Positions 1-64,000 of a DNA stretch of 64,000 bases are shown here, in pieces; within the stretch, counting starts at the first letter, position 1; the number at the start of each line of letters is the position of its first letter. Source of the DNA: Candidatus Nomurabacteria bacterium (GTDB lineage: Bacteria; Patescibacteriota; Minisyncoccia; Phycocordibacterales; UBA10002); the NCBI GenBank assembly GCA_943354745.1, contig CALRDB010000001.1, positions 203-64,202 of the forward strand, in the 5' to 3' direction. The position numbers and the translations under genes are program-made. Below the pieces are notes generated by a model. The model was not told the origin of the DNA. It ran no database searches and saw only the letters and a list, made by a program, of their open reading frames with translations.

Positions 1-1
1 T

Positions 2-889
2 GGAACAACGTGGGTGTATAAACCACAGATATATGTAAGTGCGCTTGTTCCCCTAAAAGGGGTTGCGGGAGCTCCGGTATTGTTCGATGCGGTCGCGGTC
101 GGCTTGAAAAAGGAGCCCTTACCAAATGCAAAATATCTTTGGAGTTTTGGTGACGGAGGAACTGCGGAAGGGAAGAAACTTTCTCATACGTATCACTATC
201 CTGCCACCTACACGGTTTTAGTCGATGCTTCGTCTGGAGAATGGAGCGCTATGGATAGAAAGGAGATTATGATTCTTGATCCTGAGCTGGTTATCTCGAA
301 TATTAAAGAAGGTGGAGATGGGTTCATTGAGATACAAAATGAAGGGAAAAATGAAATTGATCTTTCTCTCTGGCTCTTAAAAACGAGTTCGGGTTTGTTT
401 ACGATTCCACAAGGTACGGTCATAGGTGCGAGAAAAGTAATTCCTTTTCCAGCCGCGATTACTCATCTCTTAGCGGATGCGGGGAATATCGCTCTACTAT
501 ACCCAAACGGGAATTTTGTGGTTGCTTATGTGGAAAAACAAAATACTTTGGAACCCGCACCTGTCAGGAGACAAGAATCTCAAGTTATTTTGATGTCGAC
601 ACCCAAAGAAGTTGAACCTAAAAAGTCGGTTTCTGTCCCTCCATCAAAACCAGCAGAAAAAGAGTCGATTGCTCCGGCCATGTATGTTCCTCCTGTCGCT
701 TCAAGTACAGAGCTCATCGGGGCCGTGGGGGCGGTGGATGGTCGTGGTATGATGCCCTGGCTAGGAGGAGTAGGGGTGCTTCTTGTTGTCGCTGTGGGAG
801 GGTACCTACTGATGCTTCGCCCTAAGCCGGAACAGAGCCCTGCGGATATACTAAGGAGGGAAGCGGCGAAGTTCGATATCATTGAGTAA
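2..889 (+). CDS. Cell-surface protein, 5'-partial: PKD domain, Pro/Ser/Lys-rich linker, C-terminal transmembrane anchor
   Basis: The reading frame is open back to the window edge and the first internal start is GTG at 14. It carries a PKD signature (WSFGDGGTAEGKKLSHTYHYPATYTVLV), a low-complexity stalk (PKEVEPKKSVSVPPSKPAEKESIAPAMYVPPVASS) and a hydrophobic C-terminal helix (GVGVLLVVAVGGYLLML) followed by basic residues. Confidence 0.6.
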   Translation, partial: GTTWVYKPQIYVSALVPLKGVAGAPVLFDAVAVGLKKEPLPNAKYLWSFGDGGTAEGKKLSHTYHYPATYTVLVDASSGEWSAMDRKEIMILDPELVISNIKEGGDGFIEIQNEGKNEIDLSLWLLKTSSGLFTIPQGTVIGARKVIPFPAAITHLLADAGNIALLYPNGNFVVAYVEKQNTLEPAPVRRQESQVILMSTPKEVEPKKSVSVPPSKPAEKESIAPAMYVPPVASSTELIGAVGAVDGRGMMPWLGGVGVLLVVAVGGYLLMLRPKPEQSPADILRREAAKFDIIE

Positions 890-939
890 CACGAATGCAA
901 CGAATTATCATGCGAATGCTACTAATCCACAAATCCTGT

Positions 940-983
940 ATCTTTTCTTCAGTCGCATATTCGCATAATTCGTATGTTCGTAT
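940..983 (+). promoter_or_regulatory. Tandem TCG(C/T)ATA repeats directly upstream of a GT4 gene; 19-bp inverted partner at 2812-2830
   Basis: The sequence tcgcatattcgcataattcgtatgttcgtat sits immediately before the ATG at 984, and cataattcgtatgttcgta matches the reverse complement of 2812-2830 at 18 of 19 positions. Confidence 0.35.
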
Positions 984-2111
984 ATGAAAAAGATTCTTAT
1001 TTTCACAACTGCCTATCTCCCGTTCGTCGGCGGAGCGGAGCTTGCGATCAAAGAGATAACCGATCGGTTGTCATCGAGCGAATTTTCGTTTGATTTAATC
1101 ACGCTCAATCTAGACGGAAAACAAAAGGCGGAAGAACAAATGGGGAATGTGCGAGTCATCCGGCTTTCATGCTCTAAAGTACTTTTTCCGTTTCGAGCGT
1201 CTTCTCGAGCGATAGTACTACATCGAGAAAAACCATATGATCGAATCTGGTCGGTGATGGCTTCCTACGGGGGATTCGCCGGACTATTTTTCAAGCATCA
1301 TTTCCCGAAAGTCCCCTTTATCCTCACCTTGCAAGAAGGCGATTCCTTCGCTCATATCTACCGACGCGTCTTTTTCATCTGGCCACTTTTCAAAATGATT
1401 TTTACTAGGGCTGACCATATTACCGCTATTTCAAATTACTTGGCCGATTGGGCAAGGAGAATGGGTGCAACCTGTCCTGTTGAGGTGATACCGAATGGGG
1501 TATCAATCAAGAATTTCGAGTATCAAATCTCGAATATCGAAAAAGAAGAAATAAAAGAGAAATTAAATATAAAACCAGAAGATAAAGTCATTATTACCAC
1601 CTCTCGGCTCGTGGAGAAGAATGGGGTGGGGGATTTGATTGAGTCGATGCGATATCTTCCCGAAAATGTAAAACTTATTATTTGTGGTTCTGGTTCTCTT
1701 GAAAAAAGCTATAAGTTAAAAGCTATAAGCTATAAGCTGGAAAACCGTACTCGGTTTATCGGTTTTGTGCCACATAGCGAACTTCCACAATACCTTCACG
1801 CTTCTGACATCTTCTGTCGCCCGTCGCTCTCCGAAGGTATGGGGAGTTCATTTGTAGAAGCGATGGCGGCGGGGCTTCCTGTTATCGCGACGCGCGTCGG
1901 CGGTATACCTGATTTTCTCAAGGATGGCGAGACGGGCCTCTTTTGTGAGGTACAAAATCCAAAAAGTATCGCCGAAAAAGTAACTCTGCTCTTGTCGGAT
2001 ACGGCACTTAGGGTCAAAATTATTGCCAACGCTTCCGCCCTAGTTCGGGAGGATTACGACTGGGATTTTATCGCGGGAAAGATGGAAAATGCCTTTGTTG
2101 ACAAAGAATAA
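984..2111 (+). CDS. Glycosyltransferase, GT4 family
   Basis: It has the GT-B retaining signature SEGMGSSFVEAMAAGLPVIATRVGGIPDFLKDGETGLF (E-X7-E). It also contains an internal short tandem repeat (gctataag) at 1706-1740. Confidence 0.8.
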   Translation: MKKILIFTTAYLPFVGGAELAIKEITDRLSSSEFSFDLITLNLDGKQKAEEQMGNVRVIRLSCSKVLFPFRASSRAIVLHREKPYDRIWSVMASYGGFAGLFFKHHFPKVPFILTLQEGDSFAHIYRRVFFIWPLFKMIFTRADHITAISNYLADWARRMGATCPVEVIPNGVSIKNFEYQISNIEKEEIKEKLNIKPEDKVIITTSRLVEKNGVGDLIESMRYLPENVKLIICGSGSLEKSYKLKAISYKLENRTRFIGFVPHSELPQYLHASDIFCRPSLSEGMGSSFVEAMAAGLPVIATRVGGIPDFLKDGETGLFCEVQNPKSIAEKVTLLLSDTALRVKIIANASALVREDYDWDFIAGKMENAFVDKE

Positions 2112-2224
2112 GGAAACCGTACTATATGAGTATGCAGAAGCATACAGTCATGAACGTTGTGCCGCCGGCGACCGCCCTCTAATCGGGTTGGTTGTTTCTT
2201 CGTATCCTTTGAGAACTTAGAAAA

Positions 2225-2250
2225 ACTGCCCCGATCGGGGTGGTTTTTTG
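2225..2250 (+). terminator. Intrinsic terminator
   Basis: ctgCCCCGATCGGGGtgg is a GC-rich palindromic stem followed by TTTTTTG, lying downstream of the GT4 gene. Confidence 0.55.
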
Positions 2251-2408
2251 TTATAACTTCCATAATCGGCGCATTTCTTTGTTGCTTCGCTCGTTTGCTC
2301 CCGCAATGTATAAAGCATACATTTTGGTCGCAAGTCTCACTCGCATCTCGAACTGCATCCGATTTTGAAAGTTCTAATGTATCGCTTTATCAAGTTAATC
2401 AATAACAT

Positions 2409-2744
2409 ATGGAAACAATATCGTGGAAAGAGTTTGAGAAAGTAGAGCTTCGGGTGGGGACGATTATGACCGTGGAAGATTTTCCCGAAGCGAGAAAGCC
2501 TGCGTATAAGCTGACAATAGACTTCGGCGAGTTCGGTGTTAAGAAATCAAGCGCGCAAATTACCAAGCATTACAAGAAGGCGGAGCTTATCGGGAAGCAG
2601 GTTGTCGGGGTTATCAACTTTCCTCCTAAGCAAATCGGACCCTTCATTTCAGAATGTCTGACGACCGGCTTCGCGGATGAAAATGGTGATGTAGTGCTCA
2701 CGATGCCAGAGCGACACGTTCCTAATGGCTCAAAGATGTTCTAA
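2409..2744 (+). CDS. tRNA-binding protein (CsaA/Myf-domain family)
   Basis: It is 111 aa with an OB-fold tRNA-binding domain pattern ([31 protein letters not shown]...[21 protein letters not shown]). Confidence 0.65.
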
Positions 2745-2914
2745 ACAATACGCATACATACGGCCTGCTGGCCTTTAGTATTTCGTCGCCTTCGCGCCTC
2801 AATTACAAACCCGTACGAATATACGAATTATGAAGAGTAGAAATAAATACAGCAACATAGTGCCGCCACCGTCTCCGAACCCATAACTCCGGAGCAGATT
2901 TTTTGCACATAAAA

Positions 2915-2950
2915 ACGCTCCGGTTTCGGGGCGTTTTTAATTTTCCTGTG
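2915..2950 (+). terminator. Intrinsic terminator
   Basis: AAAACGCTCCGG-TTT-CGGGGCGTTTTTAATTTT forms an 8-bp stem with one G-U pair plus a T-run. Confidence 0.55.
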
Positions 2951-3040
2951 AGAGTTCGAAGTGCTGCGGATTTTCATAGGAGCGGTAACTACACCCTCCG
3001 AAATCGCATAGTGCGATGCAGAGTTCGTTAACAACTACAT

Positions 3041-3865
3041 ATGCCTATGATACACATCAAAAACAACCTCCTTGTGATAAAGGAAGGCACCGAAAGTCTC
3101 CGAAACGGAGGACAACATCTTGACCCGGCAGTCGCTGATGATACCGTGTCACAAATCGCCGAACTGTGGGAGCGGGGAATAGTAACGGTACTCGTCACTT
3201 CCGGCGCCATAGCGATGGGCCGTTCGCACTGCCAGTCTCATTGGAGAGACGACCGTCCTTTTACAAAGAGCGCCCTCGCGAGTATTGGTGCGTGGCCTCT
3301 TCTCTCGTACTGGGGAAATGCCTTTCTCAAGTACAACTTGCTTATCGGGCAAGGCTGGGTCACCTACGCTTCGCTCAATAACATGTGGGAGCGTGGGATG
3401 TTCGTCAAAGGAGTGCGTACACTTCTTGGTTTGCGCACGGTTCCGGTCATAGACGAAAATGATTTTCTCGCCGACGAAGAGATTCGCGCGCTTGAAAAAG
3501 GTTTCGGAGATAACGACAGTCTCGCGTTCAGAGTAGCCATCCATATACAGGCAGGAGCGATTCTGTTCATTTCGGATACCGACGGCTTCTACACGGAGGA
3601 TCCGAAGCTGAATCCAGAAGCGAGGCGATACAAAACCATCAACGCACGCCGTATCCCAGCTCATCTCATGGAAGGACGTACAGCTGACGGTGTATCGCGA
3701 GGAGGTGTACAGTCAAAAATCCTTTCTGCGGCAAAATGTGCGAAAAATGGCATGTATGTCGGCGTTTCCCGCCAGTCTGTGGGGAAGCGGACGATTGTAG
3801 GCTTCATGGAAGGAAAAACGACGGGGACGTTTGTAAGGGCGCGTGGCAACACGACGCTTGCGTAG
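3041..3865 (+). CDS. proB: Glutamate 5-kinase, short form without PUA domain
   Basis: It has amino-acid-kinase family motifs that align to ProB: VLVTSGAIAMGRSH, VPVIDENDFLADEEI, GDNDSLAFRVA, FISDTDGFYTEDPKLNPEA and GGVQSKILSAAKCAKNG. Confidence 0.7.
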   Translation: MPMIHIKNNLLVIKEGTESLRNGGQHLDPAVADDTVSQIAELWERGIVTVLVTSGAIAMGRSHCQSHWRDDRPFTKSALASIGAWPLLSYWGNAFLKYNLLIGQGWVTYASLNNMWERGMFVKGVRTLLGLRTVPVIDENDFLADEEIRALEKGFGDNDSLAFRVAIHIQAGAILFISDTDGFYTEDPKLNPEARRYKTINARRIPAHLMEGRTADGVSRGGVQSKILSAAKCAKNGMYVGVSRQSVGKRTIVGFMEGKTTGTFVRARGNTTLA

Positions 3866-3867
3866 TT

Positions 3868-3903
3868 ATCAGGGGCTGTCCTAACGGATAGCCCTTTTTA
3901 TTT
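3868..3903 (+). terminator. Intrinsic terminator, followed by a TGTTATAGT promoter-like box
   Basis: GGGGCTGTCC-TAAC-GGATAGCCC is followed by TTTTTATTTGTTATAGT. Confidence 0.55.
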
Positions 3904-3914
3904 GTTATAGTAAA

Positions 3915-4006
3915 GACACGGAATCGACACAGAAGAAGAACACGGAACGGGACGGAACCATTCCGAGTCAGTTCCGTGTTGGCTTCGTTCCGCGTAAGTT
4001 CCGTGG
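3915..4006 (+). promoter_or_regulatory. Cluster of six CRCGGAAC / GTTCCGYG half-sites in an extended imperfect palindrome upstream of a GT4 gene
   Basis: CACGGAAT, CACGGAAC and GACGGAAC are followed by GTTCCGTG, GTTCCGCG and GTTCCGTG, arranged roughly symmetrically about position 3965, and the ATG is at 4013. Confidence 0.4.
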
Positions 4007-4012
4007 TTTTTT

Positions 4013-5050
4013 ATGAAAATACTTATCGCTACAGGCATTTATCCACCCGACATTGGAGGACCGGCGCAGTACGCGCGGGGAGTAGAGGAAGCGTGGAAGA
4101 AAGAAGGGCACAGTGTGAAAGTGCTCGCCTTTCGGTTTGAGCGGAGACTCCCAACGGGCGTACGGCATTTGTACTATTTTTTGCGTGTACTTTTCTCACT
4201 CCGTGGTGTTGATTTCGTCTTTTCTCCCGATACCTTTAGCGCCGCTTTGCCTGCGCTTCTCGCGTGCAAACTTTTTGGGAAGAAGATCATTATTCGAACC
4301 GGCGGAGATTTCCTGTGGGAATCGTATGTAGAGCGAACGGGGGATTTGGTGCTCCTGAAAGATTTTTATACGACAAGTGTAAACAAGTTTAATAGGAAAG
4401 AACGGATAGTTTTTGCCTTACTCAAATTTTTGTTCCGTCACGTGGGCGCCATTATTTTCAGTACGGCATGGCAGAAAGATATTTTTGAGAAGCCGTACGG
4501 GCTTGATGTGAAGAAATGCTGTATCGTTGAGAACTTTTACGGTCGTCAAGAACATTCCAACATTCTCAAGAATGTTGGAATGTCGGAGAAGGTGTTTGTG
4601 GGAGGGACGAGAGAATTGCATTGGAAGAATCTTCCACGAGTCGAAGAAGCATTTAAACGTGTACAAGAAAAGGACACGTCAATTACGTTTCATCTGCAAA
4701 CCAGCGACCGAGCGAAATTCTTGGAGGATATACAGTCCAGCTATGCGGTTATCATCGCCTCTCTTGGTGATATTTCACCCAACACGATCTTGGAAGCAAT
4801 TTCATTCGGTAAGCCATTTATTCTGACGCGCGAGACCGGACTGTATGAAAAATTGAAAGACATCGGCGTGTGGGTGAATCCCGAAGACGTGAACGATATT
4901 GCAGAGAAGATATCGTGGCTTTTAGATGAGAAAAATTACGCGGAGCAGTGTAAGAAAATAACGGGATTTACTTTTACGCACAGCTACGAGCAAATCGCAG
5001 ACGAACTACTGGAGATACATAGCAAGTTGCGGCAGTACGGTGTACGGTAG
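4013..5050 (+). CDS. Glycosyltransferase, GT4-like
   Basis: It has an N-terminal GT-B signature (MKILIATGIYPPDIGGPAQYA) and a C-terminal nucleotide-sugar binding half. Confidence 0.7.
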   Translation: MKILIATGIYPPDIGGPAQYARGVEEAWKKEGHSVKVLAFRFERRLPTGVRHLYYFLRVLFSLRGVDFVFSPDTFSAALPALLACKLFGKKIIIRTGGDFLWESYVERTGDLVLLKDFYTTSVNKFNRKERIVFALLKFLFRHVGAIIFSTAWQKDIFEKPYGLDVKKCCIVENFYGRQEHSNILKNVGMSEKVFVGGTRELHWKNLPRVEEAFKRVQEKDTSITFHLQTSDRAKFLEDIQSSYAVIIASLGDISPNTILEAISFGKPFILTRETGLYEKLKDIGVWVNPEDVNDIAEKISWLLDEKNYAEQCKKITGFTFTHSYEQIADELLEIHSKLRQYGVR

Positions 5051-5121
5051 TGCCACGCGTTACATCAAACGTCGGTCGATGCGCGTTGCGCCACCGAATA
5101 ACGAGTTACGATTCTAAAAAT

Positions 5122-6249
5122 ATGCGCGTATTAAATCTTAGTTTAGACAGTCAGGTTTTAGAGAAAGACTCCGCCGTACAGCGAAGGCTTCTTGCGTTTG
5201 CCGAGAAGATTGGCAATACAACCCCCGCCCTCGCCGACTCGGGCACCCCCTTTAATAAGGGGGAACTTACCGTTTTTGTTCCTGCCGGACGAAGCACCGT
5301 AGAGTCACTTTCACCGAATCTGACAGTGCAGGGTTTTGGGGGTCCGAAACTGTTTCAATTTTTTAGAATGTGGAGCAGGGCAGTAGAGGAAGTGAAAAAG
5401 AACCGATACGATTTGATTACCGTACAAGATTCCTTTTTCCTTGGATTTCTTGGAGTACAGCTCGGAGAAAAGTGTAAGATTCCTGTGGAAATACAGGTGC
5501 ATGGGTTTGAGAAGATGGTTGGCGGAAGGAAACAACTCGCACGTTTCGTGCTAGGAAAGGCGACGAAAATTCGTGTGGTGAGCGAGAGATTGAAAAGGGA
5601 ACTGAACTCCATATTCCATATCCCGCACTCCAAAATGTATGTTCTTCCTGTGTATACGCAGATAGATACCACGCAACGAATCTCAAAACGGAAAACCGTT
5701 CCATATCCCTTCACCTTTCTCATGGTTGGACGGCTCGTGGCCGTGAAGAACATTGGTTTGCAAATACGAGCAATAGCTGAACTCATAAAACAGATACCGC
5801 ACGTTCGTTTAGTTATCGTCGGTGATGGACCGGAGAAGGCAAGTCTAAAGTTGCAAGTTAACAGTCTAAAGTTAGAAGATAAGATATTGTTTGAGGGCAG
5901 ACAAGAAAATGTAAGCACGTACTACGGAGAAGCCGATGCGTTTTTGCTTACTTCCGACTATGAAGGATGGGGGCGTGTCGTACTCGAGGCAGCAGCCAAT
6001 AAACTCCCAAGTATCATGACCGATGTTGGGCTAGCCCAGGAAGTGATAAAAAACAATGAGAACGGATTTGTTATTTCTGTCGGTGACCAGTCTGAACTCG
6101 TACTTGCCATGAAAGAACTTATCGATAAGCCGGAACTTCGTGAACGACTTGGCGAAGCGGCGCTCCGTACGTTTAGGTCACTCCCTACTCAAGAAGTACA
6201 GATTCAGAAACAAGTTACTGAGTGGCAAACGCTTATAAGCAGAAAATAG
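5122..6249 (+). CDS. Glycosyltransferase, GT4 family
   Basis: I place the start at MRVLNLSLD; the ORF listed from 5050 is an upstream extension lacking an in-frame stop. It has the E-X7-E region EGWGRVVLEAAANKLPSIMTDVGLAQEVIKNNENGFV. Confidence 0.75.
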   Translation: MRVLNLSLDSQVLEKDSAVQRRLLAFAEKIGNTTPALADSGTPFNKGELTVFVPAGRSTVESLSPNLTVQGFGGPKLFQFFRMWSRAVEEVKKNRYDLITVQDSFFLGFLGVQLGEKCKIPVEIQVHGFEKMVGGRKQLARFVLGKATKIRVVSERLKRELNSIFHIPHSKMYVLPVYTQIDTTQRISKRKTVPYPFTFLMVGRLVAVKNIGLQIRAIAELIKQIPHVRLVIVGDGPEKASLKLQVNSLKLEDKILFEGRQENVSTYYGEADAFLLTSDYEGWGRVVLEAAANKLPSIMTDVGLAQEVIKNNENGFVISVGDQSELVLAMKELIDKPELRERLGEAALRTFRSLPTQEVQIQKQVTEWQTLISRK

Positions 6250-6250
6250 G

Positions 6251-6335
6251 TACGATCGTACCTATTTTCTTGCCACTCTCATTTAAGCAATAGTATACGG
6301 CCGTACACTATTGCTTAGTGGTAAAGAAAATGTGG
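6251..6335. repeat. Two long perfect or near-perfect palindromes in an intergenic region
   Basis: GGTACGATCGTACC is a 14-bp perfect palindrome, and AAGCAATAGTATACGG/CCGTACACTATTGCTT is a 32-bp palindrome with one mismatch. Confidence 0.5.
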
Positions 6336-6394
6336 TGGCTAACATAGCCTCTCCTTTTTCGGTTCAAGTTGTACAGCCCTTAATTTAAGGTAAA

Positions 6395-7309
6395 ATGAAC
6401 GCCATTATGCACATGGGGAAAAGAGAGTCTTCGAAACCACTTATTGGGTTTGTCGGACAAGGATTCATCGGCAAGAACTATGCCGATGATTTTGAGAAGC
6501 GCGGATTTACCGTGACGCGGTACGCCATGGAGGAACCGTACCGACAGAACAAGGAAAAAATTAAAGCGTGCGATATTGTCTTTATTGCGGTGCCGACTCC
6601 AACCACTACAGACGGGTATGACTACTCAATCATTGAAAAAGTGCTTCCGCTTATCGGCAAGGGAAAGATAGCGGTGATCAAATCGACGATGCTTCCGGGG
6701 ACTACTGAAGAACTCCAAAAACTTTTTCCCGATATTTTTGTCTTTCATTCGCCGGAGTTTTTACGCGAAAAAACCGCTTCGTACGATGCGGCACATCCTG
6801 ATCGAAACATCATTGGTGTTCCTGTCGAAAACAGCAAGACTCGTGATGCAGCGAAGAAGGTGCTCTCGGTCTTACCTAAGGCTCCGTTTGAGGCAGTACT
6901 GTCCTCTGCTGAGGCCGAACTGGTGAAATATGGAGGGAATGATTTCTTCTATGTGAAAGTTGTCTACATCAATATGCTCTATGATGTAGCGAAAAAGCTT
7001 GGCTGTCGCTGGCAGCAGGTTCGTGATGCGATGATGGCCGATCCTCGTATTGGGCCTTCTCATATGGACCCGGTACACAAAAGCGGACATCTTACGGACA
7101 CTGATGAAGGCGGGCGGGGAGCTGGAGGGCATTGCTTCATTAAAGATTTCGCCGCTTTCACGTTACTCTACGAAAAACTGGTCGGAGATAAAACAGGTAT
7201 TGATGTGCTGCATGCCTTTGTTGAAAAGAACAATGAGCTTCTACGAGCAAGTGGGAAAGACCTTGATTTGTTAGAAGGAGTATATGGAAAAAAAATGAAA
7301 CGTTCGTAA
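6395..7309 (+). CDS. UDP-glucose/GDP-mannose dehydrogenase family protein that appears C-terminally truncated and may be a pseudogene
   Basis: It has the NAD-binding motifs GFVGQGFIGKNYA, ACDIVFIAVPTP and KSTMLPGTTE and the catalytic Cys motif GGHCFIKDFAA. The ORF stops about 55 aa after that Cys, and no UDP-binding domain follows in any frame before the AT-rich spacer. Confidence 0.55.
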   Translation: MNAIMHMGKRESSKPLIGFVGQGFIGKNYADDFEKRGFTVTRYAMEEPYRQNKEKIKACDIVFIAVPTPTTTDGYDYSIIEKVLPLIGKGKIAVIKSTMLPGTTEELQKLFPDIFVFHSPEFLREKTASYDAAHPDRNIIGVPVENSKTRDAAKKVLSVLPKAPFEAVLSSAEAELVKYGGNDFFYVKVVYINMLYDVAKKLGCRWQQVRDAMMADPRIGPSHMDPVHKSGHLTDTDEGGRGAGGHCFIKDFAAFTLLYEKLVGDKTGIDVLHAFVEKNNELLRASGKDLDLLEGVYGKKMKRS

Positions 7310-7349
7310 TTACCAAGTCTCAATTATCAATTTTCAATCAATTTTTTAA

Positions 7350-7390
7350 TTCCTTACTTTTGAATCTCATAATTAGGAATTCTTTGAAAA
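7350..7390 (+). promoter_or_regulatory. AATTCCT ... AGGAATT inverted repeat (TTAGGAAT motif) upstream of the GtrA-like gene
   Basis: The sequence is taattccttacttttgaatctcataattaggaattc, and the same TTAGGAAT word recurs three times at 34716-34775. Confidence 0.35.
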
Positions 7391-7406
7391 GTGAAGATTT
7401 ATTTTT

Positions 7407-7883
7407 ATGATCCATTTACTGCGAACGTGGGAGGAAAAGTGTTTTAAAATATGTGATCGATACATACCTCGGTTTGCGCCACATCTCCGTAAACGGGCAC
7501 GATTTTTTCGGTATCTCGTCGCCGGAGGGACAGCAGCTTCGGTTGATTTCTTTTTTCTCTACACGTTTACCGAGAAGGTCGGATTACACTATCTCGTCTC
7601 GGCGGCTCTTGCCTTTGTGGCAGCATTTTGTGTGAGTTTCTTATTGCAAAAATTCTGGACGTTTCAAGACGACTCTATAGAGCGTGTTCATACGCAGGTC
7701 GCGCTGTACTTTATATTTGCTCTTATGAATCTTGGTATTAATACAGCACTCATGTACCTCTTTGTCGATGTTATGGAAATCTGGTATATGGGAGCGCAGT
7801 TCCTTGCTTCTGGTCTCATAGCCTTTGAAAGTTTCTTTATTGGTCGCTACTTCATCTTTACTAATAAGACAAGTACGACATAG
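7407..7883 (+). CDS. GtrA-family membrane protein (polyprenol-linked sugar translocation)
   Basis: It is 158 aa with four predicted transmembrane helices and RFxRYLVAGGTAASVDFFFLY, a GtrA-like signature. Confidence 0.6.
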   Translation: MIHLLRTWEEKCFKICDRYIPRFAPHLRKRARFFRYLVAGGTAASVDFFFLYTFTEKVGLHYLVSAALAFVAAFCVSFLLQKFWTFQDDSIERVHTQVALYFIFALMNLGINTALMYLFVDVMEIWYMGAQFLASGLIAFESFFIGRYFIFTNKTSTT

Positions 7884-7931
7884 GACTTTGCTGTTTCGTA
7901 TTCTCGTTTTGGTTTTGAAGCTTACTCCGGT

Positions 7932-8957
7932 ATGAAATTACTTATTGTTACGCAAAAAGTCGACGCAACCGACAGCAACCTCGGGTTCTTTATCCGTTGG
8001 CTTGAAGTATTTTCAAAAAGTGCTGAGATTGTAGTTATTGCAAACGAAGTGGGTTCTCACTCACTTCCATCTTCCGTACGTGTGTACTCGTTAGGAAAAG
8101 AGACAGGGGCGTCGCGCTTCGCAAAACTGATACGGTATCAGCGGCTTCTCCTTAAGATTCTTCCGTCCGTGGACGGTGTCTTTTTTCATATGTGCCCAGA
8201 GTACGCGATTGCGGCTCATGTACTTCCCCGGCTTTTAGGTAAGCGAACCGCGATCTGGTATGTGCATAAGAGTGTTCATCTTCCACTGCGGATTGCAGAG
8301 AAATTAGTCCAGAAAGTATTCACCGCATCGAAGGAAAGCTTTCGACTTCAAAGCTCTAAAGTCGCTATCGTCGGTCACGGGATCGATACTGAGCTTTTTT
8401 CCGGTACACAAGAAAATGGAAATGCTTTACGTCTGTTGTCGGTAAGTCGCATTTCTCCGGTGAAGGATCTCCGCACGTTACTCATTGGATTCTTTAAATT
8501 GCAAAAGAAATTTGTTGACGCTACGTTGTCTCTTGTCGGAGTACCGGTCACCGCACAGGATGCTTCCTATCAAGGAGAACTTGAGCGAGCTATACAGACG
8601 CATGGCCTTGGTACGAAAGCGCACTTCTTAGGGAAAAGACTCTATACCGATCTCCCGTTGCTTTATCATGCACACACGGTATTTGTACATGCGAGTCGGA
8701 CGGGGAGTTTGGACAAAGCCGTGCTTGAGGCACTTGCGGCAGGGCTTATTGTGGTGACCTCAAGTGAGGCTTTTACCGCTGACATTCCTGGGGTAAAGAA
8801 GTTTCGGGAGGGTGACGCCTCGCAGCTTGCTGAGGTGCTCGTCGAAGCCTCTAGTAGCGGGAAAGTCGTATATAATGAAGAGGGAAGAGAGTGGGTAGAA
8901 AAACATCATAGCCTTACGAAACTCGTCAAAAAGATACTCGCATTTTATACAAAATAA
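7932..8957 (+). CDS. Glycosyltransferase, GT4/GT1-like
   Basis: It has a GT-B C-terminal motif (GSLDKAVLEALAAGLIVVTS). Confidence 0.6.
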   Translation: MKLLIVTQKVDATDSNLGFFIRWLEVFSKSAEIVVIANEVGSHSLPSSVRVYSLGKETGASRFAKLIRYQRLLLKILPSVDGVFFHMCPEYAIAAHVLPRLLGKRTAIWYVHKSVHLPLRIAEKLVQKVFTASKESFRLQSSKVAIVGHGIDTELFSGTQENGNALRLLSVSRISPVKDLRTLLIGFFKLQKKFVDATLSLVGVPVTAQDASYQGELERAIQTHGLGTKAHFLGKRLYTDLPLLYHAHTVFVHASRTGSLDKAVLEALAAGLIVVTSSEAFTADIPGVKKFREGDASQLAEVLVEASSSGKVVYNEEGREWVEKHHSLTKLVKKILAFYTK

Positions 8958-8979
8958 TTTTTATGAACTAGTTTTTACT

Positions 8980-9669
8980 ATGTTTGAAATAGTACCGTAC
9001 AAACCGACTCTAAGGGGTGTTCTTGTGGAAGCTTTACACGGAAAAGCTGTCACAAGGACGCTCACCAACATGTTTTGGCGTGGTCGCGTTCGACTTGCCG
9101 GCAATGTCCTTGATATCGGCGGAGGCAGTCAAGGAAGTCATTATCGCTTTTTGGAACGAGACCAAACAACGGTACTCAAGGTCGCGGATATCGTCTCGCG
9201 CAACGGTACCGATTTTGTGCTTGATATCACCAAAGAAAGAGTTCCACTCTCCGACGGTTCGCAAGAGTTTGTACTCATGTTCAATATTCTTGAACATCTT
9301 TTTGAACACGGAACAGTACTCGATGAAGTAAGACGACTTCTCGCTCCGGGAGGGAAGTTTGTTGGTACCATTCCATTCTTGGTAAATGTGCATCCTGATC
9401 CTCATGACTATGTACGCTTTACCAAAGAAGCGCTTGAACGCATTTTTACTGAACATGGTTTTTCGATAACGGTAATTGAGCCGATCGGGAAAGGGCCTTT
9501 TCTTGCAGGATATGAACAGCTGGACATGCTCATACATCCATGGATGCATCTTGTATTTGTTCCGGTCATTTGGTGCCTTGATAGTCTGCTTTCCCTGCTC
9601 AGGCCGAAGAGAAACTTCACTGCTCAATTTCCTCTGGCATACAACTTCATTGTTGAAAAAAGGGTTTAA
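8980..9669 (+). CDS. Class I SAM-dependent methyltransferase
   Basis: It has motif I (VLDIGGGSQ) and a Methyltransf_11-like region (FVLMFNILEHLFEH...LLAPGGKFV). Confidence 0.7.
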   Translation: MFEIVPYKPTLRGVLVEALHGKAVTRTLTNMFWRGRVRLAGNVLDIGGGSQGSHYRFLERDQTTVLKVADIVSRNGTDFVLDITKERVPLSDGSQEFVLMFNILEHLFEHGTVLDEVRRLLAPGGKFVGTIPFLVNVHPDPHDYVRFTKEALERIFTEHGFSITVIEPIGKGPFLAGYEQLDMLIHPWMHLVFVPVIWCLDSLLSLLRPKRNFTAQFPLAYNFIVEKRV

Positions 9670-9675
9670 TATCAT

Positions 9676-11571
9676 ATGTGTTCAATCAACGGTTTTACAT
9701 GGAAAGATACGGAGCTCATTACGAGAATGAACTCGGTTACGGCACACAGGGGTCCTGATGGAACGGGTGTGTTTACTGACCAAGGTGTCTCTTTAGGTCA
9801 CAATCGTCTTGCCATCATCGACCTTACGCCGACTGGAGCACAGCCGATGACTACAAGTGATGGGCGCTATACGGTTGTCTTTAATGGCGAAATCTATAAT
9901 TTTAAGGAGCTCAGAAGTGAACTCGAGCCACACTTTCAATTTCGTTCTACGAGTGATACCGAAGTTATCTTATACGCCTACGCGAAATATGGGGCGGAAT
10001 GTGTGAAAAAGTTCAATGGAATTTTCGCGTTTGCCATTTGGGACGCACAAACGAAAGAATTATGTTTGGCACGCGATCAGAGTGGGGTAAAACCCCTTTA
10101 CTATTTTTGGGACCCTTTGACGGGGTCAGGGCAACCACGACTCATTTTTTCTTCCGAAATAAAGGCCATTCTTGAACATGACATAGTGCGTGGAGTTGAT
10201 AGTGATGCTTTCGCTCTTTATATGCGGATGCTCTATGTTCCGGAACCGTATACGATGTTTCAAAATGTTAAAAAACTTCCCCCCGCACACTATCTACTAT
10301 TTCGCGATGCGAAACTTTCTTTAAGAAAATATTGGGAAGTCTCTGATTTTTCTGATATCTCGTCAAGGGAAGAAGCTCTACAGGGTATTCGTTCACTTTT
10401 TGACGATTCGGTGAAAAGGCAGCTTGTATCCGATCGGCCAGTGGGAGTGTTCCTTAGTGGGGGATTCGATTCGAGTGCCATACTAGGTGCCGTAACAAAA
10501 CACACTTCGAGCAAAGTCAAAACCTACTCCGTTGGCTTCGATGTCGATGTGCAGCGAGAGAAATTCAACGCGGATTTTGCGCTTGCAGAAAAAACTGCGA
10601 ATCATTATCACACAGACCACCGTACGCTTATGATTTCAGGGAAAGATATCGTAAATGAGCTTCCCAAAATCGCGTGGCATCTCGATGAGCCTAATGCTAA
10701 TCCGACCGCGGGCGCCATCTATTTTCTTTCGCGCTTAGCTAAGAAAGATGTCGCTGTCGTGTTGGGAGGTGACGGTGCGGATGAACTCTTTGGGGGATAT
10801 CGGCGCTACGCACTTTCTCGTGTCATTCGGCGTTTCGGAAAACTCCCGAGTACGATACGTCACTCCATTATGTATCTTCTCCGGCAAGGGAAACGAGCGG
10901 AGATAATCGAGAAGTTCTCTTTGAATAATCCTACCGATCTCTTTCTTTCATTTCTTTCTCAAAAAGAGACCGAAGTCTCTGCTGTGATCCGAAAGGATAT
11001 GCAAACAAATCTCTTGCCGAAAAAACATTTTTCACGTTATTTTACTTCTGCAGATTTCTTAGACGATTTTGAAAAGAAATTTATGAATGTGGATCGTCAG
11101 AGTTGGCTTACCGACGAGTCACTTCTCCGGAGCGATAAAATGACCATGGCTTTTGGGCTTGAAGAGCGAGTTCCAATTCTCGATTACCGATTGGTCGAAC
11201 TTTCGGCGCGTATCCCAACAAAGTGGAAGATGACGCACTCCGGTTTACGTTCCGATTCGTTTAAAGGGAAAGATATTTGGCGCGAAGCGATATCGGAGTA
11301 TCTTCCGCGGCATGTTCTACGCGAACCTAAGCGAGGATGGTTCACGCCGATGGCAAAATGGCTTCGCACAGACCTTAGGAGTCATGTCTCTGAGATTCTT
11401 TCTTCCGCCCATCTTAACCCTGATTTCTTTAACGCAAAGGAAGTTCAAAGAATGTGGCAAGACCATCTAGAGGGTAAGAGGTATAACCTGAATCTCATTT
11501 GGGCTATCGTCATGTGGCAGTTGTGGTACGATACCTTTATAAAAAATAATGATACAGGGAAAAAACTATGA
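9676..11571 (+). CDS. asnB: Asparagine synthase (glutamine-hydrolysing)-like amidotransferase
   Basis: It begins MC(S)ING with the Cys2 nucleophile and has a PP-loop (SGGFDSSAIL). It is 631 aa and sits inside a glycan cluster. Confidence 0.8.
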   Translation: MCSINGFTWKDTELITRMNSVTAHRGPDGTGVFTDQGVSLGHNRLAIIDLTPTGAQPMTTSDGRYTVVFNGEIYNFKELRSELEPHFQFRSTSDTEVILYAYAKYGAECVKKFNGIFAFAIWDAQTKELCLARDQSGVKPLYYFWDPLTGSGQPRLIFSSEIKAILEHDIVRGVDSDAFALYMRMLYVPEPYTMFQNVKKLPPAHYLLFRDAKLSLRKYWEVSDFSDISSREEALQGIRSLFDDSVKRQLVSDRPVGVFLSGGFDSSAILGAVTKHTSSKVKTYSVGFDVDVQREKFNADFALAEKTANHYHTDHRTLMISGKDIVNELPKIAWHLDEPNANPTAGAIYFLSRLAKKDVAVVLGGDGADELFGGYRRYALSRVIRRFGKLPSTIRHSIMYLLRQGKRAEIIEKFSLNNPTDLFLSFLSQKETEVSAVIRKDMQTNLLPKKHFSRYFTSADFLDDFEKKFMNVDRQSWLTDESLLRSDKMTMAFGLEERVPILDYRLVELSARIPTKWKMTHSGLRSDSFKGKDIWREAISEYLPRHVLREPKRGWFTPMAKWLRTDLRSHVSEILSSAHLNPDFFNAKEVQRMWQDHLEGKRYNLNLIWAIVMWQLWYDTFIKNNDTGKKL

Positions 11572-12425
11572 AATTTCGAGAAGGTAAGAGTGTCGAACTC
11601 ACAGGAAAAGTGAAGGAGTGGTGGGACAAAAATCCATTTACGTATCTTATGGATAATAAGCAAATCACTCCAGATTGGGCGTTTTTTCGCAATATAGATC
11701 GAAAAATCATCAAATGGATGCCCTGGGCGCAGAAAGGGTATCCGCTTCTTTCGAACGTAATTGACTACGGAGCTCTCAAGGGTAAGAAAGTACTTGATAT
11801 TGCGGTGGGTACCGGATGGAGCACCGAGCAATTTGTCCGTAGTGGTGCCGAGGTAACTGCGGTCGATCTTACTCCAGCGGCCGTGGAACTTACTAAGAAA
11901 CGACTGGCGCTGTACAATCTGTCCGCTACTGTTCAGGTAGCCGATGCGCAGCAGTTGCCGTTTCCCGACAACACCTTCGATTTCGTACTTGCGTTTGGTT
12001 GTCTCATGCATATGCCTGATACGAAGAAGGCAATCGATGAGATTTGGAGAGTGTTGAAGCCGGGAGGACGTGCTTCTGCGATGATGTACTACAAACATTC
12101 ACTCCATTGGTGGTACTACATCTTTTTCGGGAAGGGGATAGTGCGGGGGAAATTGTTTTCAATGAGTGTGCAAGAACTCTCCAATCGCTATACCGACGGC
12201 GCATACGAAGAAGGGAATCAACTCACGAAGTTTTACAGCAAGAAGGAAATTAGAAAGCTGTTTTCTCAATTTCCCACCATATGTATACGAGTGTTTGATG
12301 TGGCAACGCCAATTAATCATCTCCCGCACCGATTCTTTCCATTGGGGATGCTTATTCCGCCTCCAATAAAGAGATGGCTCACCACTAAGGTGGGGCAGAC
12401 ACTTTGGATCGATGTACAAAAATGA
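11568..12425 (+). CDS. Class I SAM-dependent methyltransferase
   Basis: It has VLDIAVGTGWSTE and LKPGGRA motifs and overlaps the previous gene by 4 bp. Confidence 0.7.
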   Translation: MKFREGKSVELTGKVKEWWDKNPFTYLMDNKQITPDWAFFRNIDRKIIKWMPWAQKGYPLLSNVIDYGALKGKKVLDIAVGTGWSTEQFVRSGAEVTAVDLTPAAVELTKKRLALYNLSATVQVADAQQLPFPDNTFDFVLAFGCLMHMPDTKKAIDEIWRVLKPGGRASAMMYYKHSLHWWYYIFFGKGIVRGKLFSMSVQELSNRYTDGAYEEGNQLTKFYSKKEIRKLFSQFPTICIRVFDVATPINHLPHRFFPLGMLIPPPIKRWLTTKVGQTLWIDVQK

Positions 12426-13510
12426 GCACGACCAAAGTCTATATCATCGATACAAAAGACGTTCCGGAGTGGCTCCCTCTTTCGCTTGTCTTTTGGCCGA
12501 ATTACCGTTTTGAGATTCCGGAAAAACGTCTCTTTCTTAAGGAGATTATGGCTCCGTATACGAAGCCTTTTCTCGATATCGTTTCAGATATCGAGGAAGC
12601 TGATTTTATCGCCGTGCCGGTCGATTATTTTTTCGTCTTGGAGCACGCACCGGAATATCTCGCACGAGTGTATACTTTCGCGAAGGAATTAGGGAAGAAA
12701 GTACTTCTTTTTGATTATACTGACTATGTTGACCGCGTACCAAAACTCCCTGCCCACGCGGTACTTTTTCGAGTGTCGGTGTATCGACACCATAAACAAC
12801 CGAGTGAAATTGTAATGCCGTATTTTGTTGAAGATTTGGGTACGAACTATGCTATAACACCGAAAGAGCGAGGGTCCTCTCTTATTGTGGGATACTGCGG
12901 ACAAGCGCGGTTTGGAAGTATCGCAAAGAAATGGAAGGCCGTCGCAAAACGGATAGCTCAATCAATTCTTTTACGCCTCCGGCGTGATGTAAGACCGGCC
13001 GTGCATATCCGAGGTATCTTCTGGAGAAATCAAGTCATACGCGCTCTACGGAAAGGCGGAACCGAATGCCGAATCATTGAGCGCGCATTCTATTCTCTGC
13101 ACCAATCTGGGGTAGTGGCTGATCCGAAAGATATTCGGCGAGACTACGTGGAGAATTTAAAAGAATGTGATCTTGCTCTTTGCGTGCGTGGTGATGCAAA
13201 TGCATCGCAACGCTTTTTTGAGGCACTTTCAGCTTCTCGTATTCCACTCCTTCTTGATACTGACGTTGTACTCCCTCTCGAGGGTGTCGTCAGTTATACT
13301 GACTGTGTCGTTCGGATTCCTTTCGATGACATAAAGTGCATCTCACGACACGTTGATGTGTGGAGCAGTACACATGAATCTTCTGTGTTTGTGGAAATGG
13401 AACAAAAAGCTCGCAAGACATACGAGAGTTTCCTCCGTCTGGACCAATATTTCGATCTTGTCTTTGATCGAGAACGAAGTCCTTATAAAACTATTCTTTA
13501 TGACGCATAA
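12422..13510 (+). CDS. Exostosin (GT47)-like glycosyltransferase
   Basis: Its C-terminal region (LALCVRGDANASQRFFEALSASRIPLLLDTDVVLPLEGVVSYTDCVVRIPFDD) matches the GT47/exostosin core pattern. ATGA start/stop overlap at 12422. Confidence 0.5.
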   Translation: MSTTKVYIIDTKDVPEWLPLSLVFWPNYRFEIPEKRLFLKEIMAPYTKPFLDIVSDIEEADFIAVPVDYFFVLEHAPEYLARVYTFAKELGKKVLLFDYTDYVDRVPKLPAHAVLFRVSVYRHHKQPSEIVMPYFVEDLGTNYAITPKERGSSLIVGYCGQARFGSIAKKWKAVAKRIAQSILLRLRRDVRPAVHIRGIFWRNQVIRALRKGGTECRIIERAFYSLHQSGVVADPKDIRRDYVENLKECDLALCVRGDANASQRFFEALSASRIPLLLDTDVVLPLEGVVSYTDCVVRIPFDDIKCISRHVDVWSSTHESSVFVEMEQKARKTYESFLRLDQYFDLVFDRERSPYKTILYDA

Positions 13511-14621
13511 CAAAATCTTCTACATCGCAAATGTCCGCCTTCCAACGGAGAAAGCCCATGGTATGCAGATCATGAAGTCTTGTGAAGCTTTTGCTCGTGC
13601 GGGTATGGACGTTGAGCTCGTTGTTCCTCGTAGAAGAAATCTCTTTGCCGATGATCCCTTTGAGTATTACACGGTAGAGAGAAATTTTACAATCACGCCG
13701 ATCTTGGTAATTGATACCGTCCGTTTCGGACGTCTCGGATTTCTCGTTGAACTCTTTAGTTTTCTTATTGTAGCTCGGCTGTACCTGCGAGCTAAAGACG
13801 CTATTGTGTACACAAGAGAGGAGGCAGTGGGTTTTTTCTTCAAGGATTTTGTTCTAGAGATGCATGCTATTCCTGAACACGTAGGCAACCTGCGTTTATA
13901 TCTTTGGAAGAAGGCAAAGGGACTTACGGTTCTTACGCGTTTCATAAAGGATAGGCTGGTACAAAGTGGTGTTTCTGAGCAACGAATCTTCATTTCTCCC
14001 GACGCGGTGGATTTACGTTTGTTTGATCTCCCACTTTCTAAAGAAGCAGCTCGGGAGAAATTGAGTCTTCCTTTAAATCGGAAGATTGTACTGTATGCCG
14101 GCAGTTTCTTTTTATACGACTGGAAAGGCGTGGACATACTCCTTGAGTCAGCAAAGCAGTTCGAAGAGCCTCACCTTTTTGTTTTAGTTGGGGGAAGTAA
14201 AGAGGAAGTGAATAAGGCAAGGGCAAGCTGGGGTAGAGACAATATTCTTTTTCTGGGTCACCAGCCACCTCGAACTATTCCTACGTATCTTAAGGCGGCA
14301 GACGTGCTTGTGATTCCTAATAAAAAGGGGTCAACTACTTCAGAGTACTATACCTCTCCTCTGAAACTCTTTGAGTATATGGCTTCAGGGAGACCTATTA
14401 TTGCTTCGAGGATCCCATCCTTAGAAGAGGTTGTTAGCGCTAAGGAGGTGTTGTTCTTTGAGCCAAATAATGTAGAGGACCTTGTGCTTGGTATTCGTCA
14501 GATTTTTCAAGATGAATCATTTGCTCAATCGCTCGCGTGTAGTGCTCGAAAACAGGTTGAGGGGTTTACTTGGGACATGCGTATGAAAAAAGTACTCGAG
14601 AAGATAATGCTGTTATGTTGA
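13500..14621 (+). CDS. Glycosyltransferase, GT4 family
   Basis: I place the start at MTHNKIFYIANVRLPTEKAHGMQ, a typical GT4 N-terminus; the ORF listed from 13353 is an upstream extension. Confidence 0.7.
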   Translation: MTHNKIFYIANVRLPTEKAHGMQIMKSCEAFARAGMDVELVVPRRRNLFADDPFEYYTVERNFTITPILVIDTVRFGRLGFLVELFSFLIVARLYLRAKDAIVYTREEAVGFFFKDFVLEMHAIPEHVGNLRLYLWKKAKGLTVLTRFIKDRLVQSGVSEQRIFISPDAVDLRLFDLPLSKEAAREKLSLPLNRKIVLYAGSFFLYDWKGVDILLESAKQFEEPHLFVLVGGSKEEVNKARASWGRDNILFLGHQPPRTIPTYLKAADVLVIPNKKGSTTSEYYTSPLKLFEYMASGRPIIASRIPSLEEVVSAKEVLFFEPNNVEDLVLGIRQIFQDESFAQSLACSARKQVEGFTWDMRMKKVLEKIMLLC

Positions 14622-14667
14622 ACCTCTTGGCTAAACAGTTTATAGTAGGATGACGTAGTATATCTAT

Positions 14668-15288
14668 ATGAAACCTTGGGATACATTTTTTAAAGAGCGG
14701 ATGATGAGGATATTGAAAGAGAAGAAATCACTTATTGATATTGGTGGTGGTTTACGCATTTCGAGGGAAAAGGGAAATCGTTTTGAACCTAGAAATGCGT
14801 GGATTATCGAAACGATTCAAGCTAATAAAATCGAGTACAAAATTCTTGATCCGGTACCGGATTATGCTCCTGATATCGTGGGTGATATTCATAATCTGCC
14901 TTTTTTAGATGCGTCGCAGGAAGCAATTGCCTGTATTGCTGTACTCGAGCATGTCACCGACCCATTTAAGGCACGAGACGAAATGTTTCGTGTTCTCCAG
15001 TCTGGCGGAATGTGTATTATCTATGTCCCGTTCCTCTACTATTTTCATGCCGAGAAAGGATATTACGGTGATTATTGGCGGTTCACCAAAGAAGGATTAG
15101 CTCTCATGTTTAAGAATTTTTCCTCGGTTGAAATACAAGCCGTTCGTGGGGCCATCGGTACACTCATACGACTTACACCACTCGGGCGGTATCGATGGGT
15201 GGAACAGTTTGCCTACTATCTTGACCTTCTTTTTCATAAGATTTCAAGTAATCAGGTGAGTGGCTACTCTGTTTTCTTGATCAAATAA
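14668..15288 (+). CDS. Class I SAM-dependent methyltransferase
   Basis: It has LIDIGGG, VLEHVTDP and LQSGGMCIIYVP motifs. Confidence 0.65.
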   Translation: MKPWDTFFKERMMRILKEKKSLIDIGGGLRISREKGNRFEPRNAWIIETIQANKIEYKILDPVPDYAPDIVGDIHNLPFLDASQEAIACIAVLEHVTDPFKARDEMFRVLQSGGMCIIYVPFLYYFHAEKGYYGDYWRFTKEGLALMFKNFSSVEIQAVRGAIGTLIRLTPLGRYRWVEQFAYYLDLLFHKISSNQVSGYSVFLIK

Positions 15289-15289
15289 G

Positions 15290-16156
15290 ATGTCTTCACT
15301 TAAAAAAGTTCTCATAACTGGTGCAAATGGCTTTACGGGGAGAGAGATGGTGCGGGTACTTTTAGCTGACTCTTCAAAAGAGATTTATCTAACTGATCGA
15401 ACAGAGACTGAAGTGTCTTCACTTCGAGTCAAAAAGTGTGATCTATCAGACCTTCCTTCTGTTGAGGCTTGTATTGAAAAAATCCAACCGAATGAGATTT
15501 ATCATTTAGTGGGTAGCTACACCAACGTCTACGATGTGGATTATATATCTAATGTTACCACCACAAAAAACATTTTGGATGCGCTTCGCAGTTTGGGTCT
15601 GAAGACTCGCGTCCTTTTGGTAGGAAGTTCGGCGGAATATGGATTTCCTCTAAATCCTTCTAAGGGAGTTGGTGAAGATCACCCTCTTTTGCCGGTATCG
15701 GTGTACGGGCTCGTCAAAACATATCAGCACATGCTTATGGGGACGTATGTTCGTTTATACGGTCTAGATCTTGTAGCGGTTCGGCCGTTCAATCTCCTTG
15801 GGAACGGTGTTTCTCCGGTACTGTTTGCCGGAAAAATGAGGCAAGAAATACAACGGTACAAAAAAGGCGAAATCAAGAGTATTGTTACTGGGGATCTTTC
15901 GGTCGAGCGGGATTATATTGATATTAGGGAAGCGATAACGTACTATCGATTGGTCATGGAGCAAGGGGCTACGGGAGAAGTGTATAACGTAGGGAGTGGT
16001 AAAAGTATACCTCTTCGGACACTCATGCAGAACATGCTTGTATCGGAAGGATTGTCATTCAATAGTGTGGAAGAAGGAGTACATCACATACCAGGGAAGA
16101 TCGTAGTTCCTAAGATATGTGCCGACATAACAAAGATAAAGAGACTTAACGTATGA
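15290..16156 (+). CDS. NAD-dependent epimerase/dehydratase (extended SDR, nucleotide-sugar reductase-like)
   Basis: It has ITGANGFTG Rossmann and YGLVK catalytic motifs. Confidence 0.7.
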   Translation: MSSLKKVLITGANGFTGREMVRVLLADSSKEIYLTDRTETEVSSLRVKKCDLSDLPSVEACIEKIQPNEIYHLVGSYTNVYDVDYISNVTTTKNILDALRSLGLKTRVLLVGSSAEYGFPLNPSKGVGEDHPLLPVSVYGLVKTYQHMLMGTYVRLYGLDLVAVRPFNLLGNGVSPVLFAGKMRQEIQRYKKGEIKSIVTGDLSVERDYIDIREAITYYRLVMEQGATGEVYNVGSGKSIPLRTLMQNMLVSEGLSFNSVEEGVHHIPGKIVVPKICADITKIKRLNV

Positions 16157-17103
16157 CAACAAGCAAACACAAGAAAACACTCACGGTTGTTGCGCCGGTA
16201 TACAACGAGGAAGAAGTGATACGAGATTTTTATCAAGAGCTGAAAAACACGCTTCTCACTCTGTCTGAGTACCGCTCGACAATGCTCTTTGTGGTTGGAC
16301 GGGGAACCGATCGTACCTTTCCAATCCTGAAAGAAATCGCCACGGCGGACTCTTCGCTTCGCGTTCTGTACCTCTCTTCTCGTTTTGGACATCAAATGCA
16401 ATTACTCGCCGGTATCGACCATGCAGATTCCGATATCGTCATTATGATGGATTCGGATTTGCAACACCCTCCGGAAATTATTCCAACACTCCTTGCGGAA
16501 TATGAAAAAGGGAATGACGTAGTCTATACCGTTCGCGAGAAGACCTCCGATCAGGGTGTACTCCGGAAATGGTGTTCCGATATGTTCTATTGGTTTCTCA
16601 ACAAAATCTCCGATGTCCGCATAAGCGGTAATGCCGCCGATTTCAGGCTTATTTCACGAAAGGTGGCAGAGGTATTGAGACGTGAAATCCGGGAACGTAA
16701 TTTATTCCTGAGAGGGATCATACCGTGGCTCGGGTTTAATCAAATAGGAGTTTCTTTCGTCGCGAACCCTCGGCGGGCAGGGAAGAGTAAGTATTCATTT
16801 TCTCGCCTGATTACCTTTGGTCTCTCTGGGGTTGTTTCGTTCAGTAGAAAACCACTTCGCGTAGCTATCGTTGTTGGTCTCTTCGTTGCAAGTCTCGGTT
16901 TTCTGTATGCACTAACGGTTATTGCACAATCCTTTTACAATAGATCTTTACCCGCAGGCTGGGCGACCGTTATTGTGCTTTTGTCTATATTTGGCGGATT
17001 GCAACTCATTTTCTTGGGGATTCTTGGTGAATATATTGGCGCGATATTTGACGAAGTAAAGAAGCGTCCACATTATATTGTCGATCAGAAAATTAATTTT
17101 TAA
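16153..17103 (+). CDS. GT2 polyprenol-phosphate glycosyltransferase (GtrB/DPM1/ArnC-like)
   Basis: It has a GT2 N-terminal domain (VVAPVYNEEEVI, MDSDLQHPP) plus two C-terminal transmembrane helices. Confidence 0.75.
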   Translation: MTTSKHKKTLTVVAPVYNEEEVIRDFYQELKNTLLTLSEYRSTMLFVVGRGTDRTFPILKEIATADSSLRVLYLSSRFGHQMQLLAGIDHADSDIVIMMDSDLQHPPEIIPTLLAEYEKGNDVVYTVREKTSDQGVLRKWCSDMFYWFLNKISDVRISGNAADFRLISRKVAEVLRREIRERNLFLRGIIPWLGFNQIGVSFVANPRRAGKSKYSFSRLITFGLSGVVSFSRKPLRVAIVVGLFVASLGFLYALTVIAQSFYNRSLPAGWATVIVLLSIFGGLQLIFLGILGEYIGAIFDEVKKRPHYIVDQKINF

Positions 17104-17105
17104 CT

Positions 17106-17930
17106 ATGAACTGTCATATTTGTAACAGCTCCAACACTCGGGTCCTCGATTCCCGATACGAAGTGTATTTCTGTAGAACCTGCGGTCATGAATTCAGTGC
17201 CTTGCCTCCCGAACGACAGGAAACCTACAGCCCGGAATATTTTCGTGAAGCGCACAAGAAATGGTTTGAAAATCCAAACGCCGTTTTGTTTCAGTGGATA
17301 CACACCATAGTGGAGGCGACAACACGCGGAAATCCGAGTGCCGCCTCGTTTCTTGACGTTGGGTGTGGCCAAGGAGATCTCCTTCGCTACCTGCGGGATG
17401 CGGGGAGTACCGTCAAGCTTTTCGGTGTTGATCTTGTACAGAATGCCGACGAGAGAATCACCTACTATCGGGGGGATTTCGTTTCCTTCCCGTTTGCAGA
17501 ACGGTTCGATGTGATTTCCGGGCTTATGGTCATCGAACACGTCGGTGGCCCGCACCAGTTTGTGCGCAAAATCAGTTCGATACTTAAGCCCGGAGGCATC
17601 GTCATTATGAATACCGTGAACGCGGGCGGATTTTTGTACACGCTGGCACGGGTGCTCCGCAGGGCGGGTCTTCGTGGCCCGTTCGAACGGCTGTACGACA
17701 AACATCATCTTGAGCACTACCGCGTCGCCTCACTTCGTAAACTGTTCGAGCTTGAAGGGTATCGCGTCATACGCATCCGCACGCATAATTTCCCGCTACG
17801 GGCTCTTGACGTGCCGGAAGGAAACGCACTTCTTGCGCGTATCTACCGAATCGGTATCGCCTGCGTGTTTTTTCTGACATCGCACTGGGGTGGGGTACAC
17901 GAAACCATTATCGTTCAAAAAGACACATGA
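17106..17930 (+). CDS. SAM-dependent methyltransferase with N-terminal zinc ribbon
   Basis: It has CHICNS...CRTCGH followed by LDVGCGQGDL and LKPGGIVIM. Confidence 0.65.
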   Translation: MNCHICNSSNTRVLDSRYEVYFCRTCGHEFSALPPERQETYSPEYFREAHKKWFENPNAVLFQWIHTIVEATTRGNPSAASFLDVGCGQGDLLRYLRDAGSTVKLFGVDLVQNADERITYYRGDFVSFPFAERFDVISGLMVIEHVGGPHQFVRKISSILKPGGIVIMNTVNAGGFLYTLARVLRRAGLRGPFERLYDKHHLEHYRVASLRKLFELEGYRVIRIRTHNFPLRALDVPEGNALLARIYRIGIACVFFLTSHWGGVHETIIVQKDT

Positions 17931-19405
17931 GCGCGCCTGCGAAGATACGGGATCTTATACGGACACGGCCGGAAGTACTCGCGCTTTTCGGTGTCCTCTT
18001 GTTCATGAATGTATACGCCTTTTCCGGTCTCAAAGAGCGGCCGGAGTATTGGTACGATGAAGGACTTAATGTCGAACTTTCCCGGAGTGTCGCAGAGTTC
18101 GGCATTCCGGATATCGTCATCGCGCCCGATACGCTTTCGGAAAGCGGCGCGAGGATCGGATCGACCGGCTACCCAATCACCGTTCTGCTCGGAGGGGTAT
18201 TCAAAATCTTCGGTGTCGGGGTGGTGCAAGCCCGGCTGTGCATGTTGCTGTGGATGAACGCCCTGGTTATTTCACTTTTTTTTGCGATTCGGAAACGGTG
18301 GGGGAGTCAGGAGGCTATTGGTACCCTGCTTCTCTGTACCACCTTCGCTCCTTTTTACGGGAACGGTCTTACGGTCATGGGAGAAATTCCCGGTCTTTTC
18401 TTTCTCCTTTGGTCGTTTTATTTTTTTGAACAAAAGACCTATTGGAAATCCGGACTGTTGCTCGGCCTCTCGGTTGTTTCGAAGCCGTCGGTCTATCTCT
18501 TTTTTATTCCCGCGTTCACGGTCGCGCTCCTGTTCGGGAAAGAAACCGGGCGCGAAAAGTTGAAAAATCTCTGTAAACTCGGCGTTACTTCAATCGCCGC
18601 CCTTGTTCCTTGGGTGCTAATTTACCGTGACTCAGTCAGCCGTGTTTCTTTCTGGGAGGGGTTATTCTCGCACTTCAAAAATCCATACGGGGATTTCGGA
18701 TTCTCGGTCTGGGGAAATATTCAGAACAATCTCGGAGGATTCTTCCATTCGTCCACGCTTATCTATTTTTCCTTACTCACGCTCGCTGTACTCTGCGCGC
18801 TTGCCGCAGAGCGCTCGCTCGCGCGTGAACACCGAACACTTCTCGTTGTCGCGCTTGTATACCTTCCCCTTTCATTTTTTCAGTATCTGAAAAGTCTCGG
18901 ATATCTTCGCTATCTTATCGCCACAGAATTTTTACTTTTCCTTCTGTTCGTTTTAGTGCTACCGACACTTACCCGGTTTGCACTGAACTACGTCCCCTTT
19001 TTATCTGTCAGGGTTTCCCGTGCCGCGGGCGCCGTTCTCACAGTCCTCATACTCTTTCAGGCCGTTCATCTGTTTTGGTTTTCCGACCTGTACTCCGGCA
19101 GGAGCGCGGAAATGACCGTGGCATACATACAGCTTGTCTATCCTGAAGGTGTAATCGGCATTATCAATGCGCCACAGGTGGGGAGTCTTATCTCACCGCA
19201 CCGGAAGTACCAGTATCTATCAACCTTCGGTCTCACGAAGTTCGGAGTGAATCCTGTCTTTCTTGCGCCTGAGAAAATGCCCGTCGCTATCGTTACCGAC
19301 GGGAAGAACAATATACTTTCTCTCGAAGAACAGGAGTTGCTCCTAATGCGGTATGCGCCGGACGTAACATTCACCGAAGATTTTTTGGTGTACAAAAAGA
19401 AGTAA
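17927..19405 (+). CDS. Polytopic membrane protein, putative GT-C fold glycosyltransferase (PMT/ArnT-like)
   Basis: It is 492 aa with at least ten predicted transmembrane helices and lies next to GtrB-like synthases. Confidence 0.5.
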   Translation: MSAPAKIRDLIRTRPEVLALFGVLLFMNVYAFSGLKERPEYWYDEGLNVELSRSVAEFGIPDIVIAPDTLSESGARIGSTGYPITVLLGGVFKIFGVGVVQARLCMLLWMNALVISLFFAIRKRWGSQEAIGTLLLCTTFAPFYGNGLTVMGEIPGLFFLLWSFYFFEQKTYWKSGLLLGLSVVSKPSVYLFFIPAFTVALLFGKETGREKLKNLCKLGVTSIAALVPWVLIYRDSVSRVSFWEGLFSHFKNPYGDFGFSVWGNIQNNLGGFFHSSTLIYFSLLTLAVLCALAAERSLAREHRTLLVVALVYLPLSFFQYLKSLGYLRYLIATEFLLFLLFVLVLPTLTRFALNYVPFLSVRVSRAAGAVLTVLILFQAVHLFWFSDLYSGRSAEMTVAYIQLVYPEGVIGIINAPQVGSLISPHRKYQYLSTFGLTKFGVNPVFLAPEKMPVAIVTDGKNNILSLEEQELLLMRYAPDVTFTEDFLVYKKK

Positions 19406-19417
19406 TGTAATTAAAAA

Positions 19418-19448
19418 AGTAGCCGCCACTCTCGAGGAGTTGGCGGCT
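19418..19448. terminator. Bidirectional terminator hairpin between convergent genes
   Basis: AGCCGCCACTC-TCGAG-GAGTTGGCGGCT is flanked by A-runs on the left and a T/G-rich run on the right. Confidence 0.5.
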
Positions 19449-19477
19449 GTGTGTGAAATCGCTGAGCTTGTGTAGGG

Positions 19478-20137
19478 CTACCTTGTGTCCCTCTGTCTGA
19501 GGTACGCAAGTGCTTCTGCGTACGACACCAATGGCACGGGGGTGCCCGTTGTCATGTACTTTTCGATACTCTCGAGCTCCAGACCTGGGATGTCACTCCG
19601 GTCTTTAAATCTCCGTGTCTGTGAATGCTCCACGTCTGCTTCATACAGTGGCAGACGGGTTCCAACCTGGGCGAACACCTGTAGGTCTGCTCCAAGCTTG
19701 ATTATTGCGGTGATTATGGAGAGCACACACCTTACTAGGTGAAACTCAGGCGCAAGAACAATGAGTCCCTTCCAGCTTCTTTTTTGCGCGAGTTCAACCA
19801 TTGAGAACGCTTCAGTAAGCGTGGTTAGTAATTGACCGTCGAAAGGAACGAGGGAGATATGCTCCCGTTCTACACGAAGATCTTTAAGTACTCGAATCCA
19901 GGCTTCCGCTCCGGGATAGCCAGGACGGCTCGGGCCTTGGTTATCGATGATGCAGATCGTGGATGTGGCACACACTGTGAGAAACTCGGCTGCCCTGGTA
20001 AGGGAAGAACGTTGGTTATCGGGAGTCTCGGTGGGAAGGAAGAGGGGAAGTGAGTCCCCTCTTGGTACAACATCGGTGAGCACAATGGTCGTGAAGCGCT
20101 GCCGCTGCCTTTCTTTTTCGGTTGTAAAATCTGCCAC
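19478..20137 (-). CDS. DUF218 (YdcF/ElyC/SanA-like) domain protein
   Basis: It has DUF218-like motifs EREHISLVPFDGQLLTTLTEA and LIVLAPEFHLVRCV and starts at GTG. Confidence 0.45.
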   Translation of the reverse strand: MADFTTEKERQRQRFTTIVLTDVVPRGDSLPLFLPTETPDNQRSSLTRAAEFLTVCATSTICIIDNQGPSRPGYPGAEAWIRVLKDLRVEREHISLVPFDGQLLTTLTEAFSMVELAQKRSWKGLIVLAPEFHLVRCVLSIITAIIKLGADLQVFAQVGTRLPLYEADVEHSQTRRFKDRSDIPGLELESIEKYMTTGTPVPLVSYAEALAYLRQRDTR

Positions 20138-20271
20138 AATGCACCTTTCGGTAAATTGTTTGGTTGGACAACAAAGAATATTCCCACGTCTCCGCAGGCT
20201 TTGCTCAGCTGTTTTTTGAGAAGGAACAGCTCGTATTATATAAGCATATTTATTTCACTATGTCAATTAAT

Positions 20272-21645
20272 TCAGTCCGTCTTTTCTGCTTTGTTTAACA
20301 AAACTTTCGCTTTGCTGCCAATCCCATAAGCACCATATACCGCAAAGATAAGAATAAGAGCGTCCACAGGCATCCTGAATCGTGCATTAACTGCAAGACC
20401 CACTGCTATCGTCGTCAGTGCGAAATAGGCGATAAGGAGAGAGATGAAGATACCTCTGGTCCTATACTCTGGTATCTTGATATACCTAAATGCACCATAA
20501 AAGAAGCACAGCGAAATGAGTATCCATGCGATTCTTCCAAAGATCACAAAGAGTATCGGACTTGTAAGGAGTGGGACGATGAAATTGAGCGTTTTTACTG
20601 GAGATTCTAAGAAGAGGGTAAGTGCTGGACGATCCATTTGGAGAGAGGGAGAAATTTTCAATTGCTGTAAAACATCCATATAGCCGTCATGTGAAAAGAA
20701 AGTCAGAAATGTTGTGATAACGGATTTCAGTATACCCATTGGATGTTCCCTAATTATCGGGAAAATGCGCTTTTTGTATTCCTCGGCATTTGTTAGGGTA
20801 ATGTCCTCTACACTTGTGATGTTACCTTCGCCTATGTAGAACTCACGTTTGGCTTGTTCGAACCCGATGTGCTTTTCCGCCGCGAGTACCGAAGGTATAA
20901 GATATCCAAAAGGGACACTCGCATATTGGACTGATAATGACGGATTCCCAAAACGTATGAGGTTTCGAATGCACCACGGTGCAATTATAAGGAAAAAGAT
21001 TCCTCCCATGATTAACGAATGAAGACCGGCCTGCCGTGATCTTTTCAAAAGTAGGAACACTATACCGATAAGTAAAAAAGGTAGAAACTGAATAGTTGGT
21101 CGCGTAAGAGTCGCAAATGCGAAGAAACCAGTCGCATAAGCAAGGGTAGCCATCTTTTGTTCTTGTATGTAGTCTAAGAAAAAGGTAACTCCCGCAAGGA
21201 GGAGGACCGTAAATAGTGTTTCACTAATCAGTATTGTCGCCAGCAAGATATTGAGTGGTTCGAATGCGAGTAGAAGAGCAATGCTATTTGCAGTTCGTTT
21301 CCATGCAGGCAACAGTTGAAGTGAAATACGATAGGCGAGTAGTGGGATAAGACCGCCAAGGATAATCTGCGCAAAGAGGGCGATGTAGTAGTTTTTGAAA
21401 ATAAGGACAAACGCTGCTAAGAAAAGCGGATAAAAAGGGGTCCGTACGGATCCTGGAATAAAAGGTGGTTGTACTGCGTGTGAGAACCCGTTACCTAACA
21501 ATAAATTTTCTGCGATCTCATAATATCCATCAAGATGGGGAATAGGCATGACAGACTTCTGGTCTGACTGCATAAGTAATACATAAAAAAAGAGCAACCG
21601 TGCTAGAACGGCAAGAGAAAAAAACAACCACATTTTACGGGACAT
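20272..21645 (-). CDS. Polytopic membrane protein, putative GT-C glycosyltransferase (GT39/GT83 PMT/ArnT-like)
   Basis: It is 457 aa with about twelve transmembrane helices and an N-terminal loop after the first helix typical of the GT-C family. Confidence 0.55.
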   Translation of the reverse strand: MSRKMWLFFSLAVLARLLFFYVLLMQSDQKSVMPIPHLDGYYEIAENLLLGNGFSHAVQPPFIPGSVRTPFYPLFLAAFVLIFKNYYIALFAQIILGGLIPLLAYRISLQLLPAWKRTANSIALLLAFEPLNILLATILISETLFTVLLLAGVTFFLDYIQEQKMATLAYATGFFAFATLTRPTIQFLPFLLIGIVFLLLKRSRQAGLHSLIMGGIFFLIIAPWCIRNLIRFGNPSLSVQYASVPFGYLIPSVLAAEKHIGFEQAKREFYIGEGNITSVEDITLTNAEEYKKRIFPIIREHPMGILKSVITTFLTFFSHDGYMDVLQQLKISPSLQMDRPALTLFLESPVKTLNFIVPLLTSPILFVIFGRIAWILISLCFFYGAFRYIKIPEYRTRGIFISLLIAYFALTTIAVGLAVNARFRMPVDALILIFAVYGAYGIGSKAKVLLNKAEKTD

Positions 21646-21686
21646 AATATGTTTACTTTTATTTTAAGAGACACTATAATCACTCA

Positions 21687-22457
21687 ATGTCATTTTTTGG
21701 CGGAAAACCGAAGATCATAGGAATGATTCCTGCGTACAACTGCGCGCATCTCCTTAAGAAGGCGTATGAGCAAGTCCCGAAAGAATACTTTGATGATATC
21801 ATTGTGGTTGATGATGGGTCAACGGACGAAACACTCACTGTCGCTAAAACTCTCGGTGTAAAAGTGTTTACACATCCGCACGCAGGCTATGGGGGGAATA
21901 TTAAGTATGCTATCAAGCAAGCTCTCTCACTCGGAGCAGAGTATATGATTGAGATTCACGGAGACGGGCAGTATGACCCTGCCAACATCCCGGAGGCCAT
22001 AAAAAAGATACACACAGGTAACTACGATTTTCTTCTTGGTTCCCGTTTTACCTCACTCCTTCAGCCACTTCGCGACAGGATGTCACTTGTTCGGTATGTA
22101 GCAAATCTAGGCATGAGTTTTATTGATCGTCTGGTGTTACGTCTTCCACTTTCCGAGTTTCATCAAGGATTTCGTGTTTACTCGAGGAATCTTATCGAGT
22201 CAGTCGGTCTCGATCACACCAGCGATGATCATCTGTTCAGCTTTCAGATTATCGCGAAAGCCGCATTTGCACGAATGCGAGTGGGGGAGATATCTGTTAG
22301 GTGTAACTACGCCGAGGAACATACGTCTATAAATCTACGACGATCAGTTGTGTACGCAATACTTACCTTTGGCGTTCTTCTGCAGTACATTCTTGCTATG
22401 GTTGGATTTCACTCGCTGCTTTTTCGGAAAGAGAGCAAGAATCGCATCACTGCATAG
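21687..22457 (+). CDS. GT2 glycosyltransferase (dolichol-phosphate-mannose/glucose synthase-like)
   Basis: It has a GT2 signature (IPAYNCAHLLKK...IIVVDDGSTDETL) and a C-terminal hydrophobic helix. Confidence 0.7.
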   Translation: MSFFGGKPKIIGMIPAYNCAHLLKKAYEQVPKEYFDDIIVVDDGSTDETLTVAKTLGVKVFTHPHAGYGGNIKYAIKQALSLGAEYMIEIHGDGQYDPANIPEAIKKIHTGNYDFLLGSRFTSLLQPLRDRMSLVRYVANLGMSFIDRLVLRLPLSEFHQGFRVYSRNLIESVGLDHTSDDHLFSFQIIAKAAFARMRVGEISVRCNYAEEHTSINLRRSVVYAILTFGVLLQYILAMVGFHSLLFRKESKNRITA

Positions 22458-22460
22458 TGT

Positions 22461-23714
22461 ATGAGAATCAAAAGTAGTCACATAACACACCGATCAACGT
22501 GTAGAATTTGCGGAGGCATGAAACTTTCTCGAATTCTTTCGCTCGGTCCGACACCGCTTGCAAACGCGTTTCTCCTCGAACATGAGCGGCACCTTCCTGA
22601 ATCGTATTTCCCTCTTGATGTGTACGTGTGTAAAGCATGCAGTCTTGTGCAACTTATCGATGTTGTTGACCCACGTATTTTGTTTAAGGATTATGTGTAC
22701 GTGTCCTCGACGTCTCCCGTCTTTGTAGCGCATTTCGATACGTTTGCTCGACAGGTCTTTGATAGATTCCATCTCTCAGCACGTTCGCTCGTTATTGATA
22801 TCGGCTCAAATGACGGCATACTCCTCAGGCCCTTTAAACAACTTGGTGCTCGTGTACTCGGAGTAGAACCGGATCGTTCGATTGGAACGATAGCGCGGAA
22901 AGCGGGAGTAACAACCATCTCCGAATTTTTCAGTCTTATTGTCGCAAGGAAAATTCTGAAGAAGTATGGTGAAGCTTCTATTGTTACGGCAACCAATGTC
23001 TTTGCGCATGTTGATGACATTCACGGTTTGGTGAAAGGTGTCAAGCATCTCTTAACGAAAAATGGTGTATTTATCATAGAAGTGCCGTATCTGGTGGATT
23101 TTCTTGAGAAGAACCTTTTTGACACGGTCTATCACGAGCATCTGTCCTATTTTAGTGTGACCGCACTACACTATTTTTTTGAGCAGTTGGGGATGGCTAT
23201 CATTGATGTAGAGCGAGTCGCAACTCACGGCGGATCGCTTCGTGTCTTTATTGCTCGAGCAGGATCAACCCACAAGAAAGAATCTTCGGTACAGTCGTTT
23301 CTCACGAGCGAAAAAAAGATAGGACTACAAGAGGAAAAAATATACCACGAATATAAAAAGAAAATTGAGCGAAATAAGGTTACACTACATACGTTACTTT
23401 CGAAGTTAAAAGAGAAAGGTAACAGTATTGCGGGATATGGGGCTCCGGCGAAAGGGAATACGTTACTCAACTTTTTTGGAGTAGGGGATGAACTACTCAG
23501 TTATATCGTAGATGATAGCCATCATAAACAAGGGCGATATACTCCTGGGAAGCGAATACCGGTTGTATCGAGTGAAAAACTGAAGACACATCCCCCTGAC
23601 TACCTCCTTATTATTGCGTGGAACTTTGCAGAGTCAATAATGAAGAAAAACGAAGAGTTCAGAAGGCATGGCGGGAAGTTTATAATACCCGTTCCTTCGC
23701 CCAAAATTATATGA
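22461..23714 (+). CDS. NDP-hexose C-methyltransferase family (TylCIII/TcaB9-like)
   Basis: It has an N-terminal Cys zinc ribbon (CRICGG...LGPTPLANAF), a SAM fold (VIDIGSNDGILL) and the diagnostic YHEHLSYFS motif. Confidence 0.65.
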   Translation: MRIKSSHITHRSTCRICGGMKLSRILSLGPTPLANAFLLEHERHLPESYFPLDVYVCKACSLVQLIDVVDPRILFKDYVYVSSTSPVFVAHFDTFARQVFDRFHLSARSLVIDIGSNDGILLRPFKQLGARVLGVEPDRSIGTIARKAGVTTISEFFSLIVARKILKKYGEASIVTATNVFAHVDDIHGLVKGVKHLLTKNGVFIIEVPYLVDFLEKNLFDTVYHEHLSYFSVTALHYFFEQLGMAIIDVERVATHGGSLRVFIARAGSTHKKESSVQSFLTSEKKIGLQEEKIYHEYKKKIERNKVTLHTLLSKLKEKGNSIAGYGAPAKGNTLLNFFGVGDELLSYIVDDSHHKQGRYTPGKRIPVVSSEKLKTHPPDYLLIIAWNFAESIMKKNEEFRRHGGKFIIPVPSPKII

Positions 23715-23819
23715 TATGTTTGTCCCAAACGTTACTTTTTGTTATAGACGCAAGGGAAAATAGCTAGGCGGGAAAAGCGAATAAACGGAAAAGTACATGA
23801 TACTGTTTACAGTAACCAT

Positions 23820-24896
23820 ATGAAATCAACCATTATTCAGGAAGATATCGAGACCATCGCGCAATCGCTTGGGCGTGAGATTCGGGCGTTGGAGGGTAAG
23901 ACCATACTTATTTCAGGGAGTTCAGGATTTCTTGGTAGCTATTTTTCCGTTCTGCTCCAATATCTTAATAAGACAGTATTTAAGAAACCGTGTTCTGTTA
24001 TTGCCTTGGATAATCAAATCACAGGCATTTTGGCTAATGCGCTTGGAGATATAACCGACAAGCATTTTTCAATCAAAAAATTTGACATCTGCACCCCGAT
24101 TTCAATTCAAGGTCCTATTGACTATATTATCCATTTGGCAGGGATTGCGTCGCCTGTCTACTATATGAAATTTCCACTGGAAACAATAAAGACCGCAACT
24201 ATAGGCACGCAAAATCTTCTCGAGTTGGCTAGACTCAAGAAAGTAAAGAAATTTCTCTTTTTTAGTTCAAGCGAAATTTACGGCGATCCAACGCCGGATG
24301 CCGTGCCAACTAAGGAAAGCTATAAAGGTAATGTTTCTTCAATCGGTCCGAGAGCGTGTTATGACGAATCTAAACGTCTTGGTGAGACCTTTTGCACGGT
24401 GTATCACACTTTATACAACGTACCGTCTCAAATCGTTCGGCCATTTAATGTGTATGGACCAGGTATGAAGGCTGACGATCGGCGTGTAATTCCACAATTT
24501 CTATCCTGTGCTTTTGACGGAAAACCGCTTCCTGTTCACGGTAATGGACTGCACACTAGAAGTTACTGCTATATAACTGATGCTATCGTCGGGTTTCTTA
24601 AGGTGCTCCTTTCGAAAGACAGTGGTGAAGTCTACAATATTGGCAATCATAAAAGTGAAACAGATCTGGTCAGTTTGGCGAAGCTGGTAATCGAACTTAC
24701 CAAACAACCGGTTACTATCGCTAAAATACCGTATCCTCCCGAGTACCCCGCGGATGAACCAAGTCGTCGTTGTCCAAATATCGGAAAAGCAATGCGGAAT
24801 TTGGCGTTTGTACCAAAAGTAAATCTCCGCACGGGCCTCAAACGAGTAATTGCTTGTCGAGTGATGCCACATGCTCCGTTACTTCCGAAGAAATAA
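23820..24896 (+). CDS. UDP-glucuronate decarboxylase (UDP-xylose synthase/ArnA-decarboxylase family)
   Basis: It has ILISGSSGFLGS, GPRACYDESKRLGETFC, VRPFNVYGPGM and RVIPQF, which closely match UXS motifs. Confidence 0.7.
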   Translation: MKSTIIQEDIETIAQSLGREIRALEGKTILISGSSGFLGSYFSVLLQYLNKTVFKKPCSVIALDNQITGILANALGDITDKHFSIKKFDICTPISIQGPIDYIIHLAGIASPVYYMKFPLETIKTATIGTQNLLELARLKKVKKFLFFSSSEIYGDPTPDAVPTKESYKGNVSSIGPRACYDESKRLGETFCTVYHTLYNVPSQIVRPFNVYGPGMKADDRRVIPQFLSCAFDGKPLPVHGNGLHTRSYCYITDAIVGFLKVLLSKDSGEVYNIGNHKSETDLVSLAKLVIELTKQPVTIAKIPYPPEYPADEPSRRCPNIGKAMRNLAFVPKVNLRTGLKRVIACRVMPHAPLLPKK

Positions 24897-24967
24897 AACA
24901 TAAATACCAAGTTCTTGTATCTAATTACTCTTAGTTTACTTCTAGTTTTCCACACACTTTTTGTTAT

Positions 24968-25708
24968 ATGGGAAAATGGCCCAAATACATTCCTCCTCTC
25001 ACTGCAGAGCAGAAAGAGATTAGTAATGACTTCATGAAATATTGGCATGAAGTCCTTCCTAGTAGATTTGGGATTATAGAAAAGTTTAATCAAGGCTTTC
25101 CCGTGTGGAATACCAAAAATTTCACGACAACATTAGAAATTGGAGGCGGACTAGGAGAACACCTCTTGTACGAGAAACTTTCTCCTTTACAAGAGCAAAA
25201 TTATTATGCTATGGATATTCGGGAAAACATGGCAACAGAGATTCGACGTCGGTTTCCCTTGGTAAAGACTATTGTCGGAGATTGTCAGAAAAAGCAAGAT
25301 TTTCCTGATAAATTTTTTGATCGAATACTCGCCATTCATGTCTTGGAACATCTTCCAGACCTTCCTCAATGTTTGAAAGAAATGCACCGACTACTGTGTA
25401 AGGACGGTACGTTTCTTGTGGTAATTCCAACAGAGGGAAGTCTGGCATACTCTCTTGCGCGTAAGGTTTCTGCCGAGCGTATTTATCGTAAACGGTACAA
25501 AGGAACTAACTATCCTGCCTATACGTGGTTTTATACCAGGGAGCACATAAACTTCCCCTCAGAGATCTTTAAAGAGTTGGCTTTATATTTTGAAATTGAA
25601 AAATCATCATACTTTCCGTTTCGGGTCCCGTTGTTGTTTTGCAATTTAGCGGTAGGTCTTGTGCTTAAACCGAAAGTAATAAAAGAAGATGAGATGGTTG
25701 ACAAATAA
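24968..25708 (+). CDS. Class I SAM-dependent methyltransferase
   Basis: It has LEIGGGLGEH and HVLEHLPD motifs. The start is uncertain because the ATG lies inside a TGTTATATG box; MKYWHEV is an alternative start. Confidence 0.6.
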   Translation: MGKWPKYIPPLTAEQKEISNDFMKYWHEVLPSRFGIIEKFNQGFPVWNTKNFTTTLEIGGGLGEHLLYEKLSPLQEQNYYAMDIRENMATEIRRRFPLVKTIVGDCQKKQDFPDKFFDRILAIHVLEHLPDLPQCLKEMHRLLCKDGTFLVVIPTEGSLAYSLARKVSAERIYRKRYKGTNYPAYTWFYTREHINFPSEIFKELALYFEIEKSSYFPFRVPLLFCNLAVGLVLKPKVIKEDEMVDK

Positions 25709-25760
25709 TCTCTTAATGGTTCAGTTTGATTTGTCTGACAAAAAAGGTTAAAATCGCAAC

Positions 25761-26687
25761 ATGATTTCCGTAGTATTCCCAGCCTATAATGAAGAAAAAA
25801 ATTTAGCTGAATTACATCGGCGGTTGCTTGTGGTACTTAAAGCCATGAACGAACCCTTTGAAATTATAGCAGTCAATAACGCTTCGACTGATGGAACGCT
25901 TTCGGAGCTAAAAAAATTATCGCCTGTTAAGATCATTACGATTGCGTATAATATTGGTCAAACGGCAGGTCTTGATGCAGGGATTCATGATGCAGAAGGG
26001 GAGGTGATTATTACCTTAGACGCTGATCTTCAGAATGACCCCGCTGATATTCCTTTGCTTGTTGCAAAAATAAGGGATGGGTATGATGTTGTGTCAGGGT
26101 GGCGACAAGACCGACAAGATTCAATGGGTCGACGTATACTCTCGCGCCTCGCAAATTGGCTTACGTCTCGTGTAACGGGATTATACCTGCATGACTCCGC
26201 TTGTGCATTGAAGGCTTACCGAAAGGAAATGATTTCACCAATTCATCTTTACGGTGAAATGCATGTCTTCTTGCCGGCTCTGCTTTTTATGCGTGGGGCG
26301 AAAGTAGCTGAAGTTCCTGTACGTCATCATGCAAGGAAGTTTGGCATATCCAAACATTATTTCTTTAAGGCAGTCAAAGATATCTTTGATTTATTAACTA
26401 TTAAATTTTTGAGTGGATTGTCCGGTCGTCCTTTGGTTTTTTTTGGCGGGATTGGAGTCGTATCGGCACTTCTCGGATGTCTTTCAGCTATCGTTGCGAT
26501 CTATCTTAGATTGGCCGGCATCTTGCATCTTGGTCAAACACCCCTCCCCATTTTTGCCGTCTTTCTTGTTTTGGCTGGTATCTTGTTCTTTATGATGGGT
26601 TTCCTTGCGGAGCTCATGCTTCGAGTATATTTTGAGACAAATCAAAAAACTCCTTATACTATCTCTGAACGTATTGAGATAAAGTGA
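25761..26687 (+). CDS. GT2 polyprenol-phosphate glycosyltransferase (GtrB/ArnC-like)
   Basis: It has VVFPAYNEEKN, LDADLQNDP and two C-terminal transmembrane helices. Confidence 0.75.
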   Translation: MISVVFPAYNEEKNLAELHRRLLVVLKAMNEPFEIIAVNNASTDGTLSELKKLSPVKIITIAYNIGQTAGLDAGIHDAEGEVIITLDADLQNDPADIPLLVAKIRDGYDVVSGWRQDRQDSMGRRILSRLANWLTSRVTGLYLHDSACALKAYRKEMISPIHLYGEMHVFLPALLFMRGAKVAEVPVRHHARKFGISKHYFFKAVKDIFDLLTIKFLSGLSGRPLVFFGGIGVVSALLGCLSAIVAIYLRLAGILHLGQTPLPIFAVFLVLAGILFFMMGFLAELMLRVYFETNQKTPYTISERIEIK

Positions 26688-26736
26688 AATTTCTTTGTAG
26701 CTTGCTGTAATCTATTTTTTGTTGTATAAATAGGTC

Positions 26737-27744
26737 ATGATTTTAACCCGAACACCATTTCGTCTGCCACTTGGCGGAGGCTCGACCGATTTACCCGCGT
26801 ACTTCGAAAAGCACGGGGGTTTTATTTTTGCCGTTGCCATTAATCTCTATATGTATATAGGAGTAAATCGTCCTCCAGTAGATGATTTAATTCGTCTAAA
26901 ATATCGGGATAGTGAAGAAGTCTTCAGCATCAATGATCTTAAGCATAGTATTGCCAAAGCAGCGCTTAAACGGACAGGCATTGACCGTATGGTTGAAATT
27001 TCCTCAAAGGCCGATGTTTCTGATGGTACCGGCATGGGCAGTTCGGCAAGTTATCTCATCGGACTTCTTAATGCTCTGCATACCATAAAAGGGGAGAACA
27101 TATCACGAAGACATCTTGCCGAGGAAGCCTATGAGATCGCTACTCACGATCTCGGTCTCCCAGATGGTAAACAAGATTTCTACCTTGCTTCTTTTGGAAA
27201 CTTTTGTGTACTCGACATTGCGCGAAACGGGTCAGTAACCGTCTCAAACGCGAACATTTCAAAGGCAGTCCAGACCGAATTTGAAAAACGTACCCTTCTC
27301 TTTTATACCGGAGTACGCCGATCGAGTACAGAACTTCTTAAGGATCAAGAAAAGAAACTCCGGAATAATAAAAAAGATGCTGTGGAGTTAAAGCATGAGA
27401 CAAAACGTATCGGCAAAACTATTTTAGACGTATTTGAATCAGGAAGACTCAATGAGTTCGGCCGTCTTCTTGATGAGCATTGGAAACTTAAGAGAAAAAT
27501 GTCTGCAAAGATGAGTACCGATAAGTTTGATGCACTCTATGAAAAAGCAAAAAAGGCGGGAGTGCTTGGGGGAAAGATTGTTGGCGCCGGAGGCGGAGGA
27601 TTTTTTATGGTATTTTGCAAAGACGGAAAACAAAACGCGGTCCGGAAAGTTTTTAAGAAGGAAGGAATGCGTGAGGTGTCATTTTCGGTAGATTCTGCAG
27701 GTACGCAGGTGTTGGTTAATAAACCTCGGTCACACACTCTGTAA
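26737..27744 (+). CDS. GHMP-family sugar kinase (D-glycero-D-manno-heptose 7-phosphate kinase HddA-like)
   Basis: It has PFRLPLGGGSTD and a GHMP motif (GTGMGSSASYLIGLLNAL). Confidence 0.65.
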   Translation: MILTRTPFRLPLGGGSTDLPAYFEKHGGFIFAVAINLYMYIGVNRPPVDDLIRLKYRDSEEVFSINDLKHSIAKAALKRTGIDRMVEISSKADVSDGTGMGSSASYLIGLLNALHTIKGENISRRHLAEEAYEIATHDLGLPDGKQDFYLASFGNFCVLDIARNGSVTVSNANISKAVQTEFEKRTLLFYTGVRRSSTELLKDQEKKLRNNKKDAVELKHETKRIGKTILDVFESGRLNEFGRLLDEHWKLKRKMSAKMSTDKFDALYEKAKKAGVLGGKIVGAGGGGFFMVFCKDGKQNAVRKVFKKEGMREVSFSVDSAGTQVLVNKPRSHTL

Positions 27745-27748
27745 TATA

Positions 27749-29080
27749 ATGTCTAAGAAACCACTTACCATTGGCGTGGTCGGACTCTGGCACCTCGGAA
27801 GCGTCTACGCTGCCGGTCTTGCCGAGCTTGGTCACCAGGTAGTTGGCTTCGATTCCGATGGTTCGGTTGTAAAGAAGTTTGCGAAAGGGATTCTTCCGGT
27901 TAGTGAAGAAGGTCTAAGTCAGTTAACATTGAAGAATATTAAGGCGGGAAGACTTGAGTTTACGAACAGTCTTCAAAAGCTTGCGTTATGTGATATTGTT
28001 TGGATTACAATTGACACTCCTTGCGATACGCATAACCTTCCCAATACATCTTCTATTTTGAAACTCCTCTCTTCTCTCGCACCGCTGCTAAGTAATGATG
28101 TTTCTATAATTGTTTCGAGTCAGGTCCCAGTAGGAAGCGGGGACATGCTTCGCCTCCGTATTCAAAAAGCAAATCCAACACTTCGTTTTTCGTATAGCTA
28201 TCAACCGGAGAATTTACAACTTGGGAAAGCGCGGCACAGTTTTTTTCACCCTGCGCGCATTGTGGTAGGAGTTGAAACGAAAGAAACGGAAGCACTTTTC
28301 GAAAGTATTTTTAGGAACGTTGATGCTCCAAAGCTCTATATGAGTGTTCCTTCTGCGGAGATGGTAAAGCACGCGGTAAATGCATTTCTCGCCACTTCAC
28401 TTAGTTTCATCTATGACATATCTGACATGTGCGAGGTTTTCGGCGCGGACGTGCTTCGTGTTTCCGAAGCATTGAAGAGTGATTTACGTATTGGGAAGTC
28501 CGCCTACCTTGATTCTAGTATTGGATTCTCCGGCGCGACGCTTGGTCGCGATCTCTCGGTACTTGTCGATAGGTCAAGAGAAAAGAACGTACTACTCCCG
28601 GTTATTGCTGGAGCCCGGCTTAAAAATGAAAAACGTTGGCAGATGGCACTACCCATTCTTAAAAAAGAGCTCGGAGATTTGTCTAAGGTAACTATCGGTT
28701 TTCTTGGGATTGCGTACAAGCCGGGGACGTCTACCGTGCGGGATTCGCTCTCGCTCAAACTTATGCGTACACTCTCACCTCTCGCTAAGGAAATATGTGC
28801 GCATGATCCTTTGGTTCCTAAAGAGGCGGTTCTTGCCGCGGGTCCCTATCGGTTCTGCTCCGACCCCTACAAGCTCGCACAAGGCTCATCGGCGCTTATC
28901 CTCATGACCGCCTGGCCAGAGTATAGTAAGCTTGATTTTAAGAGGATTAGGCAGAGCATGAAAGGCCCAAAGCTTTTCTTTGACGCCAAAAATGCGCTCT
29001 GGCAAGAAGAGGCTCGCATAACCGCAGCTGGCCTTCGCTACATCGGCATCGGCCGTGGACGTACTAAGGTAACATCATGA
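27749..29080 (+). CDS. Nucleotide-sugar dehydrogenase (UDP-glucose/UDP-ManNAc/UDP-GlcNAc 6-dehydrogenase family), full length
   Basis: It has an N-terminal Rossmann fold (IGVVGLWHLGSVYAAGLA) and is 443 aa including the C-terminal UDP-binding domain. Confidence 0.7.
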   Translation: MSKKPLTIGVVGLWHLGSVYAAGLAELGHQVVGFDSDGSVVKKFAKGILPVSEEGLSQLTLKNIKAGRLEFTNSLQKLALCDIVWITIDTPCDTHNLPNTSSILKLLSSLAPLLSNDVSIIVSSQVPVGSGDMLRLRIQKANPTLRFSYSYQPENLQLGKARHSFFHPARIVVGVETKETEALFESIFRNVDAPKLYMSVPSAEMVKHAVNAFLATSLSFIYDISDMCEVFGADVLRVSEALKSDLRIGKSAYLDSSIGFSGATLGRDLSVLVDRSREKNVLLPVIAGARLKNEKRWQMALPILKKELGDLSKVTIGFLGIAYKPGTSTVRDSLSLKLMRTLSPLAKEICAHDPLVPKEAVLAAGPYRFCSDPYKLAQGSSALILMTAWPEYSKLDFKRIRQSMKGPKLFFDAKNALWQEEARITAAGLRYIGIGRGRTKVTS

Positions 29081-29928
29081 GACGTGCACCTATACATGTC
29101 GTCATAACGGGAGGGACCGGAGGAATAGGTAAAGCTATTGCCTCGCGTTTTTTGCGTGAGGGTGCGGAGGTGCTCGTGGTCGCGAGGAGTGCGGGAGAAC
29201 TTGAGGCGATACGGCAAGAATTTTCAACGTATGGCAGTGCGCTTACTACGGCAATGTGTGATGTATCAAAGGCAGAGGAGGTACGTTTGCTCGGAGAAAA
29301 GATACAGGAGCGCTTCGGAGAGAAGGTCGATGTGCTCATAAATGCGGCGGGAATTTACGGTCCGAAAGACCTCCTGGAAAATACCGATGAAGAAGCGTGG
29401 AAGGAAACCCTTTTGGTGAATCTCTACGGTACAATGCTTATGACGCGGCTGGTGTTGCCGTCAATGAAGAAACAAAAAACCGGCACTATTATTAATTTCT
29501 CCGGTGGCGGAGAGGGAGCGTTCCCACGTTTTAGTGCGTACGCAGCGTCAAAAGGTGGCATTATCCGTTTCACCGAAAGTGTTGCGGAAGAGGTGCGGGA
29601 CTTCGATATTTGTATTAACGCCATCGCTCCCGGAGCGGTAAATTCGGGTCTACTCGATGAGGCAATCGGGGCAGGTCCAGAGAAGGTTGGTGACGCAACC
29701 TATCTTAAATTACTTACACAGAAGAAAGAGGGAGGTGTATCTCCCGACCTCGCCGCAGAACTTTGTGTTTTTCTCGCGCGCGACACGTCAGGTGTTACTG
29801 GTCGGGTACTGAGTGCCGTGTGGGACAAACAGAGCAGTATTCTGAAACACTCCGCCGAAATTATGAACACAGACATCTATACCTATCGGCGAATTAAACC
29901 TCAAGACCGTGGTTATGACTGGAAATAA
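29077..29928 (+). CDS. Short-chain dehydrogenase/reductase (SDR)
   Basis: It has VVITGGTGGIGKAIA and YAASKGG motifs. Confidence 0.75.
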   Translation: MRRAPIHVVITGGTGGIGKAIASRFLREGAEVLVVARSAGELEAIRQEFSTYGSALTTAMCDVSKAEEVRLLGEKIQERFGEKVDVLINAAGIYGPKDLLENTDEEAWKETLLVNLYGTMLMTRLVLPSMKKQKTGTIINFSGGGEGAFPRFSAYAASKGGIIRFTESVAEEVRDFDICINAIAPGAVNSGLLDEAIGAGPEKVGDATYLKLLTQKKEGGVSPDLAAELCVFLARDTSGVTGRVLSAVWDKQSSILKHSAEIMNTDIYTYRRIKPQDRGYDWK

Positions 29929-30922
29929 AAAATATCGCATCGCTTTAATCGGGGCCGGGCGTATGGGCGCACGGTGGGCTAGTGTTATTGCTACGTCCAA
30001 AAGCGTAGCGCTCGCGCTTGTCGTTGACAAAGACGTCTCACTCGCGGAAAAAGTGGCGAAGATGTACGGAGTAACGTCGGAAGCGGACCACCAGTTGGCT
30101 CTCCGTGACGATGTAGATGCGGTAGTTATTGTCGTACCTCACAAATTCCTCTACCCACTTGCTAAAGAGGCGCTTCTTGCGGGTAAACATGTGTTCGTCG
30201 AAAAGCCGGGGAGTAAAACGGAGGAAGAGATGCGAGAGCTGGTGCGGATTGCAAAAGAGAAACAGTGTACACTTATGGTCGGGTTCAACTATCGCTTCTT
30301 TGATTCGATTCGGCAAGTCAAAGAGATTGTTCAGAGTGGGGAGATTGGAGAAATTCACGCTATTCGAATAGTACACGGACATCCCGGACGGGTCGGTTAT
30401 GAAAAAGAGTGGCGTATGCAAAAAGATCTGGCGGGAGGCGGCGTACTTATGGACCAAGGGCTCCACGTGATTGATTTGGCGCGATGGTTTTTGGAAGATG
30501 AAGTTGTGCAGGTTTCCGGTGTGACGAGTAACGAAGTATGGAAAGCCGAGGTTGAGGACACCGCTTCTCTGGTTCTCAAAACCAGGAAAGGCAATGTCGC
30601 TTCGCTTCAGGTCAGTATTTCGGAGTGGAAGCCGGTGTTCTCGTTTCAGATGAGTGGTGAGAAGGGATCTATTTCCATAGAAGGGCTTGGCAGAAAATAC
30701 GGAAACGGAGAGAGTTTTTCCGTCGGGAACTACGACAGGAAGACGGAGAAGCTACTTGAAAGACAGATAGTGTGTGACCCTGATGCGGATAAGGCTCTCG
30801 CGCGGGAGTTTGAGGCGTTTGTAGAGGCACTCTCTGCCGGCGCGTGCGAAAATCATAGTGCGAAAGATGCATTAGAGGTTTTAAAGATTATTAATGCGGT
30901 ATACCAACAAGCGCAACTATGA
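29909..30922 (+). CDS. Gfo/Idh/MocA-family oxidoreductase
   Basis: It has KYRIALIGAGRMGARW and a C-terminal GFOR domain. Confidence 0.7.
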   Translation: MVMTGNKKYRIALIGAGRMGARWASVIATSKSVALALVVDKDVSLAEKVAKMYGVTSEADHQLALRDDVDAVVIVVPHKFLYPLAKEALLAGKHVFVEKPGSKTEEEMRELVRIAKEKQCTLMVGFNYRFFDSIRQVKEIVQSGEIGEIHAIRIVHGHPGRVGYEKEWRMQKDLAGGGVLMDQGLHVIDLARWFLEDEVVQVSGVTSNEVWKAEVEDTASLVLKTRKGNVASLQVSISEWKPVFSFQMSGEKGSISIEGLGRKYGNGESFSVGNYDRKTEKLLERQIVCDPDADKALAREFEAFVEALSAGACENHSAKDALEVLKIINAVYQQAQL

Positions 30923-31614
30923 AAGCCATCGTACTCGCAGCCGGAGAAGGAAAGCGGATGTTACCACTGACACTCACAGTGCCTAAGCCCATGCTTATGA
31001 TTGGCGGGCAGACTGTCCTTGATCATATCTTTGAAGGGTTTCCGGAAGAAATTACCGAGGCAATAATCGTGGTGCGGTATCTCGGAGAGAAGATACGGGA
31101 GTATTGCGGGGATATGTTCCATGGAAGACCAGTACGCTATGTGGAAGGGAGCGAGAAGGGAAACGCGTATAGTTTTCTTGCCGCTTCACCGTTTGTTGCG
31201 CCACAGGAGCGAGTGATGGCACTGTACGCCGATGAAATGCCGAGTCGAGAGAATATGGAGAAGTGTCTTTCTCACGAATACAGCTGGCTCGTAAAAGAAA
31301 CACTTCGTCCGAAGGCGGCAGGAGTCGTGGAGCTTCGTCCTGACGGAACCATAGAGCGTATTGTCGAGAAATCGGAGAACCCTCCTTCAAATATGGCGGC
31401 AATCGGACTTATGGTGCTCCCCGGCCCCATCTTCGCCATACAGCCCGAACAAAACCACAATGGCGAGTATTATTTTACCAGTATGGCGAACAAAATCTTT
31501 CCGAAAACGAACGTCTATGCCGTTCTGACATCCGGAGGATGCTCGCTCACCAAACCTGAGGACATACCGAAGGTGGAAGCGTTTCTTGCCACGCGAAAAA
31601 ACAATCATGTCTAG
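30919..31614 (+). CDS. Sugar-1-phosphate nucleotidyltransferase (HddC-like D-glycero-alpha-D-manno-heptose-1-P guanylyltransferase)
   Basis: It has the NTP_transferase motif MKAIVLAAGEGKRMLPLTLTVPKPM. Confidence 0.65.
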   Translation: MKAIVLAAGEGKRMLPLTLTVPKPMLMIGGQTVLDHIFEGFPEEITEAIIVVRYLGEKIREYCGDMFHGRPVRYVEGSEKGNAYSFLAASPFVAPQERVMALYADEMPSRENMEKCLSHEYSWLVKETLRPKAAGVVELRPDGTIERIVEKSENPPSNMAAIGLMVLPGPIFAIQPEQNHNGEYYFTSMANKIFPKTNVYAVLTSGGCSLTKPEDIPKVEAFLATRKNNHV

Positions 31615-32740
31615 TAAAAAAACACAATCCAAAAACGAATTGGTGCTGGTTACCGGAGGTGCCGGGTTTATCGGCGGACATCTCGTCGACGCGCTTTTGG
31701 AGCATGAATATCGGGTGCGAGTGCTCGACAACCTCGCTCCTCCGACGCATAACGGGAAGTTGCCGAAATGGTTCAACAAAGAAGCGGAGTTTCAGAAAGG
31801 AGATGTCCGGAGCAAAGAGGATTGGGAAAAAGCCCTTGATGGCGTTTCGTTTGTCTTCCATCTCGCGGCGTATATGGACTTCCATCCCGACTTCAGTACC
31901 TATATTGATACGAATGCAAAGAGTACGGCGCTTCTCTACGAGGTCATCGTTGAGAAAAAATATCCGGTTAAAAAAATTATCGTCGCATCGTCGCAGTCCG
32001 TGTATGGCGAAGGCGTCTACTCGTGCACCATGGACGGTATCGTGCATCCATTGCCCCGTAGTGAAGCACAGCTAAAAGCGGGGGAGTGGGAGATGAAATG
32101 CCCAATTGACGGTGCACCGCTTATGCCGGTCGCACAAAAAGAAACCGATCGACTCTCGCCGACTATTCCGTACGGCATTTCAAAAAAGACTTCTGAAGAG
32201 TTACTTTTCTCCCTCGGACGGCTCTACGGCATTCCTTCAGTCGCGCTCCGTTACACCATCGTACACGGCGCACGCCAGAGCTTCAGACATTTCTATTCGG
32301 GAGTGCTTCGTCAAATCGCGGTGATGGCACTCGCGGGACAACCCCTCGAACTGCACGAAGACGGGAAACAGGTACGCGACTATATAAACGTGCATGATGT
32401 GGTGGACGCGCACCTCCTTGTACTTGAGTCTCCAAAAGCCGACTTCGAAGCGTTTAACGTCGGCTCAGGACGCGCGACAAAGGTTCGTGAACTCGCAGAG
32501 ATAATCGCTACAGAAGCGGGAATTCCTGCTTTCATCAAAACGTCCGGACTCTACCGCCTTGGTGCGCCCCGGCATTCACCTTCCGATAATTCAAAACTTA
32601 AGGCGCTTGGCTGGAATCCGACGCGGACCATCGCGGACGGCGTCCGCGAGTATATTGCGTGGATTCGTCAGTTCCCTGAAGCGAAACAGTTTTTGGCAGA
32701 CACGCTGCGTACGATGAAGGAAAAGAGACTTTTACGCTAA
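31607..32740 (+). CDS. NAD-dependent epimerase/dehydratase
   Basis: It has LVTGGAGFIGGHL and YGISK motifs. I place the start at MSSKK, giving an 8-bp overlap with the previous gene. Confidence 0.7.
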   Translation: MSSKKTQSKNELVLVTGGAGFIGGHLVDALLEHEYRVRVLDNLAPPTHNGKLPKWFNKEAEFQKGDVRSKEDWEKALDGVSFVFHLAAYMDFHPDFSTYIDTNAKSTALLYEVIVEKKYPVKKIIVASSQSVYGEGVYSCTMDGIVHPLPRSEAQLKAGEWEMKCPIDGAPLMPVAQKETDRLSPTIPYGISKKTSEELLFSLGRLYGIPSVALRYTIVHGARQSFRHFYSGVLRQIAVMALAGQPLELHEDGKQVRDYINVHDVVDAHLLVLESPKADFEAFNVGSGRATKVRELAEIIATEAGIPAFIKTSGLYRLGAPRHSPSDNSKLKALGWNPTRTIADGVREYIAWIRQFPEAKQFLADTLRTMKEKRLLR

Positions 32741-32749
32741 TTTTTTACT

Positions 32750-33286
32750 ATGTCAGAAAGAAAACGAGCCGTATTTTTTGACCGTGACGGAGTGATTCTC
32801 ATGGCCATCGTGATGGACGGAAGACCTCGTCCGGCGCGTAGCATTGCCGAATACAAGGCGCTCTCCGGCATTATGCCCGGTGCGAAAGAAGCGGTGGAAA
32901 AAGTGAAAGCCGCCGGTTTTCTTGCATTTCTCATTTCCAACCAGCCGGATATTGCTTACGGTGTTATTTCAAAAGCGGAATGGCAATGGATTCAGGACCA
33001 GACCAAAGACATTCCGTTTGACGATATTTTTATCTGTTTTCATCGGAGGGACGATAACTGTGACTGCATGAAGCCGAAACCGGGGAAACTGCTGGAAGCC
33101 GCGGAAAAATGGAATGTAGATCTTGCCCGTTCGTTTCTGGTGGGGGATACCAAGGACGACGTCGCAGCAGCAAAGAATGCTGGGTGCAAGAGCGTCCTTC
33201 TTGACGCTCCGTACAACAGGGAAATAGAGAGTGACATGAAGATTCAATCACTGATCGAACTTTTAGGTACCCTGCGGGAGTTTTAG
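32750..33286 (+). CDS. gmhB: D-glycero-D-manno-heptose 1,7-bisphosphate phosphatase
   Basis: It has HAD motif I (FFDRDGVI) and the GmhB zinc motif CFHRRDDNCDCMKPKPG. Confidence 0.75.
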   Translation: MSERKRAVFFDRDGVILMAIVMDGRPRPARSIAEYKALSGIMPGAKEAVEKVKAAGFLAFLISNQPDIAYGVISKAEWQWIQDQTKDIPFDDIFICFHRRDDNCDCMKPKPGKLLEAAEKWNVDLARSFLVGDTKDDVAAAKNAGCKSVLLDAPYNREIESDMKIQSLIELLGTLREF

Positions 33287-33395
33287 TTGGAGCAACAGTA
33301 TCTATCGAGGCCATCTAGGCTAAGACATCTCTTTCCATTGTTAATTTGTGAGGGTGAGTATACAATTTCTTAGGTCCATGCGGAGTTATAGAGTC

Positions 33396-34112
33396 ATGAT
33401 AACGGTTACGAAGTTAAAGGTGAAGATTTTTGCTGATGGGGCGGAAAAGGCCTCCATGTTAGACATGTCTGCAAAACCCTTTATTAAGGGATTTACGACA
33501 AATCCAACACTGATGAGAAAGGGGGGTGTGAATAATTATGCTGAATTCGCAAAAGAAATTCTCGCTTCCATTAAAGATCGGCCAATTTCTTTTGAAGTCT
33601 TTTCAGATGATTTTACTGAGATGGAACGGCAAGCAAGGGTAATCGCCTCGTGGGGGAAAAATGTGTATGTGAAGATTCCCATTACGAATACAAAAGGTGT
33701 GTCATCCCTTCCGCTCGTTATGAGACTTACTGCGAGTGGAATTAAAGTGAATGTCACGGCAATTCTTACTTTGGCGCAGGTTCAAGCAACCGTCAAAGTT
33801 CTTTCGCCACACGTTGCATCTGTCGTCTCAGTCTTTGCTGGACGCATTGCGGATACCGGAGTTGATCCTGTTCCACTTATGAAGAAGTCGAAGACACTTC
33901 TTTTGAAAAATAAAAAGGCGGAACTTCTCTGGGCAAGTACACGAGAGGTCTTTAATATTATGCAGGCAGAAAACGTTGGATGTCACATTGTGACCGTTTC
34001 GAATGATATCTTGAAAAAACTCGATAAATGGGGGTACGACTTGGAAAGACTTTCGCTCGATACAGTGAGAATGTTTTATGAAGATGGAAAACAAGCAGGA
34101 TACAGTTTGTAA
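33396..34112 (+). CDS. Transaldolase/fructose-6-phosphate aldolase family
   Basis: It has KIFADGAEKA...GFTTNPTLM. I place the start at MITVTKLKV; the ORF listed from 33348 is an extension. Confidence 0.7.
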   Translation: MITVTKLKVKIFADGAEKASMLDMSAKPFIKGFTTNPTLMRKGGVNNYAEFAKEILASIKDRPISFEVFSDDFTEMERQARVIASWGKNVYVKIPITNTKGVSSLPLVMRLTASGIKVNVTAILTLAQVQATVKVLSPHVASVVSVFAGRIADTGVDPVPLMKKSKTLLLKNKKAELLWASTREVFNIMQAENVGCHIVTVSNDILKKLDKWGYDLERLSLDTVRMFYEDGKQAGYSL

Positions 34113-34124
34113 CGTTAGCCTAGT

Positions 34125-34690
34125 TATTTTAATAAGCCCAATTCAAATCCCCCGACTCTGTCGGGGGATGTAGGGGCGTCCAGACGACACCTCGTCATGC
34201 TAGACTGTCCCAATGCGGTTTCGGAAAAGTAGCCACGCAGTATATAAAACGGAGTATCACGTCGTCTGGACTCCTCGATATCGGAGAAAGATATTCGTAC
34301 CCGGTGTACGCACCTATGTTGAAAAACTCATCGGACATCTCGATGGGCTCGACCCCGATATCGAGGTAGTAAAGGTGAACGCGCCCCTCGACCACGTGCA
34401 TATGGTCATTGTCATCCCGCCGAGAGCTTCAGTTGCCGAGGTCATGCAGTTCATCAAATCTCAAACTGGGAAACTACTTAAGGCGAGATTTCCTTTTCTC
34501 CACAAAACGTTCTATGCTAAGGAAGGCATCTGGTTGCGAGGTTACTGTGTGTCCACCGTAGGACTTAATGAAAAGGAAATCCTCGCTTACGTCAGCTACC
34601 AAGACCGCGAAGACAGGGGGCAACTGAAGCTCGACCTCAAGTAGCGGGTCGGGGAAGCCACCAGCTCTGCTGGTGGAGATTCACTTGATC
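34125..34690 (+). mobile_element. IS200/IS605-family insertion sequence (tnpA only)
   Basis: A Y1 HUH transposase ORF is flanked by subterminal hairpins: CCCCCGACTCTGTCGGGGG on the left and CCACCAGCTCTGCTGGTGG on the right. Confidence 0.7.
34213..34644 (+). CDS. tnpA: IS200-like transposase TnpA (Y1/HUH)
   Basis: It has the HUH motif HVHMVIVIPP and the catalytic Tyr region YAKEGIWLRGYCVSTVG, and is 143 aa. Confidence 0.85.
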   Translation: MRFRKSSHAVYKTEYHVVWTPRYRRKIFVPGVRTYVEKLIGHLDGLDPDIEVVKVNAPLDHVHMVIVIPPRASVAEVMQFIKSQTGKLLKARFPFLHKTFYAKEGIWLRGYCVSTVGLNEKEILAYVSYQDREDRGQLKLDLK

Positions 34691-34715
34691 TAAAGAATGC
34701 TGAAATACTCAATCT

Positions 34716-34775
34716 CAATTAGGAATTTAAAAGTTAGGATTCCCTTAAAATAATTAGTGCACTTAGGAATTAGTA
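34716..34775 (+). promoter_or_regulatory. Three direct TTAGGA(A/T)T repeats upstream of gmhA, next to the IS200 right end
   Basis: The words ttaggaatt, ttaggattc and ttaggaatt occur in turn, followed by agTATAATttttt 11 nt before the ATG. Confidence 0.35.
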
Positions 34776-34788
34776 TAATTTTTTCACT

Positions 34789-35400
34789 ATGTATTTACCA
34801 TATATAGAACAATATCTCGCTGAGACAAAGAGAATCGTCGATGGACTTGATCACGCCTCTATTGAACGAATGATTGAGATCCTAAAATCAGTACGTGATG
34901 TTCGTGGAAGATTGTTTATTCTCGGTGTTGGTGGTGGAGCAGGACATGCAAGCCACGCTGTAAATGATTTTCGCAAAATTGCCGGTATCGAGGCGTATAC
35001 ACCTATGGACAATATTTCGGAGTTTTCAGCCCGGGTAAACGATGATGGGTGGGAGAGTGTCATGTCTAACTGGCTAAAGGGAAGTTTCCTTTCCGCTAAG
35101 GACGCAATACTTGTTTTCTCAGTTGGTGGTGGAAATGCAGAGAAAAAAATAAGTCTTAATATTGTCGAAGGCGTACGATACGCAAAGGAAGTCGGCGCAA
35201 AAATACTTGGTATTGTTGGACGGGACGGTGGGTATACCAAGCAAGTTGCAGACGCCTGTGTAGTTGTACCGACAGTGAACACCGAAACCGTGACGCCGCA
35301 CACTGAAAGCTTTCAGGCTGTGGTATGGCACCTTATTGTTAGTCATCCCCTCTTTTTGAAACAAAAAGGGAAGTGGGAATCTATCGAACAGACAACATAA
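34789..35400 (+). CDS. gmhA: Phosphoheptose isomerase (sedoheptulose-7-P isomerase, SIS domain)
   Basis: It has SIS motifs GRLFILGVGGGAGHASH and ILVFSVGGGNAEKKISLN. Confidence 0.75.
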   Translation: MYLPYIEQYLAETKRIVDGLDHASIERMIEILKSVRDVRGRLFILGVGGGAGHASHAVNDFRKIAGIEAYTPMDNISEFSARVNDDGWESVMSNWLKGSFLSAKDAILVFSVGGGNAEKKISLNIVEGVRYAKEVGAKILGIVGRDGGYTKQVADACVVVPTVNTETVTPHTESFQAVVWHLIVSHPLFLKQKGKWESIEQTT

Positions 35401-35403
35401 AGA

Positions 35404-36294
35404 CTACGACTTTTTCTCCCCTATGTAGTAAATTATAGCGGACACCTCAATGGAGCGCGGAAAGAGATAAAAAATAAGATCAAGGAATCGAAGGGGTGAT
35501 AGAACGGCCATAAAGAAATACGTAGCGACGTTGTACATCGCTTCGGAAATTATTGAGAAAGGTAGCGCAAAAAAGTACATAAGTAATGTAACCAACGCTG
35601 AAGCTGGACCACCCAAGGCTCCTATTTTTTTCGGGGTAAAGTCGTAAAACTGTTGTTTCAATCCCTCGTGGGTGAGTCGTGTGTAATCGTTCGGTGATGC
35701 ATGGAACGGGACAAGAAAGGGGATACTTATATACACAAAGCCACCAGGTCTCACGACGCGTCGCATTTCCTTTATCACCTTCTCAAAGTTAGGCGTGTGT
35801 TCAATGGTGGATTCGGAAATGATCATATCCACAGAATTGTCTTTAAAGGGGAGTGTTGCTGCGTCCGCCACGATGTCTACATTTTTAAAGGGGAAAATAT
35901 CAAGATTAATAACGTCCGGATGGACTCGTGTAATTCCAGAACCTATATTAATAAGTATCTTTTCCTCTGACCGATCACCGAAAACCTTTCTAATTGTCTT
36001 GTTCGGTTTTTGTCCCAAATAAGAAATATTACCTATCGCGTACGTGAGGAATACAAAAAGTGAAGGCCATTTCTTAATGAACGCTTTTAAAAGATTTATG
36101 AATGTACCCGCTTCTTTAGTATATCGCTGGATAGTGCCGTCATCTGAAGAGGTGAAATGTAGTGCAGAATTCTTGATTGGGTAGAGGGCGCGACACGTGG
36201 GACAGTGCATCCCATTTTCGGCGGATAACATGTTCTTACTTGCACATTGTGGGCAAGAAAGTATCTCGGTAAATGTCTTCGCGTGTATGTTCAT
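35404..36294 (-). CDS. SAM-dependent methyltransferase with N-terminal zinc ribbon and C-terminal membrane helix
   Basis: It has CPQCAS...CPTC, INIGSGITRVHPDVINLD and VRPGGFVYISIP motifs. Confidence 0.6.
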   Translation of the reverse strand: MNIHAKTFTEILSCPQCASKNMLSAENGMHCPTCRALYPIKNSALHFTSSDDGTIQRYTKEAGTFINLLKAFIKKWPSLFVFLTYAIGNISYLGQKPNKTIRKVFGDRSEEKILINIGSGITRVHPDVINLDIFPFKNVDIVADAATLPFKDNSVDMIISESTIEHTPNFEKVIKEMRRVVRPGGFVYISIPFLVPFHASPNDYTRLTHEGLKQQFYDFTPKKIGALGGPASALVTLLMYFFALPFSIISEAMYNVATYFFMAVLSPLRFLDLIFYLFPRSIEVSAIIYYIGEKKS

Positions 36295-36350
36295 ATTCCT
36301 TCAAAATAAGTAACTTTACAAGTATACGGCATCAGCCTACAATGTAAAAT

Positions 36351-38132
36351 GTGGCACCTTTTTTCAAGAAACATGTAGTAGCGATAGTGTTCGCTTGCGT
36401 AATAGGTGCAATCTACGGACTACCCAACGTCCTATTTGTTCTGTCTTTGGGGGATGTCTATCAAGGTATCCCGATGATGCAAACACCAAATGAAGATGCG
36501 TATTTGGCTCGGATTCAAGAAATTCTCGATGGTCATCCTACGCTCGGTTCACCCTATTTTTTCGAATACAAAGAACAGTGGCCGATTACTCCTCCAACGG
36601 GTGAATTCTTTTACGCGCTTCCTAGTTTGTTGTTCAATCTTTCTACTTCGACCGTTTTGATAGTGAGTAAATTTATTTTACCCGCGATATTATTTTTCTT
36701 AGTTTATTTACTCGTGTTACGTCTTACGGGGGAGGAGGACATATTCAAGAAAAGTAATGCAATTGTGGGCGGTGCATGGGTCGTTCTTGGCTATGACCTC
36801 ATTGATTATCGAACTGTTTTCTCGTATCTCTTGGGGACCATCTCACCTGAATCATTTCTACTCTGGGCGCGGCCGGTTAACCCAATTCTCGGTGCTCTAT
36901 TTTTGTTTTCTTTTTTATTGTTCGTGTTGGCACTTGTCCAAAATACGAAATGGAAAAAGAGCACACTTATTGGGGCGGCCGTTTTTCTCGCACTTATGTT
37001 CGGGAGTTACTTTTTTAGTTGGGGTCTGGCGCTTTCGATTCTCGTCATGCTCGTTGTGATCTGTCTTTTTTCCAGAGAGTATGAGGTTGCGAGGACGCTT
37101 GCGCTCATTGCTCCCTTAGGTGTTTTATTCGCAGCCCCTTATTGGTATGTCGTGTGGCACGCGAGTCAAAGCCCTTGGTACGAAGCGTCGGTGCTTCGAA
37201 GTGGTCTTTTTTTAACGCATTATCCACTTCTCAACAAACTCCTCCTTGTCACCTTTGCGCTCTACCTCACTGTATTGTTTGCTGATCTTTTGTGGAAGCG
37301 AAACAAACATATTGAATATCGCTTCGAGATCTGGCATCGGTTTACGCTCGCTCTTTTGCTTGGAGGTCTATGGGTTTACAGCCAGCAAATGCTGACGGGT
37401 CGGACTCTTTGGCCGTATCATTTCGTCCAATACACCATCCCACTTTCTATGGTGGTCTGCATGGTCTTGCTTTATAACGTTGTACGAAAATGGAGTTATC
37501 TCGTTTGGTCGGCGATGGTTGGTATAATTGCCGTATCGTCCATGTGCTTTGGTGTCTACACACAAGTAAGTACATACAGAGGTTCCTACGCCCGTTACGC
37601 GCACATACAAGGCTATGCACCCTTGTTTGCGTGGCTTAACGAACAAAAGAAAGACTGCGTCGTGCTCCAAATTGACTCTGAGACAGGCATTGGAGGTCTT
37701 GATGTGGCCATCCCCGCCTTTACACATTGTAATTTGTATAATTCAGCAACCGCACCTTCGCTTTTACCAGAGGAACGAATTTGGCATAATTACTTTGTCC
37801 GCCTTTTTATGAACGGGGTTACTCCAGCGACACTTACCTCATATCTAGATGGTCATCTTTCTGAAGAGCGCACGTATCTTTCTTCTAACTGGAAAGGAAT
37901 CTTCGGTGTCAGAGAATTTCCGGACTTTAGTGACCCCTTATTGGCAAAACGGCTCATGATGGTACCCGAAAAATACCGAGAATTTTTCGGGAAAGAAATT
38001 GTAGCAGAGCTCAAAACATATCGTCTCGACTTTATCGTATCTGTTGGTCCTTTGGCGGAAATGGTTAAGAAGCGGTTGCCGGGTGTTACGCTAGTACAAT
38101 CATTTAATGACGTGCTTCTCTATAAGCTTTAA
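36351..38132 (+). CDS. Large polytopic membrane protein (possible GT-C glycosyltransferase or polymerase)
   Basis: It is 593 aa with more than ten transmembrane helices and a C-terminal soluble domain; I see no recognisable catalytic motif. Confidence 0.35.
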   Translation: MAPFFKKHVVAIVFACVIGAIYGLPNVLFVLSLGDVYQGIPMMQTPNEDAYLARIQEILDGHPTLGSPYFFEYKEQWPITPPTGEFFYALPSLLFNLSTSTVLIVSKFILPAILFFLVYLLVLRLTGEEDIFKKSNAIVGGAWVVLGYDLIDYRTVFSYLLGTISPESFLLWARPVNPILGALFLFSFLLFVLALVQNTKWKKSTLIGAAVFLALMFGSYFFSWGLALSILVMLVVICLFSREYEVARTLALIAPLGVLFAAPYWYVVWHASQSPWYEASVLRSGLFLTHYPLLNKLLLVTFALYLTVLFADLLWKRNKHIEYRFEIWHRFTLALLLGGLWVYSQQMLTGRTLWPYHFVQYTIPLSMVVCMVLLYNVVRKWSYLVWSAMVGIIAVSSMCFGVYTQVSTYRGSYARYAHIQGYAPLFAWLNEQKKDCVVLQIDSETGIGGLDVAIPAFTHCNLYNSATAPSLLPEERIWHNYFVRLFMNGVTPATLTSYLDGHLSEERTYLSSNWKGIFGVREFPDFSDPLLAKRLMMVPEKYREFFGKEIVAELKTYRLDFIVSVGPLAEMVKKRLPGVTLVQSFNDVLLYKL

Positions 38133-38136
38133 GAGT

Positions 38137-39126
38137 ATGGATATAGTTAAGAAAAAATTACGACAAGTGCTCTCTTTTAATAAACCAATTCAGGCTCTCA
38201 TTGAGGGAGTCGTTCTGGTTTACCTGCTCCAAAAGACAAAAAACAATATTGAAGACAATAAGAATAGACATATACGAGTTCGGATACTTAGGCGCGGAAT
38301 CGAGAAATTAAAAAAGGCAATGTCGGATGTTCATTACAAACAGGGAATCCTCATTGTAGGCGAAGAAGCCTACGCGTCTTTTGAAGGCATTTTCCTCAAT
38401 GTTCGCGGTACGAACCGGTATCTTAAAGTGACAGGGGATGCTTTTGGTAACGAAGGGAAGCCGATACTTGATTTTCTGCGCTCAAAAGGAGTCGAGGTTG
38501 GTACAATGATTGATCTAGGAGCTAACTTTGGGGAGATAAGTTTGTACATGAGTAAACAGTATCCGCGTGCGAAGATTTTGGCTGTTGAGGCGTCGCCAGA
38601 TAATTTCCGACTTTTGGAATCAAATATTCATTTCCAGCAATTTTCCACCGTGAATCTCTCGCTTCTTTGTGAAGCTGTGAGTGATCGAAAGGGTTTCGTA
38701 GAGATAACTAAGGGAGTAAATCCTGAAAACATCATCGCGCACCCCAGCATCCATCTTAAGGAATCAGATCTTGGGAAAAAGATAGAAACAGTCCGCGTCC
38801 CCTCTGACACACTGGAGTCAATCATGTCCCGTTTTAACTTTACCACGCTCGATTTCCTGAAGGTTGATATCGAGGGTTCTGAGCCACTCCTCTTTGAATC
38901 ACTTCGAATGTGCGCTCGAAAGATTCGAGCCATACTCATTGAGGTGGGGGATAAGGCGGATCACCACACGTACCTTCCGCTTATGCGGTTTTTATTCGCG
39001 GAATATCATGTAGCCTACGATGCTGGGACAGGAAGCAAATGGACATCATTTGAATCGTTTGAAAAAAGTATGTTATCTTCATATGCACAGGATATTTGGT
39101 TTGTTCGGGAAGAGAAGAAACTTTAA
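38137..39126 (+). CDS. FkbM-family methyltransferase
   Basis: It has DLGANFGEISLYM and LKVDIEGSE motifs. I place the start at MDIVKKK, after the stop of the previous gene. Confidence 0.65.
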   Translation: MDIVKKKLRQVLSFNKPIQALIEGVVLVYLLQKTKNNIEDNKNRHIRVRILRRGIEKLKKAMSDVHYKQGILIVGEEAYASFEGIFLNVRGTNRYLKVTGDAFGNEGKPILDFLRSKGVEVGTMIDLGANFGEISLYMSKQYPRAKILAVEASPDNFRLLESNIHFQQFSTVNLSLLCEAVSDRKGFVEITKGVNPENIIAHPSIHLKESDLGKKIETVRVPSDTLESIMSRFNFTTLDFLKVDIEGSEPLLFESLRMCARKIRAILIEVGDKADHHTYLPLMRFLFAEYHVAYDAGTGSKWTSFESFEKSMLSSYAQDIWFVREEKKL

Positions 39127-39181
39127 GACCGCTTTTTGAGTTACAAGTTGGTACTATGGGCATTTCTAGCAGATTGTACGT

Positions 39182-40303
39182 ATGGAACAGAACATAAAGA
39201 AAACAAAATTGGCCTCCTCCCGCAAAGGTAAAAAGGCACTCCTTACCGGAGTAACGGGGCAGGATGGTTCGTATCTCGCCGAACTACTTTTAGAAAAAGG
39301 GTATGAAGTGTATGGCCTCCAGCGGCGTGCCAGTATGCCGAATACCTTTCGTGTGGACCATCTCACTGGCGAAAAAAATGGGGACCGTTTTTTTATGACA
39401 TACGCCGACCTCTCTGACAGCTCAAATCTGCTTCGTGTCATTAATAAAGTACAACCCGATGAAATTTACAACATTGGCGCGCAGAGCCATGTGGGCGTGA
39501 GCTTTGATATCCCCGAATACACCGCGAACATTAATGCACTCGGTCCACTGCGGATTCTCGAAGTCCTTAGGAACCTCCACCTTCCCGCAAAATTTTATCA
39601 AGCAAGCTCTTCTGAAATGTTTGGTGACGTACTTGAAACACCTCAGAAGGAAACGACGCCATTCAATCCGCAGTCGCCGTACGGTCTTTCAAAAGTATTT
39701 GCGTTCCATATCACGAAAATTTTTCGTACCGGATACGGTATTTTCGCCTCCAATGGAATTCTCTTCAATCATGAGTCGCCACGGCGTGGATTCAACTTCG
39801 TAACTCGTAAAATCACCCTTGGCCTTTCCCGCATCAAGCTCGGTCTCTCGGGAGAACTGCATTTGGGAAATCTTGATGCGAAGCGGGATTGGGGCTTTTC
39901 TAAAGATTACGTGGAAGCAATTTGGTTGATTTTGCAGCATGAAAAGCCGGATGATTTCGTTATTGCGACGGGGGAAACGCACTCGGTCCGCGAGTTTGTT
40001 GTGGAAGCAGGGAAGCATCTTGGTATGGATATTGAGTGGAAAGGATCAGGTATTAAGGAGATTGGCATTGACTGTAAAACAGGGAAGACAGTTATTCGGA
40101 TTGATCCACAATATTTCAGACCGAATGAGGTCAATTTTCTGCAAGGTGACTCCTCAAAAGCGCGGAAAATGCTCGGCTGGAATCCGAAGACAACTTTTAG
40201 TGCCCTTGCCAAACTAATGGCGGAAGAAGATTTGCATTACGTTGAGCGTGAATCATCGCTTGGACGGCAGGATGTTTCGGCACGAAAGTTCTCCGTGAAG
40301 TAA
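39182..40303 (+). CDS. gmd: GDP-mannose 4,6-dehydratase family (possibly a GDP-manno-heptose 4,6-dehydratase)
   Basis: It has [27 protein letters not shown] and [11 protein letters not shown], the classic GMD motifs. Confidence 0.8.
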
Positions 40304-40317
40304 GTCGGTCTCACAAA

Positions 40318-40698
40318 ATGGAACATATCAGTTACAAAGGAGAACTTGTCGCAATACTCATTCGTTCCTATTCGCATGGGTCACATCCTGTTACGGCTCC
40401 CGGGGAAGTGTTACAGATGATGACAATTAAGCGCGAAGCGGGGGAGAAAGTGACACCGCACCTCCATGTTCCTCGGGAAAGAATAACCGACCGTCTTTCA
40501 GAGTGTTTAGTTGTTCAAAAAGGAAGAATTAAGGTCAGTCTCTATGGAGATGACGTAGGGCCATTTACCGTGGTGGAAGTAAGGGAGGGGGAGGCCATTT
40601 ATATCCGTTCTGGCGGTCATGCCGTTCAGTATCTTGAACCGACTGAGATACTAGAGTTCAAAAACGGACCGTATGAAGACGATAAAAGAATGATCTAA
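40318..40698 (+). CDS. Cupin-domain protein (possible sugar epimerase/isomerase)
   Basis: It is 126 aa with a two-His cupin core (VTPHLHVPRERITDRLSECLVVQKGRIKVSLYGDD) and sits immediately after the GMD-like gene. Confidence 0.4.
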   Translation: MEHISYKGELVAILIRSYSHGSHPVTAPGEVLQMMTIKREAGEKVTPHLHVPRERITDRLSECLVVQKGRIKVSLYGDDVGPFTVVEVREGEAIYIRSGGHAVQYLEPTEILEFKNGPYEDDKRMI

Positions 40699-40710
40699 TC
40701 TATCTTCTGT

Positions 40711-41892
40711 ATGCGTGTCTGCATTATTACAACGAAGTATAACTTCAAGACCTCTGGTGGTTCCGTCGGTGATATTGATTTGCGCGCGCGAGTTCTCACC
40801 AGCCTCGGTCATAAAGTTACGGTCGTCAGTGCGTTTTCAAAATTCAATAGCGACCTTCCCGAGTTTCCCTATCGTTTCCTGGCGGATGAGATTGGAAGCG
40901 CAGGCCTTCTTGGTATACAAATAGGGATATACCGTCTCCTTAAGAAATACGAATACGAGGTAGACATTTTCCATGTGGATGGGCAAGTGTTTCTCTACGG
41001 CGCTGGTCTGTATCGCCTTCTTGGGGGGAAGGCGAAGGTTCTTGGGTTTTTTAATCACTGGCCGAATGCTTGGGCCGATGAGACGGTGGGAGTTACTCAG
41101 AGGATAATTCCGATGTTGCGACCGATTAAGGCGATCAAGAAGCGAGTACGTTTTTTTCTTGAGCGATGGTTTGGGGTCCCCCTTGCCAACTATATGGATG
41201 TTATTATCTACAATACGCCCCCGCTTGCAGCAAAATTCATGAGTTTCGGATTCAAGAAAGGAGATATACTTCCGGACTTTGTTGATACCGAAGGATTGCG
41301 CAAGCAAGAGGATATGGATGTGGAAAAGATTCTCTCCCGGCAAAATCCTTCCGGAGGAATTATCACCTTATTATGTGCCGGTAGGATGTTGCCGGAAAAA
41401 GGGTTTGATATGGTTGTCCGCGCGTTTGCTCAGATTCCTCATAAAGAGAAGTACCGAGTTATTTTAAGTGGTACGGGACCGGAATTCAATTCTCTTAAAA
41501 AACTTATTTCCGACACACATCTTGAGGCGTTCTTTCAGATGCCTGGTTGGGTGGAAAGGAAGACGTTGCTTGGTTTTTTTCGTAAAGCACAAGTTTTCAT
41601 CTTTCCGAATTGGTGGCCGGAGTACGGAGCGATAGTTCTCGAGGAAGCGATGTCGTTCGGTTTGGCTAGCATTATCCCAAGCGGGGGGGCCCTTGAATGG
41701 CTTTCCGGGGGGACCGCCCGTACTTTTAAAAACAGCAGTGTAGATGATCTGGCTCGAGTGATTCAAACCCTCGGAGACAATGTCGGCTTAAGAATTACTA
41801 CAGCCCAAAACGGATTTAAGCACAGTGCCTCACTTGATTATCGGATTCTTGGAGTAAGACTAGAGAAGATACTCCAGTCATCTGTGGCTTAA
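40711..41892 (+). CDS. Glycosyltransferase, GT4 family, with its 3' end clipped by a MITE insertion
   Basis: It has a GT4 N-terminus (MRVCIITTKYNFKTSGGSVGD) and contains a G7 tract at 41683-41689. Its last codon and stop (GCT TAA) are supplied by the terminal repeat of the inserted element. Confidence 0.7.
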   Translation: MRVCIITTKYNFKTSGGSVGDIDLRARVLTSLGHKVTVVSAFSKFNSDLPEFPYRFLADEIGSAGLLGIQIGIYRLLKKYEYEVDIFHVDGQVFLYGAGLYRLLGGKAKVLGFFNHWPNAWADETVGVTQRIIPMLRPIKAIKKRVRFFLERWFGVPLANYMDVIIYNTPPLAAKFMSFGFKKGDILPDFVDTEGLRKQEDMDVEKILSRQNPSGGIITLLCAGRMLPEKGFDMVVRAFAQIPHKEKYRVILSGTGPEFNSLKKLISDTHLEAFFQMPGWVERKTLLGFFRKAQVFIFPNWWPEYGAIVLEEAMSFGLASIIPSGGALEWLSGGTARTFKNSSVDDLARVIQTLGDNVGLRITTAQNGFKHSASLDYRILGVRLEKILQSSVA

Positions 41893-42477
41893 TGGTACTT
41901 TTGTAAGGCTACAAGGCTCCGCCAAGTAATGTTTTAACCATCTTCATTTTTTGATCACGGGACAAACCCGCATGTACGGCGATTGAGTTCTTGATTTTCG
42001 TAAATGAACCGTCAAGTGAATTGGTGGTATTTGGGATATTGAGTTCGGGGTAACGTTCAAACGTGAACAAATACGGCAGATGCCGTTTAATGCTGTCCCT
42101 CGCGCTCCGTAGTTTTCGGTGCGTGTAGGTGTATCGGTTACTTTTTTCATTCAAACTCTTTTCTTTCAGGAACGTCTCCCACTTTTCCGAACGATGATAG
42201 TTTCTCGTTAGTGTCGCTACGGTTGCGTACTGAAAACAAAAATCAAACCAGAGCTTCTTTCTGATTCGAGAGAGGATATCCTTCTTCTTGGTTACTTGAA
42301 ATTGAGTGTTGCACCGGAGGCATTTGTATCCTTGTATACCTCGAAAAAATCCATTCTTTTTTACCAACAACGCCTCACAGCGAGGGCAGGAAATCGTTTT
42401 TTTTGCTCATGCTATTCAAATTACGGCTTACTAAAAGCCTATGTTAGCATTCCAGCCTTACAAAAGTACCATTAAGC
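41886..42477. mobile_element. MITE-like non-autonomous IS derivative with 25-bp perfect terminal inverted repeats and an 8-bp target-site duplication
   Basis: The left repeat GGCTTAATGGTACTTTTGTAAGGCT (41886-41910) is the exact reverse complement of 42453-42477. The direct repeat TCATCTGT flanks the element at 41878-41885 and 42478-42485. Confidence 0.8.
41909..42370 (-). CDS. Truncated transposase-like ORF (zinc ribbon plus DDE C-terminal motif remnant)
   Basis: It is 153 aa with a YKCLRC zinc finger at the N-terminus and NTTNSLDGSFTKIKNS, which resembles the C-terminal signature of ISL3/IS1595-type transposases, but has no DDE core. Confidence 0.4.
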   Translation of the reverse strand: MLVKKNGFFRGIQGYKCLRCNTQFQVTKKKDILSRIRKKLWFDFCFQYATVATLTRNYHRSEKWETFLKEKSLNEKSNRYTYTHRKLRSARDSIKRHLPYLFTFERYPELNIPNTTNSLDGSFTKIKNSIAVHAGLSRDQKMKMVKTLLGGAL

Positions 42478-42534
42478 CTCATCTGTTGCCTTGGGCTCAC
42501 ACACCTAAACGGGTAGTGCTTCTGGCTCGTGGAA

Positions 42535-44037
42535 CTATAAATATGCTTTTTGCGCAATGAGGTCAGCAAGAGGCTCTAGTTCATGGGCACGCTTTTTGAG
42601 TGTTGAACCACCTTCGATATCCCAGATTTGAACGAGGTCAACGTCGACACTAGCCTTGAACACGGCGGTTAAGTAGTCAGTTAATTCTCTTTCGTTATGG
42701 ATGAATGTTGCTAGATGTTCTTTTATTGTCTCGGCAAGAAATTCTGGCGCGATGCATTTTCGAGCCATCGATAGTTTATTGTAGGGAACATCGCCGAAAG
42801 TGATAACTGGCTTTTTAAATAGGAGTGCTTCCCAGCCGACGCTGCTTGAGATTGTAATAATCAATTTAGCCCGTGCAATCAAATCATAACTGACGACCGT
42901 GGGGGATAGCAGTCTTACGTTGGGAATCTTCTTTAGTTCCTTGTAGTATCTGCGGGATCGTTTCCCGTACATGGTTGGGTGTTCTTTCACACACAACACG
43001 TAATCGATCGGTAGCGACTTGGCGATTTGCCTAGCCAGCCATAGCTGATCGGTATAAAACGGGGCGAAAAGAGCAGTGGAATTTTCGGGTTCAAGTTGAA
43101 GCGGGTAGAATACGAAATTCTGATCCAAAGTAAGGGTGTCGTATAAATCATCAAAACCAATAAATACGCGCACCTTCTGTCTTATTTTATCGATAAAAAA
43201 ATGCCACGGCGTTATTGTACTATAGTCGCCACGTTCGGCGCCGGCCAGGTATTGGTAGGTACTAACAAAAAGCCACTGAATCGAACGCCAGAAATTTCGG
43301 GGCAAAAGAAAGCTAAATTGACGTTTCCTGTTTATGGCTCGAGTGTTGGGCGATTCACCCAACGTATAGGGGAAAGGGCTCTTTCGAAAACGCTGTAAAA
43401 ATTTTTCTGCTTCCTCGCGTTCCTTTGGGAAGTCCATTCCCCGATTTTTTATCTTTTCAAAGAATTCATCCACGTCCGATAACGTTTTGTAGTCGTCAGT
43501 TATCGAATGTTTTGTTCCGATTCGAGTAAGAGTGATGATTTGTATCGGAATGTTCCGCTTTTTGGCGATGCTGTACAGCAGGTAGCTACTTAGCGAACAT
43601 ACAATAGAGAAAATAAGTACATCGGGTTTTTCTTCATCAAGGAACTTGAGCACCGCTTTAGCCGTGCGCTGTAATATTTGTAGCATTTCTTCGTGGGAGT
43701 ATTTCGGTGTATCGTGAGGATATTGGCGCACATGCTGACCGTGGCGGATAATGCGGTCAACTTCAATATGTGGCCACAGGTAGGGAATGCCGTAGTCTTT
43801 TTCCAACTGTTTGAGGAATGCCCAATCGATTATTTCGTCTTTGTAATTTCGCAAAACATCTTCTTCTAAGACGAGTTGTGTGTAAGAAATCTCCTTCTGT
43901 TGATTCAGAAAATCAAAGCTCCGGCGCGTCTGCACGAAACCACAGAATTTTGCGGTTGGATGTTTGTGGTAGATTGAACAGGCGAGTGAGTGCGCGATGA
44001 GTGCAAATCGCCGTTGCATGAAAAAGCAAAGTTTCAT
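42535..44037 (-). CDS. Large GT-B-like 'capsule polysaccharide biosynthesis' family protein with an HP motif (candidate nonulosonate/Kdo-type glycosyltransferase)
   Basis: It is 500 aa with the C-terminal block YVLCVKEHPTMYG...LIITISSSVGWEALLFKKPVITFGDVPYN, and it is paralogous to 56951-58399. Confidence 0.45.
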   Translation of the reverse strand: MKLCFFMQRRFALIAHSLACSIYHKHPTAKFCGFVQTRRSFDFLNQQKEISYTQLVLEEDVLRNYKDEIIDWAFLKQLEKDYGIPYLWPHIEVDRIIRHGQHVRQYPHDTPKYSHEEMLQILQRTAKAVLKFLDEEKPDVLIFSIVCSLSSYLLYSIAKKRNIPIQIITLTRIGTKHSITDDYKTLSDVDEFFEKIKNRGMDFPKEREEAEKFLQRFRKSPFPYTLGESPNTRAINRKRQFSFLLPRNFWRSIQWLFVSTYQYLAGAERGDYSTITPWHFFIDKIRQKVRVFIGFDDLYDTLTLDQNFVFYPLQLEPENSTALFAPFYTDQLWLARQIAKSLPIDYVLCVKEHPTMYGKRSRRYYKELKKIPNVRLLSPTVVSYDLIARAKLIITISSSVGWEALLFKKPVITFGDVPYNKLSMARKCIAPEFLAETIKEHLATFIHNERELTDYLTAVFKASVDVDLVQIWDIEGGSTLKKRAHELEPLADLIAQKAYL

Positions 44038-44167
44038 TTTTGGAAATCCTTATAAAACATTGTATGCTAGTATCAGGTTGACTGTATATCAAACTGTTCC
44101 AGCAGTCAAAAAGTTCTGCTGGCCAGGGGTTAAAACAAGCCATTATTCACTCTAAAATATACGAAAC

Positions 44168-44863
44168 ATGAACAAACATAGTAATTTCCACATAAAGAAA
44201 GATAACGTCTTCGAGGTCAAGGAACTATTCAAGGATATTTCTAAGTTGGTGAAGGTGAAGTACAGGAATAAAACGAGTGAGCTTGATATTTTGGATTTGG
44301 GTTGTGCGTCTGGCGAATTGGCCTACTTCCTCAAAAATGATTTGCAAAGCTCTGGAAAAGTGTGGGGTTTAGACATTTCTCGAGAATTGATAAAAAACGC
44401 CAAACAACGCTTTGGCGGATCTAATGTAAAATTTTTTGCTGCAGACGCTTATAATTTTAAGACCGATGTAAAATTTGATGTGGTGACTATGACATCGGTT
44501 CTTTCTTATTTTGACGATCCTTTCCCAGCTATAAAGAATTTGCTCAATCTTTTAAAAGATGATGGTATCGCTGTAATATCCGGCATCTTTAATCCTTGGA
44601 ATATAGACGTTAAGTTGAACTTTAGGGTTCAAGGTGACACAGGGTGGGAGAATTTTCATCAGTTTTCTCTAAGTCGTATTCAGAAATTTATAACTGATGC
44701 CGGCTACGTCTGTAGGATTTCGGAACAGATTATGCCGTTTGATATTCCAATGAAGGAAAATCTTCTCAGATCCTGGACGGTAAACTTGGACGGTAACAGG
44801 TATATGATGAACGGGCTACAGTTGGCCTACAACATTCGTATACTTCAGATAACAAAAAAATAA
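44168..44863 (+). CDS. Class I SAM-dependent methyltransferase
   Basis: It has ILDLGCASGELA and LKDDGIAVISG motifs. Confidence 0.65.
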   Translation: MNKHSNFHIKKDNVFEVKELFKDISKLVKVKYRNKTSELDILDLGCASGELAYFLKNDLQSSGKVWGLDISRELIKNAKQRFGGSNVKFFAADAYNFKTDVKFDVVTMTSVLSYFDDPFPAIKNLLNLLKDDGIAVISGIFNPWNIDVKLNFRVQGDTGWENFHQFSLSRIQKFITDAGYVCRISEQIMPFDIPMKENLLRSWTVNLDGNRYMMNGLQLAYNIRILQITKK

Positions 44864-44875
44864 GAGAATATTTCT

Positions 44876-45424
44876 ATGTTTTTAAAAGAATGTATACAGC
44901 GGATTCGCTTTTGGCGTCGAGCTGACCGTATTGGTCCAGACATGCCGTGGACACACTGGCGACTCTTTTTTCCTTCAAGGATGAAGAATCTTTGTCAGAA
45001 AAGATTTCGTCACTTTGACCCGACTGCTGAAATACGCCCTGGTTCCTACATCCTCGCTTGTTCCAAGATAAGTATCGGTAAGCGCGTAGTTGTTCGTCCT
45101 GGCAGTGTATTTGAGGCCGATCCGCGAGAAGGTGAACACGGGATCACTATTGAGGATGATGTGCTTCTTTCTCCCGGAGTACACCTCTATGTGAATGACC
45201 ATGCGTTTGAAGATACAAGTATGCCAATCTTTGACCAAGATCATAAGCCATCTAAACCGATTACGATCAAACGAGGTTCGTGGATTGGTGCCAATGCTAT
45301 TATTTTGGCGGGAGTGACGATTGGAGAGAACAGTGTTGTGGGGGCGGGGAGTATCGTTACTAAAAATGTACCGCCTCGCGTTGTAGTGGCGGGTAGCCCC
45401 GCCAAGATTATACGTGTTCTGTAG
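44876..45424 (+). CDS. Hexapeptide-repeat (LbH) acetyltransferase
   Basis: It has left-handed beta-helix repeats (ITIKRGSWIGANAIILAGVTIGENSVVGAGSIVTKNV). Confidence 0.7.
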   Translation: MFLKECIQRIRFWRRADRIGPDMPWTHWRLFFPSRMKNLCQKRFRHFDPTAEIRPGSYILACSKISIGKRVVVRPGSVFEADPREGEHGITIEDDVLLSPGVHLYVNDHAFEDTSMPIFDQDHKPSKPITIKRGSWIGANAIILAGVTIGENSVVGAGSIVTKNVPPRVVVAGSPAKIIRVL

Positions 45425-45447
45425 TCTTCATCCTTTCTCGTTATCCA

Positions 45448-46209
45448 ATGAAAGATATCCGAATCATTCCACTTCTGCACATCAAGAGCGAGAACGTCGT
45501 TAAACCCGTGCATACCGAAGCTCTTCGGGTCGTGGGTTCTCCGAAGTCACTCTCGACACGCTATTACGCGGAAGGCGCCGACGAGCTCATTTATCTTGAT
45601 GTTGTCGCCAGTTTGTACCAGAGGAATTTTGATTTTGAGCTTTTGCGCAGTGTGACCGAGAATATATTTATTCCCGTGACAGTCGGTGGAGGCATCCGCT
45701 CAATTACCGATATAAACAATGCCTTGCGAGCCGGCGCGGATAAGGTGGCTATCAATACATACGCTGTACGCCACCCTGTCTTTCTTAAAGAAGCGGCAAA
45801 AGAATTCGGATCTCAATGCATAACGCTGTTCATCGAAGCAAAGCAACGTCCAGATGGTTCTTATGAAGTGTACACCGACGGTGGACGTGAGTGGACCGGT
45901 AGTGACGCAATCGAGTGGGCGAAGCAGGCGATCGATCTCGGAGTCGGTGAGATTCTTATATCCTCCATCGACCGCGACGGAACGAAGCGCGGGTATGACG
46001 TAGAACTGATACGAAAAATAAGTACATTTGCCCCCATCCCCATCATTGCTCACGGTGGAGCCGGTACCAGCGAATCGATACGTGAAGTGATCTGTGAAGG
46101 AAAAGCGGACGCAGTAGCCGTTTCCTCGGTGTTTCACTACGGAGAACTCTCAATCCAGAATGTAAAACGATATTTGGTCGAACGGGGGATTGCGACAAGA
46201 GAAATATAG
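45448..46209 (+). CDS. HisF-like cyclase subunit (WbuZ-type, glycan acetamidino formation)
   Basis: It is a (beta/alpha)8 HisF homologue (IPVTVGGGIRS...IIAHGGAGTSESI) located in a glycan cluster beside a HisH-like gene and a WbuX-like amidotransferase. Confidence 0.7.
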   Translation: MKDIRIIPLLHIKSENVVKPVHTEALRVVGSPKSLSTRYYAEGADELIYLDVVASLYQRNFDFELLRSVTENIFIPVTVGGGIRSITDINNALRAGADKVAINTYAVRHPVFLKEAAKEFGSQCITLFIEAKQRPDGSYEVYTDGGREWTGSDAIEWAKQAIDLGVGEILISSIDRDGTKRGYDVELIRKISTFAPIPIIAHGGAGTSESIREVICEGKADAVAVSSVFHYGELSIQNVKRYLVERGIATREI

Positions 46210-46282
46210 ATATTGTTTTCTGCTGATTCGCGCACTTAGATTTCACGATTATTCAAGAAGCGGAAGAAAGTAAATACACAAC

Positions 46283-46918
46283 ATGAATCACCGAATAGTC
46301 ATCATTGATTACGGAGTCGGCAATCTTTTCAGTTTGCAACGGGCCTTTCGCGCCGTTTCGGGTGAGGCTCTGATCGCGAGTGATGTTGATACGATATACT
46401 CTGCGGACGCGCTGGTCCTTCCGGGGGTCGGGTCATTTGAAGCGGGTATGCGGGGACTGCGGCTCCGCGGGCTGATTGATGTTGTTAAAAATGCCGCTAC
46501 GAAGGGCACGCCTATACTCGGTATTTGTCTGGGCGCTCAACTGCTTCTTTCTGAGGGACATGAGTTCGGTGTGCATCAAGGACTCGATATTATTCCTGGG
46601 AAAGTACTTAAGTTTGAAGGACTGACGCAAAATGAAAAAATCCCGCATGTCGGTTGGAATAACATCTCCCCGCCTGAGGAAGTAACGTGGAAGGGGACTG
46701 TGTTAGATCTCGTCGAGAAGGCTTCCAAAGTGTATTTCGTACACTCATATATCTTGGCACCGAGAAACAAAGAACATACATTCGGGTTAACAACTTACGG
46801 TGGTAAAGAGTTCTGCTCGATAGTCAAGAAAGGTAAGATAATTGGGGTGCAGTTTCATCCTGAGAAAAGCGGAGAAACAGGACTGCGAATCATTAAAAAT
46901 TTTGTTTCAGCCTTGTAA
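46283..46918 (+). CDS. HisH-like glutamine amidotransferase subunit (WbuY-type)
   Basis: It is a class I glutamine amidotransferase with PILGICLGAQLL, HVGWN and VHSY motifs. Confidence 0.7.
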   Translation: MNHRIVIIDYGVGNLFSLQRAFRAVSGEALIASDVDTIYSADALVLPGVGSFEAGMRGLRLRGLIDVVKNAATKGTPILGICLGAQLLLSEGHEFGVHQGLDIIPGKVLKFEGLTQNEKIPHVGWNNISPPEEVTWKGTVLDLVEKASKVYFVHSYILAPRNKEHTFGLTTYGGKEFCSIVKKGKIIGVQFHPEKSGETGLRIIKNFVSAL

Positions 46919-46954
46919 TAAGTCGACCGGCTTTGGAGTTATAATGGATGCCAT

Positions 46955-48139
46955 ATGGTCGTTAAATTAGATAAACAACTTGGTGTACAACCGAAGGAGG
47001 TAACTTTTTGTACTCGGTGTGTTGTATCAAACCAGAGACCCCGCACTGTGTTTGATGCCGAGGGAGTTTGTAGTGCATGCAGATATGTGGAGCAAAAACG
47101 TAGCCATATTGATTGGGAGAAACGGGAGCGGGAACTTCAGGCACTTTGTGACAAACATCGCTCAACAAATGGAGATTTCGACGTGATTGTGCCGTCGAGC
47201 GGCGGGAAGGATAGTGGATACACGGCCCATCTCCTTAAGGAGAAATATGGTATGCACCCGCTCTGTGTTACGTGGGCACCGTTTATCTACACCGATATCG
47301 GCTGGAAGAATTTTCAGGATTTCGTGAAATCTGGATTTACGGTAATAAATTGCTTTCCAAACGGTGTCGTGCATCGAAAACTCGCGCGTGTCGCCTTTGA
47401 ACAAAAAGGAGACGCGTGGGATCCGTTTACTTTCGGGCAGAAAGCGTACGCGTTTCATGTCGCGCTTAAATGGAAAATCCCGCTCATTTTTTACGGAGAA
47501 AATGGGGAAGTGGAATATGGCGGTTCGATGCAAAATGCCACTAAACCGTTTGAATCAGTTTCGGATTGGGAAGCACTCTACTTCAAAGGTTCCGGAATCG
47601 ATACACTGCTCAAAACCGGGGTTGACATGAACATTTTGTCAAAGGATGAAGCTAACGATCCTGTACTTAATCTGTACCGCCCTCCCGCGCTCCGCGATAT
47701 CGAACAGCTTGGAGCCGAAATGCATTGGCTTTCGTATTACCGAAACTGGATACCGCAAGAGAATTTCTATTACGCGCAGAAACACACCGGTTTTACGGTG
47801 AATGAGGACGGCCGTTCAGAGGGTACCTATTCAAAGTACGCTAGCTTGGACGACAAAACGGACGGATTCCATTTTTATCTCGGTTTTATAAAATTCGGCC
47901 TGGGACGAGCAACAAGAGACGCTATGATGGAAATTCGTTCGGGGCATATCACAAGAGAGGAAGGGGTCGCGCTCGTGCGTCGTTTCGACGGCGAGTTTCC
48001 CAAGAAATATCTTAAGGATTTTTTGGAGTACCTCGGTATTACCGAGAAACATTTCTGGGAAGTTGTGGACTCGTACCGTCCTCCTCATCTATGGGAAAAG
48101 ATCAATGGCGAATGGAAGCTTAAATATCAAGTAACATAA
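46955..48139 (+). CDS. N-acetyl sugar amidotransferase (PP-loop ATPase, WbuX/WbpG family)
   Basis: It has an N-terminal Cys cluster (CTRC...CSAC) and a PP-loop (VPSSGGKDSGY). Confidence 0.7.
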   Translation: MVVKLDKQLGVQPKEVTFCTRCVVSNQRPRTVFDAEGVCSACRYVEQKRSHIDWEKRERELQALCDKHRSTNGDFDVIVPSSGGKDSGYTAHLLKEKYGMHPLCVTWAPFIYTDIGWKNFQDFVKSGFTVINCFPNGVVHRKLARVAFEQKGDAWDPFTFGQKAYAFHVALKWKIPLIFYGENGEVEYGGSMQNATKPFESVSDWEALYFKGSGIDTLLKTGVDMNILSKDEANDPVLNLYRPPALRDIEQLGAEMHWLSYYRNWIPQENFYYAQKHTGFTVNEDGRSEGTYSKYASLDDKTDGFHFYLGFIKFGLGRATRDAMMEIRSGHITREEGVALVRRFDGEFPKKYLKDFLEYLGITEKHFWEVVDSYRPPHLWEKINGEWKLKYQVT

Positions 48140-48142
48140 TAT

Positions 48143-48856
48143 ATGAACGTCCTTGCGTATATTCCAGCCCGTGGCGGGTCCAAACGAATCCCGAATAAAA
48201 ACATTCGAGATTTTTGCGGCAAGCCACTTATCGCCTACGCTATCGAGCAAGGCAAGGCGCACCCGCGCGTCGACCGCGTGATAGTCGATACGGACGATGA
48301 GGAAATCGCCACTGTCGCAAAAAAATATCAAGCCGACGTCCCGTTTTTGCGTCCCAAAGAACTTGCCACCGATACCGCACAGGCGTCCGACGCGCTTCTG
48401 TATCTTTTGGAACGGCTGAAAAAGGATGAAGGATATGAGCCGACGCATATTCTGCTCTTGCAAACCACCTCGCCCCTTCGTGAAATGCGCGATATCGACG
48501 CCTGCTTCGAAATGATGGATAAAACGAATGCCGCGACGGTGCTTACGGTCGCCTCAACCCACCCCCGCATCTATTTCCTTGATTCCGAAAACCGCCTTAT
48601 TCTCGCCAATAAAGAGATACACGATTCAAGCAACATGCAGGCGTGGCCGAAAGGGTATCTCCTCAACGGCTGTTTTGTGTATATCATTACGGTTTCGGCG
48701 TTCCTACAAAATAAGAAAATCCTTGCGGACGATACCCGCGGAGTCGTTTGCGATAGGTGGCGCTCGGTGGACCTCGACGAACCGGAAGACTTTGTACTCG
48801 CAGAACTTTTGTATAAGCACAAGAAAGAAATAGAAGCTAACATAAAAAAAATATGA
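48143..48856 (+). CDS. Acylneuraminate cytidylyltransferase family (CMP-nonulosonate synthetase, NeuA/LegF-like)
   Basis: It has YIPARGGSKRIPNKN and a downstream QTTSPLR motif. Confidence 0.75.
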   Translation: MNVLAYIPARGGSKRIPNKNIRDFCGKPLIAYAIEQGKAHPRVDRVIVDTDDEEIATVAKKYQADVPFLRPKELATDTAQASDALLYLLERLKKDEGYEPTHILLLQTTSPLREMRDIDACFEMMDKTNAATVLTVASTHPRIYFLDSENRLILANKEIHDSSNMQAWPKGYLLNGCFVYIITVSAFLQNKKILADDTRGVVCDRWRSVDLDEPEDFVLAELLYKHKKEIEANIKKI

Positions 48857-49824
48857 GGTTTTTTGTCGTCGGCTTAGGCTCGATGGGGAAACGGCGTGTC
48901 CGCAACCTTCAGGCAAACGGTGAAAAAGATATCACCGGTTTTGATATTCGTCCCGACCGTATCGCGGAAGCGAAAGAAAAGTACGGCATCAAAACGGTAG
49001 ACGCACTCGCGGACATGCCTCCGAGTGATTTTGATGCATTGATTATTTCCGTGTCTCCCGATGTGCACGGAGACTACATCCGGTATGCGCTGAAACACAA
49101 AAAACACTTCTTTGTGGAGCACCCGACCAGTGACGATGGCTACAAGGAAGTCATCGCGGACAGGAGCGCCATCGTAAAGGCGCCATCGTGCACGTTCCTA
49201 TTCAACCCCGCTATAAAAATAATGAAGCAGATTCTAGAGAAGGGAACGATAGGAAAAGTGCTCGCGTTTCAATATCATATGGGACAGTATCTTCCCGATT
49301 GGCATCCGTGGGAAGATTACCGCGACGTCTATTTTTCTAAAAAAGAAACAAGCGCGTGTCGTGAAATGTTTTGTTTCGAACTTATCTGGCTCAATTCGCT
49401 TATTGGCGCGCAGGTGAAGGAGGTACGTGGCACCATCACGAAACTGACTGACCTCGACATGGATGCCGATGACACCGTCACGGCGACCCTTCTCTACGAG
49501 AACAACGTGCATGGCACTCTACTCATCGATGTCATATCACGAAAACCTTTTCGCACGCTCCGCACCCTCGGTTCCGAAGGGGTGCTTGAGTGGGAGAGGT
49601 TTGACTACGCGCTTAAAGTTTTTAACGTGGGCACCAAAAAAACCGAGGTTATTCCCATTCCCAAAGGCAATCCCGAAAAAGGCTATGTGAACGAAGAGGA
49701 GATGTATGTCGATGAGATTAAGGCATTTTTGGACGCAATCAAAGAGCGGAGGATATACCCATATTCATTCGAGGAAAACCTAAGAAAACTGGTACTGCTT
49801 GAAAACCTCAAAAAGCAGTCCTAG
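48853..49824 (+). CDS. Gfo/Idh/MocA-family oxidoreductase
   Basis: It has a Rossmann-fold start (FFVVGLGSMGKRRV) and a GFOR C-terminal domain. Confidence 0.65.
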   Translation: MRFFVVGLGSMGKRRVRNLQANGEKDITGFDIRPDRIAEAKEKYGIKTVDALADMPPSDFDALIISVSPDVHGDYIRYALKHKKHFFVEHPTSDDGYKEVIADRSAIVKAPSCTFLFNPAIKIMKQILEKGTIGKVLAFQYHMGQYLPDWHPWEDYRDVYFSKKETSACREMFCFELIWLNSLIGAQVKEVRGTITKLTDLDMDADDTVTATLLYENNVHGTLLIDVISRKPFRTLRTLGSEGVLEWERFDYALKVFNVGTKKTEVIPIPKGNPEKGYVNEEEMYVDEIKAFLDAIKERRIYPYSFEENLRKLVLLENLKKQS

Positions 49825-49860
49825 AACTAAGAGTGCCTCTTTCGGGTTATCAAAGGTATC

Positions 49861-50928
49861 ATGAAAAGAAATATCCTTAGCATTGGTAATAAAATTGTCG
49901 GAACAGGACACCCTGTGTTTATTATTGCCGAGGCTGGGGTGAACCATAACGGGAAACTCTCGCTTGCAAAAAAACTTATTGATGCCGCCGTAAAGGCTGG
50001 CGCTGATGCCGTAAAGTTTCAGACCTTCGACCCCGATACGCTTGTGACCAAGGGGGCTTCGAAGGCAACCTATCAGGATAAGAACGAAGAAACAGAGGGT
50101 GCAGGAGAAACCCAATACGCGATGCTGAGGCGCCTCATGCTCAAACGCGAGTATCATCCTGAACTCAAAAAATACGCGGAGCAAAAAGGCATTATGTTCC
50201 TCTCCACGCCGTTCTCGCTCTCCGACGCGGAGTTTTTGCGGGACCTCGGCATCGTGGCACTCAAAGTCGGTTCAAGTGATACGAACAATATCCCGTACCT
50301 TCGCACTATCGCGAAGTGGAAGCTCCCGATTATTCTTTCGACCGGCATGTCGGATTTACCCCTTCTTCACGAATCGATTACAGCGATACGGAAAGCGGGG
50401 AATAATGACCTTATTGTTCTGCACTGTACCACCAATTATCCTACGCCTATCCAAGAAGTGAATTTGCGAGCAATGCAAACGCTCGAACAAGAACTCAACG
50501 TTACTGTCGGATTTTCCGACCACACGGAAGGTATCGTTGCTCCGGTTCTTTCTGTCGCTCTGGGTGCGTCGATGATCGAAAAGCACCTGACGCTCGACAA
50601 GACCATGCCGGGACCAGATCATAAAGCTTCGCTTGACCCGAAAGGGTTTAAGGAAATGGTTACTGTTGTTCGCGATGCAGAGCAGGCACTGGGTACGGGG
50701 AAAAAGAATCTCTTTGCAAGTGAAATGGAAATAGCCAAAGTTGCTCGCAAGAGTTTGGTGACTTTGCGTCCGGTCAAAAAAGGTGAGAAGTTCACCGAAA
50801 AGAATCTTACTGTCAAACGTCCGGGGACTGGACTCCCTCCAAGAGATTTTGACAAGGTCATCGGTACAAGAGCAACAAAGGATATTAAGGCAGACTGCCT
50901 TCTCATTGTTCATGATTACTCCGCTTAA
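49861..50928 (+). CDS. neuB: N-acylneuraminate-9-phosphate/nonulosonate synthase (NeuB/LegI family)
   Basis: It has an N-terminal TIM barrel (FIIAEAGVNHNG, KFQTF) and a C-terminal SAF/antifreeze-like domain. Confidence 0.8.
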   Translation: MKRNILSIGNKIVGTGHPVFIIAEAGVNHNGKLSLAKKLIDAAVKAGADAVKFQTFDPDTLVTKGASKATYQDKNEETEGAGETQYAMLRRLMLKREYHPELKKYAEQKGIMFLSTPFSLSDAEFLRDLGIVALKVGSSDTNNIPYLRTIAKWKLPIILSTGMSDLPLLHESITAIRKAGNNDLIVLHCTTNYPTPIQEVNLRAMQTLEQELNVTVGFSDHTEGIVAPVLSVALGASMIEKHLTLDKTMPGPDHKASLDPKGFKEMVTVVRDAEQALGTGKKNLFASEMEIAKVARKSLVTLRPVKKGEKFTEKNLTVKRPGTGLPPRDFDKVIGTRATKDIKADCLLIVHDYSA

Positions 50929-52066
50929 GAAAATAGCATACATTTCCGGAACCCGAGCCGACTTTGGTCTAATGACCCCGGTGCTTCAGGTCATCGAAAA
51001 AAGAGAGAAGCACTCGCTTCAGGTCTACGCAACCGGCATGCATCTTATGCCACTCTTTGGGGAAACGATACACGAAGTTAGGAAACTATTTCCGAATGTA
51101 AGGCGTATCGAAGGAGTTTTTGAAAGTGATGAACGCGCCGGTATGGCGCGATTCGCCGGCGCGTTTCTCCCTAATGTCGTGGAAGCTCTGATTACCGAAA
51201 GGCCGGATTTTGTACTGATTTTGGGTGATCGAATAGAAATGCTCGTCGTTGCCGTTGCTTGTTTGTATCTAAGTATTCCCACCGGGCATCTTCATGGCGG
51301 GGAACGGACCGCCACCGTTGATGATGTGGCGCGTCACGCTATTTCAAAACTAGTCTCTTTGCATTTGACGACCACGGAGGATTCCGCAAAACGCCTGCGG
51401 AACATGGGGGAGGAAGAGTGGCGCATTCACATTGTCGGAGCTCCCGCCTTAGATACGATACGTCTTGCGACGCTTCCCACACGGAAAGAATTATGTGAAA
51501 GATTAAAACTTGATTCATCTAAACCTTTTATTTTACTTGTGCAGCATGCAGTAAGCGACGAGACGAAAAAAGTGGGGGAGCAGATACTGGAAACACTCGC
51601 CGCGGTAAAGTCGTTTTCACTACCGGTTGTCGCGATATATCCAAATGCCGATTCCGGTGGCATGCGAATTATCGCTGAAATCGAGAAGGAGAGAGGGAAT
51701 CCGCTCTTTTCCATTTTTCCGAACATATCACATACCGATTTCCTCGCGCTTGAACGCGAGGCGGCAGTTTGGGTCGGAAATTCAAGTGGGGCACTTATCG
51801 AATCATCTTCTTTCGGAACTCCCGTCGTTAACGTGGGAACACGGCAGAAGGGAAGAGTCCGTGGAGAAAACGTCATTGATGCCGGCTACAATAAAATAGA
51901 AATACAAAACGCTATCCAGAAATCTCTACATGACGAGAACTATAGACGGTATCTCAAGACTATTTCGAATCCCTGGGGCGACGGGCATACCGGTGAAAAG
52001 GTGGCCAACATACTTGGGAATCTTGAAGAACCGGCAAAGCTTTTATCGAAACAAATAGCGTATTGA
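50912..52066 (+). CDS. neuC: UDP-N-acetylglucosamine 2-epimerase (hydrolysing), NeuC/LegG family
   Basis: It has KIAYISGTRADFGLM, HLHGGER and NSSG motifs. I place the start at MITPLKK, giving a 17-bp overlap with neuB. Confidence 0.75.
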   Translation: MITPLKKIAYISGTRADFGLMTPVLQVIEKREKHSLQVYATGMHLMPLFGETIHEVRKLFPNVRRIEGVFESDERAGMARFAGAFLPNVVEALITERPDFVLILGDRIEMLVVAVACLYLSIPTGHLHGGERTATVDDVARHAISKLVSLHLTTTEDSAKRLRNMGEEEWRIHIVGAPALDTIRLATLPTRKELCERLKLDSSKPFILLVQHAVSDETKKVGEQILETLAAVKSFSLPVVAIYPNADSGGMRIIAEIEKERGNPLFSIFPNISHTDFLALEREAAVWVGNSSGALIESSSFGTPVVNVGTRQKGRVRGENVIDAGYNKIEIQNAIQKSLHDENYRRYLKTISNPWGDGHTGEKVANILGNLEEPAKLLSKQIAY

Positions 52067-52085
52067 TACTGTTATAGTAAGCACA

Positions 52086-52901
52086 ATGAACGGTGGTGAA
52101 CAAAAGAAAATACGGCGGGCAATCTTGCTCGGAAGGAAAGAAGGAGCAGCGGACGCTCTCTCTTTTTTGCTTGAGCAAGGTGTTACTGTTCCTTTAGTTG
52201 TTGCACAGAAAGATGAGCTAGTGGGACGTTCTCTCGCTAAAGAAGCCCAACGGAGACACATTCCGGTTTTCGGAAATACTCACGACGTCTACGCGCTCTT
52301 AGAAAAAAACGATCCGCTGGTGCAAGACATTGATCTCGTCATCTCTTTTCTATTTTGGCAGAAGATACGGGAGCCCGTCATTAAACTCGGGAAACAGGGG
52401 TGTATTAATTTCCACCCCGCCCCGCTACCTGACTATAAAGGAAGAGCAGGGTATAATACGGCGGTTCTTGATTGTCGGAAAACATTCGGAGTGAGTGCTC
52501 ACTTCATTGATGCCGAAGAATTTGATACTGGTCCGATTATCGAGGTCTTGACATTCCCGCTCGACACTAACTTAGCAACGGCGCTTTCGCTGGAACGGGA
52601 ATCGCAAAAACATCTTCTCTCACTTTTCAAGAAGGTACTAAATCGCTTCATAATGGGTTTGACAATACTGACCACACCTAACATCGGTGGATTGTATCTC
52701 AACAGCGTTGAGCTTGAAGCACTGAAACAAATTGATCCAGAGAATGATTCTGCGGAAGAAGTCGAAAGAAAAATACGGGCGTTCTTCTTCCCTCCGCATC
52801 ACGGAGCGAAGATTACAATTCAAGGGAAGTCCTTCACTCTAATTGATGAGAAAATATTGAAATGGTTAGCGGACATACTTGCGAAGCGTACTGATGTATA
52901 A
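52086..52901 (+). CDS. Sugar N-formyltransferase-like (formyl_trans_N family)
   Basis: It has INFHPAPLPDYKGRAG, which matches the formyltransferase HxSLLPxxRG motif, followed by FIDAEEFDTGPII with the catalytic Asp region. Confidence 0.6.
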   Translation: MNGGEQKKIRRAILLGRKEGAADALSFLLEQGVTVPLVVAQKDELVGRSLAKEAQRRHIPVFGNTHDVYALLEKNDPLVQDIDLVISFLFWQKIREPVIKLGKQGCINFHPAPLPDYKGRAGYNTAVLDCRKTFGVSAHFIDAEEFDTGPIIEVLTFPLDTNLATALSLERESQKHLLSLFKKVLNRFIMGLTILTTPNIGGLYLNSVELEALKQIDPENDSAEEVERKIRAFFFPPHHGAKITIQGKSFTLIDEKILKWLADILAKRTDV

Positions 52902-52915
52902 AATCACTTTTTTCA

Positions 52916-54043
52916 ATGAAACAGTACCCTCTCGCAAAACCTCATATCGGTAAAAAAGAAGAACGTGCGGTACTCGAAGTACTGCGTTCGGGTGTCTTAA
53001 GTATGGGTCCAAAAGTAGAAGCTTTTGAAAAACGTTTTGCTCGTTTTGTCGGCACTAAGTATGCCGTTGCTGTTTCAAGCGGAACTGCCGGCCTTCATCT
53101 AGCCCTTATTGGCGCAAATATCGGTCATGGCGACGAAGTGATTACCACTCCCTTTTCCTTTATTGCTTCTGCAAACGCTATTTTATATGTTGGTGCAAGA
53201 CCGGTATTTGTCGACGTCGATCCCGTGACCTATAACATGGATCCGAAAAATATTGAAGCAGCCATTACTTCAAAGACAAAAGCGATACTCGTTGTGCATA
53301 TTCTTGGGCAGGCAGCTTCAATGAACGCGATATGTGCCATTGCCCGAAAACATAACTTAAAAATCGTCGAGGATGCCTGCGAAAGCATAGGCGCCACCTA
53401 TAAGGTTGGAAAAAAGCTAGAGCAGACAGTTGGGACTTTTGGAGAGTCAGCGGTCTTCGCCTTTTATCCCAATAAGCAGATGACAACAGGGGAAGGTGGT
53501 ATGATAGTGACGAACGACCAGAAGCTCGACGCTCTCTTTCGAAGTTTGCGAAATCAGGGGCGTTCGGCCGATATGAACTGGCTGGAACACCAGCGACTTG
53601 GTTACAATTATCGTCTTGATGAAATGAGTGCCGCACTCGGACTTGTACAGCTCCAAAATATAGAGACGTGTATTCGTGAACGGCAGAAAATTGCAACGTG
53701 GTATCAAGAGTTTTTGTCTCCATACTCAGCGTGTGTCACACCCCCGGCAACCGCCGCTGAAAATACGCATACCTGGTTCGTGTACACAGTTCTCCTTCCG
53801 AAAGATGTTTCGCGCGAAAAAGTGATGAAGCGGCTTGAAGCGGAAGGCATTGCCACTAAACCGTATCTCCCTTCTATACATCTTTTCAGTTTTTATCGAG
53901 AGCAATTCGGCTTTTCCCCAGGTAACTTCCCGGTCTCCGAATTAGTTAGTAATAGGGCATTGGCGTTACCGCTCTATATCGGCCTCAAGAAGACTGAGAT
54001 AGCTTTTATTGTGAAAAAATTAATCACCTGTATTTCTAAGTAA
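52916..54043 (+). CDS. DegT/DnrJ/EryC1/StrS-family aminotransferase (sugar 4-aminotransferase, LegC/PglE-like)
   Basis: It has AVAVSSGTAGLHLAL and PLP-lysine region motifs. Confidence 0.8.
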   Translation: MKQYPLAKPHIGKKEERAVLEVLRSGVLSMGPKVEAFEKRFARFVGTKYAVAVSSGTAGLHLALIGANIGHGDEVITTPFSFIASANAILYVGARPVFVDVDPVTYNMDPKNIEAAITSKTKAILVVHILGQAASMNAICAIARKHNLKIVEDACESIGATYKVGKKLEQTVGTFGESAVFAFYPNKQMTTGEGGMIVTNDQKLDALFRSLRNQGRSADMNWLEHQRLGYNYRLDEMSAALGLVQLQNIETCIRERQKIATWYQEFLSPYSACVTPPATAAENTHTWFVYTVLLPKDVSREKVMKRLEAEGIATKPYLPSIHLFSFYREQFGFSPGNFPVSELVSNRALALPLYIGLKKTEIAFIVKKLITCISK

Positions 54044-54055
54044 TCTTTTATCTCA

Positions 54056-55102
54056 ATGGGTGCCGCATTTAAAGGTAAAAATATATTGGTAACCGGTGGT
54101 ACCGGATCAATCGGTTCGGAAATCGTCCGACAGATCTTGCCGCATAAGCCAAAAACTATCAGGGTCTTTGCTCGTCACGAAGATCGCCATTTTCAACTTA
54201 TGCAAGAGTGGGCCGGACATGAGGGTGTTATCCGCTTTATCGTGGGTGATATCAGAGACAAAGAACGGTTGGCGCTGGCCATGGAGGGTATAGATATTGT
54301 GTTCCATGCGGCTGCGCTCAAACATGTTCCGCTGTGCGAATATAATCCGTTTGAAGCCGTCAAAACAAATATTATCGGAACACAAAACGTGATTGAAACG
54401 GCTCGGAGTGCGCAGGTAAAGCAAGTCATTGGCATTTCGACCGATAAGGTAGCAGAACCGGAAAGTGTCCTCGGTGTCTCCAAGCTCATGGCAGAGAAAT
54501 TATTTTTAGCCACCTACTTTTACAAGGGCAATACGCATACAAAGTTCACCTGTGTTCGGTTTGGTAACGTGTTAGGAAGCCGCGGTAGTATTCTTTCGCT
54601 CATTAAGTCGCATGTGGTCAATGGTACGCCTGTTCCGGTAACTGATCCGGCCATGACTCGTTTCTTTATGACGATCCCCGAGGCGGTGAAATTGGTTCTT
54701 GACGCCTCGCTTCTCGGTAAGGGACAAGAAGTGTTTGTGCTTAAAATGTCTGCTGCGCGTCTCGGCGATGTGGTTAAGGCCGCTCTTTCTTACTACGCCC
54801 CTCTTGTCGGTAAAAAACCTGATGATATCCCCACCACGATTATCGGAAGACGAAAAGGAGAGAAAATGCATGAAAAGATGCTAGCGGATTATGAAATCTC
54901 AACAGCGCTCGAAACTGAGACAATGTACATCCTCACTCCTCAAGGAAATGCGTTTTCCGAATATACTACGACGTACGCGGCCTCCCCAGTGCATATTTCA
55001 AAGAAAAGTTTTTCCTCAGAATTTGCCACCAAGCTTTCTGTACAGGAATTGCGGTCTCGAATTGAAAAGGCAGACATGGATCAGGCGAAAGAATCCCATT
55101 AA
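54056..55102 (+). CDS. UDP-GlcNAc 4,6-dehydratase, Polysacc_synt_2 family (PseB/PglF/CapD-like)
   Basis: It has ILVTGGTGSIGSE, FVGDIRD, HAAALKHVP and STDKV motifs. Confidence 0.75.
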   Translation: MGAAFKGKNILVTGGTGSIGSEIVRQILPHKPKTIRVFARHEDRHFQLMQEWAGHEGVIRFIVGDIRDKERLALAMEGIDIVFHAAALKHVPLCEYNPFEAVKTNIIGTQNVIETARSAQVKQVIGISTDKVAEPESVLGVSKLMAEKLFLATYFYKGNTHTKFTCVRFGNVLGSRGSILSLIKSHVVNGTPVPVTDPAMTRFFMTIPEAVKLVLDASLLGKGQEVFVLKMSAARLGDVVKAALSYYAPLVGKKPDDIPTTIIGRRKGEKMHEKMLADYEISTALETETMYILTPQGNAFSEYTTTYAASPVHISKKSFSSEFATKLSVQELRSRIEKADMDQAKESH

Positions 55103-55109
55103 ATCTCCT

Positions 55110-56891
55110 ATGAACATTATCCGTACACTCGCTAATACGCTCTCGCTCTTTCGTCGCGCCTTTGGGGGGTACACATGGAATATTACCCTTATGGCTGTTC
55201 TCAGTTTTGTAAGTGGCCTTCTGGAGGGGCTTGGCGTTACTGCAGTGATTCCGCTTCTTTCGTTTATCGGCGGCGGCGAAAAAGCAACTGACGCCATCTC
55301 GATCGCCATTGCGGGACTATTCCGGTATTTTAATATTTCTTACACCGCAAAATTTCTTTTGTTATTTATTATTCTTCTCTTTCTAATCAAAGCGGTATTT
55401 TCTTTTTTGTCGCAACAAATCACCGCGCACATTATGGCGGATTTTGAGAAAAAGATGCGAATCAAACTTCTCGCTTCGACGTTCGCCACACGCTGGTCGT
55501 TTCTTTCTTCTCAAAAAGTCGGCCATCTGGACCAGATGCTTACGACTGAGGTTGCTGCAAGTTCATCGATTCTCTATTACCTCAGTAGTTCGATATTGGT
55601 CATCGCAAACCTCGTGGTGTACAGCGCTTTGGTCTTCAATATATCATCCAGCGTTGCTCTCCTTGCTATTTTTTCTGGGATGGTAATTTTCCTCGTTTTT
55701 CTTCCTTTGCTCCGACGCGCCAAGATTATTTCGATCGATATGGTACGGGAGAATAAGAGACTTGCTCATTTTGCGAACGAACATATTATCGGTGCGAAGA
55801 CGATTAAGGCTATGCATCTTGAACGGGCTGCACTTGAAAAGGGTGTGATGCTACTTACGATAATGCAGAAATTATATTTGAAGACCTCTCTTCTAAAAAA
55901 TATGACAACCGCTCTCATTCAGCTTTCAGGTGTCTTTTTCATCATTGGCCTGTTTGCTTTTTTGTATAAGACTTCCGCCTTTCAGTTCGCTTCTTTTGCT
56001 GTCGTGGTCTACGCTCTGAATAAGGTAATTACCAACGTTCAATACGCTCAAAATCAAGCCCATGTCATAAGTTCGCAGACACCATACTTGCAAAGTATCT
56101 TACGATATCAAGATGATGCTTCGGATAATCTTGAGTCCGACAAGGGAACCATGCCTTTTTGTTTTGAGAAAGAAATCGTCTTTTCCAAAGTACAGTTTTC
56201 ATATCGCCCGGGGGAATCAGCTCTTTCCTCTGTGGATTTTTCAATTAAAAAGGGAGAGGCAATCGGTCTCGTTGGCCCCTCCGGATCCGGTAAGACAACC
56301 ATTGTGGATTTGTTACTTCGACTTATTAGTCCAGACAGTGGAGGTATTCTGATTGATGGTAAGAATGTGACCGATATAAGTTTGGATGAGTGGCGAAGTC
56401 ACATCGGTTACATGTCTCAGGATGTATTTTTACTTAATGACACAATCGAGAATAACATTAAATTTTACAGTTCATCAGTCACCAATCACGACATGATACA
56501 CGCCGCCAAGATGGCAAACATCTATGACTTTGTGATGACGCAGCCAGATGGATTTAAGACTGAAGTAGGAGAGCGTGGTCTCGCGCTTTCGGGCGGGCAA
56601 CGTCAGCGCATCGCGCTGGCGCGTGTTCTTGCAAGGAAGCCTGAGCTTCTCATTCTTGATGAGGCAACAAGCGCACTCGACAGCGAATCGGAAGCACTTA
56701 TTCAAGAATCCATCTCCGGTCTAAAGGGAGAACTGACGGTTGTGGCAATCGCACACCGACTCTCAACAATCATGAACTCAGATCGTTTGTTTATTTTGGA
56801 AAAGGGTCGAATACTCGAAGAGGGAACTCCTTCCGAATTGTCGGTTAATGTGGAATCCAGGTTTGCCAAACTGTACAATCGTGAGGTTTAA
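55110..56891 (+). CDS. ABC transporter, fused permease/ATPase (type I exporter, MsbA/PglK-like flippase candidate)
   Basis: It has six transmembrane helices followed by Walker A (GPSGSGKTT), the signature LSGGQRQR and Walker B (ILDEATSALD). I place the start at MNIIRTL; the ORF listed from 54891 is an extension. Confidence 0.8.
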   Translation: MNIIRTLANTLSLFRRAFGGYTWNITLMAVLSFVSGLLEGLGVTAVIPLLSFIGGGEKATDAISIAIAGLFRYFNISYTAKFLLLFIILLFLIKAVFSFLSQQITAHIMADFEKKMRIKLLASTFATRWSFLSSQKVGHLDQMLTTEVAASSSILYYLSSSILVIANLVVYSALVFNISSSVALLAIFSGMVIFLVFLPLLRRAKIISIDMVRENKRLAHFANEHIIGAKTIKAMHLERAALEKGVMLLTIMQKLYLKTSLLKNMTTALIQLSGVFFIIGLFAFLYKTSAFQFASFAVVVYALNKVITNVQYAQNQAHVISSQTPYLQSILRYQDDASDNLESDKGTMPFCFEKEIVFSKVQFSYRPGESALSSVDFSIKKGEAIGLVGPSGSGKTTIVDLLLRLISPDSGGILIDGKNVTDISLDEWRSHIGYMSQDVFLLNDTIENNIKFYSSSVTNHDMIHAAKMANIYDFVMTQPDGFKTEVGERGLALSGGQRQRIALARVLARKPELLILDEATSALDSESEALIQESISGLKGELTVVAIAHRLSTIMNSDRLFILEKGRILEEGTPSELSVNVESRFAKLYNREV

Positions 56892-56950
56892 TGTCTCAGG
56901 CTTTTTTACAACAGCCACCTCTCAATAAGAATATATGAAGTAATATACAT

Positions 56951-58399
56951 ATGAGATTATTTTTTATTGGATGGTCAGGAAAGGAGTTAGGTCTTATCGA
57001 TGTTATGGTAAGGCTGAAGAAGACTCATGACATCGTCTATTGGAGCGGCGATCGAAAAGAGTTCGAGTCCTACAAACATGAACTTCCCGGAGTTATTTTT
57101 CATGAACACTTCGATGCGCTTTATGGAATTCCGGCAGAGGGGGTAGATACTACCGTCTTTCTTCCTCCTGGTGATGCGCTCCTACGGACACTTTTGGAAA
57201 CAGAATCAACTGTTCTCACTATGATGAATAAGCGATTTGAGGGGGTGCTCGTCAGCGAACGCAAGCATCTCTATTATCGTCATGTTCGTTACTGGAACGG
57301 GGTTCTCGAAACTCTTCGGCCAGACGCCATTATATTTCCCTGTGCTCCGCATACGGTATACGACTTTGTTCTTTATAGTCTAGCCAAGATAAGAGGCATT
57401 CCCTGTATCTTTTTTGAGTTGACGGTTATTGGTGGGCGATCACTCTCGATGAAGGATTTTGTCACTGGTAATGACGCACTGGCAGAAGCGACAAAAGCCA
57501 ATGCCCACACATCAGTTCGGAAAGAAGATCTTCACGTCGATATTCGGGAGTATTATGAGTGGCAGATAAATAAACGCGCAAGTCACACTCCCGCGTATCT
57601 TACAAAACAAATCGCCGACAATTCGGGGGTGCAGAAGATGATAATCAAATTAAAATCGGTTTGGTTAAATGTGTGGGTACATCGAAACTTCGGCGCGTTT
57701 GTTAAAGTCCTGACACATATTCCGCGCAAATTCATACCAAACATGAGAAAGGAGTATTCCTCCGCGACATCTCTTCCGGATTATTCGAGGCCTTTTCTGT
57801 ACGTCCCTCTTAATTATCAGCCTGAACGAACGTCAAGTCCCCAGGGAGGGTTCTTTGTGGATCAGCTCCTCATGGTTGAAATCTTGTCGGCGTGCCTCCC
57901 ATCCGATTGGCTGATCTACGTAAAAGAACATCCCGCGCAGTGGATGCACCGCGGGCCGGATTTCTTCAGTTATCGGTATAAAGGGTTTTACCAGAGTCTG
58001 GCTACATTGAAGAATGTCAGATTGGTGCCCATGGATACGAGTACCTATACACTGATGAGTAAGGCGGTAGTCGTGGCAACCGTGACCGGCACTGCGGGTT
58101 TCGAGGCTGTTATGCGTTCGAAACCGGTTATCATATTTGGATATCCTTGGTACCAACATGCTCCGGGTGTCCTCAGAGTTTCCGACGTCCCGACTGGCAA
58201 AGAGGCGCTAAAGAAAATAGCGCACGGCTTTGCTCCTTCGCAAGATGACGTGCTACAGTACCTATTCAACTTCCAGGATACGAGCTTTATCGGGTATTGC
58301 GAACCTCACGGGCACGAGGTGGCAAACATAGGCGCGGCTAAAAACACGGAACGTATTGTTAAAGCGATTGAAACAGAATTGAGTGCAGTGAGGTTATAG
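56951..58399 (+). CDS. Paralogue of 42535-44037: GT-B-like HP-motif protein (candidate nonulosonate transferase)
   Basis: It has WLIYVKEHPAQWMHRG...VVVATVTGTAGFEAVMRSKPVIIFG, which aligns with the block in 42535-44037. Confidence 0.45.
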   Translation: MRLFFIGWSGKELGLIDVMVRLKKTHDIVYWSGDRKEFESYKHELPGVIFHEHFDALYGIPAEGVDTTVFLPPGDALLRTLLETESTVLTMMNKRFEGVLVSERKHLYYRHVRYWNGVLETLRPDAIIFPCAPHTVYDFVLYSLAKIRGIPCIFFELTVIGGRSLSMKDFVTGNDALAEATKANAHTSVRKEDLHVDIREYYEWQINKRASHTPAYLTKQIADNSGVQKMIIKLKSVWLNVWVHRNFGAFVKVLTHIPRKFIPNMRKEYSSATSLPDYSRPFLYVPLNYQPERTSSPQGGFFVDQLLMVEILSACLPSDWLIYVKEHPAQWMHRGPDFFSYRYKGFYQSLATLKNVRLVPMDTSTYTLMSKAVVVATVTGTAGFEAVMRSKPVIIFGYPWYQHAPGVLRVSDVPTGKEALKKIAHGFAPSQDDVLQYLFNFQDTSFIGYCEPHGHEVANIGAAKNTERIVKAIETELSAVRL

Positions 58400-58408
58400 T
58401 AATTACAT

Positions 58409-59413
58409 ATGGCTACAGATATATTAAAAGGGAAAACAGTTCTAGTGACCGGAGGAACGGGATCTTTTGGTAAGAGTTTTGTGCGTGAATTATTCGCTCG
58501 GCATGCCGTCAAAAAAGTTATTGTATTCAGCCGGGACGAATTCAAGCAGCATCATATGGAAAAGGAGATGCAAAGCGAGAAGCGTCTACGATTCTTCTTG
58601 GGTGACATCAGAGATATGTCTCGTTTAAGGCGAGCGTTCGCTGGAGTGGATGTCGTGATACACGCTGCCGCGCTTAAGCAAGTTCCGGCACTTGAGTACA
58701 ATCCGTTTGAAGCCATTAAAACAAATGTGATCGGTACGCAAAATGTTATTGAGGCAGCTCTCGATCAAAAGATAAAAAAAGTGGTGCTTATTTCAACCGA
58801 CAAAGCGGCCTATCCTGGAAACTTATATGGCGCAACCAAACTTTGTGCTGAACGGCTCTTCGTTGCGGCTAACTCATACGCGGCAAGACAGACTATTTTT
58901 TCTGTTGTCCGTTACGGGAATGTGCTCGGAAGCAGAGGAAGCTTCGTTGAGACCTTGCTAAAAAATAAAAAGGAAGGAAAGAAAGTTACCATCACCGATC
59001 CTAACATGACACGATTTTGGATTGGTTTAGAACAAGCATACGAACTTGTTGTGTTCGCGCTTCGCCATATGGAAGGAGGAGAGATTTTCATTCCGAAAAT
59101 CCCTAGTATGAATATAGGTGATGTAGTAGAAGCTATTTTCCCTCAAGCAAAAAGAGAAATTGTCGGTCTTCGAGCGGGAGAAAAATTGCATGAGGTCTTA
59201 TTGACCGACCAAGAATCCAGGCATGCTGTGGACTTTAAGCATTATTACGTCGTTCTTCCGGAATTTCATTTCTGGTCGGGTTCTGAGCTCTATCACAACT
59301 ATTTTCAAGTCGGAAAGAAGCTTCCTCTCGGGTTTTCGTATGAAAGCGATACCAACAAAGAGCGTTTAACTATTCAGTCGTTGCGCGATCTTCTCAATGA
59401 TGAACTTATATGA
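58409..59413 (+). CDS. pseB: UDP-N-acetylglucosamine 4,6-dehydratase (inverting), PseB/FlaA1
   Basis: It is near-collinear with Helicobacter PseB over KTVLVTGGTGSFGK, HAAALKQVP, STDKAA.P.NLYGATKL, RYGNV.GSRGS, TDPNMTRFWI, GGEIF.PKIPSM and GEKLHE. Confidence 0.85.
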   Translation: MATDILKGKTVLVTGGTGSFGKSFVRELFARHAVKKVIVFSRDEFKQHHMEKEMQSEKRLRFFLGDIRDMSRLRRAFAGVDVVIHAAALKQVPALEYNPFEAIKTNVIGTQNVIEAALDQKIKKVVLISTDKAAYPGNLYGATKLCAERLFVAANSYAARQTIFSVVRYGNVLGSRGSFVETLLKNKKEGKKVTITDPNMTRFWIGLEQAYELVVFALRHMEGGEIFIPKIPSMNIGDVVEAIFPQAKREIVGLRAGEKLHEVLLTDQESRHAVDFKHYYVVLPEFHFWSGSELYHNYFQVGKKLPLGFSYESDTNKERLTIQSLRDLLNDELI

Positions 59414-60546
59414 TTCCGTACAGTCGTCAATCTGTTGATAAACAAGATGCGGTTGCGGTACAAAAAGTACTACGTTCTGATTGGCTGACACAGGGTCCTG
59501 TAGTGAAGAAATTTGAGGAAGCCTTAGTTGCACAGACAGGTGCTCGGTTCGTGGTAGCATTTTCCTCAGGAACAGCAGCACTCGAGGCTGCCTATTTTGC
59601 GGCGGGAATCAAGAAAGGTGATGAAGTTATTATGTCTCCTCTTACGTTTGCAGCAACAGCGAACGCTGCATTGTGGGCGGGAGCAAAAGTTGTGTTTGCA
59701 GATATCGAAAGCGAGACAGGGAATCTGGATCCGGATGAAGTGATAAGGAAAATTACTACAAGAACAAAGGCAATAGTGCCGGTTGATTACGCGGGACTTC
59801 CCGCAAGACTTCGCGAACTAAAGACTATCGCGAAAAACCATGGAGCCATTCTGATTGAAGATGCGGCGCATTCCCTCGGTGCAAGTTATAGCGGCAAAAG
59901 CATCGGAAGTCTCGCGGATATGACAACATTCAGTTTTCATCCCGTTAAGTCCATCACCACGGGAGAAGGTGGAGCCGTTTCAACAAATAATAAAGCTTTT
60001 TTTGAACGATTGGTACTTTTTCGCGAACACGGAATAACGAAGCATTCCGAAAATTTCGTACTGAAAAATCAAGGAGACTGGTATCACGAGATGCAGGAAC
60101 TTGGGCATAATTATCGACTCACAGATATTCAAGCTGCACTTGGCCTCTCTCAACTCAAGAAGTTGTCGGCTTTTATATCCCGCCGTCGCGAGTTGGCTGC
60201 TCGTTACCAAAAAGCATTTGCGGGTAATACGAGTGTTATTGTCCCGCTTGAGTATTCAGGGGCACTGTCCAGCTGGCATCTCTACCCACTGCGGCTTACT
60301 AGGGATAGGAAAGAACAAAAGACGACTCTTTTTAAAAAATTACGCTCTTTAGGGATTGGAGTTCAGGTACACTACATACCGGTGTACTTGCATCCGTATT
60401 ACCAAAAAATAGGGTATAAGAAAGGCCTGTGTCCGAACGCAGAAGCTTTTTATGAAGCCGAACTTTCTATTCCACTCTATCCTGATTTGTCCCGAAAGGA
60501 CCAGGATTTCGTCATCAAAACAATAAACGAATTGACGGGGTTATAG
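59410..60546 (+). CDS. pseC: UDP-4-amino-4,6-dideoxy-N-acetyl-beta-L-altrosamine transaminase (PseC-like DegT aminotransferase)
   Basis: It has IPYSRQSVDKQDAVAV.KVLRSDWLTQGP and the DegT fold, with a 4-bp overlap with pseB. Confidence 0.75.
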   Translation: MIPYSRQSVDKQDAVAVQKVLRSDWLTQGPVVKKFEEALVAQTGARFVVAFSSGTAALEAAYFAAGIKKGDEVIMSPLTFAATANAALWAGAKVVFADIESETGNLDPDEVIRKITTRTKAIVPVDYAGLPARLRELKTIAKNHGAILIEDAAHSLGASYSGKSIGSLADMTTFSFHPVKSITTGEGGAVSTNNKAFFERLVLFREHGITKHSENFVLKNQGDWYHEMQELGHNYRLTDIQAALGLSQLKKLSAFISRRRELAARYQKAFAGNTSVIVPLEYSGALSSWHLYPLRLTRDRKEQKTTLFKKLRSLGIGVQVHYIPVYLHPYYQKIGYKKGLCPNAEAFYEAELSIPLYPDLSRKDQDFVIKTINELTGL

Positions 60547-60552
60547 GAGGAT

Positions 60553-60801
60553 ATGATCCCGTTAGAGATCAAAAATGTCACTTGGTATGTTTACGTGCTG
60601 CGAAGCGAGAAAAGCGGTTATTGGTATACTGGAAGTACAAAGGATTTACGGAAACGTTTTAGACAGCACAACGAGAATAAATCAACGTATACCAACCAGC
60701 GCGGACCATGGGAGCTTATCTATTATGAATGGTGTAAAGACGAGGAAGATGCTCGGTCGAGAGAATTATACTTAAAATCCGGGATGGGGCGTTACCTGTA
60801 A
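60553..60801 (+). CDS. Small GIY-YIG nuclease-superfamily protein
   Basis: It is 82 aa with WYVYVLRSEKSGYWYTGSTKDLRKRFRQHN (GIY...YIG with conserved Arg) and a conserved Glu later. Confidence 0.65.
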   Translation: MIPLEIKNVTWYVYVLRSEKSGYWYTGSTKDLRKRFRQHNENKSTYTNQRGPWELIYYEWCKDEEDARSRELYLKSGMGRYL

Positions 60802-60833
60802 AATCGTCTAAAACGTTTCCTATCTCTAACGGG

Positions 60834-61796
60834 ATGAAGAAAGCAAAGATCCTAATTGTAGGGGCAGGTTCCATTGGTACCCGGCATATCCGGAACCTTC
60901 TTTCTTTAGGCTATCGTAATCTAGTAGTGTGTGACTCCTCAAAAGAAAAAGTAAAGGAAATTTCTAAACTCGGAATACTTCGAATGTACGAAGATGTTCA
61001 TAAAGCATTAGCTACTGAAAAGCCGGACATAGTCTTCGTTTGTAACCCCACCCATCTCCACATACCTACTGCCGCTCTTTCTCTCGATGCGGGCGCACAT
61101 ATTTTTATTGAAAAACCAATCTCGCACACCCTTCAAGGGGTTGATGCCCTTCATACTGTTGTTACTACAAATAAAAAAGTTGCGATGGTTGCGTGTAATT
61201 TTCGATTTTCGAAAGGATTCCGAAAGTTGGAAAACATTTTACGGAAGCATGTATACGGCACTCCGCTTCTGTGCAGGGTTGCCTTAGGGTATTATCTTCC
61301 AACTGCGCGTAAGGGAGTCTCGCACACGACAACCTATGCAGCAGGCAAAATAGGCGGAGGAGTAGTGCTTGATTCTGGTTCCCATGTCGTTGAGTATCTT
61401 GCCGACTTGTTCGGAAGCGTAAAAGTGAGCAATGTCGTAAAGGGTACGACTCGCACCATTGGCATAGAAGGTGAAGAAACGGCGGGGATGCTTCTCAAAC
61501 ACGCTAATGGTGTTTTAAGTTCGATATCACTTGATTACGTCTCACGTAAATCAATTCACCGACTTGAAATCCTTACCGAAAAAGGGACACTTGTATTAGA
61601 TTTTCGAGGCGATACACTGGTCTATGAAGCAGAAAATAAAACAAGGTTGCTTTATAAGGGAGATGGTGATCTGAATCTGATGTTTTTGGAGGAGGTAAAG
61701 CATTTCATGAAATGTATAACCGATGGGTCTAAACCAAAACAAGACATCTTGGAGGCGAAGAAAACATTGAAAGTGTTGTTAGGCGATATTGACTAA
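60834..61796 (+). CDS. Gfo/Idh/MocA-family oxidoreductase
   Basis: It has KILIVGAGSIGTRH and a GFOR domain. Confidence 0.65.
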   Translation: MKKAKILIVGAGSIGTRHIRNLLSLGYRNLVVCDSSKEKVKEISKLGILRMYEDVHKALATEKPDIVFVCNPTHLHIPTAALSLDAGAHIFIEKPISHTLQGVDALHTVVTTNKKVAMVACNFRFSKGFRKLENILRKHVYGTPLLCRVALGYYLPTARKGVSHTTTYAAGKIGGGVVLDSGSHVVEYLADLFGSVKVSNVVKGTTRTIGIEGEETAGMLLKHANGVLSSISLDYVSRKSIHRLEILTEKGTLVLDFRGDTLVYEAENKTRLLYKGDGDLNLMFLEEVKHFMKCITDGSKPKQDILEAKKTLKVLLGDID

Positions 61797-63126
61797 AATG
61801 AAAAAAAAGACGACAACAAGAAAGGGATCTGTGCTGTGGAATAAAGCCAAAGTGCTTATTCCTGGAGGAAGTCAGCTTCTCTCCAAACGCTCGGAGATGC
61901 TTCTTCCGGGAAGCTGGCCTTCGTATTATGAGAAAGCAAAAGGTATCGAGGTGTGGGACCTTGATGGTAAGAAGTACATCGATTTCTCGACAATGGGAGT
62001 AGGGGTGTGTACGCTTGGCTATGCCGACAGGGAAGTAAATCATGCGGTTAAGTCGGCTATCGATCGGGGTTCTAGTGCCACCTTGAACTGTCCTGAAGAG
62101 GTTGAACTTGCAGAGCTTCTCTGTGAACTTCATCCATGGGCTCACATGGCGAGATTTGCGCGAACCGGTGGTGAGGCGATGGCTATAGCGGTACGCATCG
62201 CGCGAGCCCACACGGGAAAGGAGAAAGTGGCATTTTGTGGGTATCATGGTTGGCATGATTGGTATCTAGCCGCGAATTTGGGAGATACGAAACAGCTAGA
62301 CGGCCATTTGCTTCCCGGTCTTGATCCGGCGGGAGTGCCGCGCTCTCTTAAGGGGACAGCACTTCCTTTTTCGTATAATCATATCGAGGAACTTGAACGT
62401 ATTGTTTCCGCGAACAAGGATATAGGAGTCATTGTTGTAGAACCGCTGAGACATCAAGAACCGAAAGATAATTTCTTACAAAAAGTTGCGGCTATCGCAC
62501 AGAAGAGTGGAGCGGTGTTGATATTTGACGAGATCTCCATAGGTTGGAGGCTTACGGTAGGTGGAGCTCATCTTATGTACGGCGTACACCCTGATATTGC
62601 TGTGTTTGCGAAGGCTATGGGGAATGGTTTTCCTAGCGCTGCAGTCATAGGAACAAAGCATGTTATGGACTCAGCACAAAAGACCTTTATTTCAAGTACG
62701 TATTGGACCGACCGAATTGGTTCGGTCGCGGCTCTTGCTACTATTAAAAAAATGAAGAGGGAACATGTTCCGTTACATCTAAAAAAAATTGGTGGTCTGA
62801 TAAAAGAAGGGTGGGAAATGCTCGCGAGAAAGCATTCCCTTGATATCACGGTACTTGGCCCCGAAGCTCTTGTTACGTTTGTTCTTAATTATGGGGAGAA
62901 AAGCCAAGCACTTCGAACGCTTTTCACGCAAGAAATGCTTGCCCGAGGATATCTTGCTGGAGCAAGCGTCTATGTTTCCTATGCTCATAAAGAGCGTCAA
63001 GTGAAATCGTATCTTAAAGTGGTTGACGAAGTATTTGGAATAGTAAAAAAAGCACAGGAAAGCAAATCTGTCATCCCGTTTCTTAAAGGAGAGGTTGCGC
63101 ACTCTGGCTTTAAGCGCTTAACGTAA
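61789..63126 (+). CDS. Class III PLP aminotransferase (glutamate-1-semialdehyde 2,1-aminomutase-like)
   Basis: It has LIPGGSQLLSKR and an AT-III fold. An alternative start ATG lies at 61798. Confidence 0.65.
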   Translation: MTKMKKKTTTRKGSVLWNKAKVLIPGGSQLLSKRSEMLLPGSWPSYYEKAKGIEVWDLDGKKYIDFSTMGVGVCTLGYADREVNHAVKSAIDRGSSATLNCPEEVELAELLCELHPWAHMARFARTGGEAMAIAVRIARAHTGKEKVAFCGYHGWHDWYLAANLGDTKQLDGHLLPGLDPAGVPRSLKGTALPFSYNHIEELERIVSANKDIGVIVVEPLRHQEPKDNFLQKVAAIAQKSGAVLIFDEISIGWRLTVGGAHLMYGVHPDIAVFAKAMGNGFPSAAVIGTKHVMDSAQKTFISSTYWTDRIGSVAALATIKKMKREHVPLHLKKIGGLIKEGWEMLARKHSLDITVLGPEALVTFVLNYGEKSQALRTLFTQEMLARGYLAGASVYVSYAHKERQVKSYLKVVDEVFGIVKKAQESKSVIPFLKGEVAHSGFKRLT

Positions 63127-63141
63127 TATCTTGATCACTCT

Positions 63142-64000
63142 ATGATCGTTGCAATTATTCAATCTAGAATGGGCTCGACACGCCTTCCCGGTAAGATGCT
63201 TAGAAAAATCGGAGATAAAACGCTACTCGAGCATGTAGTGCTCCGTGCGACGCATGCCAAGACAATTTCCTCTGTGGTGATTGCTACCACTGATCAGCCA
63301 GAGGATGATGTGCTTGCGAGTATCGCCAAGAAGCTCGGTGTAGTGTGCTTTCGAGGTTCAGAGCATGATGTCCTCGACAGATATTATAAAGCAGCCAAAC
63401 AGTACAGAGCGGATACCGTTGTCCGTCTTACTGGTGATTGTCCGTTCATTGATCCGGAAATCATAGACCGAGTGGTTAATGCATACCTAAAGAGTAAAAA
63501 GAAAGTGGACTATGTGAGTAATGTTCATCCTCCCACATTTCCCGATGGAATGGATGTGGAAGTATTTTCTTTTTCCGCGTTGGAGCGCGCGTGGAAAGAA
63601 GCAAAGCTCCCCTCTGAGCGCGAACACGTTACCCCGTTTTTCTACGGCCACGGACTCTTTCGTGTGAAAAATGTACGTGACCCCAACGATAACTCTGGTA
63701 TTCGTCTTACGGTTGATACGCATGAAGATTTTCGGTTGGTAAGAAAGATATATGCTGAACTTTTTACGAGCAATAGGTCTTTCGACCTCAAAGATATTCT
63801 AGCGCTGCTTAAACAACGACCGGAATTGGCACTCATTAACGGTCATCTCTTGAGGAATGAGGGATACGTGAAATCGATTCGAAAAGACAGTACAGAGGTT
63901 TACCTCGTATTGGGGGGTACTGCAAGGAAGGGGGGAGACCGTTGGTGTACGACATTGTTTGAGCATAAAGGAGATCTCGGTGATCGGCTGCGGGTCACTG
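63142..64000 (+). CDS. Cytidylyltransferase, CTP_transf_3 family (FlmC/SpsF/PseF-like CMP-sugar synthetase), 3'-partial
   Basis: It has IVAIIQSRMGSTRLPGKML and TGDCPFIDPEIID motifs, and the frame is open to the window edge. It was absent from the supplied ORF track, presumably because no stop codon falls inside the window. Confidence 0.7.
   Translation, partial: MIVAIIQSRMGSTRLPGKMLRKIGDKTLLEHVVLRATHAKTISSVVIATTDQPEDDVLASIAKKLGVVCFRGSEHDVLDRYYKAAKQYRADTVVRLTGDCPFIDPEIIDRVVNAYLKSKKKVDYVSNVHPPTFPDGMDVEVFSFSALERAWKEAKLPSEREHVTPFFYGHGLFRVKNVRDPNDNSGIRLTVDTHEDFRLVRKIYAELFTSNRSFDLKDILALLKQRPELALINGHLLRNEGYVKSIRKDSTEVYLVLGGTARKGGDRWCTTLFEHKGDLGDRLRVT

Follow-up and report, generated by a model that had tools for sequence, protein, structure and literature searches.

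To our knowledge, glycosyltransferases of the GT47 (exostosin) family are known almost wholly from animals, as the heparan sulfate polymerases and in connection with hereditary multiple exostoses, and from plants, in xyloglucan, xylan and pectin synthesis. The plant enzymes MUR3, IRX10, ARAD1 and XGD1 are type II Golgi membrane proteins with a single catalytic domain, and they are inverting transferases that use UDP-sugars and attach a single sugar to a polysaccharide. RXYLT1 (TMEM5) is an exostosin-related beta-xylosyltransferase with ribitol-phosphate as acceptor, and of the three GT47 domains with solved structures two, those of EXT2 and EXTL3, are thought to be inactive. The N-terminal GT47 domain of human EXT1 (PDB 7sch, 7zay) is a beta-1,4-glucuronosyltransferase of heparan sulfate. 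In the EXT1-EXT2 cryo-EM study its UDP is held by Arg280, Arg346 and Glu349 with Tyr324 stacking on uracil, GlcA transfer is reduced in the R280A and R346A mutants, a metal ion is not required, Asp162 or Asp164 is the proposed base of an SN2-like inverting mechanism, and the loop Gly339-Phe345 is the proposed GlcA reader (PMC9675754). In the paper on the EXTL3 structure, GT47 is referred to as "the eukaryotic GT47 family" (PMC9178029).

We report that a 64-kb stretch of bacterial DNA (here called the window) encodes a GT47 protein with approximately 15-20% identity to the GT47 domain of EXT1. Unlike EXT1, it is a stand-alone protein of 362 residues without a GT64 domain, stem, transmembrane anchor or heterodimer partner of the same family. 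Specifically, the type II N-terminal anchor and stem of the eukaryotic Golgi GT47s, an architecture that is not required for family membership, were not found in the protein; the modelled fold starts already at residue 5, and no hydrophobic segment was detected (highest 19-residue Kyte-Doolittle mean 1.23). Since it lacks such a segment, the protein would work in the cytoplasm, whereas EXT1 works in the Golgi lumen.

Family assignment, predicted fold and distribution

The protein matched the Pfam Exostosin_GT47 model (PF03016) with a score of 36.1 bits (E = 5.9e-9), which exceeds the curated gathering score of 33.4, over the 70 residues 236-305 of the C-terminal core (profile positions 220-284 of 293), and the NCBIfam search with the same protein gave no match. 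A large protein database yielded 81 homologues, of which the full-length ones reach no more than 71% identity with the window protein while a 231-aa fragment (P0006) is 100% identical. Nearly all are approximately 355-362 aa long with a precomputed PF03016 match and, if their source is named, come from Candidatus Taylorbacteria or Parcubacteria MAGs, and a few are already named "exostosin family protein". The Taylorbacteria/Parcubacteria exostosin family proteins (for example P0001-P0066) are of equal length, 50-71% identical over the full length and encoded in the same gene order as in the window (AsnB-like, (methyltransferase), GT47, GT4); they show no substantive difference from the window protein and constitute its own family.

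Two profiles were generated, A1 from 40 of the database homologues and the broader A2 from 73 diverse relatives that are 25-54% identical to the window protein; the latter is the basis of all conservation counts. PF03016 is matched by each of these 73 relatives (best E = 2.9e-17). When A1 was searched against all PDB sequences, exostosins alone were recovered below E = 2 (EXT1 6.6e-8, EXTL3 6.9e-6 and EXT2 2.1e-5). Aligned to EXT1 residues 96-435 using hhalign, A1 covered 254 columns (95.4% probability) and A2 303 columns (95.7% probability, E = 8.6e-9), such that the profile-profile homology reaches the N-terminal subdomain, well past the C-terminal core seen by Pfam. The EXT1 sequence in these alignments is 100% identical to residues 70-409 of PDB 7sch_A. 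In HMMER the alignment of the broad family profile to EXT1 was restricted to the C-terminal core, and the N-terminal subdomain needed hhalign; the R280 region was placed with A2, as the alignment with the narrower profile misplaced it. A 99-aa EXT1 fragment searched against the large protein database recovered short fragments only (up to approximately 175 aa), which were unusable for mapping the N-terminal part.

The AlphaFold2 model based on A1 (mean pLDDT 94.2, pTM 0.92) has two Rossmann-like halves as in GT-B enzymes. The best 16 Foldseek matches in the PDB were all EXT1, EXT2 or EXTL3 (E = 1.9e-11 to 1.9e-7). The sequence-profile and structure searches thus both bear out the initial annotation, which had proposed an exostosin/GT47-like glycosyltransferase and had named PF03016, EXTL3 and the GT-B fold as points of comparison.

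Among the GTDB species representatives the close GT47 clade was found in Patescibacteria only (16 of 16 loci, several labelled Taylorbacteria and others carrying generic CPR names). When 1.84 billion representatives of 50%-identity clusters were searched exhaustively with a profile, 4,812 matches were obtained at E ≤ 1e-3; 1,909 of these reached E ≤ 1e-10 and 888 reached E ≤ 1e-30. The majority of the best 150 are approximately 330-370 aa long, and one matched cluster has a member that comes from a Deltaproteobacteria MAG. Single-domain proteins of this type are common across metagenomes, and because this wider family is large the initial description of GT47 members as rare in bacteria is inaccurate for environmental genomes; that they are poorly characterised agrees with our full-text literature search for bacterial or CPR GT47, in which no study was found. 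The GT47 call is solid and fairly ordinary, and the biology is sound and unsurprising; since the databases already carry the family label (as a Pfam tag and, for some entries, also as the exostosin name), current understanding is unchanged. The bacterial single-domain GT47 adds a data point on where the eukaryotic family came from, and the anchor-free protein could serve as an easier, soluble model for the GT47 mechanism. With its predicted intact UDP site, this compact enzyme would represent a stable, vertically inherited part of the surface-glycan machinery in one CPR lineage.

Gene organisation and conserved synteny

The open reading frame (Table 1) coincides exactly with the one given in the initial annotation. 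As the GT47 gene overlaps its neighbour on either side, the methyltransferase, GT47 and GT4 genes probably belong to the same operon and are co-translated. All Pfam-annotated genes between 984 and 19405 are on the + strand, and with few exceptions they are glycan-related, in agreement with the glycan cluster that had been proposed; the main gaps are a stretch devoid of longer ORFs and an amino-acid-kinase-family gene. Upstream of GT47 the order is GT4, a short nucleotide-sugar-dehydrogenase-like gene, GtrA, GT4, methyltransferase, AsnB-like and methyltransferase; downstream follow GT4, methyltransferase, epimerase/dehydratase, PgfS/ArnC-like GT2, methyltransferase and PMT_2 GT-C. The short dehydrogenase-like protein has the N-terminal and central domains without the C-terminal UDP-binding domain, and this form is not a one-off truncation since it recurs at the same position in Taylorbacteria loci with 61-80% identity.

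Table 1. Positions of the GT47 gene, its functional elements and other features of the 64-kb window.
Feature	Coordinates	Strand	Remarks
GT47/exostosin-family GT-B glycosyltransferase gene	12422-13510	+	ATG at 12422, 362 codons, stop at 13508-13510; one domain, no membrane anchor or signal peptide
Asp101 codon	12722-12724	+	Candidate catalytic base; sole invariant acidic residue of the N-terminal subdomain
Basic amphipathic insertion, residues ~165-192	12914-12997	+	Predicted helical; absent from EXT1
Arg202 codon	13025-13027	+	Counterpart of EXT1 Arg280 (diphosphate); Arg in 73/73 relatives
C-terminal GT47 core motif, residues 256-286	13187-13279	+	RGDANASQRFFEALSASRIPLLLDTDVVLPL; includes predicted diphosphate/ribose-binding R264 and E267
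AsnB-like glutamine amidotransferase	9676-11571	+	Pfam Asn_synthase and GATase_7; TIGR01536 462 bits, above cut-off
SAM-dependent methyltransferase	11568-12425	+	Stop overlaps GT47 start (ATGA)
GT4 glycosyltransferase, 373 aa	13500-14621	+	Pfam Glycos_transf_1, Glyco_trans_1_2; ATG at 13500, 11-nt overlap with 3' end of GT47
First ORF, PKD and lamin-tail (LTD) domains	14-889		May extend upstream of window start
Gap	2112-3040		No ORF ≥150 aa
Amino-acid-kinase-family gene	3041-3865
Nucleotide-sugar-dehydrogenase-like, 304 aa	6395-7309
GtrA, epimerase, PgfS/ArnC-like GT2, two PMT_2 GT-C, further GT2	7407-7883, 15290-19405, 20272-22457		Further GT2 at 21687-22457, after the second PMT_2
Nucleotide-sugar dehydrogenase, full length	27749-29080
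GHMP kinase, nucleotidyltransferase, HAD phosphatase, transaldolase-like, SIS-domain, GDP-mannose-4,6-dehydratase-like	26737-27744, 30919-31614, 32750-33286, 33348-34112, 34789-35400, 39182-40303
Membrane ORF, 593 aa	36351-38132		~9 predicted transmembrane segments; no Pfam or NCBIfam match
Capsule_synth (KpsS/KpsC-type), ~480-500 aa	42535-44037	-
Capsule_synth (KpsS/KpsC-type), ~480-500 aa	56951-58399	+
Putative nonulosonic-acid genes	44876-55102, 58409-60546
HisF/HisH-like pair	45448-46918
Cys-rich ORF, 394 aa	46955-48139		No Pfam match
CMP-sugar cytidylyltransferase	48143-48856
NeuB	49861-50928
NeuC-like 2-epimerase	50783-52066
Dehydratase	54056-55102
Fused ABC exporter	54891-56891		Overlaps preceding dehydratase gene by about 210 nt

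The gene order of the window is repeated in Taylorbacteria and Parcubacteria contigs of many samples. Among 26 fetched loci surveyed by tblastn, most have the AsnB-like gene before GT47 and a GT4 gene directly after it: the AsnB-like gene is upstream of GT47 in 18 of the 26, L023 among them, GT4 lies directly downstream in most loci of Taylorbacteria type, and orthologues of the methyltransferase (86-88% identity) occupy the same position in L005, L006 and L007. The order AsnB-like, GT47, GT4 extends across the Taylorbacteria loci and, more loosely, to two distant lineages, the AsnB-like link being kept in the distant homologues L023 and L024 (31-34% identity). The AsnB-like gene is not a universal partner; the partnership is frequent and not obligatory, as no such gene lies within 8 kb in L025 or L026, and L019 lacks it too. 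A recent transfer from a eukaryote, or contamination, was rejected because the GC content of the GT47 gene matches that of its neighbours, it overlaps with both of them and the synteny is conserved across many MAGs.

AsnB-like enzymes of polysaccharide loci typically amidate the carboxylates of uronic acids. Since the window carries both an AsnB-like gene and a full-length nucleotide-sugar dehydrogenase, a glycan containing uronic acid or uronamide is plausible. One might go further and see AsnB-like, GT47 and GT4 as a fixed Patescibacteria module that installs an EXT1-like beta-linked uronic acid, which is then amidated, with cytoplasmic single-domain proteins of this kind standing for the prokaryotic stock of the eukaryotic exostosins and the plant cell-wall GT47s. 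If true this would offer a first way into the function of bacterial GT47 enzymes; we regard it as unlikely, and the divergent sugar loop (see below) calls for caution against letting the GT47 protein itself transfer the uronic acid.

Predicted donor site, reaction and alternative explanations

The core motif aligns without a gap in HMMER with EXT1 residues 338-368, and its spacing is therefore the same as in EXT1, as had been claimed for eukaryotic exostosins. The elements listed in the initial annotation are present as R256-G257, S262-x-R264, E267-A268, I274-P275, D279 (in D-T-D) and P285, with the exception of the final Phe: the canonical Pro-Phe is Pro285-Leu286 in the window protein, and of the 73 relatives 48 carry Leu and 19 carry Phe at position 286, whereas G257, N260, S262 and P285 are invariant among them. 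Presumably this C-terminal core is also common to the plant GT47s.

The residues that bind UDP in EXT1 have counterparts in the window protein. G198-x-x-x-R202-N aligns with G276-S-D-T-R280-N of EXT1 (hhalign, broader profile), EXT1 Y324 corresponds to Y242 (Tyr or Phe in 72/73 relatives), R346 to R264 (kept in 72/73) and E349 to E267 (kept in 71/73). Asp101, which is Asp in all 73 relatives, aligns with EXT1 Asp202. In contrast to this nucleotide site, which is predicted to be intact, the marks of an EXT1-type glucuronosyltransferase (D162/D164 and the GlcA-reading loop) were not found in the window protein: EXT1 D162 and D164 fall opposite F71 and L73, both at variable positions in the family, and the loop GRRLGSF (G339-F345) aligns with GDANASQ. 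Given this divergence, the donor is not transferable from EXT1, and judging from the alignment neither donor nor acceptor specificity of EXT1 should be carried over.

Another difference from EXT1 is the additional basic amphipathic helix. In the AlphaFold2 model a helix spans residues 167-186 of the insertion, and about 15 insertion residues (178-192) lie opposite a gap in the EXT1 alignment. The top hydrophobic moment of the protein (0.66) is a tie between 18-residue segments starting at 177, in the insertion, and at 207; segments of this length starting at 174-176 have moments of 0.63-0.65 and a net charge of +5, and the median net charge of the region is +3 across the 73 relatives. The insertion may be a membrane-interface helix that docks the enzyme beside a lipid-linked acceptor.

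By analogy with the characterised GT47s, a UDP-sugar would be bound in the cleft of the C-terminal subdomain, with Tyr242 stacking on the uracil, Glu267 contacting the ribose and Arg202 and Arg264 the diphosphate. Transfer of the sugar would be metal-free and invert the anomeric configuration, with Asp101 as the probable general base. The acceptor would be a growing oligosaccharide, most likely lipid-linked and at the inner membrane face; the lipid link is an assumption, since neither an initiating phosphoglycosyl transferase nor Wzx/Wzy was identified in the 64-kb window. The GT47 protein would in this manner add a single linkage to a surface glycan that is heavily methylated and probably contains uronic acid or its amide, and the remainder of this glycan might be built by the neighbouring GT4s, the AsnB-like amidotransferase and the methyltransferases and decorated extracellularly by the GT2/GtrA/GT-C arm. 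We consider it highly likely that the protein is a cytoplasmic glycosyltransferase, either soluble or peripherally bound to the membrane, that has a GT-B fold, belongs to the exostosin/GT47 family and acts as outlined here.

Because the solved EXT2 and EXTL3 GT47 domains are thought inactive, the fold alone is no proof of activity, and the protein might be a catalytically dead, GT47-like scaffold of their kind that organises or stabilises the neighbouring GT4 or the amidotransferase. EXT2 is without R346, whereas its counterpart R264 is kept in all but one of the relatives, and R202, E267, an aromatic side chain at position 242 and three invariant residues (D101, N260 and S262) are retained together with it. 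Such joint retention is the pattern expected under selection on a working donor site; it points to a probably active UDP-sugar transferase and makes the scaffold improbable. We likewise see only a slim chance, if a shade better than for the scaffold, that the enzyme is RXYLT1-like and decorates a polyol-phosphate, teichoic-acid-like chain and not an ordinary oligosaccharide. The RXYLT1_C model (PF24785, the C-terminal domain of RXYLT1/TMEM5) matches the window protein weakly over the C-terminal core (E = 3.6e-4) and 53 of the 73 relatives (best E = 3.9e-8), and a TagF-type Glyphos_transf gene is found close to the distant homologue L024. The match, however, is below threshold (20.5 bits, cut-off 27) and weaker than that of PF03016, with both models overlapping on one common core, and no CDP-ribitol/CDP-glycerol pathway or TagF-like gene was identified beside GT47 in either the window or the Taylorbacteria loci.

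It is very hard to see the protein as a member of another GT-B family (GT4, GT90 or GT114), or as a GT-B-like pyruvyl or glycerophosphate transferase, that acquired the motif by convergence. GT4 and other GT-B enzymes do appear in the Foldseek search, from about 1.6e-6, behind the GT47 domains, and membership of GT4 (Glycos_transf_1) was indicated neither by the GT4 HMMs nor by the nearest structures.

Other glycan genes of the window

Nearly the whole window (984-63126) is devoted to glycan biosynthesis, nearly all on the + strand, with at least seven GT4, four GT2, two PMT_2 GT-C and at least 12 methyltransferase genes; this is a very large investment for a CPR bacterium, whose genome is presumably small. 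The first ORF probably encodes a surface protein, which could be a target of glycosylation. The GtrA, epimerase, GT2 and PMT_2 genes resemble a polyprenyl-phosphate-sugar, extracytoplasmic glycosylation arm, and their layout recalls streptococcal Pgf protein glycosylation; the PgfS/ArnC-like GT2 scores 270 bits to the PgfS model, which is below its cut-off.

The six genes from GHMP kinase to GDP-mannose-4,6-dehydratase-like (26737-40303) look, from their Pfam domains only, like a GDP-heptose or 6-deoxyheptose pathway of the GmhA/HddA/GmhB/HddC type. The 593-aa membrane ORF could be a polymerase, a ligase or a GT-C-like protein, and it gave no tblastn match at 1e-5 to the unannotated ORFs of approximately 600 aa near distant GT47 homologues.

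Further downstream the genes look like a nonulosonic-acid pathway of legionaminic or pseudaminic type and include, in addition to those in Table 1, PseB-like dehydratases, DegT aminotransferases and a formyltransferase. The HisF/HisH-like pair, which is adjoined by the Cys-rich ORF, resembles acetamidino-forming systems. The two Capsule_synth proteins, which may be CMP-sugar-dependent transferases, flank the nonulosonic-acid genes and the fused ABC exporter, whose true start is probably further downstream given its overlap with the dehydratase gene. Finally, in the related Taylorbacteria contig L005 a reverse-transcriptase (RVT_1) gene (positions 1-790) is located directly upstream of the syntenic glycan cluster.

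Follow-up and report, generated by a model that had tools for sequence, protein, structure and literature searches.

Two, possibly three, gene sets for probable lipid-carrier sugar decoration in an uncultured Parcubacteria bacterium

Introduction

This stretch of DNA from an uncultured bacterium of the Parcubacteria (CPR) raises the question of which of its genes work together to place sugars outside the membrane, and on what acceptor. It holds two, possibly three, gene sets for decoration with sugars that travel on a lipid carrier, in which the sugar is loaded onto the carrier, flipped across the membrane, and attached to a surface molecule, a type of mechanism that is already well known. The window, meaning the whole 64-kb stretch analyzed, forms a single surface-glycan island that spans at least 64 kb. 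It contains at least six GT4 genes, a GT47-like gene, AsnB, and sugar dehydrogenases, as well as heptose-like and nonulosonic-acid pathways and a HepA/MsbA/PglK-like ABC exporter. Searches of the 64 kb turned up no initiating phosphoglycosyltransferase, Wzx, Wzy, or ligase. The best explanation, which we hold with moderate confidence, is that this DNA carries two multi-component transmembrane glycosylation modules, both complete, and near them a third lipid-sugar donor, and that they serve decoration in this island.

Results and discussion

Gene content and gene order suggest two modules. Synteny was assessed in 49 related loci (L-numbered), and all genes named in an earlier note on this DNA proved to be open reading frames where it had placed them, with a significant family match for each except the 219-aa DUF218 candidate (Table 1). 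Operon structure and synteny suggest that module 1 would consist of SDR 15290, GT2a, methyltransferase 17106, and GT-C1, and that module 2 would consist of GT-C2, GT2b, C-methyltransferase 22461, and SDR 23820. The parts are tied together by synteny in the related loci and by natural fusions of methyltransferase, GT2, or GtrA to GT-C proteins.

Table 1 Genes of the two modules and other candidate components in the window
Feature	Coordinates	Strand	Basis and assignment
GtrA-family small membrane protein	7407..7883	+	PF04138, 74 bits, full model; candidate shared flippase for polyprenyl-P-sugars
SDR/epimerase, 288 aa	15290..16156	+	PF01370, 130 bits; predicted nucleotide-sugar tailoring enzyme, module 1
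GT2a, GtrB-type polyprenyl-phosphate sugar synthase	16153..17103	+	PF00535, 84 bits
SAM-dependent methyltransferase, N-terminal CxxC...CxxC zinc ribbon	17106..17930	+	PF13489, 80 bits; module 1 accessory
GT-C1, GT-C-fold transferase	17927..19405	+	PF13231 PMT_2, 34.6 bits
Divergent DUF218-like protein, 219 aa, predicted cytoplasmic	19478..20137	-	Transitive homology
GT-C2, second GT-C-fold transferase	20272..21645	-	PF13231 PMT_2, 29.3 bits; gene-caller start 21633
GT2b, DPM1/PpgS-like polyprenyl-phosphate sugar synthase	21687..22457	+	PF00535, 79 bits
NDP-sugar C-methyltransferase, module 2 tailoring	22461..23714	+	PF08421 + PF13489 + PF08484 (201 bits)
SDR, 4,6-dehydratase/UDP-xylose synthase-like, module 2 tailoring	23820..24896	+	PF01370, 157 bits
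GT2c, ArnC-type polyprenyl-phosphate sugar synthase, third donor	25761..26687	+	PF00535, 97 bits
CPR-specific ~10-TM protein, candidate GT2c partner only	36351..38132	+	Neighbors in related loci

In module 1, the stop of SDR 15290, whose NCBIfam matches to 4,6-dehydratases and epimerases are all sub-threshold, overlaps the start of GT2a, and the order SDR-GT2a-GT-C1 is conserved in L002-L010. GT2a matches PgfS (270 bits) and ArnC (149 bits) in NCBIfam over its full length, and aligns with the Synechocystis GtrB structure (5ekp) over residues 9-311 with 200 bits. The match of GT2c to ArnC is full-length too (194 bits in NCBIfam, 176 bits against solved ArnC structures), and the solved GtrB and ArnC proteins are polyprenyl-P sugar synthases. 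GT2a and GT2c each end in two TM helices, those of GT2a being hydrophobic stretches at its C-terminus, and the GtrB architecture ascribed to them in the earlier note is thus confirmed. The GT2a gene is directly upstream of a GT-C1 homologue in at least eight of the closest loci, a GT2 gene lies within 1.2 kb of a GT-C1 homologue in 32 of the 49, and GT2 and GT-C1 occur as one protein in two fusions (P0056 and P0057). The end of methyltransferase 17106 overlaps the start of GT-C1 by four bases. A counterpart is present in L005, and a copy 66% identical to its product is fused to a GT-C1 homologue (P0016). This gene lies inside the interval considered earlier and had been passed over there, as had the SDR and C-methyltransferase genes at the borders of that interval, with which the modules are complete.

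Module 2 is built around GT2b and GT-C2, which are divergently transcribed and 41 bp apart. The third GT2 of the earlier note, GT2b, is a shorter, DPM1/PpgS-like protein with a single C-terminal TM helix, and its NCBIfam matches to PpgS (81 bits), AglJ (60), and a Dol-P hexose transferase (41) are all under the cut-offs. The divergent pairing recurs in L006 and L007, where the C-methyltransferase again follows GT2b and the order of the whole module is kept, and in many distant loci a GT2b-like gene abuts a GT-C homologue. C-methyltransferase genes are also found near such pairs in L017, L021, L022, L028, and L031. SDR 23820 is syntenic with GT2b and the C-methyltransferase, and has sub-threshold matches to dTDP-glucose 4,6-dehydratase (110 bits) and UDP-xylose synthase (82 bits). 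Because all NCBIfam matches fall under the equivalog cut-offs, no sugar specificity can be transferred to these enzymes.

Both large membrane proteins are GT-C transferases, as had been proposed. Each scores above the PMT_2 cut-off of 26.1 bits, and their confident AlphaFold models (AF2 pLDDT 92.7 for GT-C1; pLDDT 90 for GT-C2) match ArnT, ALG12, STT3/AglB, and Pmt4. The Foldseek matches of GT-C1 are led by ALG12 (3e-8) and ArnT (4e-7), followed by STT3/PglB, ALG9, DPY19, AftD, and Pmt4, and the structural matches of GT-C2 include ArnT, PimE, AftA, AftB, and ALG3. Profile searches of the two proteins against the PDB gave no match, and sequence identity to characterized members is undetectable. 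GT-C1 carries the motif YWYDEG.N.E after TM1, with D44 invariant and E45 conserved in at least 90% of homologues, and a small extracytoplasmic C-terminal domain (about residues 393-492). In GT-C2, D39 lies just after TM1 and is invariant. The positively charged N-termini of the two proteins place the D44 and D39 loops outside the membrane. With acidic residues in the first loop of both proteins, and significant structural matches to GT-C enzymes only, the possibility raised earlier that they lack these residues or have a transporter fold does not apply.

The GtrA-like protein proposed at 7407 was likewise recovered. Two observations on it count against the best explanation: 8 kb separate it from module 1 and 12 kb from module 2, and no more than 8 of the 49 loci have a GtrA gene. 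Homologues with 35-38% identity are fused N-terminally to GT-C2 homologues (P0110, P0117, and P0122).

A proposed route and its precedents. Cytoplasmic SDR and methyltransferase enzymes would modify a nucleotide sugar, and a membrane-anchored GT2 (GT2a, GT2b, or GT2c) would move it onto polyprenyl phosphate. The GtrA-family protein, probably common to all modules, would then flip this lipid-bound monosaccharide outward. At the outer face, GT-C1 or GT-C2 would hand the sugar on to an acceptor outside the membrane by means of its loop-1 Asp. The sugars added are probably methylated or C-methyl-branched. The acceptor is most likely the glycan made by the surrounding GT4 transferases, in which case the modules would add side-chain decorations. 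The core of the earlier reading, a Pol-P-sugar synthase, GtrA, and GT-C acting together in extracytoplasmic glycosylation, is supported, with folds, the invariant loop-1 acidic residue, gene order, and natural fusions in agreement; of its suggested targets, lipid A and O-antigen are unlikely, and PMT-type O-mannosylation is not supported.

In Gram-positive bacteria, several GT-A/GT-C pairs, many with PMT_2 GT-Cs, rely on a common GtrA flippase in decorating wall polysaccharides and LTA, as in CsdAB/CsdCD/CsdEF with the single flippase CflA in L. lactis, YkcC/YkcB in B. subtilis, and GtsABC in B. anthracis (PMC8035078). The genes described here share with these systems a membrane-linked GT-A Pol-P-sugar synthase, a GtrA-type flippase, and a GT-C transferase, the presence of multiple GT-A/GT-C pairs beside one GtrA gene, PMT_2 GT-Cs, and a location in or beside wall-polysaccharide clusters of single-membrane organisms. 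They differ in that the host is a CPR bacterium, GT-C sequence identity is undetectable, and the modules carry their own methyltransferase and C-methyltransferase, with a methyltransferase-GT-C fusion in some relatives.

The gtrA-gtrB-gtrC cassettes of Shigella and Salmonella phages and Synechocystis GtrB are comparable in the full-length alignment of GT2a with GtrB, and the cassettes also in the presence of a GtrA homologue and in their modular, portable nature. Here, however, the genes do not form one compact three-gene cassette, and the GtrC-type transferases, which are serotype-specific, do not belong to PMT_2. ArnC/ArnT serve the addition of L-Ara4N to lipid A, and mycobacterial PpgS/Rv3779 that of GalN to arabinogalactan. 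GT2c resembles ArnC, GT2b resembles PpgS, and ArnT is a top structural neighbor of both GT-Cs, but the scores are far under the equivalog cut-offs, no ArnD or ArnE/F is present here, and neither acceptor is expected. The methyltransferase of module 1 has a precedent in ArnD of the Arn pathway, where the lipid-linked sugar is modified after it has been made and before it is transferred.

Alternative acceptors and roles. Less likely, in our estimate, but a serious alternative, is protein O-glycosylation, in which the GT-Cs would use the lipid-linked sugars to glycosylate Ser/Thr within disordered linkers of proteins that are at the surface or anchored in the membrane, on the model of PgfS/PgfM1 of S. 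mutans, GtrB/PgtC2 of streptococci, or actinobacterial Ppm1/PMT. PgfS is the closest named family of GT2a, but at 270 bits the match falls well short of the 500-bit cut-off for equivalogs. The SDR/epimerase, GT2, and GT-C make-up of module 1 matches the pgf operon (PgfS, PgfE, PgfM1, and PgfM2), and two GT-C genes lie near each other in both, whereas PgfM1, PgfM2, and PgtC2 are YfhO-family rather than PMT_2 proteins (10.1101/2024.05.05.592596), and the modules encode no adhesin substrates. The DE pair in loop 1 of GT-C1 resembles that of PMTs, yet neither GT-C matches PF02366 or the MIR domain, so that O-mannosylation of the PMT (GT39) kind is not supported. Possible targets are S-layer proteins, pilins, and the PKD/LTD protein with which the window starts, called a plausible acceptor in the earlier note. 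That protein has a C-terminal membrane anchor preceded by a Pro/Ser/Lys-rich linker of about 55 residues, and a homologue flanks the island in only two fetched loci (L011 and L015). The stalk is short and not poly-Ser/Thr, and its role as acceptor is conjecture. Several distant loci (L028, L034, and L037) have a GT2/GT-C pair without neighboring GT4 genes, so a glycan encoded next door is not required, although the modules described here do sit in a polysaccharide-type island.

Elongation of a backbone, as opposed to its decoration, is distinctly improbable. GT4s would build a lipid-anchored core in the cytoplasm, the ABC exporter would flip it, and the GT-Cs would extend it outside from polyprenyl-P-sugars, a logic used for mycobacterial LM/LAM (PimA/B, then PimE/MptA/B) and by eukaryotic ALG3/9/12. 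The three separate lipid-sugar donors, the number of GT4 genes, the exporter, and the lack of detected Wzy and Wzx in the 64 kb are consistent with such a role, as are the ALG and PimE/AftA/AftB matches of the GT-Cs. The structural ranking is shallow, however, with ArnT, STT3, and Pmt4 at similar scores, and says nothing about acceptor type, and the modules are portable and variably present in relatives, a pattern easier to reconcile with optional decoration than with a backbone step that is essential.

Scarcely credible is an Arn-like modification of membrane lipids, modeled on lipid A aminoarabinosylation: beside the ArnC and ArnT resemblances, the window has a UDP-glucose dehydrogenase, a UXS/ArnA-like SDR, DegT aminotransferases, and a formyltransferase, but the ArnC score of GT2c is far under the 529-bit cut-off, neither GT-C has an ArnT match in NCBIfam, the genes for the aminotransferases and the formyltransferase, over 25 kb off, belong to a nonulosonic-acid block, and all homologues come from MAGs of Patescibacteria/Parcubacteria, which to our knowledge have a single membrane and no LPS. 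Since all relatives are Patescibacteria, a lineage in which we know of no O-antigen, lipid A and O-antigen are both unlikely targets.

Further candidate components of the modules. In addition to the genes above, the 36351 protein is a possible partner of GT2c. It has more than 266 homologues in CPR, which adjoin GT2 genes in L014 and L033 and GT-C1 homologues in L026 and L045. Neither it nor any of 34 homologues matches Pfam, and hhalign comparison with the GT-C1 and GT-C2 profiles was negative.

The gene between the two GT-Cs had been called DUF218, which holds in part. It has no Pfam or NCBIfam match of its own, even at E = 10, whereas 26 of 53 aligned homologues individually match PF02698 (best E 1.7e-7), so the label is only transitive. 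The family comprises 346 representatives at E <= 1e-3, with T106, R136, H171, Q173, and E187 invariant and H133 and E109 at least 90% conserved. The undecaprenyl-phosphate link of such proteins is based on ElyC and SanA, whose DUF218 domains face the periplasm (PMC12176290), and is indirect for this one, in which no TM helix, signal peptide, or membrane anchor is predicted. It would be an optional accessory of the modules, predicted to be cytoplasmic, and its gene occupies the same place after GT-C1 in L006 and L009.

Gene organization suggests two transmembrane glycosylation modules

The interval 16153-22457 contains six genes, and Pfam confirmed the families that the earlier note had given for the GT2, GtrA and large membrane proteins. 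Together with their flanking partners these genes would form two multi-component transmembrane glycosylation modules. The first comprises an SDR gene, the GT2 glycosyltransferase gene GT2a, a methyltransferase gene and the membrane glycosyltransferase gene GT-C1; the second comprises GT-C2, GT2b, a C-methyltransferase gene (22461) and another SDR gene (23820). A third GT2 gene, GT2c, would act as an additional lipid-sugar donor, and all probably use in common one GtrA-family gene (PF04138), whose product is the candidate flippase. In the proposed mechanism, a polyprenyl-phosphate monosaccharide would be formed and then transferred to an extracytoplasmic acceptor. In Lactococcus lactis, one flippase serves three GT-A/GT-C pairs, and PMT_2 proteins make up many of the characterised Gram-positive GT-Cs (PMC8035078).

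Positions of the genes and other features discussed in the text. The Pfam cut-off for PMT_2 is 26.1 bits.
Feature	Position	Strand	Match or description
SDR	15290-16156		
GT2a	16153-17103	+	GT2 domain (Pfam)
SAM methyltransferase	17106-17930	+	
GT-C1	17927-19405	+	PMT_2, 34.6 bits (Pfam)
Intergenic spacer	19406-19477		
219-aa ORF	19478-20137	-	
GT-C2	20272-21645	-	PMT_2, 29.3 bits (Pfam)
GT2b	21687-22457	+	GT2 domain (Pfam)
GT2c	25761-26687		GT2 domain (Pfam); outside the interval
GtrA-family gene	7407-7883		PF04138, 74 bits (Pfam); outside the interval
PKD/LTD surface protein	2-889	+	C-terminal part
tRNA-binding-domain gene	2409-2744		
Amino-acid-kinase-family gene	3041-3865		
Heptose-like pathway genes	26737-27744, 30919-31614, 32750-33286, 33348-34112, 34789-35400		
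IS200-type Y1 transposase	34213-34644	+	PF01797, 92 bits
593-aa membrane protein	36351-38132	+	
FkbM-type methyltransferase	38107-39126		
Capsule_synth-like gene	42535-44037	-	KpsS/KpsC-like, weak
Nonulosonic-acid block	44168-54043, 58409-60546		
394-aa protein	46955-48139		
ABC exporter half-transporter	54891-56891	+	HepA family, 351 bits
Capsule_synth-like gene	56951-58399	+	KpsS/KpsC-like, weak

The four genes of the first module overlap or abut by a few bases and so look like a single operon. GT-C2 and the gene for a 219-aa protein lie on the opposite strand, with the start of GT-C2 41 bp from GT2b. GT-C1 and the 219-aa gene converge, with 72 bp between their stops, and an 8-bp inverted repeat (AGCCGCCA-12 nt-TGGCGGCT) in this spacer could be a bidirectional terminator. 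This repeat was absent from the list of a generic terminator scan. Counts of promoter-like and terminator-like sequences between 15 and 24 kb carry no weight, as they did not exceed shuffled expectation, and no tRNA, tmRNA or Rfam element was found within the 64-kb window.

Three GT2 genes encode putative lipid-phosphate sugar synthases

All three GT2 genes encode membrane-anchored GT-A proteins of the GtrB/ArnC/DPM1 type. GT2a aligned end to end with two NCBIfam families, PgfS (270 bits) and ArnC (149 bits), and over residues 9-311 with the solved GtrB of Synechocystis (200 bits). GT2c aligned with ArnC over its full length, both in NCBIfam (194 bits) and among solved ArnC structures (176 bits). 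Each of these two proteins has two C-terminal hydrophobic helices, the architecture of GtrB and ArnC, whereas the shorter GT2b has one. The best NCBIfam matches of GT2b were mycobacterial PpgS (81 bits), archaeal AglJ and dolichyl-phosphate hexose transferase, with weak similarity only to solved DPMS. All NCBIfam scores of the three proteins fall under the equivalog cut-offs, and thus support their class as lipid-phosphate sugar synthases, not their sugar specificity.

GT-C1 and GT-C2 have the fold and first-loop acidic residue of GT-C enzymes

Searches of the GT-C1 and GT-C2 family profiles against PDB sequences gave no useful match, so that a fold comparison was needed. AlphaFold models built from 35-36 homologues were confident (pLDDT 92.7 for GT-C1 and 90.0 for GT-C2). 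The GT-C1 model matched ALG12 (E 3e-8) and ArnT (E 4e-7, TM-score 0.62), followed by STT3/PglB, ALG9, DPY19, AftD and Pmt4. Identification of either protein as a transporter was ruled out, all transporter matches having a probability <= 0.1 and a TM-score < 0.2. By profile comparison the two are distant paralogues (hhalign 84%, E 8e-6).

Both proteins have a positively charged N-terminus ahead of TM1. After TM1, GT-C1 contains the motif YWYDEGLNVE, in which D44 is invariant and E45 at least 90% conserved among 36 sequences, and GT-C2 contains DGYYEIAEN, in which D39 is invariant among 35 sequences. The earlier note had made a lack of acidic first-loop residues a ground for refuting a protein-glycosylation role; this check was run and passed, because D44 and D39 occupy the site at which GT-C enzymes carry their catalytic acidic residue. 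Both proteins thus pair a polytopic GT-C fold with an acidic residue that is conserved in the first loop outside the membrane.

The C-terminus of GT-C1 is modeled as an alpha/beta domain of roughly 100 residues. Pfam searches of the two proteins returned PF13231 alone at E <= 0.01, without PF02366 (PMT) or MIR, and neither AlphaFold model contains a beta-trefoil loop domain. Precomputed PF02366 matches exist for a few GT-C2 homologues. The PMT-type Asp-Glu motif of loop 1 is present in GT-C1 as D44-E45, while GT-C2 has D39 only. Membership in the GT39 PMT family, as defined by PF02366 with MIR/PMT_4TMC, was supported for neither.

Synteny and gene fusions link the components

Fifty-two loci carrying GT-C1 relatives were fetched and their ORFs compared with the window proteins by BLASTP; the counts refer to the 49 in which the GT-C1 homologue was recovered. 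The nine closest loci (L002-L010) retain the order SDR, GT2a, (methyltransferase), GT-C1. In L006 and L007, GT-C2 is divergent from GT2b, which is followed by the C-methyltransferase and SDR genes of the second module, and in more distant loci a GT2b-like gene immediately adjoins the GT-C gene. Genetic coupling of GT-A and GT-C is evident from the adjacent or overlapping genes of the window, from the 32 of 49 loci in which a GT2 gene and the GT-C gene lie within 1.2 kb of each other, and from two proteins (P0056 and P0057) in which a GT2 is fused to a GT-C1 homologue. Other fusions join a methyltransferase 66% identical to that of the first module to a GT-C1 homologue (P0016), and a GtrA domain 35-38% identical to the window GtrA to GT-C2 homologues (P0110, P0117 and P0122). 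Such natural fusions give independent linkage between the module parts. Methyltransferase and GtrA are each joined to the N-terminal, cytoplasmic end of the GT-C, in agreement with the topology predicted for it.

The SDR, methyltransferase and C-methyltransferase genes attached to the modules hint at transfer of deoxy, methylated or C-branched sugars. The substrate of the first-module methyltransferase might be either a nucleotide sugar or a lipid-linked sugar; ArnD is a precedent for modification of a sugar while lipid-linked.

The 219-aa protein, a probable divergent DUF218 relative, appears to be an optional accessory

The 219-aa protein itself had no Pfam or NCBIfam match, even at E = 10, and a search of PDB sequences with its family profile gave no useful match. 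An exhaustive HMMER search recovered 346 family representatives at E <= 1e-3, and DUF218 (PF02698) was matched individually by 26 of 53 aligned members (best E 1.7e-7), on which grounds we accept it as a divergent DUF218 relative. Among the 53 members, T106, R136, H171, Q173 and E187 are invariant, E109 is nearly so, and H133 is present in 49. The function of SanA needs a Thr-His-Glu set (T125/H149/E182) (PMC12176290); T106, H133 and E187 are conserved within the 219-aa family, which does not imply a positional match to the SanA residues. The DUF218 domain of SanA and ElyC faces the periplasm (PMC12176290). Neither a membrane helix nor a signal peptide is present in the 219-aa protein, which is thus predicted to be cytoplasmic, like YdcF. 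It appears to be an optional accessory, since a homologue follows GT-C1 in L006 and L009 and is missing at that position in L007. We know of no biochemical activity for this family.

Possible acceptors and relation to known systems

By gene content, glycan biosynthesis fills the whole window, which holds at least six GT4 genes, a GT47-like gene, AsnB, many methyltransferases and sugar dehydrogenases, heptose-like and nonulosonic-acid pathways, two KpsS/C-like genes and a HepA/MsbA/PglK-like ABC exporter. We lean slightly toward the modules decorating this island's own glycan. Pfam searches of the 64-kb window detected neither an initiating phosphoglycosyltransferase (WecA/MraY or WbaP type) nor a Wzx flippase, a Wzy polymerase or an LCP ligase, so the window does not account for the start, export and anchoring of the main glycan. 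In NCBIfam scans, the SDRs and the GT4, GT47 and capsule-like transferases gave sub-threshold, generic matches only, which name neither the sugars nor the acceptor glycan.

O-glycosylation of proteins by the modules is the less likely but still credible reading. In streptococci, systems of the Pgf and GtrB/PgtC2 types attach sugars to linkers rich in Ser/Thr (10.1101/2024.05.05.592596), and the PKD/LTD surface protein at the window start carries a membrane anchor and a short stalk rich in Pro/Ser/Lys. Membership in the Streptococcus mutans Pgf pathway itself was rejected: GT2a falls short of the 500-bit PgfS equivalog cut-off, and the Pgf GT-Cs belong to the YfhO family whereas those of the window are PMT_2 proteins. 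Elongation of a backbone in the LM/LAM or ALG manner, with ALG12 and ALG9 among the GT-C1 fold matches, strikes us as improbable. Arn-like lipid modification is hardly credible, despite the ArnT fold match, given that ArnT (GT83)/ArnC orthology was rejected on the GT2c score (equivalog cut-off 529 bits), the Patescibacteria lineage and the failure to find ArnD or ArnE/F. GT-C1 had no NCBIfam match and GT-C2 only weak Leptospira-family matches. Of the glycosylation claimed in the earlier note, the three-component logic was right; lipid A and O-antigen were too broad as targets, and the suggested acceptor was speculative.

Homologues of GT-C1, GT-C2 and a 593-aa membrane protein of the window all come from Patescibacteria MAGs (Parcubacteria, Taylor-, Lloyd-, Niyogi-, Kaiser-, Adler-, Komeili- and Falkowbacteria and, more distantly, Peregrinibacteria). 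CPR bacteria have very small genomes and presumably live on other cells, to which they attach, and to our knowledge almost nothing is known of their surface chemistry. Two or three lipid-carrier modules here would extend to CPR the decoration logic of Gram-positives, mycobacteria and phage gtr cassettes, and the conserved modules and fusions supply enzyme pairs that could be cloned to define the surface sugars of CPR. To a specialist the mechanism would come as no surprise. The system, new and uncharacterised, is of a well-known kind, to which its CPR host, its coupling with a methyltransferase and the extent of the island around it add modest interest. A CPR-specific elaboration is a long shot: the sugar would be methylated on the lipid carrier by a cytoplasmic methyltransferase that is physically coupled to the N-terminal end of the donor-using GT-C, to which it is fused in some relatives, and the methylated or C-branched sugars, with the 593-aa protein as a possible CPR-only GT-C-like family, would build a lipoglycan or glycoprotein coat that could mediate episymbiont-host attachment.

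Other features of the surrounding island

The 593-aa protein combines some 10 TM helices with a soluble domain at its C-terminus, and could represent an undescribed glycan polymerase, ligase or GT-C-like family. It has more than 266 homologues (45-62% identity). Neither it nor 34 homologues matched Pfam, and its family profile found no useful match among PDB sequences. The loop after TM1 (PNEDAYLARIQEILDGHP) recalls the first loop of ArnT-type GT-Cs; hhalign comparison with the GT-C1 and GT-C2 profiles, as a third GT-C, was negative. Homologues adjoin GT2 genes in L014 and L033 and GT-C1 homologues in L026 and L045, and in the window the stop of the gene overlaps an FkbM-type methyltransferase gene.

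What looks like a conserved island core extends over 984-8957 as the string GT4 (984), GT4 (4013), GT4 (5050), truncated sugar dehydrogenase (6395), GtrA (7407) and GT4 (7932), which recurs in many distantly related Parcubacteria loci (L007, L023, L043, L046 and L047). An amino-acid-kinase-family gene, also found in L007, and a tRNA-binding-domain gene lie inside it. The PKD/LTD protein, which runs off the window start, is represented by its C-terminal part, with a PKD domain, a lamin-tail domain, a Pro/Ser/Lys/Glu-rich linker of ~55 residues, a single TM helix and a short, charged tail; in L011 and L015 a homologue is encoded beside the island.

Genes of a GDP-glycero-manno-heptose-like pathway are scattered and encode an HddA-like GHMP kinase (147 bits), a nucleotidyltransferase, a GmhB-like HAD phosphatase, a transaldolase-like enzyme and a GmhA-like SIS isomerase, the last two genes being separated by the IS200-type transposase. 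In L006-L009 and L013 such genes come after the GT-C modules. The ABC exporter is HepA/MsbA/PglK-like and is the one candidate in the window for exporting or flipping a lipid-linked oligosaccharide; its true start is probably later, because the listed ORF overlaps the preceding gene by ~210 bases. The nonulosonic-acid (legionaminic/pseudaminic-type) block encodes NeuB, a UDP-GlcNAc 2-epimerase-like protein, a CMP-sugar synthetase, two PseB/PglF-type dehydratases, two DegT aminotransferases, a formyltransferase and a hexapeptide acyltransferase, along with HisF/HisH-like proteins and an unassigned 394-aa protein that suggest acetamidino modification. The two Capsule_synth-like proteins, one of which also weakly matched the BFO_1060 glycosyltransferase family, may be nonulosonic-acid transferases.

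Follow-up and report, generated by a model that had tools for sequence, protein, structure and literature searches.

A putative octose-type sugar cassette and a separate Gmd module in a glycan-biosynthesis island of a Candidatus Nomurabacteria bacterium

Which activated sugars does a dense group of sugar-nucleotide genes in a Candidatus Nomurabacteria contig provide, and do these genes form one pathway or several? The window analysed here, a stretch of 64,000 nucleotides of contig CALRDB010000001.1, carries a glycan-biosynthesis island of approximately 60 kb. An initial annotation had read positions 26737 to 40698 as one route, in which the genes for a GDP-activated heptose are followed by a dehydratase, a cupin and two SDR proteins, leading to a 6-deoxyheptose. 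The genes that it named were all found at or near the positions it gave, with strong family matches, but it had overlooked a nucleotide-sugar dehydrogenase, a classical SDR, a Gfo/Idh/MocA oxidoreductase, a transaldolase and an IS200 transposase. These five genes are interleaved among the named ones in a tightly packed, operon-like arrangement from 26737 to 35400.

Our best reading is that the stretch consists of two independent modules. Module A (26737-35400) is a conserved cassette of nine genes, encoding a transaldolase, a SIS isomerase, a GHMP kinase, a HAD-IIIA phosphatase, a short nucleotidyltransferase, an extended-SDR epimerase, a dehydrogenase of the UGDH type lacking its catalytic cysteine, a Gfo/Idh/MocA oxidoreductase and a classical SDR; the GT2 gene at 25761 is probably attached to it. 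Four of the overlooked genes (transaldolase, Cys-less dehydrogenase, SDR and Gfo) belong to the conserved core and point to a different, lincosamide-like pathway. Judged by its enzyme families, this widespread and so far uncharacterised cassette is closer to the pathway for the eight-carbon sugar of lincomycin than to the classical heptose pathway. We consider the chances about even that module A supplies surface glycans with a sugar of the NDP-octose type, which may be 8-deoxy, with module B as a separate, Gmd-dependent 6-deoxyhexose route.

Activation enzymes and transaldolase

The activation logic proposed initially, in which a ketose-phosphate isomerase, an anomeric kinase, a phosphatase and a nucleotidyltransferase give an NDP-activated higher-carbon sugar, remains reasonable for the cassette, apart from its 6-deoxyheptose end product. 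The labels HddA-like, gmhA and HddC-like hold only at the superfamily level, and all four proteins fall far short of the cut-offs of the NCBIfam equivalog models. The GHMP sugar-phosphate anomeric kinase (26737..27744, +; Pfam GHMP_kinases_N and C), counterpart of HddA and LmbP, scored 147 bits against the HddA model, the cut-off of which is 600, and its best solved relatives are the heptose-7-phosphate kinases 3K85, 4N3O and 4USK (126-136 bits). The SIS-domain ketose-phosphate isomerase (34789..35400, +; Pfam SIS_2 at threshold), distantly GmhA-like and corresponding to the isomerase domain of LmbN, reached 44 bits for a gmhA cut-off of 209. Its sole solved relatives are GmhA structures, at 37 bits or less, and many cassettes carry a SIS gene that shares 50-75% identity with it. 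The HAD-IIIA phosphatase (32750..33286, +), of the GmhB type and counterpart of GmhB and LmbK, passed the domain models TIGR01656 and TIGR01662 and scored 96 bits against the GmhB model (cut-off 178). It carries a DxDGV motif and, as CFHRRDDNCDC, the GmhB-type zinc motif C-x-H-x5-C-x-C, which the initial annotation had correctly noticed. For the short sugar-1-phosphate nucleotidyltransferase (30919..31614, +; Pfam NTP_transferase), counterpart of HddC and LmbO, the HddC model gave 37 bits (cut-off 300) and the best model was the archaeal GlmU N-terminal domain, with 128 bits; short NTP_transferases of a divergent type were found in cassettes L066, L091-L093 and L095.

The short transaldolase (33396..34112, +; TIGR02134, 322 bits for a cut-off of 282), counterpart of LmbR, is dedicated to the cassette and is predicted to assemble the ketose phosphate by forming its C-C bond. 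The three homologues examined in transaldolase-anchored loci, which share 66-69% identity, are all located in this type of cassette. The spacer between the transaldolase and SIS genes is occupied by an IS200/IS605 element, which stands outside the pathway (transposase at 34213..34644, +; Pfam Y1_Tnp, NCBIfam transpos_IS200 with 104 bits for a cut-off of 55); in L066 and L091-L093 the two genes are directly adjacent.

A heptose as the substrate is fully compatible with these data, since among solved structures the kinase is nearest to heptose-7-phosphate kinases and the phosphatase has the zinc motif of GmhB. The transaldolase would then boost sedoheptulose-7-phosphate, and divergent analogues of GmhA, HddA, GmhB and HddC would convert it to NDP-D-glycero-D-manno-heptose. 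The dehydrogenase, Gfo, SDR and epimerase would act at C6 or C4, for example inverting the configuration through 6-oxidation followed by reduction, or forming a keto or branched derivative, and Gmd would be separate. This alternative, which we regard as possible but rather doubtful, is also favoured by the solved relatives of the SIS protein and by a GT9 heptosyltransferase-family gene adjoining the cassette in L066. Moreover, TIGR02134 is by its NCBIfam name a plain transaldolase, so that the cassette enzyme could simply form sedoheptulose-7-phosphate; the family also holds transaldolases of Staphylococcus, presumably housekeeping ones. Against it, all four activation enzymes fall far under the curated cut-offs, and a transaldolase is part of no canonical heptose cluster in the literature searched. 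The transaldolase is furthermore retained in the cassette even when the genome encodes a complete pentose-phosphate pathway, as in Rhizobium jaguaris and a Legionella MAG. The four redox and epimerase enzymes exceed the needs of any known C6 modification of heptose, and the sole characterised pathway with exactly this enzyme set makes an octose.

Tailoring enzymes and conservation of the cassette

The LmbL counterpart (27749..29080, +) belongs to the UDP-glucose/GDP-mannose dehydrogenase family, with all three Pfam UDPG_MGDP_dh domains, but lacks the catalytic cysteine: where UGDH structures read GYGGSCFPKD in the alignment, it reads GFSGATLGRD. Thr264 is conserved in at least 90% of 26 homologues, and among 83 related loci the position of the catalytic cysteine holds Thr in 81, His in two and Cys in none. 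The enzyme is predicted to carry out a single-step oxidation of the sugar side chain. As it cannot form a uronic acid, it fits the lincosamide pathway, which makes none.

Its stop codon is overlapped by 4 nt by the start of the classical, FabG-like SDR (29077..29928, +; Pfam adh_short, E = 2e-50), and the two are fused in the 706-708-aa proteins P0057, P0076 and P0085. This SDR is predicted to be the terminal keto-reductase, in the slot of the lincosamide aminotransferase LmbS. The Gfo/Idh/MocA oxidoreductase that follows (29915..30922, +; Pfam GFO_IDH_MocA and C-terminal domains), the LmbZ counterpart, has no relative above 96 bits among solved structures; in 33 of 35 loci it sits directly 3' of these two genes. 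The LmbM counterpart is an extended-SDR epimerase (31607..32740, +; Pfam Epimerase, E = 2e-42), whose 377 aa include an insertion of approximately 50 aa. It has the GxxGxxG and YxxxK motifs, its GDP_Man_Dehyd match is split in two, and it falls below the cut-offs of the GalE, RmlB and ADP-heptose 6-epimerase models.

Co-occurrence was determined in 35 related, dehydrogenase-anchored loci with full flanks. The dehydrogenase was accompanied by Gfo and by an extended SDR (two subtypes) in 33 loci each, by the classical SDR in 29, the GHMP kinase in 28, the transaldolase in 26 and the SIS protein in 25. At least 587 species carry the cassette, among them the cultured Rhizobium jaguaris and Lawsonia intracellularis. 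The SDR is absent from some variants of the cassette (L009) and the dehydrogenase from others (L091), so that the tailoring chemistry varies.

As transaldolases can use a range of aldose phosphates, another class of product may be envisaged: a nonose, with a hexose phosphate as the acceptor, or a non-glycan metabolite such as a small-molecule natural product. The Lawsonia cassette, flanked by very large hypothetical proteins and not by classical Wzx/Wzy genes, would agree with this. However, most loci embed the cassette among GT2, GT4, Wzx, Wzy and Bac_transf genes, and the nonose route has no precedent; we therefore judge such products improbable.

The Gmd module and neighbouring glycan genes

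The dehydratase gene (39182..40303, +) had been taken for a heptose dehydratase. Its product passes the GDP-mannose 4,6-dehydratase equivalog TIGR01472 (503 bits for a cut-off of 415), scores 405-429 bits with solved GDP-mannose dehydratases (E. coli, human and others) but 107 bits with the one heptose enzyme compared, the C. jejuni GDP-heptose 4,6-dehydratase 7US5, and contains GxxGxxG, SSE and YGLSK motifs. By these similarities it is a bona fide Gmd, in a module separate from the cassette, an outcome that the initial annotation had itself named as counting against its prediction. True Gmd was found near the cassette in three of the 35 loci and the cupin in none, and the nearest relative has neither, so that the two are not co-inherited with the proposed heptose genes.

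The cupin (40318..40698, +; 126 aa), suggested earlier to be a 3,5-epimerase, is a small metallo-cupin of the WbuC family. It has a metal-binding motif, unlike RmlC-type epimerases, and its fold matches do not discriminate an epimerase from a ketoisomerase or dioxygenase. Its substrate may be the 4-keto-6-deoxy sugar that Gmd produces. The two SDRs invoked, at 15290 and 31607, are indeed both extended SDRs, but the former (15290..16156, +), 23 kb upstream of Gmd, has as its best solved relative the GDP-6-deoxy-D-lyxo-4-hexulose reductase (Rmd) 2PK3 (121 bits, E = 6e-34), followed by the GDP-6-deoxy-D-mannose reductase 6X3B. It probably serves as the C4 reductase that works with Gmd, and its similarity to Rmd fits a product of the GDP-D-rhamnose type. 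Genes for ManB and ManC, which would supply Gmd, are absent from the window. Module B would comprise Gmd and the WbuC-type cupin, probably together with the Rmd-like SDR, as an ordinary route from GDP-mannose to a 6-deoxyhexose of the D-rhamnose type, possibly O-methylated afterwards.

The original proposal, a dehydratase of the DdahA/WcbK/DmhA type, a cupin 3,5-epimerase and both SDRs as C4 reductases giving a GDP-6-deoxyheptose that is later O-methylated, would also leave the transaldolase, the dehydrogenase, the classical SDR and Gfo with no role. With the identity of Gmd, its independence from the cassette and the type of the cupin, this leaves the prediction unsupported, and we consider it highly improbable.

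Directly 5' of the cassette, and outside the positions covered by the initial annotation, lies an ArnC/GtrB-like GT2 (25761..26687, +; Pfam Glycos_transf_2) with C-terminal membrane helices (hydrophobic segment at residues 223-291); it reached 194 bits with the NCBIfam model for undecaprenyl-phosphate Ara4FN transferase, the cut-off of which is 529. Homologues with 53-83% identity adjoin the cassette in Patescibacteria loci L008, L011, L015, L018, L021, L094 and others; it is probably a polyprenyl-phosphate glycosyltransferase taking the cassette product. On the other side are a class I SAM methyltransferase (35404..36231, -; Pfam Methyltransf_11 and related), with C-terminal membrane helices (hydrophobic segments in residues 224-278) and a homologue of 57% identity in L010, and a 593-aa polytopic membrane protein (36351..38132, +) matching no Pfam or NCBIfam family. 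The latter has at least eight hydrophobic segments in residues 1-406 and then a soluble tail of approximately 185 aa. In L018 and L021, homologues of 39-42% identity lie close to the cassette, and we regard the protein as a candidate GT-C-type glycosyltransferase or polymerase. An FkbM-family methyltransferase follows (38137..39126, +; Pfam Methyltransf_21, TIGR01444 with 81 bits for a cut-off of 38). GtrA-like and PMT_2 (GT-C) genes are also present in the island.

Proposed octose pathway and comparison with known systems

From the likeness of the cassette to the lincosamide GDP-octose pathway we infer that the sugar has eight carbons and not seven, and likewise which substrates and which nucleotide are used and what the final product is. 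In such a scheme, the transaldolase would transfer a C3 unit from fructose-6-phosphate or sedoheptulose-7-phosphate to a pentose phosphate, yielding octulose 8-phosphate, which the SIS enzyme would isomerise to the aldose. The GHMP kinase would phosphorylate C1, the HAD phosphatase would remove the terminal phosphate, and the nucleotidyltransferase would form the NDP-octose. Remodelling of the side chain would fall to the epimerase, the dehydrogenase and Gfo, as it does to LmbM, LmbL and LmbZ by epimerisation and 6,8-dehydration. The classical SDR would then reduce the keto group so formed, at the point where LmbS would transaminate it, to give a sugar of the NDP-8-deoxy-octose type with no amino group, which the ArnC-like GT2 may load onto polyprenyl phosphate for a surface glycan.

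The classical heptose pathway (GmhA/HddA/GmhB/HddC) shares with the cassette its four-step logic and protein superfamilies, most visibly in the phosphatase zinc motif and the HddA-type relatives of the kinase. It differs by the equivalog scores given above, and the cassette adds an integral, dedicated transaldolase and four tailoring oxidoreductases. In the 6-deoxyheptose pathways of C. jejuni (DdahA/B/C), Yersinia (DmhA/DmhB) and Burkholderia (WcbK), genes for higher-sugar activation likewise have an SDR 4,6-dehydratase, SDR reductases and a cupin as neighbours, but here the dehydratase is a true Gmd, the cupin is of the WbuC type and neither has a conserved linkage to the cassette. Module B resembles the GDP-D-rhamnose pathway (Gmd and Rmd) of Pseudomonas aeruginosa and of the A. 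thermoaerophilus S-layer glycan in its equivalog-level Gmd and the SDR nearest to Rmd, although this reductase is distant in position and modest in score, ManB/ManC are missing from the window and an extra cupin follows Gmd. The membrane-anchored GT2, together with the GtrA-like and PMT_2 genes, recalls the ArnC/ArnT and GtrB/GtrA polyprenyl-phosphate systems, except that the donor sugar is here a putative one and the 593-aa membrane protein matches no family.

The closest parallel is the lincosamide pathway (LmbR/N/P/K/O/M/L/Z of Streptomyces lincolnensis and, in S. caelestis, CcbR to CcbS), to which eight enzyme families match one to one (transaldolase, SIS, GHMP kinase, HAD phosphatase, short nucleotidyltransferase, extended-SDR epimerase, UGDH-family dehydrogenase and Gfo/Idh/MocA), a match at the level of Pfam family and protein length, the lengths being similar. 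The cassette differs by having a classical SDR in place of the PLP aminotransferase LmbS, by an isomerase and an oxidoreductase free of carrier-protein fusions, by a longer epimerase (377 aa, compared with 325 aa for CcbM), and by its location among glycosyltransferases, Wzx and Wzy rather than in an antibiotic cluster.

Gene content of the region between 25.7 and 41.9 kb

On the forward strand, an almost gapless run of genes extends from 25.7 to 41.9 kb; families were assigned to them using the Pfam and NCBIfam models. An ArnC-like GT2 glycosyltransferase (25761-26687) is followed by a GHMP kinase (26737-27744), a protein of the UDP-glucose/GDP-mannose-dehydrogenase family (27749-29080), a classical SDR (29077-29928), a Gfo/Idh/MocA oxidoreductase (29915-30922), a short NTP_transferase (30919-31614), an extended-SDR epimerase (31607-32740), a HAD-IIIA phosphatase (32750-33286), a transaldolase (33396-34112), an IS200/IS605 transposase (Y1_Tnp, 34213-34644) and a SIS-domain protein (34789-35400). 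Beyond a methyltransferase gene on the reverse strand (35404-36231) lie, again in forward orientation, the genes of a polytopic membrane protein of 593 aa without a family match (36351-38132), an FkbM methyltransferase (38137-39126), a GMD-family dehydratase (39182-40303), a 126-aa protein placed in the WbuC cupin family by the HMM match of its relatives (40318-40698) and a GT4 glycosyltransferase (40711-41892). Several starts overlap the upstream stop by 4-8 nt, so that the run looks like an operon. The genes from the kinase to the SIS protein are referred to below as the cassette. The transposase gene sits in the spacer between the transaldolase and SIS genes, which touch each other in most related cassettes, and the contig of one MAG assembly of the same genome ends at this site.

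The initial annotation had read this region as a GDP-heptose pathway, extended by the GMD homologue, the cupin and two SDRs to a GDP-6-deoxyheptose. All the genes that it named are present, including the GmhB-type zinc motif of the HAD phosphatase (CFHRRDDNCDC); the dehydrogenase, the classical SDR, the Gfo oxidoreductase, the transaldolase and the IS element were left out. The heptose enzymes hold at the superfamily level only, since the kinase, SIS, HAD and nucleotidyltransferase proteins all miss the equivalog cut-offs. The GHMP kinase scores 147 bits against the HddA model NF049969 (cut-off 600), and 126-136 bits against solved HddA-type kinase structures. For the SIS protein the GmhA model TIGR00441 gives 44 bits (cut-off 209) and solved GmhA structures at most 37 bits; by these scores it has only the SIS fold in common with GmhA. 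The HAD phosphatase passes the HAD-IIIA domain models and has the CxHx5CxC motif, and falls short of two GmhB models (96 vs 178 and 76 vs 150 bits). The octose phosphatase CcbK of the celesticetin pathway is likewise GmhB-like (PMC4351081 S1). The nucleotidyltransferase reaches 37 bits with the HddC model NF049965 (cut-off 300), in a match confined to its first 80 residues. The transaldolase passes TIGR02134 with 322 bits (cut-off 282), a family with presumed housekeeping transaldolases among its members.

The GMD-family dehydratase passes the Gmd equivalog TIGR01472 (503 bits, cut-off 415) and carries the motifs GxxGxxG, SSE and YGLSK. Solved GDP-mannose 4,6-dehydratases from bacteria, a virus and human score 405-429 bits against it, and the C. 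jejuni GDP-heptose 4,6-dehydratase 7US5 scores 107 bits. This speaks against its proposed role as a heptose 4,6-dehydratase: it groups with the GDP-mannose dehydratases, the very outcome that the initial annotation had set against its own proposal, in a comparison where 7US5 was the sole heptose enzyme, Yersinia DmhA and Burkholderia WcbK lying outside it. The extended SDR at 15290-16156 has as its top solved relative the GDP-6-deoxy-D-lyxo-4-hexulose reductase Rmd (2PK3, 121 bits), and the SDR at 23820 is UDP-glucuronate-decarboxylase-like. Gmd together with an Rmd-like reductase is the standard logic of GDP-D-rhamnose synthesis, and this module is an ordinary one; neither ManB nor ManC, which would feed Gmd, is encoded within the 64-kb window. 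For the cupin, a word-based search gave 3 relatives and exhaustive HMMER 1259. In an alignment of 40 members, the WbuC cupin model is matched by 38 and an RmlC-type model by none. His48 never varies in this alignment, and conservation of His50 and Glu62 reaches 90% or more; the invariance of His101 extends to the three close homologues only.

Conservation and distribution of the cassette

Homologues of the cassette dehydrogenase come nearly all from Patescibacteria MAGs, the nearest ones from Parcubacteria and Giovannonibacteria; on these nearest homologues rests the probable assignment of the window to Patescibacteria. Three distant homologues (42-52% identity) lie in the same gene set. The first is found in the order GT2, nucleotidyltransferase, GHMP, dehydrogenase, SDR, Gfo, epimerase, SIS, HAD, transaldolase; the second in the order SIS, transaldolase, HAD, GHMP, dehydrogenase, Gfo, epimerase, nucleotidyltransferase, GT2; and the third in the order nucleotidyltransferase, dehydrogenase::SDR fusion, Gfo, epimerase, GT2 and then GHMP.

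Co-occurrence was evaluated by tblastn of the window proteins against 35 dehydrogenase loci having at least 7 kb on either side. The Gfo oxidoreductase and the extended SDR were each found in 33 of the 35 loci, the classical SDR in 29, the GHMP kinase in 28, the transaldolase in 26, the SIS isomerase in 25 and the HAD phosphatase in 20. The complete cassette was confirmed in about half of these best-flanked loci; the divergent nucleotidyltransferase is under-detected by tblastn, and Pfam finds one in loci L066, L091-L093 and L095. In the reverse direction, three transaldolase homologues (66-69% identity) chosen only for their long contigs all lie inside the same cassette, which has GT2, Wzx, Wzy and Bac_transf genes on its flanks. 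Of the 35 loci, 3 have a true Gmd (at least 45% identity) and none has the cupin. L094, the closest relative (dehydrogenase 76% identical), retains the cassette along with its upstream synteny and has neither Gmd nor cupin nearby. The flagged region therefore consists of two modules, a cassette co-inherited across loci and an unrelated Gmd module rarely or never near it, and the supposed linkage of the dehydratase with heptose-activation genes falls away. A Gmd-dependent 6-deoxyheptose pathway, with a dehydratase at the Gmd equivalog level and no conserved linkage of Gmd or cupin to the cassette, appears very improbable.

A genome scan, querying one genome per species with the dehydrogenase-family alignment, yielded at least 587 loci (species representatives). 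The best 80 of these belong to Patescibacteria, Chloroflexota, Acidobacteriota, Elusimicrobia, Nitrospiraceae, Lentisphaerota, Ignavibacteria, Bacillota, one Legionella MAG and two archaea; Streptomyces is absent among these best 80. A full cassette (GHMP, SIS, HAD, Gfo, SDR, transaldolase, dehydrogenase and extended SDR) is present in a Nitrosopumilaceae MAG (L048), which indicates inter-domain transfer or bin contamination; at the Micrarchaeota locus a full cassette was not seen. Full cassettes also lie on plasmid 3 of Lawsonia intracellularis (L095, NC_008014.1, ~14.5-23 kb) and on pRCCGE525c of Rhizobium jaguaris CCGE525 (L096, NZ_CP032695.1, ~969.6-990.9 kb), a replicon of 2.58 Mb listed as a plasmid in PLSDB. 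RefSeq names in the Lawsonia cassette are generic (SIS domain-containing protein, HAD-IIIA hydrolase, transaldolase, nucleotide sugar dehydrogenase, SDR, Gfo/Idh/MocA, galactokinase and nucleotidyltransferase), and its flanks encode two hypothetical proteins of ~1090 aa and a GH99-like protein. Both species are named cultivable or cell-culturable hosts and could serve as experimental systems.

The surrounding glycan island

All 64 kb of the window form a glycan island with many GT2 and GT4 genes, PMT_2 GT-C proteins, two KpsS/C-like proteins, two sets of nonulosonic-acid genes and an ABC exporter. MAG assemblies from ENA and NCBI contain the same contig. Immediately upstream of the cassette, in the window and in Patescibacteria relatives, is an ArnC-like GT2 with membrane helices, and GtrA-like and PMT_2 (GT-C) genes and the family-less 593-aa membrane protein lie near it in the window. 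Together these genes suggest that the cassette sugar is transferred via a polyprenyl-phosphate carrier. In phyla other than Patescibacteria the cassette is found within Wzx/Wzy loci.

The nonulosonic-acid sets occupy 44168-63126 and comprise NeuB, a UDP-GlcNAc 2-epimerase-like protein, CMP-transferases, DegT aminotransferases, PseB/LegB-like dehydratases and a formyltransferase, with a HisF/HisH-like pair and a 394-aa protein without Pfam match beside them; the ABC exporter and the second Capsule_synth (KpsS/C-like) gene are in the same interval. The combination with the HisF/HisH-like pair and the 394-aa protein points to legionaminic or pseudaminic-type acids with acetimidoyl or formyl substituents as products. 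At least 12 SAM methyltransferases, FkbM, Methyltransf_13/14 and membrane-anchored types among them, are packed unusually densely into 8980-25708 and 35404-39126, and an asparagine-synthase-like amidotransferase is encoded at 9676-11571; heavy O-methylation or amidation of the island glycan is probable. At 14-889, the first ORF in the window encodes PKD and lamin-tail (LTD) domains, as is typical for secreted or surface proteins, and its product is a possible glycosylation target beside the island.

Two further ORFs seem to be incomplete. A second UDPG_MGDP_dh-family ORF of 304 aa (6395-7309) has the N-terminal and central domains and lacks the C-terminal UDP-binding domain, and may be a truncated gene or pseudogene; together with the UXS-like SDR (23820-24896) it would otherwise suggest a UDP-xylose route. 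A 153-aa ORF on the reverse strand (41909-42370), with the GT4 gene on one side and a KpsS/C-like gene on the other, matches an IS256-family (Zn-variant) transposase model only in the N-terminal zinc-binding segment and the last ~90 positions, and looks like an internally deleted IS remnant.

Predicted chemistry and comparison with the lincosamide octose pathway

Where UDP-glucose dehydrogenase (UGDH) structures have the catalytic-Cys motif GYGGSCFPKD, the cassette dehydrogenase reads GFSGATLGRD in the alignment. In 26 homologues gathered with no regard to the motif, Thr at the catalytic-Cys position shows conservation of 90% or more. Among 83 loci, 81 have Thr here, 2 have His and none has Cys; the genome scan itself used the motif as one of its two search patterns. 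The two-step oxidation by UGDH to a uronic acid needs a thiol to form the thiohemiacetal and thioester intermediates. Lacking it, the cassette enzyme is more likely a single-step dehydrogenase, and the name UDP-glucose 6-dehydrogenase currently given to this subfamily is wrong. In some relatives the dehydrogenase is fused to the classical SDR (706-708 aa; proteins P0057, P0076 and P0085, and locus L010 at 4186-6306), which argues that the two enzymes act consecutively. Two Woesebacteria loci (L009 and L024) have His instead of Thr ('GFSGGHLDRD') and lack the classical SDR; their tailoring chemistry may differ. A WbpA/WbpB-type route to UDP-GlcNAc(3N)A was considered for the dehydrogenase and Gfo pair and rejected, because the catalytic Cys is absent, the cassette lacks an aminotransferase or acetyltransferase, and the two genes lie among those of the kinase, isomerase and transaldolase and are inherited together with them.

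The lincosamide sugar branch comprises the LmbR transaldolase, LmbN isomerase, LmbP kinase, LmbK phosphatase, LmbO guanylyltransferase, LmbM epimerase, LmbL dehydrogenase, LmbZ NAD(P) oxidoreductase and LmbS aminotransferase (PMC12945683 Table 1; PMC4351081 Table 2), and LmbM, LmbL, CcbZ and CcbS turn GDP-octose into GDP-D-alpha-D-lincosamide (PMC12945683). Besides this lincomycin/celesticetin branch, we found no other characterised pathway with the enzyme set of the cassette, and full-text searches of the literature found no prior description of the cassette. LmbR reportedly transfers the C3 unit of fructose-6-P or sedoheptulose-7-P to ribose-5-P, giving octulose-8-P, which LmbN is said to convert to octose-8-P; 6-epimerisation, 6,8-dehydration and 4-epimerisation by LmbM/L/Z reportedly all precede transamination.

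By the same logic, the cassette transaldolase would produce a ketose phosphate, with octulose-8-P favoured and sedoheptulose-7-P as the alternative, and the SIS isomerase would convert it to the aldose phosphate. Phosphorylation at C1 by the GHMP kinase, removal of the terminal phosphate by the HAD phosphatase and activation by the nucleotidyltransferase would then give an NDP-sugar. Its side chain could be remodelled by the epimerase, the Cys-less dehydrogenase and the Gfo enzyme, and the leftover keto group reduced by the classical SDR, resulting in an NDP-8-deoxy-octose-type sugar.

The first intermediate is where a heptose-based cassette would part from an octose-based one. Eight carbons are favoured because the transaldolase is integral to the cassette by the forward and reverse tests, and because it is kept there in organisms with a complete pentose-phosphate pathway. 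Two non-orthologous subtypes of both transaldolase and SIS fill the same slots, the entire tailoring set corresponds to that of the lincosamides, and the searched literature holds no transaldolase in any heptose cluster, all of which point the same way. On these grounds we give the octose-type reading about an even chance. A seven-carbon cassette is possible, if somewhat doubtful: its kinase and phosphatase resemble heptose enzymes most, TIGR02134 is named simply transaldolase and has presumed housekeeping members, a GT9 heptosyltransferase-family gene adjoins one cassette (L066), and the comparison with the Lmb proteins is one of family and length.

To our knowledge, transaldolase-built aldo-octoses occur only in lincosamide antibiotics. 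If the same enzyme logic holds in the cassette, a whole class of eight-carbon surface sugars has been overlooked, and if the octose reading is true, the evolutionary source of the lincosamine pathway is identified. Even a heptose product would leave a large, coherent nucleotide-sugar pathway without annotation, its parts named 'galactokinase', 'transaldolase' and 'SIS domain-containing protein' in RefSeq. The presence of the cassette in a pig pathogen (Lawsonia) and in a culturable Rhizobium makes the question directly testable.

The cassette was compared with the Lmb/Ccb proteins (ABX00607-ABX00615, GQ844764) by family and length; Ccb/Lmb accessions, lengths and identities are given in the supplement of PMC4351081. 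A dedicated operon transaldolase in the role of LmbR is shared, occurring in 26/35 dehydrogenase-anchored and 3/3 reverse-anchored loci. The N, P, K and O families are all represented, at the family level, with lengths near those of CcbN, P, K and O, and the M, L and Z trio (extended SDR, UGDH-family and Gfo/Idh/MocA) corresponds to the most conserved core of the cassette. The difference lies in the last step. A search for a hidden DegT-type aminotransferase gene found none inside the cassette, whether in the window or across 83 related loci; the closest such gene is at least 5.7 kb away, and where the lincosamide pathway has the PLP aminotransferase LmbS, the cassette has the classical SDR. 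Judged from gene content, the cassette may well be a lincosamide-type nucleotide-sugar pathway for surface glycans ending in a reductase rather than an aminotransferase, a reading for and against which the balance is close to equal where eight carbons are concerned. More tentatively, and taking all its parts jointly, we propose that the cassette yields an NDP-8-deoxy-octose, the hydroxyl analogue of lincosamine; that this sugar would be a common, unseen C8 unit of surface glycans in hundreds of mostly uncultivated bacterial and some archaeal lineages as well as in R. jaguaris and L. intracellularis; and that the lincomycin/celesticetin sugar branch might have been recruited from such an ancestral glycan pathway by replacing the reductase with an aminotransferase.
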